Assembly (NCBI GenBank): GCA_026389715.1
Contig: JAPLHK010000094.1
Span: 21,129-55,169 of the forward strand
Direction: 5' to 3'
From: Chloroflexota bacterium
GTDB lineage: Bacteria > Chloroflexota > Dehalococcoidia > GIF9 > UBA5629
Length of the DNA: 34,041 bases
Made by a program: the position numbers and the translations under genes. A model generated the notes under the pieces. The model searched no databases. It was not told the DNA's origin and saw only the letters and a list, made by a program, of their open reading frames with translations. Positions 1 to 34,041 of the stretch are shown piece by piece (the first letter of the stretch is position 1; the number at the start of each line of letters is the position of its first letter).

Positions 1-2
1 GG

Positions 3-1904
3 CACACGACTGAAAAATGGCCATACCACCGCTCCCTGGCTGCTGTTAAAAAGTCGCTGGAATGCGCAATGGAAGCAGGTTTCGACCTGCTGCATATCGA
101 CCCCACGGTTGACCGCGAACTACAGCCCGGCCGGGAGCTCGACGTAAACACCATCATTGAGAGGACCGTCCTGCTGATAAAAAGCTGCGAGGCTTACCGT
201 ACAAAAAAGGGGCTGCCCATTATCGCCTATGAGGTTGGAACTGAGGAGGTCCACGGCGGGCTGGCCAACGAGGATATGTTCAATGCTTTCCTCGCAGGAC
301 TGCGCAAAAGGATGAACGAGGAAGGGTTGGCCGATGCCTGGCCATGTCTTATCGTCGGCAAGGTTGGCACTGACCTGGATACTACCATGTTCAGCCCGCA
401 GATAGCAGCGGAGCTTTATAAAACCGCCAGCCGCTACGGCATGGTGCTCAAGGGGCACTATACCGACAACGTGGAAAACCCTGCCGCCTACCCGGCCAGC
501 AAAATGGGCGGCGCTAACGTAGGCCCCGAGTTTACCGAGGTTGAATGTGATGCCCTTTTTGAACTGGAATCAATGGAATCAGCACTGTTGAAAGAAGCGG
601 CTACCAGCTCTTCCCATTTCAGGGAAACCCTGATGGATGCGGTAATCCGCTCCGGGCGCTGGGAAAAATGGCGCCACCCCGATGAGATGGGGAAATCATT
701 CAGCGAACTCTCAGTCGAGAGGCAAAGCTGGCTGCTCAAGACCGGGGCGCGTTATATCTGGACGGACCGTGCGGTGCTGGCAGCCCGCCAGCGGCTTTAC
801 GCGAATGTGAAAAAGGACGGCTTTGACCCCCACGGGTTCGTAGTCGGCCGCATCAGGCAACAGATATTGAAATATTGCCGGGCTTTCAATTTATACAGCA
901 CCATCCCCACACTCGAGGCCGAGTTCGAACGGCGCAGGAAATTGCCCTTTTGGGGAGAAGGACAGGTGCTGGCTGCGGGGGAGATGATAGTGGAGTTGAT
1001 GCGTCCCGCAGCCGGTCAACCGCTTGACGTCACGGGAGAATTTAAAGGTCCTTACCCCAGCGGCGCGCCGGCCAATTTTGCCGATGCCTCCGCCAGGATA
1101 GGCAAACGCACCGGTTTCGTCGGCTCAACCGGCCAGGACAGCTTCGGACAACTGCTGCGCGACAGGTTTAAACGTGACCATATAGATAGCAAGTTAATTG
1201 CTTCCGTAAAAAGAAAAACAACCGGCTGTGCTTTCGTTGCCTACGATAAACAAGGAGGCCGCAAATTCATCTTCCATATTGCCGGCACAGCCTCAGACAG
1301 GCTGCCACCGCCTGCCCGGGCTGCCCGCTATGCCGGATCGTTCCGCCACCTGCACCTGATGGGCTGCTCGCTGGCGGTCAGCCGCTTAATGCGCGAAACC
1401 TGCATAGCCATGGCCCAGGCTGTAAAAAAGGCAGGAGGCAGTGTCAGCCTGGACCCCAACCTCAGGCCAGAACTGCTTTCGGCCGAGGAATGCCGGGGCA
1501 TCCTGCTCCCCGTGGTCAGGCTATCGGATATCGTGCTGCCTAGCAGCGGGGAGGCCAGCCTGCTGGTACATGAAGCGGACAGCGAGAAAGCCTGCCTCCG
1601 GCTTTTAGAGATGGGCGTGAAAGTGGTCGTGCTCAAGCTGGGCGAAAGCGGCTGCCGCGTATTTTCCGCGGACCGCGCCATCGATGTTCCCGGCTTTAAA
1701 GTTAAGGCTGTTGACCCCACGGGAGCGGGGGACTGCTTCGATGCCGGGTTTATCAGCGGCTATATTGATAACCTGACGCTGTACGATACTGCACGCTTGG
1801 CCAACGCCATGGGCGCGCTGGCCACCTCGCGCATGGGCCCTATGGAAGGCGCGTTTAGCCTGCGAGAGGTATTGGCCTTTATGAAAGAGCAGGAACAATA
1901 TTGA
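3..1904 (+). CDS. GatZ/KbaZ-family (tagatose-6-phosphate 4-epimerase-like) domain fused to a C-terminal PfkB sugar kinase; 5'-truncated by the window
   Basis: The frame is open from base 3 (HTTEKWPY...). The N-half has the GatZ/KbaZ-like motifs LHIDPT, YEVGTEEVHGG, KGHYTD and NVGPEFT. The C-half has GEMIVE, GPYPSGAPA, DPNLRP and the PfkB signature DPTGAGDCF. There is no stop between the halves. Confidence 0.85.
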   Translation, partial: HTTEKWPYHRSLAAVKKSLECAMEAGFDLLHIDPTVDRELQPGRELDVNTIIERTVLLIKSCEAYRTKKGLPIIAYEVGTEEVHGGLANEDMFNAFLAGLRKRMNEEGLADAWPCLIVGKVGTDLDTTMFSPQIAAELYKTASRYGMVLKGHYTDNVENPAAYPASKMGGANVGPEFTEVECDALFELESMESALLKEAATSSSHFRETLMDAVIRSGRWEKWRHPDEMGKSFSELSVERQSWLLKTGARYIWTDRAVLAARQRLYANVKKDGFDPHGFVVGRIRQQILKYCRAFNLYSTIPTLEAEFERRRKLPFWGEGQVLAAGEMIVELMRPAAGQPLDVTGEFKGPYPSGAPANFADASARIGKRTGFVGSTGQDSFGQLLRDRFKRDHIDSKLIASVKRKTTGCAFVAYDKQGGRKFIFHIAGTASDRLPPPARAARYAGSFRHLHLMGCSLAVSRLMRETCIAMAQAVKKAGGSVSLDPNLRPELLSAEECRGILLPVVRLSDIVLPSSGEASLLVHEADSEKACLRLLEMGVKVVVLKLGESGCRVFSADRAIDVPGFKVKAVDPTGAGDCFDAGFISGYIDNLTLYDTARLANAMGALATSRMGPMEGAFSLREVLAFMKEQEQY

Positions 1905-1971
1905 CTTACAGGAGATGGTAAATGGAAAAGGTTAAGGGAGAACGCCTCCTGGCAAAGAGGTCATAACAGCT

Positions 1972-2967
1972 ATGAAACAAAAGAAATACGATTTGGTAAC
2001 CTTCGGCGAGGCCATGGTCCGTCTTTCCCCACCCCACTTTCAGCGACTTGAGCAGGCCAATAATCTCGACATCCAGGTGGGAGGCGGTGAATTCAATGTG
2101 GCAGTGGCCGCCTCCAGGCTGGGTCTTAAATGCGCCTGGGTATCAGCGCTGCCCGATAATCCTCTCGGGCGCATGGCACGCAATAAAGCGGCTGAGCAAG
2201 GCATGGATATCTCCCACGTTATTATGCGCCCCAAAGGCCGCCAGGGATTGTATTTCCTGGAGTTCGGCGCCTCCCCGCGGGCAAGCCAGGTGCTCTATGA
2301 CCGCAGCAACTCGTCCATCAGCCTGATTCAACCAACGGATGTCAAGTGGGATAATGTATTAAGCTACTCTGGTGCATTCCACGTCAGCGGTATTACTCCG
2401 GCCCTGAGCAAGTCTGCTGCTGACACAACATTGACAGCGTTGCAAGCTGCAAAAAGAAACGGCTGTGTTGTCAGCTATGATTTAAACTATCGGGCCAAAC
2501 TATGGTCCACTGCCGAGGCACAAAGGTGCCAGACGCCTCTGATGAAGTACGTTGACATTCTCATCACCACTGAGGAAGACACGGACCGGATATTTGGCCT
2601 AAAGGGGAAAAACTTCGATGAAACAGCACGCCGATTGGCGGAAAGCTTCGGTTTCAAAATCGTCGCTATAACCCTGAGGGGTGACCTTTCGGTATGGCGG
2701 AACACCTGGACGGCCATTGCAGCCTCCGGCGGCAAAATTTACCGCGACCGTACCTACGAGGTAGAGATAGTAGACCGGGTAGGCGCCGGCGACTCTTTCG
2801 CAGCCGGTTTCTTATACGGCTATCTGACCTCTGGAATCAAGAAAGGCCTGCAATTCGGCAATGCCGCGGCCGCTCTCAAACATACTATCCCGGGAGACCT
2901 GAACTGGAGCACGCTGCAGGAAGTGACGGCAGTGGTTGGGGGTTCAGGACTGCGCATAGTGAGATAA
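1972..2967 (+). CDS. kdgK: 2-dehydro-3-deoxygluconokinase (PfkB family)
   Basis: Motifs FGEAMVRLSPP, GGGEFNVA, YDRSNS, SGITPALS, DLNYR and DRVGAGDSF; lies immediately upstream of eda. Confidence 0.85.
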   Translation: MKQKKYDLVTFGEAMVRLSPPHFQRLEQANNLDIQVGGGEFNVAVAASRLGLKCAWVSALPDNPLGRMARNKAAEQGMDISHVIMRPKGRQGLYFLEFGASPRASQVLYDRSNSSISLIQPTDVKWDNVLSYSGAFHVSGITPALSKSAADTTLTALQAAKRNGCVVSYDLNYRAKLWSTAEAQRCQTPLMKYVDILITTEEDTDRIFGLKGKNFDETARRLAESFGFKIVAITLRGDLSVWRNTWTAIAASGGKIYRDRTYEVEIVDRVGAGDSFAAGFLYGYLTSGIKKGLQFGNAAAALKHTIPGDLNWSTLQEVTAVVGGSGLRIVR

Positions 2968-2971
2968 GACC

Positions 2972-3673
2972 ATGCCTGATATTGCCGATACGCTTAAAAT
3001 AATCGAAGATTGCGGCCTGGTAGCTGTCATCAGGGCAGGCAGCGCTGAACAGGCCGTGCATATCGCCCTTGCTGTAGCAGCGGGAGGCGTACTGCCCATT
3101 GAGATAACCATGACCGTACCTGGCGCCATAGACGTTATCAGGCAAGCAGCTAAAAAACTGCCGGGCGATATCCTGCTGGGAGCCGGCACGGTACTCGACG
3201 TCAGCACCGCTGTCATGGCAATCAGAGCCGGGGCCGAATTCATCGTAAGCCCATCACTGGAACCCGATATCCTCAAAGTATGCAGGAAAATGGGCAAGGT
3301 TGCCATACCAGGTGTTTTCACCCCAACTGAAATCGTTGCTGCCATCCGCGCCGGCGCAGACATAATCAAGCTATTCCCGGCCTCAATCGGGGGACCTGAC
3401 CTGATCAAAGATCTGCGCGGGCCTTTCCCTGAACTTAAACTGATGCCAACCGGCGGCGTAACACTTGAAAACGCCGGAGATTTTATCCGGGCCGGGGCGG
3501 CGGCGGTAGCCGTGGGTGGTAACCTTGTGAATAAGCAGGCTCTAGCGCAGGGAGATTACGCAACCATAACCGAAACCGCCCGTAAATTTACTGCCGCCAT
3601 TTTGGAAGCCCGGAGACTGACGCCCGGTTTAAATCTGACGGCCCAGACGGATCAGGCGGGCAATTCCGGATAA
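2972..3673 (+). CDS. eda: KDPG/KHG aldolase
   Basis: Motifs VAVIR, IEITMT, GAGTVL, FIVSP, TPTE, Schiff-base KLFPA and MPTGGV. The 3' end overlaps the convergent LarA-like gene by 22 bp. Confidence 0.9.
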   Translation: MPDIADTLKIIEDCGLVAVIRAGSAEQAVHIALAVAAGGVLPIEITMTVPGAIDVIRQAAKKLPGDILLGAGTVLDVSTAVMAIRAGAEFIVSPSLEPDILKVCRKMGKVAIPGVFTPTEIVAAIRAGADIIKLFPASIGGPDLIKDLRGPFPELKLMPTGGVTLENAGDFIRAGAAAVAVGGNLVNKQALAQGDYATITETARKFTAAILEARRLTPGLNLTAQTDQAGNSG

Positions 3674-4974
3674 ATCGCCCCACCCTGGGGGAAAATAATT
3701 ACTTTCGCCTTCGGGTAAATCGCGGCTGCTGTCTTTAACGCCTCGTCGAAATCGCTGAAGAACTGTACACCCGGCAGCATCCCTCGAACCTGGCCGGCGA
3801 TAGTGGGGGCATAGATAAACATCCTGTTCCGCAGCAACGCCCTCAGCATAAAGTAGGTCGAGAAGCGTTCCTCAGGCGAAACTCCCGGCGTCGATATACG
3901 TGAAACCAGCATCCCCAACAACCAGACGATGGGTTTCCAGATAAACGCCGGCAGGCCGGAGAGCCTGAGGTGGGGCACCTTCATATTGCCCAATCCCTCC
4001 TCGCATTTGAGGGCGGCGATAATCACCCCGCCCGGCCTGGCTGAAAACAGCACGTTGGCGGCCGCTTTGATACCCTGCCTGAGATCGATATCCATGGGGA
4101 ACGAGTCAGTGATGACCACATCGGCCTGGGCCGGTATCTTAACTCGGAAAACCTGCCTGGCCAAAATAACTCCCTTCCGGTGAGCACCGATGGGGTCACC
4201 GGCCACAATTCCCACTACCTGCATGCCAGCATTCAGAACCGTGTTAACAATGAAAGTATCACCCTTTAGCATTCCGGCGGCCTGCTCTAAATCAGAGCGC
4301 ATGGGGTTGCTGTCAGGGTCCGTGCCCAAAAGGAAGAAGTACCTGGGATCGGCGCAGATGGCATGGTTACGTGATATGCTTTCCACCCCAGCTACCCCGG
4401 GCAAGATGTTTTTGAGCCCTCCGCCGAAACCGGCATGCGGGTGGGGTTCTATCGTACCTATCAACACGCGAAAATCAGCTTCAGCCACCGTCCTGTTTAT
4501 GTAAACAGGAGTCCCTCTATCTGTTTTGCCTAAGTAAACCATCCGTGCGCCGTCGCGGCAGTCATGGCTCTCCCATTTAACCCTTGCCAGCGCTTCTTTG
4601 CCCACTTTCTTCCCCATGTCATCCAGTTCCATTACCCGGTGCAGGCCTGGAGCGGCAACTAATGTTATATCTTCGCGGTTAACGCCAGCGCTCTCAAGAG
4701 TATCCAGTATCTTGCCGACCAGCAGGTGGGCAGGGGTGGGCCTCGATACGTCATCCACCACGATGGCCACCTTCTTCTTCCCCCTTGCGGCCACATCAAG
4801 GGGCTGGCTGCCGGTTGGCTGAGAAAGCGCTTTTTCCAGAGCCTCAGAGACTTGCGCAACCGGAGTCAATGAGGCCGGGGTAAACCTGCCCATCAATTCC
4901 CAGCCTTCGGGAAGGCTAAAGGCCAGCAAATCCGCCGCACCCCACGGTATTTTTTGCAAATTCGTATCCGACAT
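3652..4974 (-). CDS. Nickel-pincer-dependent lactate racemase (LarA) family protein, substrate unknown
   Basis: DDVSRPTP, GLHR, GKTDRGTP, EPHPHAGFGGGLK, SRNH and RQGIK match LarA-family motifs. Confidence 0.85.
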   Translation of the reverse strand: MSDTNLQKIPWGAADLLAFSLPEGWELMGRFTPASLTPVAQVSEALEKALSQPTGSQPLDVAARGKKKVAIVVDDVSRPTPAHLLVGKILDTLESAGVNREDITLVAAPGLHRVMELDDMGKKVGKEALARVKWESHDCRDGARMVYLGKTDRGTPVYINRTVAEADFRVLIGTIEPHPHAGFGGGLKNILPGVAGVESISRNHAICADPRYFFLLGTDPDSNPMRSDLEQAAGMLKGDTFIVNTVLNAGMQVVGIVAGDPIGAHRKGVILARQVFRVKIPAQADVVITDSFPMDIDLRQGIKAAANVLFSARPGGVIIAALKCEEGLGNMKVPHLRLSGLPAFIWKPIVWLLGMLVSRISTPGVSPEERFSTYFMLRALLRNRMFIYAPTIAGQVRGMLPGVQFFSDFDEALKTAAAIYPKAKVIIFPQGGAIYPELPA

Positions 4975-4990
4975 GGTTTACCTGTCCCGA

Positions 4991-5677
4991 CTAAATTACG
5001 CAGGTTGACCCGGGCTCCAGCACTGCCAGCTTCGCCGACAATTTGATTGACCTCAGTGTTTTGGAATCGAGCACCTTGCCTTTTACCTGGTAGTGCACCG
5101 GCACCACAACTTTCGGTTTTAACTCCTCAGCGAACCTGATGACATCCAGAATCTCCATACCATCCTTACCTATGAAGGGATAGTTGGAACAGGCAACCTG
5201 CAAGAAAGCAACATCAATCTCAATGCCGGTCAGGGCTTTCCTGATAAGTGGGGTATAACGCGTATCGCCACAGAAATAAAAGGTCTGTTCCCCATTGACC
5301 ACAAACCCGATGGCATCCGGGGCGAAGGGATGATCCGCAGGCACAGCCAGTATTTTCAGTCCTTTGTATTCACAGGATTCTCCGGGCAGAAGAGCTTTCA
5401 GATTCTTCAGTCCACGTTTTCTCGCTCTTTCCACGGCTTTTTTCGAGCCGATTATCTCGCTGCCCAGCCTGGCTGCCAGCTTGATAGCAGGGTCCGACCA
5501 GTGGTCGATGTGATTATGAGAGACCAGCATCAAATCCAGGTTATCTATTTTTTCAGGATCCATGGACACCGGCACCGCCCTGATAAACTCGAATTGACCC
5601 CACCAGGGATCAGTCATCATACTGATACCGGACATACGAATAAGCAATGTGCTCTGGCCGATTAAACTGACTTCCAT
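4991..5677 (-). CDS. Metallo-beta-lactamase fold hydrolase (UlaG-like, possible lactonase)
   Basis: Metal-ligand motifs TDPW, SHNHIDH, ADHP, GDT and PVHY. Confidence 0.8.
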   Translation of the reverse strand: MEVSLIGQSTLLIRMSGISMMTDPWWGQFEFIRAVPVSMDPEKIDNLDLMLVSHNHIDHWSDPAIKLAARLGSEIIGSKKAVERARKRGLKNLKALLPGESCEYKGLKILAVPADHPFAPDAIGFVVNGEQTFYFCGDTRYTPLIRKALTGIEIDVAFLQVACSNYPFIGKDGMEILDVIRFAEELKPKVVVPVHYQVKGKVLDSKTLRSIKLSAKLAVLEPGSTCVI

Positions 5678-5687
5678 GCTTTATACC

Positions 5688-6827
5688 TCACGGTGTTATT
5701 ATAGCCTTCATATAAACGTCCGACAGCAGTGCCTCGCCGGCCTGTTCAATTTTATAGCTATGCGTAACTATTTTTTCCAGTGGAATGCCCCTTTTCATGG
5801 CAAGCTCCATCAACTTCAGCGCATTATCGAACGACTGGGGAGGGCACGACCACTGCCCGACCAGGATAACGTCTTTAAAGCAGAGGTGCATAAAAGGATT
5901 TATCGTAGTAGTGCCTGTATCAAGGAAATTACCCAGCTCAACGAACGTACCGCCGCGGCGCAGCATGCTTAGCCCCTGCGGTACAGCATGAGGAGATCCG
6001 GTACAGTCCACCACCATGTCCGGGCCGACCTCGCCCGGCGTAAGAGAAAGCACATAAAACGCACGCTCATCCGCATCCGGCATTTCTTCGATGTTGACGA
6101 TATGGTCAAAGACACCCAATTCTCCAGCCAGTCCTAATCTCTCCTTTATGCCTCCCACAAGTATCACGCGATAAGCGCCTGCCAGCCGCGCGGTAATCCC
6201 GGCTGCCATGCCAATCGGCCCGGAACCAAGGATAACCGCAGTATCTCCCGGTCCAAACCCCTCTTTGAGAACGGGATAGGGCATCATACCCTTGCGAACG
6301 CCGATAGTGGCTGCAAATATGTCGGTGAGCACAGCCACTTTATCCGGCATATCATCCGGGATTTTATATACCCATACTCCGGGCAGCAAGTAGCAGTACT
6401 CAGCATAACCGCCGAAAAGATGCGGCGGATCGGCCGCGCACATGTTCTGGCCATACCCTTTGGCATTAGGACAGAGCGTGGCCGCGTGATTGGACGGCAG
6501 GAAGCGGCAATACCAGCACTCCCCGCAGGGGATTCCTGCATACCAGGTCACACGGTCACCGACCTTGATCTCTCCACCCTGCACGGCCATTTTCCTTTTA
6601 GCTTCGTCACCTATCTCTTCGATGATGCCGAGGTTTTCATGGCCGAGTATCAAAGGACGTTTCACAAAAAGCGGAGCGGGCGGCAGGCCGTGAAAAAGGT
6701 GCTTATCCGTGCCGCAAATGCCGCACATCTTCATCTTTACCAGTGCACTATCTTTAGTAGGAAACGATTGCACCTCAATTTTTTCGAACTCCGTCATAAC
6801 GGCGGCTTTTACTTTATCTGCGGGCAT
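5688..6827 (-). CDS. Zinc-dependent medium-chain alcohol/polyol dehydrogenase
   Basis: CGICGTD, GHE, structural-Zn CGECWYC...C and GSGPIG; GAGG RBS upstream. Confidence 0.9.
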   Translation of the reverse strand: MPADKVKAAVMTEFEKIEVQSFPTKDSALVKMKMCGICGTDKHLFHGLPPAPLFVKRPLILGHENLGIIEEIGDEAKRKMAVQGGEIKVGDRVTWYAGIPCGECWYCRFLPSNHAATLCPNAKGYGQNMCAADPPHLFGGYAEYCYLLPGVWVYKIPDDMPDKVAVLTDIFAATIGVRKGMMPYPVLKEGFGPGDTAVILGSGPIGMAAGITARLAGAYRVILVGGIKERLGLAGELGVFDHIVNIEEMPDADERAFYVLSLTPGEVGPDMVVDCTGSPHAVPQGLSMLRRGGTFVELGNFLDTGTTTINPFMHLCFKDVILVGQWSCPPQSFDNALKLMELAMKRGIPLEKIVTHSYKIEQAGEALLSDVYMKAIITP

Positions 6828-6857
6828 GGATATTAACCTCCTCTGCTATAAATCCTG

Positions 6858-7823
6858 TTACGTATTGGACTTTTTCTTCATCTGGTACTCATAGGCTGCA
6901 ACGGAAGACTGAATGTCGTCTTTGGCCGGCTTCCAGCCCAGCATATCTTTGGCTCGCGAATTGTCAAAGACATAGTCGCGCAGTGCTATTTCCAGATGCT
7001 GGGGTTCTATCGGAGAAACATGCAAAGCAGCTAATACTGCGACTATCGCCCGCGCCACTGCGGCATTTATGATTATGAATTTGGGCGGCTTCCCTGCATG
7101 TTTATAGAGGGCTTCCGCCATAGCTTTTAAAGTCGGAACGTTATCACTGCCAAGGTTCATTATCGCGCCTTTTGACCGTGGATTTTCCAGGGCAAGGAAA
7201 AATGCGTTTGAAACGTCATCAACGTCTACCATCTGCAACCTGGTACTGCCGCCGCCGGGCAGCAGTGTGGCCTTTCCCAGCGAAATCCCCTCCATCTGTG
7301 AGACAAGGAAGGGCTCGTTTTGACCCGGACCGTTGATAGTGGGCGGCCGGAAGACCGTAATGTCCAGGCCCCTTGCTAAATAATCCCGGCAAAGATTCTC
7401 GCTTTCAACTTTATCCCTGCCGTACTGGCAGACCGGTGCAATGGGCGCTGCCTCTGTGCAGGGAACGGGTACAGCTATTCCGTAAACCTCCACAGAAGAA
7501 GTATAAATGAACTTCTTTACCCCGCTCTCCAGTGCGGCCGCCAGCGCATTCTCAGTGCCGCGAACATTCACATCGTGCATCCGCTTCTCGTCCCGCTCGA
7601 ACTGTGCCAGTGCAGCGGCCAGGTGAAATACCGCCCGGCAACCGGCCGTGGCCTGTTTAACTGTGTTGAGATCCGTAACATCACCTATATATTCCCTGAA
7701 GGCAGCATCGCTTATTCCGGAACCTGTGATATCCAACCCGGCAACCTCATGCCCTCTTTCTATGGCAGCCCTGACCATATTCCGGCCGAGGTATCCCGAG
7801 CTCCCCGTTATAAGTATTTTCAT
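6858..7823 (-). CDS. NAD-dependent epimerase/dehydratase (extended SDR)
   Basis: TGSSGYLG, HLAA, SSVEVYG and YGRDK (YxxxK). I chose the ATG at 7823 because AAGGAG lies 6 nt upstream. Confidence 0.85.
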   Translation of the reverse strand: MKILITGSSGYLGRNMVRAAIERGHEVAGLDITGSGISDAAFREYIGDVTDLNTVKQATAGCRAVFHLAAALAQFERDEKRMHDVNVRGTENALAAALESGVKKFIYTSSVEVYGIAVPVPCTEAAPIAPVCQYGRDKVESENLCRDYLARGLDITVFRPPTINGPGQNEPFLVSQMEGISLGKATLLPGGGSTRLQMVDVDDVSNAFFLALENPRSKGAIMNLGSDNVPTLKAMAEALYKHAGKPPKFIIINAAVARAIVAVLAALHVSPIEPQHLEIALRDYVFDNSRAKDMLGWKPAKDDIQSSVAAYEYQMKKKSNT

Positions 7824-7893
7824 ATGCAACTCCTTTTGCGTCGATGCAACACTACGAATTTGTAAACAGGTAGCTTATATCCGGGAAATGGTC

Positions 7894-9192
7894 TCAGGCT
7901 TCAACTTCAAGTTGAACCTTCTCAACCTTGTTGAAATCACGCACATAGAAAAAGGATGCGGCAAAAAATAGCCCTGCTGAAACAACAAGAAATATAGGAA
8001 GCGTCAGCATGGCCGTCTGAAGATTCGAAGCGTCTGAAATCGAACCTATCACGATGGGCCCCAGTGAGCCACCCAGCAGGTTCATACACAGCACTGCAAT
8101 GGCGTAGGACATGCCCCGCAGACCGGGATGTACCACTTCCTGTACCACGGCCAAACCGGCCGGCGCAAAGGTAGTGATCATTACTCCCATAACAATAAGT
8201 ACTGCGTACTGCGCATCGCCGGTTAAGGAGAATGCGGCGAATACCAGCAATGCGGAAATGAGTGTGGTTATGGCGGCAAAGAGCGGGCGGGAGTTCAGCT
8301 TTTTCTTTACCCAGCTGTCCGAAAGGAACCCGCCTATAAAGAAACCCACCATGGAGAGTACCAGCACCAGGCTGGCCCTCAGGCTGGCCTGGTCCTGCGG
8401 CATGCCGCTTATGCGGTGAAAATAGCTGGGGAGCCAGGTAGATATCGCCGTGACTACAAAGATCACACCTGCAAAACCAAGGTAGGTGAGTATCAGAGTC
8501 GGCGTGCCCAGGAATTCTTTTGCCACGTCCTTCGGCTTCATCCTGAACTTGGAAGCCGCTTCAGTGCCGGACCCGGCAACCGTTTTCTCCAGGGGCACCG
8601 ACTTATAGTCCTTGGCAAAGAAGAAAAGGATGGCCGCGATCAAGCCGGGTATGGCAACTATACCGAAGGCGTGCCGCCATCCCAGGTTTACAGCTATGAT
8701 ACCGCCGAGCGCCACACCGATCGCCATGCCCAGCGGCTGCGCCGCATTCCAGATGCCGAATATCCGCGCCCGCTTTTCAAGGGGATAAAGCCAGGAAAGC
8801 ATGGCTGCGCCCGCCGGGCCATAGCCGGCTTCACCGACTCCGATGATCGTCCTGGTGGTGAGCAGTTGCCTGAAATTGAGAACGAAGGCGCCGGCAAACG
8901 AAGCTAAGCTCCAGATAATCGAGAGGATGCCTATACTTTTCTTACGGCTCCAGCGGTCGACCAAAATCGACGCAGGTAAAACGCAGATAACGGCGGCCCA
9001 GTAAAACATTGAGATCAACATACCGCACTCAAAATCGGAAATACCCCAGTCCTTCTGGATATAGGGGAAAAGCGAGGAGATCACCATTCTGTCCGCCTGA
9101 TCACACAGCATCAATATGAATAGAAGAATGAATATATAGTTCCTCTGGCCGTTGGTCACCGTTTGTTCAGTCGCGACTTTATTGTTGTCCAT
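7894..9192 (-). CDS. MFS transporter (Spinster/ACS-like)
   Basis: About 12 hydrophobic segments; DQADR, LVDRWSRK motif A and GVGEA. Confidence 0.9.
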   Translation of the reverse strand: MDNNKVATEQTVTNGQRNYIFILLFILMLCDQADRMVISSLFPYIQKDWGISDFECGMLISMFYWAAVICVLPASILVDRWSRKKSIGILSIIWSLASFAGAFVLNFRQLLTTRTIIGVGEAGYGPAGAAMLSWLYPLEKRARIFGIWNAAQPLGMAIGVALGGIIAVNLGWRHAFGIVAIPGLIAAILFFFAKDYKSVPLEKTVAGSGTEAASKFRMKPKDVAKEFLGTPTLILTYLGFAGVIFVVTAISTWLPSYFHRISGMPQDQASLRASLVLVLSMVGFFIGGFLSDSWVKKKLNSRPLFAAITTLISALLVFAAFSLTGDAQYAVLIVMGVMITTFAPAGLAVVQEVVHPGLRGMSYAIAVLCMNLLGGSLGPIVIGSISDASNLQTAMLTLPIFLVVSAGLFFAASFFYVRDFNKVEKVQLEVEA

Positions 9193-9268
9193 TTAGTAAA
9201 CCTACCTCTCTCTTCGGATTATTACTATTGTTACCGGCATATCACAGATTGGGTCTATAACCTTTCGT

Positions 9269-9297
9269 AAGCTATGAATAGTGTCATTTTATGTCAA
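9269..9297 (-). promoter_or_regulatory. Putative sigma70 promoter for the MFS gene
   Basis: Minus strand reads TTGACA (9297-9292), 17-nt spacer, TAGCTT (9274-9269). Confidence 0.55.
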
Positions 9298-9301
9298 CTA
9301 C

Positions 9302-10930
9302 TCAGTTGTCAGCTACCGTTACCACGCAGCCCTTATCAGCTTCCGAAACCATTGCCGCATATTTCCTGAGGTGTCCGCTCAACTTCCTTTGCGGCGGCTT
9401 CCAGGCAGCTTTACGGGCGTCCATATCTTTCTTCGGCACATCCAGGTCGAGCCTGCGGTTGGGGATATCTATTTTAATCATGTCGCCTTCTTTAACCAGG
9501 GCCAGCGGGCCGCCGCTGTAAGCCTCGGGTGTAACATGCCCGATAGCCGGGCCACGGCTGAAGCCAGAAAAGCGCCCGTCGGTGACCAGCGCCACCGATT
9601 CCGCCAGGCCAAGCTGGAATAGCAGTTCGGTTACGGTCAGCAACTCGCGCATGCCCGGACCACCCTTCGGGCCTTCATAGCGGATAACGATAACCTCGCC
9701 GGCTTTGAATCCCTTTTCCATGGCGACCTCTATAGCCTCCTCCTCACTGTTGAAGACGCGCGCTGGACCTGAGAAGGCCAGCATATTTTCAGGCACGCCG
9801 CTGCTTTTTACGACAGCCCCCGTGGGCGCCAGGCTTCCGTTCAGGATTGCCAGGCCGCCTTCCTTATGATAGGGATTATCGAGGTTGCGTATCACATCGT
9901 CGTCCGAGCAGATGACGGCCTTGTTGTTCTCGCGCAGCGATTTGCCGGTGACCGTCATGGCATCATATTTCAGCAAACTTTCAAGTTTGTTCAATAAGGC
10001 CGGTAAACCGCCCGCTTTGTACACATCAAGCAGGAAGTAATTGCCCGATGGATATACCCCCAGCATATGCGGAACCTGCCGCGACACACGGTCAAAATCG
10101 GCCAGACTCAGCTTGATATTCAATTCACTCGCCAGGGCCAGCAGGTGTATGGTGGTGTTAGTCGAGCAACCCGCAGCGGCGACAGTTACCAGCGCATTAT
10201 GAAAAGCGTCGGCGGTGAGTATATCCGACGGCCTTATATTTTCGTTGACCAATTCAACAACCCTTTTGCCGCTCTCCTTGGCCATGATATGTTTCATGTG
10301 ATGCACGGCATGGGTCACCGCGCTGTTGGGCAGGGAAAGCCCCATGGCCTCAACCAGGAACTGCATGGAGTTGGCTGTCCCCATCCCGCTGCAGGCGCCG
10401 GGACCCGGGCAGCTTATCATGGAGACTATCTGCGGCGTATCTTTTGGCGCAAAAGCATCGAAAGGCAGCATGGGGCCGCCTGTAACGAAAATGCAGGGTA
10501 AATTCAACCTGGCCGCCGCGATAAGCTGGGCCGGCACTATTTTGTCGCACCCCGACAGGAATACCAGTCCGTCCAGGCAATGCGAAAGCGTCATGGTCTC
10601 GATAGCATCAGCGATGATATCGCGCATGGGCAGTATATACTTCATGCCCGGCAGCCCGTTGGAGTAACCGTCGCAGGGCGCAACCGTATTAAATTCCAGG
10701 GGGATACCCCCACCCATCAGCACTCCATCTTTGACAGACCTGGCTACATCCCTCAGATGCAGATGCCCGGGTAATAATTCGTTCCAGGAATTCACAATGC
10801 CGATCAGCGGCTTCTGCTCGAGGTCAGCGGATGTAACGCCACAGGCCTCGACCAGGGCTTTTCTGACAATAGCCGTGAACAGCTTATCCGTATACTTCAG
10901 CAGGTTTTTGCTTTCGGGTTTTCTTACCAT
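9302..10930 (-). CDS. IlvD/Edd-family dihydroxy-acid or sugar-acid dehydratase
   Basis: Motifs PGHLHL, PCDG, GCDK, CPGPGAC, TANSM, STNT, YEGPKGGPGM and TDGRFSG. Confidence 0.9.
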   Translation of the reverse strand: MVRKPESKNLLKYTDKLFTAIVRKALVEACGVTSADLEQKPLIGIVNSWNELLPGHLHLRDVARSVKDGVLMGGGIPLEFNTVAPCDGYSNGLPGMKYILPMRDIIADAIETMTLSHCLDGLVFLSGCDKIVPAQLIAAARLNLPCIFVTGGPMLPFDAFAPKDTPQIVSMISCPGPGACSGMGTANSMQFLVEAMGLSLPNSAVTHAVHHMKHIMAKESGKRVVELVNENIRPSDILTADAFHNALVTVAAAGCSTNTTIHLLALASELNIKLSLADFDRVSRQVPHMLGVYPSGNYFLLDVYKAGGLPALLNKLESLLKYDAMTVTGKSLRENNKAVICSDDDVIRNLDNPYHKEGGLAILNGSLAPTGAVVKSSGVPENMLAFSGPARVFNSEEEAIEVAMEKGFKAGEVIVIRYEGPKGGPGMRELLTVTELLFQLGLAESVALVTDGRFSGFSRGPAIGHVTPEAYSGGPLALVKEGDMIKIDIPNRRLDLDVPKKDMDARKAAWKPPQRKLSGHLRKYAAMVSEADKGCVVTVADN

Positions 10931-10942
10931 GTCTTTATTACC

Positions 10943-11650
10943 TCACAGTTTCCCGTATTTCTTATAAACATCCAGCAGGGACATGCCGTTGCGTATCTCC
11001 TGGCGCGACCTGCGCTCGGCCGCCACGATCTCCTCCGCTTTAACAACGACTTCCTCAAGATCGACGTCCTGCACCGGTATGACAACTACACCATCCCTGT
11101 CGGCAAAGATGATATCACCAGGTTTAACGGTAACACCGCCGCAATAGATAGGGCTGCCTACTCCCACCAGGTCGGTCCGGCCGATCGAGTCGGTTGGTAT
11201 ATTTCCTCTTGCCCAGACGGGGAACCCGATTTCCAGAGTACGCCGGATATCGCGGACAGGGCCATCGACAACCGCCGCCTTAACCCCGCCGACATACTTT
11301 GAGGTGGTGGCCATCAGCTCCCCAAAAGCGCCTGCTCCCCAGAAGCCGTTGGTACTGACCGCGATCACCTGTCCCTTCTGCATACTCCCAAAAACGGCTG
11401 ACAGCGCCTGCGCAACAAAAGCAGGATCGTATTCTGCAAGTTTGGTTGACTTCCTCGTCCTGGCCTCCTCGATGGTATAAGCAGGTCCGGCCACTACTGC
11501 ATCCGTGATAATAGACACAAACCCGGACTCCATGCTCTGGTGCATAAACCCCATATCATCCAGGACATCTGCTGCTGCAGGAGTATAGGTTTTTTCCAAC
11601 CTCCCGCAAAAAAGCAACACCTCTTCATGATTGTATTGGTTCGGCATCAC
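10943..11650 (-). CDS. RraA/HMG-CHA aldolase family protein
   Basis: Motifs ADVLD, AGPAYT, FGELMA, DGPVRD and PGDIIFADRDGVV; GGAGG RBS. Confidence 0.85.
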   Translation of the reverse strand: MMPNQYNHEEVLLFCGRLEKTYTPAAADVLDDMGFMHQSMESGFVSIITDAVVAGPAYTIEEARTRKSTKLAEYDPAFVAQALSAVFGSMQKGQVIAVSTNGFWGAGAFGELMATTSKYVGGVKAAVVDGPVRDIRRTLEIGFPVWARGNIPTDSIGRTDLVGVGSPIYCGGVTVKPGDIIFADRDGVVVIPVQDVDLEEVVVKAEEIVAAERRSRQEIRNGMSLLDVYKKYGKL

Positions 11651-11723
11651 CCGCTACCTCCGGTACGTTTTTATATCATAACCCTCATATAATAAAGCCA
11701 TTGTAACATGACAAATCAAGGCA

Positions 11724-11749
11724 GCGGGCGCACTCGAAAGTGCGCCCGC
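11724..11749 (-). terminator. GC-rich hairpin downstream of the ligase array
   Basis: 11-bp perfect stem GCGGGCGCACT/AGTGCGCCCGC with a UUCG loop on the minus strand; the U-tract is weak. Confidence 0.55.
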
Positions 11750-11777
11750 GCCCTTATCTTAACTGTAAACTGCTAAC

Positions 11778-13475
11778 CTATTTGTCGGCCTTACCCTTCG
11801 CCAGGTGCTCTTCCTGCAGCACACGCCGCAACACCTTGCCCACCATGGTCTTGGGCAGGGCATCGCGGAACTCCACGTGTTTGGGTATTTTATAGGCGGT
11901 CAGCTTATCGCGGCAAAAGACCTGGATCTCTTCAACGGTGCACTGTTGTTCCGTCCTCAATACTACCCAGGCCTTGACGGCCTCGCCCTGTGCGGCGTCG
12001 GGCACACCGGCTACACCCACCTCAAGCACCGCCGGGTGCTGTGAGATGATCTCCTCTATCTCGACGGGGAAGACCTGATGGCCGCTGGGCTTGATTAGGT
12101 CCTTTTTGCGCGAGGTGATGAAGAGGTAGCCGTCCTCGTCCAGGTAGCCGATATCACCCGTATACAGCCAGCCGTCGCGCAGCATCTCGGCTGTAGCTTC
12201 GGGACGATTCCAGTAGCCCTGCATGATGTGCGGCCCGCTGGCTATGATCTCGCCGGCCTCTCCAGCTTTCATCTCCTGCTTACCGGTCTCGATATCGACA
12301 ATTTTGATTACCGTATCGGGGGTAGGCATGCCCACGGCGCCTTCCTTCCATTTGCCCAGGAAAGGTCCCATGGCCAGCACGCCCGATTCAGTCAGGCCGT
12401 AGGCCTCAACGATTTTGCCGCCGGTGACCGCCTCCCACTGCCGCTTGGTTTCGGGCAGAAGGGGCGCGGCCGCCGCCACGGAGGATTTCATGGTCTTGAA
12501 ATCGATCTTGCCCGATTTTACCTCCGGCCTGTTCATCAACCCGATGAAGATTGCCGAGATAGCCGGAAAGAAGGCGGGCTTTACCTTTTTTATGGTAGCC
12601 AGCACATCCGGCACCTCGCGGGGGTTGGCTATCAATGCAGTCGGGTAGCGGCCGGCGATGGCGGTGGACAGCAGTATCACATTACCGTACACATGGAAGA
12701 AGGGCATCAATAGAACGAGCGTATCCACCCAGTCTGTGGCCAGAGGCTTCGACCAGCAGTGTATCTGCCGCCCGTTCATAAATATGGACTCGTGGCTGAG
12801 CATGACGCCCTTGGGAGTGCCGGTGGTGCCGCCGCTGAAGAGCAGCAGGCCGGTATCCTTGCCGGTTACCTTAATATCAGGTTTCCTGTCACCCGCGTGT
12901 TTTTTCATCAGGTCCTGTAGCCAGATATCGTTACCCTGCACCCTACCCAGGTATTGTCCAAGCTTCTTTTCCATCAGCAGTGTGAACATGAATTTCATAA
13001 ATGGCGCCAGGTATTCCTTGATGCTGGTAGCGATAAGCAGCCGCAGGCTGGTGCGTGGCTGTATCTTCTTCACCACATCATAGTATGCGGTAAGCACTAT
13101 CGCCACTTCCGCGCCACATTCTTTGAGCGCAAACTCCAGTTCGCCTTCACTGTAAAGCGGATTGATAGGTACGGAGATGGCCCCGGCCTTCCAGATAGCG
13201 AGTTGACCGATGACTACATTCGGGCAATTCGGCAGGAGCATGGCTACCCTGTCACCCTTCTTTACACCAACTGCCACCAAACCAGCGGCGAGCACATCGC
13301 TCAGGTGGTCTATCTCCTTGTAAGACATCCACCTGCCCTTGAACCAGATCATGTGATGTCCAGGCTTCTCTTTTGCCACATCAGCCACATCCTCGAATAG
13401 TGTCTTATCGCGATAAGGCACAAGCGTGTGCGGAACACCTGGATCGTAATGTTTAAACCACGGATAATCTGCCAA
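11778..13475 (-). CDS. Long-chain-fatty-acid--CoA ligase family protein (array copy 1)
   Basis: [17 protein letters not shown], TGDIG and PKTMVGK; TTG start with AGGAGG RBS. Confidence 0.9.
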   Translation of the reverse strand: [565 protein letters not shown]

Positions 13476-13511
13476 GTCAAACCTCCTGATTTGGTATCAT
13501 AATATCTTGAC

Positions 13512-13576
13512 GTCATTGCGAGGCGCCGCGGCAATCTCATTATCGCAGTAGATTGCTTCGCTTCGCTCGCAATGAC
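13512..13576. repeat. REP-like nested inverted repeat element
   Basis: Outer IR GTCATTGCGAG (13512-13522) / CTCGCAATGAC (13566-13576); inner IR GCAATCT (13531-13537) / AGATTGC (13550-13556). Confidence 0.75.
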
Positions 13577-13579
13577 ATG

Positions 13580-15241
13580 TTAACCCTTCTTTTTAGCTTT
13601 CTCCTCTTCCTGCAGCACGCGGCGCAGTATCTTGCCTACCAGCGTCTTAGGTAACGCCTCCCTGAATTCGATAAACTTAGGCACCTTGTAAGCTGTCAGC
13701 TTATCTTTACAGTAATTTTGCAGGTCTTCTTCAGTAACCTTCTCTCCCGGCCGCACTATGACCCAGGCCTTGACTGCCTCAACCTGTTTTTGGTCCGGTA
13801 TCCCCGCCACACATGCCTCAACCACGGCGGGGTGGGTGGCCAGCACTTCCTCCACCTCCTTGGGCCAGACCTGGTGGCCGCTGGGCTTGATCAGGTCCTT
13901 CTTGCGCGATGTCAGGTAGAGGTATCCATCCTTATCCATGTAGCCGATGTCCCCGGTATAGAGCCAGCCATCCTTTAACATCTCGGCCGTCCCCTTAGGG
14001 TTGTTCCAGTAGCCCTGCATGACCTGAGGGCCTTTGCCGACCACCTCGCCCTCCTCACCGTAAGGCAGGTCTTTATCCGGGTCAGCCGCATCGACAAACT
14101 TAATTATCACATCGGGCAGGGGCAGTCCGACGGCGCCCTCCTTCCATTGCCCTTTCATCGGGCCAATAGTAAAAACCACGGTGGACTCTGTCATACCATA
14201 GGCCTCAAGTATAGGCGCGCCGGTCATGGTCTCCCATCTCTGTTTGGTTTCAGCCATCAGCGGGATGGCACCGGAGATACAATATTTCAAACAGCTAAAA
14301 TCCACCTTGCCCGCCTTCACCTCGGGACGCTCCATCAGGCTTATGAACAACGTCGGTACGCTGGGCATCGAAGCCGGCCGGACCTTATTGATTGTGTAAA
14401 TTACATCATCAAGGTCCCGCGGATTGGCCACAATGGCCAGCGGGCTGCGCATGCCGATTGAGCTACAGATAACACCGTTAAAACCGTAGGCATGGAACAT
14501 GGGCATAAGTGCCATGGTATAGTCATTGTGTGACATCATGCCCTGCTTGTTCCACTCGATGCTCTGCAAGCCAACCGCCAGCATGTTCCTGAAAGACAGC
14601 ATCGCACCCTTGGGCGCCCCGGTGGTGCCGCCGCTGAACAGGATCAGGGCAGTATCCTCTCCGCTGCGCTTGACCTTGGGCGCAAGGTCCTTGGCATGCT
14701 TTGCCATCATTTCATCCATCCACATATCGCCCTTTTCCAGTTGCATGGTATGTGGTTTCTTGGCCTCGGGCAGCATGTAATCTTCCAGTGACGTGGCGAT
14801 AACCAGGCGCAGCTTGGTACGGGGTTGCACCTTCTTTACACTGGCATAAAGCAGGTCCCAGACAACGATGACCTCGGCATCCACCGTAGACAGCGTATGC
14901 ACAAGCTCATCCTCGTTGTACAGGGGATTAAGCGGCACATAGATGCCGCCGGCTTTCATGGCGCCGAATGCGGCGATGAGCTGCTGCGGGGTGTTCAGCA
15001 GCATGCTGGCCACACGGTCTCCCGGTTTGACCCCGTTGGCAATCAACGCCGCGGCCAGGACTTCAAAAAGTCTACTGGCCTCCCGGTAGGGAAAATACCT
15101 GTCCTTGAAGTACATGAAAGTATGTTCGGGCATCTCTTGCGTTGTCTGGGCAATAACATCCAGCAATGTGATTTTCGGGTATGGCTCCAGTGAATGTGGT
15201 ACACCGGCATCATAGGATTTGTACCATGGATAATCCGCCAT
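13580..15241 (-). CDS. Long-chain-fatty-acid--CoA ligase family protein (array copy 2)
   Basis: [17 protein letters not shown], TGDIG and PKTLVGK; GAGGAGG RBS. Confidence 0.9.
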   Translation of the reverse strand: [553 protein letters not shown]

Positions 15242-15291
15242 TTGTCTGCCTCCTCACAAATTTTTTATACACTATATTAATATATTCGGCT

Positions 15292-15559
15292 TTATTTTTC
15301 CTGTTTGCCTTTCTCCTCTTCCTGCAGGACTCTGCGTAGCACCTTGCCCACGAACGTTTTGGGCAAATCCTTGCGGAATTCGATAAACCTGGGGACTTAA
15401 TAACCGGTCAGCTTCTCCCGGCAGAATTTCTGCAGCTCCCCGGGGCTAACGGTTTGTCCTCCCTTCAGTACAATCCAGGCCTTGACAGCTTCCATCTGCC
15501 TGGGATCGGCTATGCGGCACACCCGGGTCATAGCTTTTGTACCATAGATAGTCGGTCAT
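15292..15559 (-). pseudogene. Collapsed acyl-CoA ligase remnant (N-terminus joined out of frame to C-terminus)
   Basis: The ATG at 15559 gives MTDYLWYKSYDPGVPHS. Another frame then reads IADPRQMEAVKAWIVL...[39 protein letters not shown]. The premature TAA is at 15399-15397. Confidence 0.9.
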
Positions 15560-15573
15560 TTCAGTGTCCTTAC

Positions 15574-15605
15574 AGCCGCCGCCTGCCAGTCAGCAGGCGG
15601 CGGCT
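15574..15605. terminator. Intergenic hairpin (terminator or mRNA-stabilising)
   Basis: 13-bp perfect stem AGCCGCCGCCTGC/GCAGGCGGCGGCT with a 6-nt loop and no clear U-tract. Confidence 0.5.
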
Positions 15606-15642
15606 ACTTGATTCAGTCAGCCTTTGAGATCTTATGCAATTA

Positions 15643-17369
15643 TTATTTCTTGGCCTTTTCTTCCTCAACCAGGACACGGCGCAGCACCTTGCCCACCATG
15701 GTCTTGGGCAATTCACTGCGAAATTCGATGAATTTGGGTATCTTGTAGGCCACGAGCTTATCCTTACACCAGGCCTGAATATCTTCCGGTGTGATCTTTT
15801 TGCCTGATTCCATTACCACCCAGGCCTTGACAGCTTCTCCCTGCTTGGCATCCGGGATACCGGCCACGCAAACCTCGGCCACATCCGGGTGGGAACTGAT
15901 AGCCTCCTCCACCTCACGCGGCCATACCTGGAAGCCGCTGGGCTTGATGAGGTCTTTCTTACGCGAGGTAATGAAAAGGTAACCGTCCTCGTCCAGGTAT
16001 CCGATGTCACCCGTATACAGCCAGCCGTCCCTGAGCATATCGGCAGTTTCCTCGGGCTTGTTCCAATAGCCGACCATAAGCTGGGGCGCTTTGACGACGA
16101 TTTCCAATAGCCGACCATAAGCTTGGGCGCTTTGACGACGATCTCGCCCTCTTTGCCGGCCGGCAGATCGCCTTCACCTGTCTCGATATCTCCGATCCTG
16201 ACGACGACATCCGGAAGCGGCATGCCGGTGGAACCTTCCTTCCACTTGCCCAGGTACGGTGTGACGCAGGAAGCCATGGTAGTCTCGGTAAGAGCATAGC
16301 CTTCCACGATTCGGCCGCCGGTTAATGCCTCGAAGCGTTTCTTGGTGTCAGCCAGCAGGGGCGCCGCACCCGAGACACAGAACTTCATCGACTTGAAATC
16401 TATTTTCCCGGCTTTGACCCACGGGTGCTCAAGCAGCCCTATGTACAGGGCAGGCACCGCGGGGAAAAAGGTGGGTCTGTCGTGTTGAATGGTCTTAAGC
16501 AGGTCTTCGCGGTCGCGCGGGTTCGGCACCAACGACATGGCCACGTGGCCTACAACCGCTGTACTCATGACTCCGAAAGTTGAGTATGAATGAAACAGCG
16601 GCAGGAGAGTCATAATTATATCCTTGTAACTCTCTATTAAGGTGCCAAACCAGGCCATATACTGCAGCCCCGTGACAACCTGGGAATGGTGTGTGCCGAT
16701 TACGCCCTTGGGCGTCCCTGTCGTGCCGCCGCTGAACAGGATCAGCGCATAATCAGACGGCAGTACCTTTAAATCAGGCCTTTTGGCCCCGGCCTTTTGC
16801 TTTATCAAATCAAGCATCCAGTAATCGCCTTTTGCAAGCTCGATGTAGTGTCCTTCCTTCTTTTCCTTAACCAGTGTAAACAGCACATTGAGCACTGGCG
16901 GAAGGTAGTCTTTGATACTGGTGGCAATTACCAGCTTGACCTTGGTGCGAGGCTGCAGCTTCTTAAACTGATTGTAGAACATAGTCATTACGACCACTGT
17001 TTCGGCGCCACAGTCGTTGAGCGCGTGTTCCATCTCAGCATCAGTATACATAGGGTTCACGTGGACCAGTATGGCTCCCGCTTTCCAGACGCCCCAGCGG
17101 CAGATAATAGCCTGTGGTATATTCGGCATTATCAGCGCCACACGGTCTCCCTTCTTTACTCCCTTCTCCACCAGCGCCGCAGCGAATTCATCGCTCCACT
17201 TCTGCACTTCAGCATAGGAAATCTTGCGATTTTTAAAATAAAGCATGGGGTAGTCAGGATGTTCTTTGGTCGATTCATCAACATAATCGATGAGCGTCTT
17301 CTGCGGGTAGGGTTCCAGTGTCTTTGGGACTCCGGGATCGTAATTCTTTAACCATCGGTATTCTGCCAT
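15643..17369 (-). pseudogene. Acyl-CoA ligase (array copy 3) frameshifted by a 41-bp tandem duplication
   Basis: ORFs 15813..17369 and 15643..16107 are the two halves of one ligase. Removing one repeat unit leaves 1686 nt, i.e. 561 aa plus stop. Confidence 0.85.
16061..16142. repeat. 41-bp tandem direct repeat, 2 copies
   Basis: TTCCAATAGCCGACCATAAGCT(G/T)GGGCGCTTTGACGACGAT at 16061-16101 and 16102-16142, with one mismatch. Confidence 0.95.
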
Positions 17370-17408
17370 GCAACAACCTCCAAGCGATTTTATTTTACGA
17401 TGGAATCG

Positions 17409-17449
17409 ATTATACCATACTGCCCCCGGCCAATCAGGACCGGGGGCAG
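17409..17449 (-). promoter_or_regulatory. Hairpin followed by an extended -10 element upstream of ligase copy 3
   Basis: Stem CTGCCCCCGG (17420-17429) / CCGGGGGCAG (17440-17449); minus strand TGGTATAAT at 17417-17409. Confidence 0.5.
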
Positions 17450-17465
17450 CTTACTACCGGTTATC

Positions 17466-19157
17466 CTATTTTTTGTTTTTAGCTGTCTCTTCTTCCTGCA
17501 GCACTCTTCTCAATACTTTGCCAACCATGGTCTTGGGCAGATCGCTACGGAATTCCACATACTTGGGTATCTTATAGGCTACTAATTTCTCCTTGCACCA
17601 GGCCTGAATCTCCTCGGCTGTGGCCGTTTTGCCGGCCTCCAGCACAATCCAGGCTTTGACTGCCTCGCCCTGCTTGGCATCGGGTATGCCCGCCACGCTG
17701 ACCTCGGCGACCGCCGGATGACTACTGATAACCTCTTCGACCTCCCTTGGCCAAACCTGGAAGCCGCTGGGCTTGATAAGGTCCTTCTTGCGGGAAGTGA
17801 TGAACAGGTAGCCATCGTCATCCATGTAACCCACGTCGCCTGTATAGAGCCAACCATCCCGCAGCATCTCTTTGGTCTCCTCCGGTCTATTCCAGTAGCC
17901 TACCATAAGCTGCGGGGCCTGGAAGATGATCTCTCCTTCTTTGCCGGCAGGCATTTCACCTTCGCCGGTCTGAATATCGCCGATGCGGATAATGACGTCG
18001 GGCAGCGGCATACCCACCGAGCCCTGCTTCCACTGACCCCGGTAAGGGGTGCAGGTGCAGGCCATGGTGGTCTCGGTAAGCCCGTAGCCCTCCACGATGC
18101 GCCCACCGGTGATGTCTTCGAACCTCTTCTTGGTTTCATACAACAGTGGCGCCGCGCCCGAGTTGCAGCATTTCATTGAGCTGAAATCAACCTTGCCTGC
18201 CTTGACTGCCGGGTGCTCCAGAAGCGCGATAAACATTGCCGGAACCGCCGGGAAATAGGTAGGTTTATCGTGCTGAATCGTGGCAATGACATCGTCCCGG
18301 TCACGCGGGTTGGGCACCAGCGACATCGCACTATGGCCGATGATAGCCGTGCACATCACGGCGTAGGTCGCGAATGAATGGAACAGCGGTAAAACAAGCA
18401 TCATCACGTCCTTGTAGGGCTCGGCGATCTCGCCAAACCACCTGTTGAACTGCAAGCCGGTGATGACCTGTGAATGGTGGCTCCCCACCACACCCTTGGG
18501 AGTGCCGGTAGTGCCGCCGGAGAAAAGTATCAGCGCGTTATCGCCGGGCAGGACCTTAACATCGGGCCGTTTGGCCCCTGCTTTCTCTTTTATAAGATCC
18601 GTCAGCCAAAAATCACCGGCCTGCAATACGATGCGATGACCCTCTTTCTTCTCCATGGCCAATGTGAAGAGCACCTTGAGCACCGGCGGGAGATAGTCCT
18701 TGATACTTGTGGCGATTACCAGCTTAACCTTGGTACGCGGTTGCAGTTTCTTAAACTGGTTGTAAAACATGGTCATAACAACCACCGTTTCTGCGCCGCA
18801 GTCGTTGAGCGCATGCTCCATTTCCGCCTCAGTGTACATCGGGTTCATATGCACCAGGATAGCGCCGACCTTCCAGGCGCCCCAACGGCAAATGATAGCC
18901 TGCGGTATATTCGGCATGATCAGCGCCACGCGGTCGCCCTTCTTTACACCTTTGGCTGCCAGCGCCGCGGCGAACTCATCGCTCAACTTCTGGATCTCGG
19001 CATAGGACATCTTCCTCTTCTTGAAAAGCACCATGGGGTAATCGGGGTGCTCCTTGACAGCCTCATCAACGTAGTCTACCAGGGTCTTCTGCGGATAGGG
19101 CTCCAGGGTCTTGGGAACGCCTTTGTCATAGTTATTTAACCACCTTTTGTCAGACAA
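17466..19157 (-). CDS. Long-chain-fatty-acid--CoA ligase family protein (array copy 4)
   Basis: LFSGGTTGTPKG, YGLTE and TGDVG. I moved the start to the TTG at 19157, which has an AGGAGG RBS and aligns the N-terminus with the paralogues. TATAAT lies at 19200-19195. Confidence 0.9.
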   Translation of the reverse strand: MSDKRWLNNYDKGVPKTLEPYPQKTLVDYVDEAVKEHPDYPMVLFKKRKMSYAEIQKLSDEFAAALAAKGVKKGDRVALIMPNIPQAIICRWGAWKVGAILVHMNPMYTEAEMEHALNDCGAETVVVMTMFYNQFKKLQPRTKVKLVIATSIKDYLPPVLKVLFTLAMEKKEGHRIVLQAGDFWLTDLIKEKAGAKRPDVKVLPGDNALILFSGGTTGTPKGVVGSHHSQVITGLQFNRWFGEIAEPYKDVMMLVLPLFHSFATYAVMCTAIIGHSAMSLVPNPRDRDDVIATIQHDKPTYFPAVPAMFIALLEHPAVKAGKVDFSSMKCCNSGAAPLLYETKKRFEDITGGRIVEGYGLTETTMACTCTPYRGQWKQGSVGMPLPDVIIRIGDIQTGEGEMPAGKEGEIIFQAPQLMVGYWNRPEETKEMLRDGWLYTGDVGYMDDDGYLFITSRKKDLIKPSGFQVWPREVEEVISSHPAVAEVSVAGIPDAKQGEAVKAWIVLEAGKTATAEEIQAWCKEKLVAYKIPKYVEFRSDLPKTMVGKVLRRVLQEEETAKNKK

Positions 19158-19220
19158 GTTAAAACCTCCTAATGATTTGATTTTATCGTCAAGCATTATA
19201 CGCCTAACTAACCCATTGGC

Positions 19221-20927
19221 TCACGGTTTGGCAGCCGCCTTTTGCTTAGCCAGCTCTTCCTCTACAAGCACCCGTTTCAATATTTTACCCACCAGGGTCT
19301 TGGGTAATTCCGCCCTGAATTCAACATGCTTGGGCACCTTGTAGGCCGTCAGCTTCTCTCTGCAATGCAACTGAATTTCCTCGGCGGTAGCCGTTTCCCC
19401 CTGGCGCAGCACCACCCAGGCCTTGACTGCCTCGACCTGGTATGGATCAGGTATTCCTGCCACTCCAACCTCGGAAACCTTGGGATGCATGCTTATTACC
19501 TCTTCAACTTCCCTCGGCCAGACCTGGAAGCCGCCGGGCTTGATCAGCTCCTTTTTACGTGAGGTGATAAACAGGCAACCCTCATCATTCAGGTAGCCGA
19601 CATCCCCTGTATGCAGCCAGCCGCTGCGTATCATATCGGCGGTGGCCTCAGGCCTGTTCCAGTAGCCCTGCATCATCTGCGGGCACTGAGCAATTATCTC
19701 GCCCTCCTGGCCGGCAGGCATATCCTTCTCACCGGTTTCAACATCAACGATACGCAGTATAACATCCGGCAGAGGCACCCCAGCCGAACCCGGGGTCCAT
19801 TTACCCTCCACCGGTCCCAGCGTGATGGCAGCTGTAACCTCCGTCATACCGTACCCCTCAATAAGCTTGCCGCCAGTCAGTTCCTCAAAGCGCCGCTTGG
19901 TTTCGGGCAGCAATGGGGCCGCTGAGGCCACGCAAAGCTTCATCGATTTAAAATCGACTTTGCCCGCCTTTACCGCCGGGTGCTCCAGCAGTGCAATAAA
20001 AAGCGTCGGCACGGCCGGGAAGTAAGCCGGCCTGACGGTCTTGATTGTCTTTACCAGGTCATCACGGTCGCGCGGGTTGGGCACCACGGCCAGCGGGTTG
20101 TGCCCCATGATAGAAGTGCCCATCACGCCGGCAAAGCCGTAAACATGGAATAGCGGCATGATCATCATCACCACATCATCCCACTCGGTCAATACACTAT
20201 CGTTCCACACCTTGAGCTGCCAGGCCTCGGCTATCAGGCATTTGTGCGTGAGGATAACGCCCTTGGGCACGCCCGTAGTGCCGCCGCTGAAAAGCAGCAA
20301 CGCCACGTCGCCCGGCAACGGCTTATTGACGGGCGCGGCATGCCCGGCATGCTTGAGCATAAGGTCGGCTAAGTAAACATCATTCTGTGTAAGCTTTATG
20401 CGGTGACCTTCTTTTTTCTCCTTTAGCAATGTGAACATCAAGGCCAGGAAGGACGGCAGGTATTCCTTGATATTGACAGCTATCACCAGGCGCAGGCTGG
20501 TGCGCTCCTGTATCTTCTTCACCGTGGCATAGAAGGGTGTCAGCACCACCGCCACCTCCGCGCTGCATTCTTTCAACACATGTTCCAGCTCATACTCAGT
20601 GTACACGGGGTTGAGCGGCACGGGGATGGCTCCCGCTTTCCAGGCGCCGAACGACGCGATGAAACCCTGAGGGCAATTGGGCAGGAGGATGGCTACACGG
20701 TCTCCTTTCTTCACGCCGTTAGCCTGCAGAGCTGCCGCGAATACATTAAATAGCCTGACCATTTCACCATAAGTAACTGTATTTCCCTTGAAGAACAGGA
20801 AAGGATGGCCGGGCTTCTGCTTTGCGGCATCTTCCACGACGTCTAAAAATGTCACTGCAGGATACGGTTCCAGGGTATGCGGAACCCCTTTATCGTAGCT
20901 TTTAAACCACGGGTAATCAATGGCCAT
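19221..20927 (-). CDS. Long-chain-fatty-acid--CoA ligase family protein (array copy 5)
   Basis: LFSGGTTGVPKG, YGMTE, TGDVG and PKTLVGK; GGAGG RBS. Confidence 0.9.
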   Translation of the reverse strand: MAIDYPWFKSYDKGVPHTLEPYPAVTFLDVVEDAAKQKPGHPFLFFKGNTVTYGEMVRLFNVFAAALQANGVKKGDRVAILLPNCPQGFIASFGAWKAGAIPVPLNPVYTEYELEHVLKECSAEVAVVLTPFYATVKKIQERTSLRLVIAVNIKEYLPSFLALMFTLLKEKKEGHRIKLTQNDVYLADLMLKHAGHAAPVNKPLPGDVALLLFSGGTTGVPKGVILTHKCLIAEAWQLKVWNDSVLTEWDDVVMMIMPLFHVYGFAGVMGTSIMGHNPLAVVPNPRDRDDLVKTIKTVRPAYFPAVPTLFIALLEHPAVKAGKVDFKSMKLCVASAAPLLPETKRRFEELTGGKLIEGYGMTEVTAAITLGPVEGKWTPGSAGVPLPDVILRIVDVETGEKDMPAGQEGEIIAQCPQMMQGYWNRPEATADMIRSGWLHTGDVGYLNDEGCLFITSRKKELIKPGGFQVWPREVEEVISMHPKVSEVGVAGIPDPYQVEAVKAWVVLRQGETATAEEIQLHCREKLTAYKVPKHVEFRAELPKTLVGKILKRVLVEEELAKQKAAAKP

Positions 20928-21002
20928 TATTCAGCCTCCCCAGATATTTTATAGTCATCAGCAATGGATATCAGTTTAATACCACCTTCAGTTAAACGCC
21001 GC

Positions 21003-22703
21003 TTACTTCTTATCGTCAGTATCCCCGGCCTTTTCCTCCTCAAGTAAAACACGCCTGAGTATTTTGCCTATCTGCGTCTTGGGCAGCGCGTCGCGGAACT
21101 CTATCCGGCGCGGTACCTTGTAGGCCGCCAGCTTGGCCTTGCAGTGCTCCTTCAATTCATCGGCGCTGCAGGTCATGCCTGCGTTTAAGACTACCCAGGC
21201 CTTTACGGATTCGCCCTGATACTGGTCGGGTACGCCGGCCACGCCTGCCTCCATGACAGCAGGATGCTCATGTAAAACTTCCTCGATCTCGCGCGGCCAA
21301 ACCTGGAACCCGCTGGTCTTGATGATCTCCTTCTTGCGGCTATGCAGGAAGAGGTTCCCATCTTCGTCCAAATAACCGATATCGCCTGAATACAGCCAGC
21401 CGTCCCGCATCATGTCCGCGGTTTCCTGCGGCTGGTTCCAGTATTCTTTCATCAGGTTGGGCGCCTGGAAGCATATCTCGCCAAGCTGACCGGGCTTCAT
21501 GCTGCCCCGGCCGGTCTCGGCATCGGCAATCCTTATCACCACATCCGGCAGCGGCATGCCGACCGAGCCTTCCTTGTTGGCGCCAATTACGGGGTTAACC
21601 GTAGCAGCCTGCATGCACTCGGTCATGGTGTAACCTTCCAGCAGCCTTCCGCCAGTCATACTTTCAAAGCGTTTCCTGGTCTCCGCCATCAGCGGGGCAG
21701 CGCCCACGATGCAGAGCTTCATGCTCTCCAGCGTGACCTTGCCCGATGTCACCAGCGGGTGGTTCATAATGCCGATGTAGAAAGTCGGCACGCCCGGCAT
21801 GAAGGTCGGCTTATATTTCTTTATGCTCTTGACCACGTCCGTGAGGTCGCGCGGGTTGGGTATAATGACACATGAGGAGTGGTTAACCATGGCTGTGCCC
21901 ATGGCGCCCACACAGCCAAATACGTGGAAAAGCGGCATGGTCAGCGCCACTTTATCTTCCCATTGCTCAAGCACCGGGCTCAGCCAGGCACAGATCTGCA
22001 TGGCCGTCATAACCAGCGCCTGGTGAGTCCCCACAGCTCCTTTAGGCGTCCCTGTCGTTCCCCCACTGAAGAGGATGACTGCCGGGTCCGAGGGTTTCAC
22101 CTCAATGGCCGGTCGCCTGGCATTCCTGTACTTCTTAAGTACATCCTGGAACCACGCGTCGCCATGTTTAAGGCCGATGCGGTAGCCCTCCTTTTTCTCC
22201 CTGGCCAGCGTGAAAAGCAAGCGCAGGGGCTGAGGCAGGTATTCCTTGATATTGGTGGCGATAACAAATTTGACCCTGGTCTTGCCCTGGATATTCTTAA
22301 CGGCGTTATAGAACGGGTTAAGGACGATCACCGCCCGGGCATCGACCTCGTTCAAAGCGTGTTCGATCTCATGTTCAGTGTAAAGCGGGTTGACCGGGAC
22401 GGCTATGGCGCCCGCTTTCCAGATTGCCTGGAAACCAAGTATCATCTGGGGACAATTGGGCAAAAGCATAGCCACACGTTCGCCTTTCTGCACGCCCATG
22501 GCAACCAGCGCAGTGGCCAGCGCATTGCTCTGGCGGATAAAGTCCGCATATAGCACTTTGGAACCCTTGAAATACAACATGGCGCGGTAGGGTTTAGCTT
22601 TGGCGGATTCATCGACGATCTCGATCATCGTCTTTTGCGGGTAAGGTTGAAGCGTCAGGGGCACGCCCTTATCGTAATTCTTCAACCACGGATAGTCCGT
22701 CAT
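21003..22703 (-). CDS. Long-chain-fatty-acid--CoA ligase family protein (array copy 6)
   Basis: LFSGGTTGTPKG, GYTMTE, SGDIG and PKTQIGK. Confidence 0.9.
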   Translation of the reverse strand: MTDYPWLKNYDKGVPLTLQPYPQKTMIEIVDESAKAKPYRAMLYFKGSKVLYADFIRQSNALATALVAMGVQKGERVAMLLPNCPQMILGFQAIWKAGAIAVPVNPLYTEHEIEHALNEVDARAVIVLNPFYNAVKNIQGKTRVKFVIATNIKEYLPQPLRLLFTLAREKKEGYRIGLKHGDAWFQDVLKKYRNARRPAIEVKPSDPAVILFSGGTTGTPKGAVGTHQALVMTAMQICAWLSPVLEQWEDKVALTMPLFHVFGCVGAMGTAMVNHSSCVIIPNPRDLTDVVKSIKKYKPTFMPGVPTFYIGIMNHPLVTSGKVTLESMKLCIVGAAPLMAETRKRFESMTGGRLLEGYTMTECMQAATVNPVIGANKEGSVGMPLPDVVIRIADAETGRGSMKPGQLGEICFQAPNLMKEYWNQPQETADMMRDGWLYSGDIGYLDEDGNLFLHSRKKEIIKTSGFQVWPREIEEVLHEHPAVMEAGVAGVPDQYQGESVKAWVVLNAGMTCSADELKEHCKAKLAAYKVPRRIEFRDALPKTQIGKILRRVLLEEEKAGDTDDKK

Positions 22704-22781
22704 TAGTCTGCTCGAGCCTGCTCAGGCAACACGGTATTGCGCCCGATTTTTGGGTATTTCAATCGTTGATTGATTGGTCAA

Positions 22782-22809
22782 ATTGTATCACAGTGACTCG
22801 TAAAGTCAA
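22782..22809 (-). promoter_or_regulatory. Putative sigma70 promoter at the head of the ligase array
   Basis: Minus strand reads TTGACT (22809-22804), 16-nt spacer, then TACAAT (22787-22782) preceded by TGn. Confidence 0.55.
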
Positions 22810-22835
22810 GTTGCCCTGCCACCGCGGTCACAGCT

Positions 22836-23903
22836 TCATTTTATTCGTAAATCACCCTGCCCCGTCAGAGCCTGCCGCCGCAGTTGCCCGCAGGCCGCCT
22901 CAATCCCCTCCCCGCGCTGCTCCCTCTGTGTCACAGTGATACCGGCCTCTTCCAGCACGCGGCGGAAGTTAGTCACGCGAAACGTTTCAGGCGGATAGAA
23001 ACCACTGCCGCTGACCTTATTAAACGGTATGAGGTTTACGTGGCAGTTCAACCCCTGCAACAGCACGGCCAGCTTGGCGGCATCGGCCTGCCCGTCGTTG
23101 ACCCCTTTCAACAAACAGTATTCGAAAGTTACGCGCCGCCCTGTTTCCCTGAAATAGTGCTTGCAGGCATCGGCTATCTCCTGGAGCGTGTAGCGCGTCA
23201 TGCCGGGCACCAGCTTCCTGCGCAGGGCATCATCGGCCGCGTGCAACGAGACCGCCAAAGTCAACTGCAGGTCCTCGCCGGCCAGCCTGTAAATGCCGGG
23301 CACATAGCCGATGGTGCTCACGGTGATGTTGCGCATGCCGATGGCTAACTCGCCGTTGATCAGGTGCACTGCCGCCAGCGTCGCGTCATAATTGAGGAGC
23401 GGTTCGCCCATGCCCATAAAGACCACGTGGCTGACCCTGCCGTCCGCTGCCAGCAGCTTCCCTTTTATAGCAGCCTCACCGACAGTCATCACCTGGTCAA
23501 CTATTTCCCCGGCCGACAGGTTGCGCTTAAACCCTCCCGTGCCGGTTGCGCAGAAAGCGCAGCCGATGGGACAGCCTACCTGGGTGGATACGCAGCAGGA
23601 GAAGCGGCCTGCATAGGGCATTCCCACCGTCTCCACCAGTTCCCCATAGACGGGTTGTAAGAGCAGCTTGAAGGTGCCGTCCTTTGACTTGCTGATCTTT
23701 TTTACCTTGGAGCGGCCTATCTGATAGCCCTCTTCCAGCTTCGCCTTGAAGGCAACAGGCAAAGTGGCCATCCCGCTTATCTCGCGGCAACCCTGCCGGT
23801 ATAGCCAGTCGGCGACCTGCTTACCGCGGAACTCCTTTTCACCCAGCTCTTTAGCCAGCAGCTTCAATTTAACTGTGGACATGCCCAGCAGTAGCTTTTT
23901 CAT
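22836..23903 (-). CDS. rlmN: 23S rRNA (adenine2503-C2)-methyltransferase RlmN
   Basis: CVSTQVGCPIGCAFC, MGMGEP, LAVSLHA, NLIPFN and AACGQL. I prefer the ATG at 23903 because the putative -10 element overlaps the TTG at 23924. Confidence 0.92.
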   Translation of the reverse strand: MKKLLLGMSTVKLKLLAKELGEKEFRGKQVADWLYRQGCREISGMATLPVAFKAKLEEGYQIGRSKVKKISKSKDGTFKLLLQPVYGELVETVGMPYAGRFSCCVSTQVGCPIGCAFCATGTGGFKRNLSAGEIVDQVMTVGEAAIKGKLLAADGRVSHVVFMGMGEPLLNYDATLAAVHLINGELAIGMRNITVSTIGYVPGIYRLAGEDLQLTLAVSLHAADDALRRKLVPGMTRYTLQEIADACKHYFRETGRRVTFEYCLLKGVNDGQADAAKLAVLLQGLNCHVNLIPFNKVSGSGFYPPETFRVTNFRRVLEEAGITVTQREQRGEGIEAACGQLRRQALTGQGDLRIK

Positions 23904-23923
23904 TTTCTTAGTTTCCCCGACCA

Positions 23924-23952
23924 ATTATGTATTAGTGGCGGGCAGACTGCAA
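23924..23952 (-). promoter_or_regulatory. Putative rlmN promoter
   Basis: Minus strand reads TTGCAG (23952-23947), 17-nt spacer, CATAAT (23929-23924). Confidence 0.5.
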
Positions 23953-23969
23953 GCATTAACACATTCGGT

Positions 23970-23998
23970 TTGACCGCCCTGTTTTTTAGGAGTAGCAT
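23970..23998 (+). promoter_or_regulatory. Putative sigma70 promoter divergent from rlmN
   Basis: TTGACC (23970-23975), 17-nt spacer, TAGCAT (23993-23998). Confidence 0.6.
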
Positions 23999-24043
23999 GA
24001 AATTGAGGGTAATAAACAAGACTAACCCTCGCGGAGGTGGTTA

Positions 24044-24121
24044 ATGGTCAAAAAACAGGCCATGTTAGTTGAATGGCACTTTCCTTGGTCACGCTCTCAC
24101 CTGCGCGAGGAGCAGAGGTAA
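24044..24121 (+). CDS. Possible 25-aa peptide MVKKQAMLVEWHFPWSRSHLREEQR
   Basis: GGAGGTG (24033-24039) precedes the ATG at 24044; TAA at 24119-24121. I recognise no homology. Confidence 0.25.
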   Translation: MVKKQAMLVEWHFPWSRSHLREEQR

Positions 24122-24265
24122 GCTCCCCGGGTGCAGGCATTGAGAGCAGGTAAAACTCCCGAGCTCTCCGGTACGTAGCAAAAGAGCTGCGGAATAAGGG
24201 ACATAGCAGATAAATCGGGCTTACCTGAATGGGAGAGTAGGGAGGAAAATGGATCCGAAAGATCT

Positions 24266-24300
24266 AAGGGGCTTCGCGGCGCGAAGCCCCTTTATTTATT
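24266..24300 (+). terminator. Rho-independent terminator oriented for a + strand transcript
   Basis: 12-bp perfect stem AAGGGGCTTCGC/GCGAAGCCCCTT with a GGC loop, followed by TATTTATT. It may also stop the convergent activase transcript. Confidence 0.75.
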
Positions 24301-24316
24301 CCGATTTCGCCGTCAT

Positions 24317-25273
24317 TTAATACCCGGCGGTGGCATCCAATCCTTTAGCCTTGAATATCCCGATTATCCCGCTCAGGCGCTCTTCAGTTAGAGGCGTGCG
24401 CCCGCTCAACTGGTAGGCCCTGCCCAGCGACTGGTACTTGGCCCTGCCCCACTCGTGGTAGCCCAGCAGTGATACTTTCTCGGCCTTCATGCCCTGCAGC
24501 CTTCCGGCCAATTCCTGCATATAACGGTCACTGTCGTTGTAGCCAGGGATGACGGGCACTCTTATCCAGATCCTGGACATATTGGCCGCCATTAACTTCT
24601 CCAAATTGGAGAGGATAAGCTTATTGTCGGTTCCGGTGCCGTCGCGGTGCTCCTCACTGTCGATATGCTTTACATCGAAAAGCACCAGGTCTGTATATGC
24701 CAGCGCTTTCTCCAATGTTTCCCAGGGTACCTGTCCGCAGGTGTCCAGCGCTGTTCTGAAACCGCGCTCTTTGAGATTGCGGAGTAACTCCAGGGCAAAA
24801 TCGGCCTGTAGCAAAGGTTCGCCGCCCGACAGTGTGACGCCTCCTCCCGAGTTGCGGTAGAAGAGTTCATCCTTTGAGCATTCCTCAATCACTTCATCCA
24901 CGGTCATCTGCCGGCCGGCCAGCTCAAGTACGTCCTCCCAGCAGGCTTCGACGCATTTCAGGCAGAGGTCACATTTAACCCTGTCTAAACGCAGACCGCT
25001 GGCAGCCAGGGATAGCGCGCCCGGCGCACATACCTTGATGCAGCGGCCGCAGCCATTGCAGCGGGTTTCCCTGACCATCAACTCCGCAAAGGTATTAATC
25101 GATTCCGGGTTTGAGCACCACTTACAGCGCAGGGGGCAACCCTTGAAAAAGACCGTGCTCCTGATGCCGGGCCCGTCATGTATGCTGTAGCGCTGGATAT
25201 TGAAGACCACGCCTTTATTACCGGCGCTGCCCTTCTCCCCGCTGCCTGCAGACTCTCTGGAGTCTAAAAGCAC
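24317..25273 (-). CDS. Glycyl-radical enzyme activating enzyme with a 2x[4Fe-4S] ferredoxin-like insert
   Basis: HDGPGIRS, CPLRCKWCSNPES, CNGCGRCIKVC, CDLCLKCVEAC and SGGEPL. The GTG start overlaps the GRE 3' end by 10 bp; the exact start is uncertain. Confidence 0.92.
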   Translation of the reverse strand: MLLDSRESAGSGEKGSAGNKGVVFNIQRYSIHDGPGIRSTVFFKGCPLRCKWCSNPESINTFAELMVRETRCNGCGRCIKVCAPGALSLAASGLRLDRVKCDLCLKCVEACWEDVLELAGRQMTVDEVIEECSKDELFYRNSGGGVTLSGGEPLLQADFALELLRNLKERGFRTALDTCGQVPWETLEKALAYTDLVLFDVKHIDSEEHRDGTGTDNKLILSNLEKLMAANMSRIWIRVPVIPGYNDSDRYMQELAGRLQGMKAEKVSLLGYHEWGRAKYQSLGRAYQLSGRTPLTEERLSGIIGIFKAKGLDATAGY

Positions 25274-27660
25274 TGCGGCGTCCTGGCTATTATCGAGTCC
25301 TGGATATTGCGGTCCAGGTCGATAAAGTAGGCAGCGAAGCCGGCCACCCTGACCATCAGTGTGGGGTACTTTTCAGGATGCTCCTGCGCATCCTCCAGCG
25401 TCTCCCTGTTTACAGTGGAGAACTGAATATGGTGTATGCCCATATCGGCAAATGTCTTAAGGTACTGCGCGAAGACCCCGGCATTATGCCCCACCAAAAA
25501 CTGCGGCATGAAGCTCTGGTTGAAGAGGTGGTTCCAGCTTATCAGCGGGTCCACCTTGGCCACGGAGCGCAGCACTGCGGTCGGACCCTTCTTGTCGCGC
25601 CCGGCCATGGGCGAGATAGTCCCATCGTTGAAGGGGTCGCCCAGCATCCGGCCGTCCGCGGTCGCGCCGCAGACCCTGCCAAAGCTCCACCAGGCAGTCG
25701 CAGCCGTCCCGTCAACATGCACCGAGGTGCCCCAGTTGGTCTTGCACTTAGCGGTCTCCTCCTCGATGCGTCGAGCTACGTCACGGGAGGTCAGATCGGC
25801 ATAATCGTCATCATTGCCAAACTTGGGAGCGCGCAGGCACATCTGCCTTATCTCCTCGAAGCCTTTCCAGTTGTTTTTGAGCGCATCCACGAGTTGCTTC
25901 ATGGTAACCTTCTTATCGTCGAAAACCACCTTTTTGACCGCGGTCAGCGAATCCGCCACAGTGTTGAGGCCGAAAAGCGTCACATCGCGATAATCGGGCA
26001 TATAGTTCCAATCTCGCACGTCCTGCGCCCTGCTGATGCAGTCGTCAATGACCGAGGACAGGAAGGGACGAGGCGCCCACTCTTTATAGAGGGCGTCGGC
26101 GATGTTGGCGATGCGCACCAGCCGGTGTATGACCAGCCGGTAGTTCTCCATGGTGGCATCGAAAAGTTCATCCATCGAGGTTATTTTCTCGGGATCAAGC
26201 ACCTTATTGCCCGCCTTCTTGTAGATAGCCAGCGGGTCGATGCCCAGCGCCTGGTTGAGACAGAGGGGAGCGGGCACGCCGCTAGCCCAGGCGGAAATAT
26301 GGCTGAAGTTCTTGCCCGGTATGGTGGGCACCATACAGTTATTGATGGAGTAGTTGCGCGCATCCTCGAGCGGGGTGCCCAGGTTGACCAGCCTCAACAC
26401 CACGACCTTGTCATTGAATATGGCCGGCTGTGGCATGCCTGACGCCAGGCATTCAATGGCCTTGTCCACCAGCTTCGGGGGTATGCCATCATGCCAGCGC
26501 AGGGCCAGCGGCGGGACGATGGCGCGCACGGTCATGGTAGCATCGAGTATGATAAAGCTCATCTCGTTGGTTACATCACTGCCTTTAGAATCGACGCCGC
26601 CGATCGTCACGGTCTGGAAACCCAGCGCGCCTCCGCCAAAGCCGGACCAGATAGGCGCATGCAAGAAGCCTGTCTCCTGAAATTTCACAAAGAGGAACTC
26701 CACCAGCTCCTGGGCAGATTCGCGGGTAGTTTTGCCGGCGGCCAAATCTTTCTCATAGAAGGGGTTGAAGACAACATCGAATCTTATACCGGAGCCTACC
26801 TGCGGCATCTCCAGGAAATTCACCACCAGATGGATGAACCAGTATGACTGGATCGCCTCGTGTAGTGTACGCGCGGGTTCCTCGGGCACGCGGTCGCAGA
26901 CATCAGCAATATTCTCGAGTTCCACCTTGCGCAGCACCTCTTTCTCGGATTTGGCCAGACTGCGCGCCAGTGCCGCATACCGCTTGGACCACCTGCTGAC
27001 GGCCTCCAGCGTGATGATAGCGCCCTGCAGGAAATCCTTCTTTTTTACGAAATCAATGCCGTTGATAGTCTCTGCCATATATTCTTCATCGAGCTTTTTG
27101 AGGCGCTCCCTGGCTTCCTCCAGGACGCCTTTCAGCCCGATGGACAGTATCTTATCGTAGTTGGGCGTGGCCGACTCCCAGTTGAATATCCAGAATTGCT
27201 CGGCAAGCTCCTTTGTCAGGTACTTCTTGGCCATGTGGTGAATGGAGCGGTCGCCCCAGTATTCACCTATCTCCTTGAGTTCCTTCCTGCCCTCATCGGT
27301 GAGCATGCTGGCGTAAACCTGGCCGGGGGCGGTTTCCCTGGCTATCCACTTCCAGGCAAGCTCGGGATAGAAGGGTACGGAATCGCTGTTGGACGCGTAG
27401 TTGCCCACGATCATTTCGTCCGGCCGGATATAAATTGTCATGTTATCGAGAAGGTGCGCCAGCGCCCGTGCGCGGCGCAGAGAAATGGGCTGCCCCTCGG
27501 TCTGTTTATAGGATTGGGTTACCAACCTAGCACGCTCCAGGTCCAGCGACCAGATAAAGCCCGGCCTGGTTGCCCTGGCATCAGCACTGAGCGCCTCAAG
27601 TGCCACCTGCTGCGCCTTGATAGGCGTCTTCACCATTAACTCCTGCGTTCTGGTTGTCAT
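25264..27660 (-). CDS. Glycyl radical enzyme of unknown function
   Basis: Gly loop MVRVAGFAAYF, Cys loop SINNCMVP, PKFGNDD and ATADGR; AGGAGG RBS; activase adjacent. Confidence 0.92.
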   Translation of the reverse strand: MTTRTQELMVKTPIKAQQVALEALSADARATRPGFIWSLDLERARLVTQSYKQTEGQPISLRRARALAHLLDNMTIYIRPDEMIVGNYASNSDSVPFYPELAWKWIARETAPGQVYASMLTDEGRKELKEIGEYWGDRSIHHMAKKYLTKELAEQFWIFNWESATPNYDKILSIGLKGVLEEARERLKKLDEEYMAETINGIDFVKKKDFLQGAIITLEAVSRWSKRYAALARSLAKSEKEVLRKVELENIADVCDRVPEEPARTLHEAIQSYWFIHLVVNFLEMPQVGSGIRFDVVFNPFYEKDLAAGKTTRESAQELVEFLFVKFQETGFLHAPIWSGFGGGALGFQTVTIGGVDSKGSDVTNEMSFIILDATMTVRAIVPPLALRWHDGIPPKLVDKAIECLASGMPQPAIFNDKVVVLRLVNLGTPLEDARNYSINNCMVPTIPGKNFSHISAWASGVPAPLCLNQALGIDPLAIYKKAGNKVLDPEKITSMDELFDATMENYRLVIHRLVRIANIADALYKEWAPRPFLSSVIDDCISRAQDVRDWNYMPDYRDVTLFGLNTVADSLTAVKKVVFDDKKVTMKQLVDALKNNWKGFEEIRQMCLRAPKFGNDDDYADLTSRDVARRIEEETAKCKTNWGTSVHVDGTAATAWWSFGRVCGATADGRMLGDPFNDGTISPMAGRDKKGPTAVLRSVAKVDPLISWNHLFNQSFMPQFLVGHNAGVFAQYLKTFADMGIHHIQFSTVNRETLEDAQEHPEKYPTLMVRVAGFAAYFIDLDRNIQDSIIARTPQCF

Positions 27661-27698
27661 ATTAAGCCTCCTAAATTAGACCTCTATCATTAACTGTA

Positions 27699-30344
27699 TC
27701 ACACCCTGATGGACAGGTCATCCAGCGGGTAGCTCATACAGGGATGGATATAGCCGAATTTTTGGTCGGCCTGGCGGTAATGCACGCGGGCCGGGGCAAA
27801 GACCTTACCAGATATCAGCCTGGTGCGGCAGGCCGTGCATTCTCCCGACCGGCATACGGCGGGGACCACGATGCCGGCACGTTCAAGCGAGTTCATCAGC
27901 GGCTCACCGGCTTTAGCCTTGACCTTCTTCCCGCTCCTAACCTCGGTAATCACGAACTCCTTTGAGGCCTGTATACCCGGCCAGGCCGGGTCTTTAGTAA
28001 CATCCTGAGGCGGACCGTAGGCCTCCTGTTTCCGGCGCCTGGCCGGTACGCCCAGCTTGACCAACGCTGCTCCGCAAAGCTCGTACATCAGAGCCGGGCC
28101 GCAGGTAAACACCGTCTTGCCCCTGAGATCTCCTGACAGCGAGAATATGACCTTGTCATCAAGTAAGCCTGTGGCTCCTTTCCAGCCGGATGGAGGCTCA
28201 CTTATCACGTAATCAACTTTTATATTCTTGTGCTTGCCTGCAAGCTGCTGTAATTCTTTATCAAAGATTATGTCGTCCGGCGTGCGGCTGCCGTAAATGA
28301 GGTGGATATTCAATTTGGACTTTTTCTCCACCATTTCACGGATGATGGACATGAAAGGCGCGGCGCCGCTGCCGCCGGCCAAAAAGACGAGGTCGGTAGA
28401 ATCGATCAGAGGCTCATAGTAGAAATAGCCGCTGGGGCCAGTCGATTCGAAGCTGTCGCCCACCTTGACCTTATCGAGCAGGTAGGACGATACAAATCCA
28501 CCCCCTACCCTGCGTACTGTAATATCATAGTAAGACTTGCCGGGCGCCGAGGAGATGCTATAGGGACGCGAGGTCTTCACGCCACCGATATCCACAAAAA
28601 GGTTGATGTATTGCCCGGCGCGGAACCATGGTAGCTTGCCGTCTTTTGATTCCAGCCTGAAGGTCTTGGCGCTGGCCGTTTCTTTAATGATCTCTTTAAC
28701 TTTCAGCTTCAGCCTACGCGGGTGAATCGCGGCAACAGCCTTTTCCTGCGGGGTAATGGTGTCCTTGAGCTCCCCTGGCTTTACCTTCTGCTTTTCCAGT
28801 GTATCCTTGATGCCGGGTATCACCTCGGTATCCCAGGAGCCCTTCTCCATGTCCTTCAGCACCTCGCGTGAAGCCATGGCACCTGTGGCAATGCAGGTCT
28901 CAAAGCCGCCGCCGATATTCACCCAAGCGTTGGCAAAGTAAAGACCTTCCAACGGGCCCCTCATGGGCATATGCAGAAAACCCGTGCCGGTAAAGTTCTC
29001 GTCGAACCCGATGATGCTGCCGCGCGGGTTTCCCGTGTAGCGCATGTTGGTCAGCGGCGTGGCTATCTCGATCACCTCGATATGGTCCCTCAAGCCGGGG
29101 GCCGCCTTTTCCGCCAACTTAAGTGAATTTTGGGCCATCCTATTCTTGGCCTCAACATATTCCGATGGGGATAGTTTCAACCAGTGATCGTCGTAGGCAA
29201 TCTGGGTAACTACCACCGAGGCCGTTCCTTTGGGCGATACGGTTGGGTCGACCACATTGTATGCCACCACTAGGTTGAAATCCGGCCCGACATGGACCGA
29301 GTGAAGCCCCTGCTCGTACTGCATGTCCAGGTCATAACTTGTGTTAACAAAATTCTCGTGGACGTTCAGCCCGACCTCCTGGCACGCGCAATCCAGGCCC
29401 AGGTATATGTTGAAGGTGCTGGCGCCGCCGGTCCAGCCACCCAAACGGTTGAGGTACCAGCCCGGCATGTTATCCCGGCCGATCAGTTCAAGCGCAGTGG
29501 TGACGGGGTTGGCGCTGCAGACGACGTGCTGAGTGGCTATCTCGGTGCCGTCCTCGGTCAGCACACCGCGCACTTTGCCGTCTTTAACTAAAATCTTCTT
29601 TGCGCCGTTGCTGAACCAGGCCTCGCCTCCGTAGGATTCCATGGTAGCTATGAACGCCTGCGAAAGGTTCTGCGAGGTCCCCCTGACATGGGCCGCACCG
29701 AACCTGATGTAGCTGACCAGCGTGATGGCATACATAAGGAATGCTACCTTTGAAGGGGGCTGTGCCAAATAGCCCCAGAGCTGGCCTATGACGGCGCGTG
29801 CCTTCTCATCTGAGACCATGGGGTTGAGGACCTCGGAGAGCGTCTTACCGAAGTAGGCCATCAGTTCGGGGTACTCGGAAGAGTTCTGCATCACGGCTTT
29901 CATACCTACCCGCTGGGCTTTCATGGCCTGGCGGGCAAATTCGAAAATGGTCTGCGTAAACTTCTTTATGCCGTCAGCCTCCCTGGGAAACTGGTTGCAG
30001 AGAGCGTCCTCGTAGTTCTGCCTGCCAATGGGCACCTCAATAGTAAAGTCAGGGAAGATGCTGCGGTAAAAGTCTGGGATATGCAGGATGTCTACCCTGT
30101 CCGAAACGCCGCTATCATGCAATATCTTCCAGACGGACCCCTTGTCTGTTTCGGTCCCATACCCGGAAAGCTGGTGCAGGGCTATCTCGAATTCGAAACG
30201 ACCCCTGAGGAACGAGGTGGCATAGCCGCCCGGCACGTTATGTTTCTCCAGGACAACCACCTTTTTACCGGCCTTGGCCAGGTAGGTTGCCGCGGATAAT
30301 CCACCCAATCCCGCCCCTACGACAACGGCATCAAAGTCCTTCAC
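27699..30344 (-). CDS. Phytoene desaturase/retinol saturase-like (COG1233) FAD oxidoreductase fused to FNR-type reductase and [2Fe-2S] ferredoxin domains
   Basis: The N-part has VVGAGLGG, EKHNVPGG and ATPLT. The C-part has RAGQY, RPYSISS, AGGSG, CGP and CRSGECTAC...C. GTG start with GGAGG RBS. Confidence 0.85.
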   Translation of the reverse strand: MKDFDAVVVGAGLGGLSAATYLAKAGKKVVVLEKHNVPGGYATSFLRGRFEFEIALHQLSGYGTETDKGSVWKILHDSGVSDRVDILHIPDFYRSIFPDFTIEVPIGRQNYEDALCNQFPREADGIKKFTQTIFEFARQAMKAQRVGMKAVMQNSSEYPELMAYFGKTLSEVLNPMVSDEKARAVIGQLWGYLAQPPSKVAFLMYAITLVSYIRFGAAHVRGTSQNLSQAFIATMESYGGEAWFSNGAKKILVKDGKVRGVLTEDGTEIATQHVVCSANPVTTALELIGRDNMPGWYLNRLGGWTGGASTFNIYLGLDCACQEVGLNVHENFVNTSYDLDMQYEQGLHSVHVGPDFNLVVAYNVVDPTVSPKGTASVVVTQIAYDDHWLKLSPSEYVEAKNRMAQNSLKLAEKAAPGLRDHIEVIEIATPLTNMRYTGNPRGSIIGFDENFTGTGFLHMPMRGPLEGLYFANAWVNIGGGFETCIATGAMASREVLKDMEKGSWDTEVIPGIKDTLEKQKVKPGELKDTITPQEKAVAAIHPRRLKLKVKEIIKETASAKTFRLESKDGKLPWFRAGQYINLFVDIGGVKTSRPYSISSAPGKSYYDITVRRVGGGFVSSYLLDKVKVGDSFESTGPSGYFYYEPLIDSTDLVFLAGGSGAAPFMSIIREMVEKKSKLNIHLIYGSRTPDDIIFDKELQQLAGKHKNIKVDYVISEPPSGWKGATGLLDDKVIFSLSGDLRGKTVFTCGPALMYELCGAALVKLGVPARRRKQEAYGPPQDVTKDPAWPGIQASKEFVITEVRSGKKVKAKAGEPLMNSLERAGIVVPAVCRSGECTACRTRLISGKVFAPARVHYRQADQKFGYIHPCMSYPLDDLSIRV

Positions 30345-30402
30345 CTTTTGTAACCTCCTTATTCATGTGTAAGATATTTATTATATCCAAATTGCGACGC
30401 AC

Positions 30403-30438
30403 AGATTGCCGCGGCCACTGCGGCGGCCTCGCAATGAC
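30403..30438. repeat. Half copy of the REP-like element seen at 13512
   Basis: The reverse complement GTCATTGCGAGGCCGCCGCAGTGGCCGCGGCAATCT matches the first arm GTCATTGCGAGG...GCCGCGGCAATCT of the 13512 element. Confidence 0.7.
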
Positions 30439-30445
30439 AGTATGC

Positions 30446-31186
30446 TCAGCGTCCCTTGAACTGCGGTAAGCGTTTATTGCGGAAAGAGTCCAGCCCTTCC
30501 CGGAAATCCTCGCTGCCCATCAGGAACTTCTGCGCATAAGTCTCGAAGTAAAGCTGCTGTTCAAGGGTATTGATCAGGCCGTTTTGCACAGCGCGTTTAA
30601 TTTGCTTGAGCGCCAGCGGCGGGCCCTGTACTATCCTGTTGGCCAGCGCTTCGGCCTCCTCCATCAGCTTCTCATGCGGCACAACCCGGTTTACCATGCC
30701 GATACGCTCGGCTTCGCGTGCATCGATGGAATCGCCGGTGTACATGTATTCGTAGCAGCGCCCGGTGCCCAGCAGCCGCGGCATCAGGAAGGTACATCCG
30801 CAGTCCGGTATCAGACCCCGCATCACGAAAGCCAGGTTAAAGATCGCTCTTTCGGAGGCGATGCGTATATCAGAGAGCAGGGCGAGGGATACACCACCAC
30901 CCGCCGCCACACCGTTGACGGCAGCGATGACCTCAAGTGTTTCCTGGAGCTTTCCCTCCTCCGCTGCCTGGTTAAAGAGCACTATATCGGCACCGGTGCA
31001 GAAGCCCTTGCCCGCGCCGGTGATGATAAGGGCTCGAACCTCATCATCCTCCTGTATCTCGCGAAAGATACGCGGCATCAGTTCGTTGCTTATCTCCGCC
31101 GTCAGGGCGTTCAGCCTTTGCGGCCGGTTCATGGTCAGGATGGCAACGCGGTTTTTTTTCTCAAGTATCAGGCCTTCATATTCCAT
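30446..31186 (-). CDS. Enoyl-CoA hydratase/isomerase family protein (PaaG-like), apparently with an internal deletion
   Basis: NRPQRLNAL, FCTGAD, AAVNGVAAGGG, GLIPDCG and SEDFREG; the KP normally found before VIAAVNG is missing. Confidence 0.8.
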   Translation of the reverse strand: MEYEGLILEKKNRVAILTMNRPQRLNALTAEISNELMPRIFREIQEDDEVRALIITGAGKGFCTGADIVLFNQAAEEGKLQETLEVIAAVNGVAAGGGVSLALLSDIRIASERAIFNLAFVMRGLIPDCGCTFLMPRLLGTGRCYEYMYTGDSIDAREAERIGMVNRVVPHEKLMEEAEALANRIVQGPPLALKQIKRAVQNGLINTLEQQLYFETYAQKFLMGSEDFREGLDSFRNKRLPQFKGR

Positions 31187-31242
31187 ACGGTTATCCTTGT
31201 CATATTACTCAATCTGACATGACCGGGGTTGGTTGCCCGCCC

Positions 31243-32385
31243 TCAGGCCTTTATGGTCAACCCGGCGGGGAACTTCTCCCCCAGTATCTTTACGGCTCCG
31301 CCGATAATGTCGTCCATGACTTCCTGTGTGCTCCTGACCTTCTTGATCAGCCCGGTAACCTGTCCGGCGAACATGGGGAAGTACTCCGTCTCGCCCTTTT
31401 CCATCATGCCCTGCACCAGATCTGCCATCAGCATGCTCTGCAATGGCATGGGCAACGTCTTAAGCCCCGATTTCTCCCAGGCCTCATCAAGTTTGTTCTT
31501 AAAAGCGCGCGTGGTCTTGCCGCTGTAAATCCGGGTTATCTGTTCCGCTTCCTCGTCCGAATCGATCAGCTTGCGGTAATAGGCGTCAATAGTCGCCCTA
31601 TTTAGCATGCCGAGCTCGACGAAGTCCACGAAGCATTCATGGGTGGCCAGAAAAGCGGTCCCGCACCAGGCGCCGATAGCCCCCAGTGCCAGCGCAGCTA
31701 CCAGGCCACGTCCGTCAGCTATCCCGCCGGCAGCCACCACAGGGGTGGGGGCAACGGCGTCGACAACCTGCGGGACAAGCGCGAAGGTGCCGATCCTGCC
31801 TGTATGTCCGCCAGCGTCATGTCCCTGGGCAATGATGATATCCGCACCCATCTTTTTAAGCTTGACCGAGTTGCGCACGTTGCCGCACAAAGACACGATC
31901 TTGATGCCGGCCTCGTGCGCCTCGGGGATGAGCCAGTCCGGTGTGCCGAGGCCGAGTGCAAAGAAAGGCACCTTCTCCTCTTTGACCACCTGGAACTGGC
32001 TGCGGCCGAACTCCTCAGAGATGGGCCATTCTTTCATACGGGCACCCTCCACCCCGAAATCCCTGGCCATCTTTTGAACAAATGCGGTATGCTCGGGAGG
32101 TATATATTCTTTTATCTTGCCCAGGTCGAAGTCTTTCGGAATGGCCGCGGGGAGCAGGATATCCACGCCGAAAGGCTTGTCTGTCAGTTCACGCGTTTTG
32201 CGTATCCAGGACCGCAATTCGTCGGGCCACAGGAAAGTGGCGCCCAGCATCCCCAGTCCTCCGGCATTGGAGACGGCTGCCGTGAGCGTGTAGCCACCTG
32301 CCGTGCCCATGCCGGCCAGCATCACCGGATACTCGGCACCGAGCATATCGCACAGCGCGGTGCGGAAGACAGGGCGTTTATTCAT
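31243..32385 (-). CDS. Nitronate monooxygenase / FabK-like FMN-dependent oxidoreductase
   Basis: LAGMG, AAVSNAGGLG, DAGGHTG, AAGGIADGRG and GTAFL. Confidence 0.85.
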   Translation of the reverse strand: MNKRPVFRTALCDMLGAEYPVMLAGMGTAGGYTLTAAVSNAGGLGMLGATFLWPDELRSWIRKTRELTDKPFGVDILLPAAIPKDFDLGKIKEYIPPEHTAFVQKMARDFGVEGARMKEWPISEEFGRSQFQVVKEEKVPFFALGLGTPDWLIPEAHEAGIKIVSLCGNVRNSVKLKKMGADIIIAQGHDAGGHTGRIGTFALVPQVVDAVAPTPVVAAGGIADGRGLVAALALGAIGAWCGTAFLATHECFVDFVELGMLNRATIDAYYRKLIDSDEEAEQITRIYSGKTTRAFKNKLDEAWEKSGLKTLPMPLQSMLMADLVQGMMEKGETEYFPMFAGQVTGLIKKVRSTQEVMDDIIGGAVKILGEKFPAGLTIKA

Positions 32386-32400
32386 TTCTCTCCTTAATGG

Positions 32401-34041
32401 CTATTTGAACTTACCGCTTAATATGGTTCTGATCTCCCTCTTGAGAATCTTCCCCACTGCGCTGGTGGGTAGCTGGTCGAAGAATTCTATGGTCTTGGGC
32501 ACCTTGTAGGGGGCAACCTTGCCCTTAAGGTACTCGATTATCCTGGCTTTCTCGGCGTCGCTTTTCTCTATGCCGGGCTTGAGAATGATGGCCGAGGCAA
32601 CTATCTCGGTCCCCGGCCTGTCGGGATTATGTATTCCCACAGTGGCACACATATCCACGTCCGGGTGCTCGCAGATTACATCATCCAATTCGCGGGTAAA
32701 CACCTTGAACCCCGAGACGTTGACCATGTCCTTTATCCGATCCACAATGGTTACGAACCCCTCATCATCCATCTTGCCCACGTCGCCCGTGTAGAACCAG
32801 CCGTTCCGCAGCGCGTTGGCCGTCTCGTCCGGTTTTCTGAAATAGCCCTTGGTGAATACCTGCGGCCCCCTCACAGCTATCTCGCCCGGCTCATTGAATG
32901 GCACTGGTTCACCGGTTGCGGGGTCAATGATTTTTATATCGGTATCGGGGAAGGGTATACCCACCGCACCCGGTATCTTCTTGCCATAGCGGGGATTGGC
33001 CGTTATGATCGGGCTGGTCTCGGTCAGGCCGTACACTTCCACCAGCTTGTTCTCACCTACAATTTTCTCAAAATCCTTGATATATTCGGGAGGGAACGGG
33101 GCGGCGCCGCTGGCGAAATACTGGACGTCGCTGAAATCATAGGCTTTGAAGCCCGGCTGTTTGATCAGCTCCAGGTAAACCGTCGGGACGTTGCCGATAA
33201 TACTCGGCCGGTGCTTCTTCATGGCCTTGATGATAAATTGCTGATCGCGCGGGTTGGGCACCGCGACCTGTGTGTTGGCCTTGGCAAATAGCGCCATGCA
33301 TATCACAAGTCCGGCAATATGAAATAGCGGGAACGCCGTCATACCGACCAACTCACCCATCGGGGCATCTAACCAGGTGTTTATCTGGAACATCTGTGAG
33401 GTCATGTTGCGGTGCGTCAGTTCCGCGCCCTTGGGCAGGCCGGTGGTACCGCCGGTGTACTGCATCACGCAGGTATCATCCATACTTACTTTTTCCGATA
33501 CAGGGTCGGCGGGCAGGCTCTTCATGACCTGCTTGAAATCGTATATTTCTATTCCCGGTATAGGCAGCACCTTGCCTGTGGGGATCTTCTTCAGCATTTT
33601 CCCCATGGTGGCCAGCACCGGGGAGAGGTAATCGGCGATGCCCGTAAATACAATGGCCTTAAGCTCCGTGCCTCCGATGCTCTTGATAATTCGCGGGTAA
33701 AGCGCATCGAGGGTCACCAGCACCTTGGCACCGGAATCCTTGAGCTGGTGGTTGAGCTCGTCAGCAGTGAGCAGCGGGCTGACGCCGGTGAGCACACAGC
33801 CTGCCTTCTGTATGCCGACCAGGCCGATGTAATAAGCAGGTAGATTGGGAAGGTTTATACCTACTGTATCGCCTTTCTTCAGACCGATCTTCTTGAGCAG
33901 GTTGGCGAAGCGGTTGGACATCTCGTCCATCTGCTTGAAAGTGAAGGGGGTGCCCATGTAGTACAGCGCCACGCGGTTGGGAAATCCCTTAAAGGCCGGC
34001 TCAATAGCCTCCCAGAACGTTTTATCTGGGTATTGCAGGTT
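32401..34041 (-). CDS. Long-chain-fatty-acid--CoA ligase (FadD-like), 5'-truncated by the window
   Basis: QYTGGTTGLPKG, YGLTETSP, IVDRIKDM and PTSAVGK. The frame stays open past 33972 to the window end (NLQYPDKTFWEA...). Confidence 0.9.
   Translation of the reverse strand, partial: NLQYPDKTFWEAIEPAFKGFPNRVALYYMGTPFTFKQMDEMSNRFANLLKKIGLKKGDTVGINLPNLPAYYIGLVGIQKAGCVLTGVSPLLTADELNHQLKDSGAKVLVTLDALYPRIIKSIGGTELKAIVFTGIADYLSPVLATMGKMLKKIPTGKVLPIPGIEIYDFKQVMKSLPADPVSEKVSMDDTCVMQYTGGTTGLPKGAELTHRNMTSQMFQINTWLDAPMGELVGMTAFPLFHIAGLVICMALFAKANTQVAVPNPRDQQFIIKAMKKHRPSIIGNVPTVYLELIKQPGFKAYDFSDVQYFASGAAPFPPEYIKDFEKIVGENKLVEVYGLTETSPIITANPRYGKKIPGAVGIPFPDTDIKIIDPATGEPVPFNEPGEIAVRGPQVFTKGYFRKPDETANALRNGWFYTGDVGKMDDEGFVTIVDRIKDMVNVSGFKVFTRELDDVICEHPDVDMCATVGIHNPDRPGTEIVASAIILKPGIEKSDAEKARIIEYLKGKVAPYKVPKTIEFFDQLPTSAVGKILKREIRTILSGKFK

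Follow-up and report, generated by a model that had tools for sequence, protein, structure and literature searches.

Six genes at the end of the analyzed window (the whole stretch of 34,041 nucleotides) form, as judged from comparative sequence data, a single conserved operon in a freshwater lineage of uncultured Dehalococcoidia. Sequence comparison showed that its glycyl radical enzyme (GRE) belongs to an uncharacterized clade with predicted glycyl and thiyl sites and an activase of its own. In the loci compared, only this one of the GRE clades sampled was shown to travel with a predicted COG1233 protein, a reductase of the FNR type and a 2Fe-2S ferredoxin, either fused or split. We somewhat favor the view that the unit serves the anaerobic catabolism of a hydrophobic carboxylic acid, which probably has double bonds and/or methyl branches (isoprenoid-like).

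The places of all six open reading frames, all on the minus strand, and the family of each were confirmed with Pfam and NCBIfam (Table 1), which bears out the earlier note's description of six co-oriented, closely spaced genes. From the ligase to the GRE, successive genes are separated by 15, 56, 101 and 38 nt, the last value agreeing with the fusion-GRE gap of 38 bp already reported. The GRE and activase genes, described as overlapping, share 10 nt if the activase starts at GTG 25273, but the alternative start at GTG 25210, where family alignments and many orthologues begin, leaves a 53-nt gap after the GRE.

Table 1. Positions of the genes of the unit, their domains and adjoining features
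Feature	Position	Strand	Remarks
FadD-type acyl-CoA ligase	32401..34041	-	first gene of unit; PF00501 290 bits, PF13193
NMO/FabK-like FMN flavoprotein, putative enoyl-thioester reductase	31243..32385	-	PF03060 214.9 bits
Crotonase-fold enoyl-CoA hydratase/isomerase	30446..31186	-	PF00378 187.9 bits
Crotonase-fusion spacer, 101 nt	30345..30445	-	TATAAT 30385-30380, GC-rich inverted repeat, AAGGAGG ribosome-binding site
COG1233-FNR-2Fe2S fusion, 881 aa	27699-30344	-	Pfam/NCBIfam
Fusion, N-terminal COG1233 (phytoene-dehydrogenase-like) flavin domain, residues 1-~503	28836..30344	-	PF01593, PF13450
Fusion, C-terminal FNR-type reductase (545-766) and plant-type 2Fe-2S ferredoxin (803-873)	27699..28712	-	PF00970, PF00175, PF00111
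Glycyl radical enzyme (GRE), 798 aa	25264..27660	-	PF02901 543 bits, PF01228 93 bits
GRE-activating radical SAM enzyme with two extra ferredoxin-like clusters	24317..25273	-	TIGR02494 352 bits vs. cut-off 174
GC-rich hairpin, 12 pairs	24266..24292	.	terminator-like site (scan) and direct sequence reading

The last three genes had been suggested to form a sub-operon behind a TATAAT. The hexamer was read directly at its place in the spacer, but the promoter scan called no -35/-10 pair at this site, and the count of promoter-like sites across the region was that of shuffled sequences (7 vs. 7.0 ± 2.9). The hairpin lies directly 3' of the activase stop codon, was called on the plus strand, where its T-rich tail lies, and is likely the end of the transcription unit. 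A spacer of 392 nt separates the activase stop codon from rlmN. The large ligase array noted beyond rlmN does exist as six AMP-ligase ORFs (11778-22703), but it is a separate unit, behind the terminator and rlmN; the ligase of the six-gene unit is 33–37% identical to the array ligases.

The operon sequence is present in metatranscriptome libraries. Contigs from four runs of one study covered 25–28 of 30 bins across the region, in libraries that may contain DNA and that covered the flanking rlmN and ligase genes as well. Pieces of these contigs bridge the GRE/activase junction (25118-25886) and the NMO/ligase junction (31982-32568 and 31987-32437). Contigs from three runs break off or diverge at 30397-30401, inside the crotonase-fusion spacer.

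Neighborhoods of the GRE clade, which the earlier note had proposed to check for recurrent linkage, were compared in 108 related loci from two scans, with a GRE identity threshold of 70%. A COG1233 homologue was present in 22 of the 34 loci at or above the threshold and in 0/67 loci of the same set below it, and the pairing with the GRE occurs in at least four distinct gene orders. Nine of the 12 loci that passed the threshold without COG1233 are too short on the relevant side, and one of these (L009) still shows the FNR-ferredoxin end. The remaining three (L047, L024 and L025) are long loci with another context, in which the GRE is 71–72% identical and a COG1233 gene is absent; the GRE clade is therefore not tied to one context. 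L047 and L024 instead have aminotransferase, DUF3604 and MFS genes in common.

Type I loci have the order ligase-NMO-crotonase-fusion-GRE-activase; most of them are close relatives, and their count overstates independence. In type II, a MarR gene is followed by GRE-activase-solute-binding protein-two unknowns-crotonase-fusion-SCP2-SCP2, with NMO, FadH-like reductase and crotonase genes transcribed divergently. The order in type III is TetR-COG1233-GRE-ligase…DUF1329/LolA-like-COG1233-FNR/ferredoxin-GntR/FadR, and that of L051 is GRE-activase-COG1233. Relatives of the unit thus encode SCP2 proteins, a FadH-like reductase and regulators of the MarR, TetR (YsiA-type) or FadR type, together with solute-binding proteins, of which L020 has four in tandem. 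Upstream of the ligase, relatives encode ArsR, a DsbD_2 membrane protein and a methyltransferase, and one locus has an SBF-family transporter there; these were read as ars-type genes unrelated to the unit. In L015 and L021, which are more distant, the flanks differ but the six genes stay together. The comparison showed that the predicted unit is conserved and its borders are fixed.

The GRE has the features of the PFL-like superfamily, namely the barrel (PF02901), the glycine-radical domain (PF01228), a putative catalytic Cys442 (codon 26335-26337) and an adjacent activase; the predicted radical residue is Gly774 (codon 25339-25341). The Cys loop N-N-C-M-V-P and the R-V-A-G motif are conserved in 21/21 clade members. 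R771, V772 and G774 are invariant in all 21, as are Cys442 and Met443 in the clade, where Val444 is at least 90% conserved, and conservation of the loop extends over Chloroflexota, Desulfobacterota and Asgard members. In a tree built with FastTree alone, with four named references and with BSS, MASS, PAD, IAD, AAD, IslA and PFL2 absent, all COG1233-linked GREs fell in one clade of 27 rows (support 100), and GDH, YbiW, CutC and HypD lay outside a superclade of 85 rows. Asgard proteins 59–63% identical to the GRE fall in its clade, and in a sister clade (~50% identical) the GRE is accompanied by Amidohydro_2 proteins and a crotonase. A GRE orthologue occurs in 2/401 sampled Dehalococcoidia genomes.

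In the NCBIfam profile comparison the GRE remained below every equivalog cut-off, and its best PDB match was glycerol dehydratase (GDH; 1r8w, 464 bits). In the alignment of the two proteins, C433 of GDH corresponds to C442 and E435 to V444, while H164, H281, S282, Y339 and D447 align with S163, Q287, V288, F348 and I455; the putative substrate positions of the GRE are mostly nonpolar. Eliminases and isomerases among the GREs are defined by a CXE motif (section 5.7 of the 2026 GRE review). Assignment to the 1,2-eliminases/isomerases (GDH, PD, CutC, HypD, IslA, HpsG, HplG, YbiW, PflD) was rejected on the missing CXE, with Val444 at the Glu position, and on scores (HpsG 495 vs. 1000, HypD 478 vs. 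1100, CutC 439 vs. 1050, PRK09983 427 vs. 1109, HpfG 421 vs. 1000). A formate lyase (PFL, TdcE) was likewise rejected: Asn precedes C442, whereas two adjacent cysteines on the Cys loop are the criterion as cited in PMC8163825, and TIGR01255 gave 118.7 bits vs. 994. For the activase, substrate-specific activase models were below their cut-offs, and its translation contains CxxxCxxC.

The 881-aa fusion is, from its sequence distribution, a widespread, uncharacterized family that is also found without a GRE. Its COG1233 domain contains GxGxxG and an F-E-x-x-L-H segment invariant in 16/16 aligned homologues. CrtISO, CrtI and CrtD were rejected as identities of this domain (129 vs. 587, crtI family 121 vs. 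238, and 117 vs. 550 bits, respectively). The reductase part is matched best by GbcB, PaaE and BenC-type reductases in NCBIfam and by cytochrome b5 reductase and benzoate dioxygenase reductase in the PDB, and the translation holds RPYS, GGSGAAP, CGP and C-x4-C-x2-C…C motifs. Of the same 401 sampled Dehalococcoidia genomes, 3 carry the full-length fusion. It occurs without a GRE in three genomes (G182, G226 and G722), and G013 has a second copy. These GRE-free loci lie beside ligases, crotonases and branched-chain β-oxidation genes; in G722 a split COG1233/FNR-ferredoxin pair is located within a cluster of MFE-2-like (MaoC + SDR + SCP2), thiolase, ligase, crotonase and family-III CoA-transferase genes.

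The other partner enzymes are of CoA-thioester- and C=C-handling types. The ligase ORF is truncated, its 5' end being lost where the window ends with contig C103 (orthologues have ~566 aa), and its best NCBIfam matches are long-chain-fatty-acid-CoA ligases, all below cut-off. The labels "FabK-like" and "PaaG-type" stand as nearest similarities, but both proteins fall below the curated cut-offs. FabK is the sole NCBIfam match of the NMO-like flavoprotein, and the enoyl-ACP reductase II equivalog was rejected (TIGR03151, 224.5 bits in two stretches vs. cut-off 453.1); the protein is retained in type I loci and as a divergent copy in type II loci. The PaaG isomerase equivalog was rejected for the crotonase (TIGR02280, 205.8 bits vs. 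345.15), the match being split by a 20-residue deletion. This deletion is in frame (60 nt) relative to 5/5 aligned orthologues in protein and DNA alignments, and one RNA-library contig continues at 30932 with letters missing from the window, which was read as the undeleted form. The crotonase is absent from L007.

The 2-Mb genome has 22 ligase-like and 16–18 crotonase-like places, but only 2 COG1233, 3 GRE and 4 NMO places. Its matches for the rest of β-oxidation comprise 18 acyl-CoA dehydrogenases, 12 thiolase-type proteins and 4 3-hydroxyacyl-CoA dehydrogenases. Within the unit there is no acyl-CoA dehydrogenase, thiolase, alcohol dehydrogenase or aldehyde dehydrogenase, and a complete pathway cannot be written for this reason.

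In the catabolic module that we favor, the acid would be taken up, as the solute-binding proteins of relatives suggest, and then activated by the ligase. With the acid or its CoA ester as substrate, the thiyl radical of the GRE would abstract hydrogen at a carbon that is unactivated or allylic, and the enzyme would then run a non-eliminase reaction: decarboxylation, alkene addition or rearrangement. The COG1233 domain, linked to NAD(P)H by the FNR and ferredoxin modules of the same protein, may reduce, isomerize or allylically oxidize an isolated C=C bond, and the NMO-like enoyl reductase and crotonase would channel the product into the general β-oxidation of the genome. PFL, with CoA as co-substrate, aside, we know of no GRE that acts on a CoA ester. 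The earlier note had proposed radical C-H chemistry and flavin-based alkene conversion feeding β-oxidation; the CoA- and C=C-handling partners, the β-oxidation encoded in the genome and the nonpolar GRE positions agree with it, but we infer the radical C-H chemistry and the substrate classes. Its statement that no described pathway pairs a GRE with the COG1233-FNR-ferredoxin fusion held up, as a literature search likewise found none. More speculatively, and with real doubt on our part, the clade may be a further functional GRE class whose substrates are hydrophobic acids of the isoprenoid type or their CoA esters and whose partner is a self-sufficient flavoenzyme like the Ctm system compared below. 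A conceivable route is that a 3-methyl-branched enoic acid is decarboxylated and that flavin-dependent allylic oxidation then gives the next lower 2-methyl acid.

The GRE could instead be a stand-alone hydroalkylase resembling the X-succinate synthases, which would couple a hydrocarbon (alkene, terpene or alkane) through its allylic or alkyl C-H position to fumarate or a different alkene, with the ligase activating the product for β-oxidation. We consider this unlikely, even though the GRE lacks CXE and has mostly nonpolar substrate positions, limonenylsuccinate synthase is a precedent for terpene activation by a GRE, and the ligase adjoins the GRE in types I and III. Hermodarchaeota GRE homologues have been named Ass/Bss in print and the clade includes Asgard proteins, but that claim is based, in PMC8163825, on 29–33% identity. 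Gaps of at most 101 nt leave no room for β and γ subunit genes, and according to the 2026 GRE review the α-β-γ architecture is so far conserved in the benzylic/allylic X-succinate-synthase subclass. BSS (356 bits) and MASS (345.5 bits) match less well than glycerol dehydratase, the unit has no bbs-type CoA-transferase, acyl-CoA dehydrogenase or thiolase, and the type II solute-binding proteins suggest a soluble acid and not a hydrocarbon. It is also rather improbable that the GRE is a subunit-free decarboxylase of the AAD/PAD kind, removing CO2 from an arylacetate-like or β,γ-unsaturated acid while its neighbors handle the product or a related acid. The Amidohydro_2 proteins paired, along with a crotonase, with the sister clade point in this direction, as that family includes non-oxidative decarboxylases. 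AAD (7e7l), which requires no small subunit according to the review, is also CXE-free, has the Cys loop C-V-L and is among the four best matches of the Cys-loop region. However, the decarboxylase models score low (HPAD 296 vs. 1150, IAD 399 vs. 1100 bits), and the full-length AAD match (343 bits) is no closer than those of other classes. We know of no GRE decarboxylase locus with a CoA ligase, a crotonase or enoyl reductases. The four GRE decarboxylases (HPAD, IAD, PAD and AAD) are described in the review as using free arylacetates and as a class without a common active site.

A biosynthetic unit that modifies the cell's own lipids by saturation, branching or cross-linking, with no external substrate degraded, appears very unlikely. 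FabK as the sole match of the NMO-like protein, the carotenoid desaturases and isomerases among COG1233 enzymes and the adjoining housekeeping gene rlmN would suit it. Yet relatives have solute-binding proteins, MarR/TetR/FadR regulators and LolA/DUF1329-like uptake proteins, the unit contains a CoA ligase but lacks genes for ACP, a synthase or glycerolipids, and an orthologue in so few genomes of the class would be odd for a core lipid trait. The earlier note had allowed that the clustering could be incidental in a lipid-gene-rich genome; GRE and activase would then serve an unrelated small molecule. The numerous ligase-like and crotonase-like places and the non-lipid context of the close GREs in L047 and L024 would permit this, but the comparative data already contradict it: linkage recurs on one side of the identity threshold across gene orders, COG1233 and GRE places are few in the genome, and the block persists where the flanks differ. 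We regard chance clustering as highly improbable.

Little is understood of how Dehalococcoidia, which abound in anoxic sediments and lake water, attack recalcitrant lipids and terpenoid remains. If the catabolic reading holds and the GRE acts on acyl-CoA or isoprenoid acids, it would represent a new reaction type in radical enzymology and a new anaerobic carbon-cycling route. If the clade is a further GRE class of the kind suggested above, strict anaerobes would have a means, independent of oxygen, of passing the unsaturated and methyl-branched positions at which β-oxidation is blocked, and the conceivable decarboxylation/allylic-oxidation route would be an anaerobic counterpart of α-oxidation. 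The 2026 GRE review emphasizes that whole GRE clades and all archaeal PFL-like GREs are without a function. The present clade, with members in three phyla including Asgard archaea (Dehalococcoidia of the Chloroflexota, Desulfobacterota and Asgard), now has a defined, testable partner set and a motif signature that argues against three known classes, and the widespread fusion family gains a first context. These findings also call for caution before weak similarity is used to label such GREs as alkyl- or benzylsuccinate synthases.

Among characterized enzymes, glycerol dehydratase of Clostridium butyricum is the best full-length match of the GRE (34.7% identity by tblastn, besides the PDB score given above). 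Both have the PFL-like barrel, the Gly-radical domain, the position of the catalytic Cys and an activase with two extra clusters. Unlike GDH, the GRE has Val for the CXE glutamate and Ser, Gln, Val, Phe and Ile at the five aligned positions, and it reaches 537.8 bits against the PFL2/GDH subfamily model (cut-off 678). The X-succinate synthases (BSS, MASS, limonenylsuccinate synthase) are also CXE-free GREs with hydrophobic substrates, including a terpene, and their products enter CoA-dependent β-oxidation; they differ in having small-subunit and bbs-type genes, and BSS and MASS score below the eliminases. AAD shares a single-subunit GRE and a Cys loop without glutamate but differs in its full-length score and its free arylacetate substrates; the 2026 GRE review describes neither a CoA enzyme nor a COG1233 protein as a partner of AAD, and the terms "acyl-CoA" and "CoA ligase" are absent there.

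For the fusion, the comparison is with the Ctm system of Castellaniella defragrans, in which CtmAB (COG1233), CtmE (2Fe-2S ferredoxin) and CtmF (reductase) are required for anaerobic limonene oxidation (PMC4109377). This unfused analogue, together with the wide and partly GRE-free distribution of the fusion family, does not support the view that the fusion is unprecedented in kind. As far as the published description goes, on which the likeness rests, both have COG1233, 2Fe-2S ferredoxin and ferredoxin reductase modules, here in one protein. The Ctm reductase is likewise of the NAD(P)H type, the metabolism is that of an isoprenoid and independent of oxygen, and a CoA ligase and a hydratase follow. 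The Ctm pathway has no GRE, and its COG1233 proteins form an α-β heterodimer with separate partners, whereas a single, fused COG1233 domain is found here. A covalent-flavin motif, G-F-L/R-X-N/S-T/L-H-A, has been published for each COG1233 subunit of the Ctm-type system. The F-E-[IV]-[AS]-L-H segment of the fusion matches it in part (F, L and H, with S in some homologues), and H57, invariant in 16/16 sequences, is the predicted counterpart of the covalent-flavin His. The Δ24 steroid desaturase, a relative of the limonene dehydrogenase system, is grouped with it as the closest known.

The glycyl radical enzyme (GRE) clade of the window is specifically linked with a COG1233/FNR/ferredoxin system and with CoA-thioester enzymes, and the six genes form a conserved unit. 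Related loci (108; 29 from species-representative genomes and 79 from metagenomes) were scored by tblastn with the window proteins, and seven without a GRE match over 40% or more of the query were set aside. GREs of up to 99% identity occur in loci whose bins carry Dehalococcoidia or Chloroflexota labels. A COG1233 homologue is present in 22 of the 34 loci having a GRE at least 70% identical, compared to 0 of the 67 with a less similar one. Nine of the 12 close loci that miss it (L009, L010, L011, L012, L020, L046, L049, L054 and L056) end too soon on the side expected to carry the gene, and in L009 the FNR-ferredoxin end of a fusion is still visible. The retrieved sequence of L047, L024 and L025 contains no COG1233 homologue; it extends 10 kb to either side in L024 and L025, and in L047 it reaches only 174 nt beyond the GRE on the upstream side.

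The linkage is found in several gene orders. Type I, in the window and its close relatives, reads ligase-NMO-crotonase-fusion-GRE-activase (AE). Type II (L018, L045, L050) has MarR / GRE-AE-solute-binding protein-two unknowns-crotonase-fusion-SCP2-SCP2, with NMO, a FadH-like OYE/Pyr_redox_2 reductase and a crotonase on the opposite strand. Type III is TetR-COG1233-GRE-ligase…DUF1329/LolA-like-COG1233-separate FNR/Fd-GntR/FadR in L053 and COG1233-GRE in L052, and L051 shows GRE-AE-COG1233. The type I loci are mostly near relatives of one another, so the independence of the linkage rests on these gene orders and not on the count. Three type I loci (L015, L019, L021) keep the block with a crotonase and fusion only 53–62% identical, and the upstream flanks differ in L015 and L021. 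In a 110-row FastTree tree (SH-like supports only; references GDH, the glycerol dehydratase, with HypD, CutC and YbiW), all COG1233-linked orders fall within one 27-row clade with support of 100, within which the branching among types I to III, L049 and the L047/L024 pair is unresolved. Among 401 sampled genomes of the class, a GRE orthologue occurs in two, the window's own genome and G013 (next best match, 50% identity), and a full-length fusion in three.

The earlier note had allowed that the clustering might be incidental in a lipid-gene-rich genome. The genome is indeed rich in such genes, with 22 ligase-like and 16–18 crotonase-like places and with 18 acyl-CoA dehydrogenase, 12 thiolase-type and four 3-hydroxyacyl-CoA dehydrogenase matches. 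Chance is nevertheless opposed by the contrast between close and distant GREs, by the multiple gene orders and by the scarcity of the families concerned: only two COG1233 and three GRE places, with four for NMO. The neighbourhood comparison that the note had proposed thus returned a recurrent linkage.

The genome's other GRE genes lie at G000:C15:16125-18380 (34% identical to that of the window, 32% by tblastn) and G000:C22:2619-5609 (29%), the latter adjoining its own activase. L047:3612-12187 and L024:13864-20735 carry GREs 71–72% identical to the window's and come from bins of high GC content, of which one bears the label delta proteobacterium; both share an activase, an aminotransferase, unknown proteins, DUF3604 and an MFS transporter. 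L023–L025, L047, L052 and L053 are high-GC loci, and L023 and L025 look frameshifted. On the Chloroflexi contig L020 (2926-8168), four tandem LivK-type solute-binding protein genes (411–414 aa) follow GRE and activase.

Features of the six-gene unit
Feature	Position	Strand	Assignment
Ligase	32401-34041	-	AMP-dependent (FadD-type) ligase (Pfam, NCBIfam)
NMO-like	31243-32385	-	NMO-family flavoprotein (Pfam, NCBIfam)
Crotonase	30446-31186	-	Crotonase fold (Pfam, NCBIfam)
Fusion	27699-30344	-	881 aa: COG1233/amine-oxidase-type flavin domain, FAD_binding_6/NAD_binding_1 reductase, Fer2 2Fe-2S domain
GRE	25264-27660	-	798 aa: PFL-like and Gly_radical
Activase	24317-25273	-	GRE activase; TIGR02494, 352 bits vs cut-off 174
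Hairpin	24292-24266		12 pairs, GC-rich; immediately 3' of the activase stop

The window is the final 34,041 bases of contig C103 in a bin of 2.02 Mb and 120 contigs. Its ligase is truncated where the contig stops, since orthologous ligases have about 566 aa. From ligase to GRE the intergenic gaps are 15, 56, 101 and 38 nt, the last being the fusion-GRE spacing originally reported. The GRE/activase overlap claimed alongside it holds, at 10 nt, if translation starts at GTG 25273, and becomes a 53-nt gap if it starts at GTG 25210, where family models and many orthologues begin. Upstream of the ligase, close relatives have ArsR, a DsbD_2-type membrane protein and a methyltransferase, plus an SBF-family transporter in one locus; these are read as an unrelated ars-type group. 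With these genes ahead of the ligase and the hairpin after the activase, the unit is taken to run from ligase through activase. Between the activase stop and rlmN lies a spacer of 392 nt. The ligase array described past rlmN does exist, as six tandem ligases at 11778-22703, but is part of another unit. A TATAAT at 30385-30380 had been proposed to mark a sub-operon of fusion, GRE and activase. This is unsupported, since the promoter scan gave no two-hexamer site there and the region's seven promoter-like sites equal the 7.0 ± 2.9 of shuffled sequences.

One tandem ligase (15813-17369, 518 aa) lacks an AMP-binding_C match and is overlapped in another frame by an ORF of 154 aa (15643-16107); tblastn covers only 72–75% of a ligase, and 15643-17369 may be a frameshifted copy. 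A separate cluster at 1-11650 looks like sugar-acid catabolism (GatZ-like/PfkB fusion, PfkB kinase, KDPG aldolase, LarA-like protein, MBL-fold protein, Zn-ADH, NAD-epimerase, MFS transporter, IlvD/Edd dehydratase and RraA-like aldolase).

Within the unit, the crotonase gene (region 30880-30990) lacks 60 nt near 30932, or 20 residues between the two oxyanion-hole segments, which may be a strain variant or an artefact of assembly. These residues are present in five of five aligned orthologues, one of them 94% identical, and the gap is bordered on each side by CTKGAG-like words. A contig from RNA run X12 continues past 30932 with letters that the window lacks and is read as the undeleted form. 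L007 has no crotonase gene at all. Contigs from three RNA-library runs diverge at 30397-30401, each with different letters, inside the GC-rich inverted repeat between crotonase and fusion; in two runs the contigs part from the window at 31185, where the crotonase begins. The fusion-GRE spacer is about 460 nt in L003, L015 and L021, as compared to 38 nt in the window, and from strain to strain these spacers look hypervariable.

Ten DNA runs, belonging to three coded studies and from freshwater where labelled, contain near-complete copies of the 9.7-kb stretch (79–97% of sampled words); one of these runs may be the window's own source. In four metatranscriptome runs, all of one coded study, 30–49% of the words of the stretch are present, and the contigs of these runs touch 25–28 of 30 bins across 20000-34041. 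Mismatch-free pieces bridge GRE and activase (25118-25886) and NMO and ligase (31982-32568 and 31987-32437). The crotonase-fusion and fusion-GRE spacers are unspanned among the 32 of 173 RNA-contig pieces listed, which is uninformative either way. Such contigs show neither strand nor level, RNA libraries can hold DNA, and rlmN and the neighbouring ligase are likewise covered; the coverage is compatible with expression and is not proof of co-transcription.

The class of the GRE was assessed from models, structures and active-site residues. No NCBIfam equivalog cut-off is exceeded, and the PFL2/glycerol-dehydratase subfamily model scores 537.8 bits, below its cut-off of 678. The closest solved relative in the PDB is Clostridium butyricum GDH (464 bits), followed by propanediol dehydratase, CutC, HypD, benzylsuccinate synthase (BSS, 356 bits), the related X-succinate synthase MASS (345.5), arylacetate decarboxylase (AAD, 343) and PFL2 (338). 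In pairwise alignment GDH C433 and H446 correspond to C442 and H454 of the GRE, and E435, H164, H281, S282, Y339 and D447 to V444, S163, Q287, V288, F348 and I455, respectively. The compared GDH positions are ones with a role in the dehydratase. The Cys loop N-N-C-M-V-P and G774 of R-V-A-G are kept in 21 of 21 aligned clade members, which span 59–96% identity and include Smithellaceae, Thermodesulfobacteriota, Lokiarchaeia, Hermodarchaeota and Jordarchaeaceae by label. Eliminases and isomerases retain a CXE motif, according to a 2026 review (Imrich et al.). The GRE has V444 at the Glu position and no double Cys, which rules out an eliminase or isomerase and a formate lyase, respectively; because both features are missing, its exclusion from these classes is established.

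Two rival readings concern what the GRE does instead. As a subunit-free hydroalkylase it would resemble the benzylic and allylic succinate synthases, all of which so far have α-β-γ subunits according to the review (Imrich et al.); the unit has no room for small subunit genes. The other rival is an AAD-like decarboxylase. AAD works without a small subunit according to the same review, and its Cys loop reads C-V-L in a PDB search with the Cys-loop region, in which the five alignments listed include neither BSS nor MASS. The GRE is like AAD and the succinate synthases only in features it does not have, and GRE folds are judged too alike across classes to separate them.

In the tree, whose only references are GDH, YbiW, CutC and HypD, all four fall outside an 85-row superclade (support 100) containing the window GRE. 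These references come from a plasmid collection, in which no BSS was found among the 40 of 162 records listed. Other clades within the superclade also adjoin CoA ligases and crotonases: one, about 50% identical, has an Amidohydro_2 protein and a crotonase as partners, and others are four-gene tandem GRE arrays. The former (L033, L035, L037, L060, L062, L063; e.g. L033:9044-12490) is common in Dehalococcoidia; its GRE precedes a 304-aa Amidohydro_2 protein in housekeeping surroundings, often with a crotonase near and usually with the adjacent activase missing. The arrays (L040:9961-19839, L064:5689-15567, L069:9595-20240) hold four paralogues 41–46% identical to the window GRE. L040 and L064 are identical or near-identical copies of one array, and L069 begins with an extra partial GRE and finishes with a ligase, while one activase follows the first of its tandem genes.

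All cofactor motifs of the fusion are there (GxGxxG, RPYS, GGSGAAP, CGP, C-x4-C-x2-C…C). Carotenoid models (NCBIfam) score far below their cut-offs, and CrtI reaches only 52.7 bits in the PDB search. The 881-aa architecture belongs to a large family of at least 120 clusters, all those listed being at least 55% identical and nearly all 880–883 aa; the named ones among them carry the labels Dehalococcoidia, Deltaproteobacteria or Actinomycetota, with generic product names only. The fusion also occurs without a GRE: in G182 beside nitroreductase, α/β-hydrolase and GlcD/GlcF-like genes, in G013 as a second copy adjoining a ligase, and in G226 in split form. G722 has split COG1233 and FNR/Fd genes, also without a GRE, in a cluster of TetR, MFE-2-like (MaoC, SDR and SCP2), thiolase, ligase, COG1233, FNR/Fd, hydrolase, crotonase and family-III CoA-transferase. 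Gene combinations like this one typically serve the β-oxidation of acyl-CoAs that are 2-methyl-branched or derived from steroid side chains, which would be its role here. As a side possibility, the FNR-ferredoxin module could be the electron donor of the activase. In type III, the stand-alone COG1233 directly upstream of the GRE (L053:8198-9961, L052:16-1743) is longer at its N terminus by about 80 residues; these include a hydrophobic stretch ending in a lipobox-like L-A-A-C or L-T-A-C, and by sequence the protein may be an exported lipoprotein.

The substrate would be a hydrophobic acid, given the FadD-type ligase, the SCP2, solute-binding and LolA/DUF1329-like proteins and the MarR/TetR/FadR regulators. 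An unsaturated or methyl-branched character is suggested by the presence of three kinds of enzymes that handle C=C bonds, by the gene cluster of G722 and by analogy with the limonene dehydrogenase (Ctm) system. The order of the pathway steps is something we infer. A rival account gives the unit a biosynthetic role.

In agreement with the earlier note, which knew of no pathway pairing a GRE with this fusion, no published description of the GRE clade or of the pairing was found. Searches on GREs with Dehalococcoidia, phytoene or CoA enzymes gave nothing relevant by title or abstract, one on Dehalococcoidia pyruvate formate lyase with fatty-acid beta-oxidation found nothing, and 'acyl-CoA', 'CoA ligase' and 'Chloroflex' are absent from the 2026 review (Imrich et al.). 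The unit is a variant within a known superfamily and supplies a concrete partner-enzyme set for the GRE clade that is open to testing.

Among known systems, Hermodarchaeota GRE homologues were named Ass/Bss on 29–33% identity in PMC8163825, and the residue before the Cys is given there as Gly in archaeal sequences, whereas the window clade has Asn. The described analogue of the fusion is the Ctm system of Castellaniella defragrans, in which a CoA ligase and ring cleavage come after the limonene oxidation (PMC4109377). CtmAB (COG1233) and a related Δ24 steroid desaturase bind covalent FMN on the His of G-F-L/R-X-N/S-T/L-H-A, as given in PMC11061730. The corresponding fusion-family segment, F-E-[IV]-[AS]-L-H, in which F52, E53, L56 and H57 are invariant in 16 of 16 sequences, matches that motif only partially.
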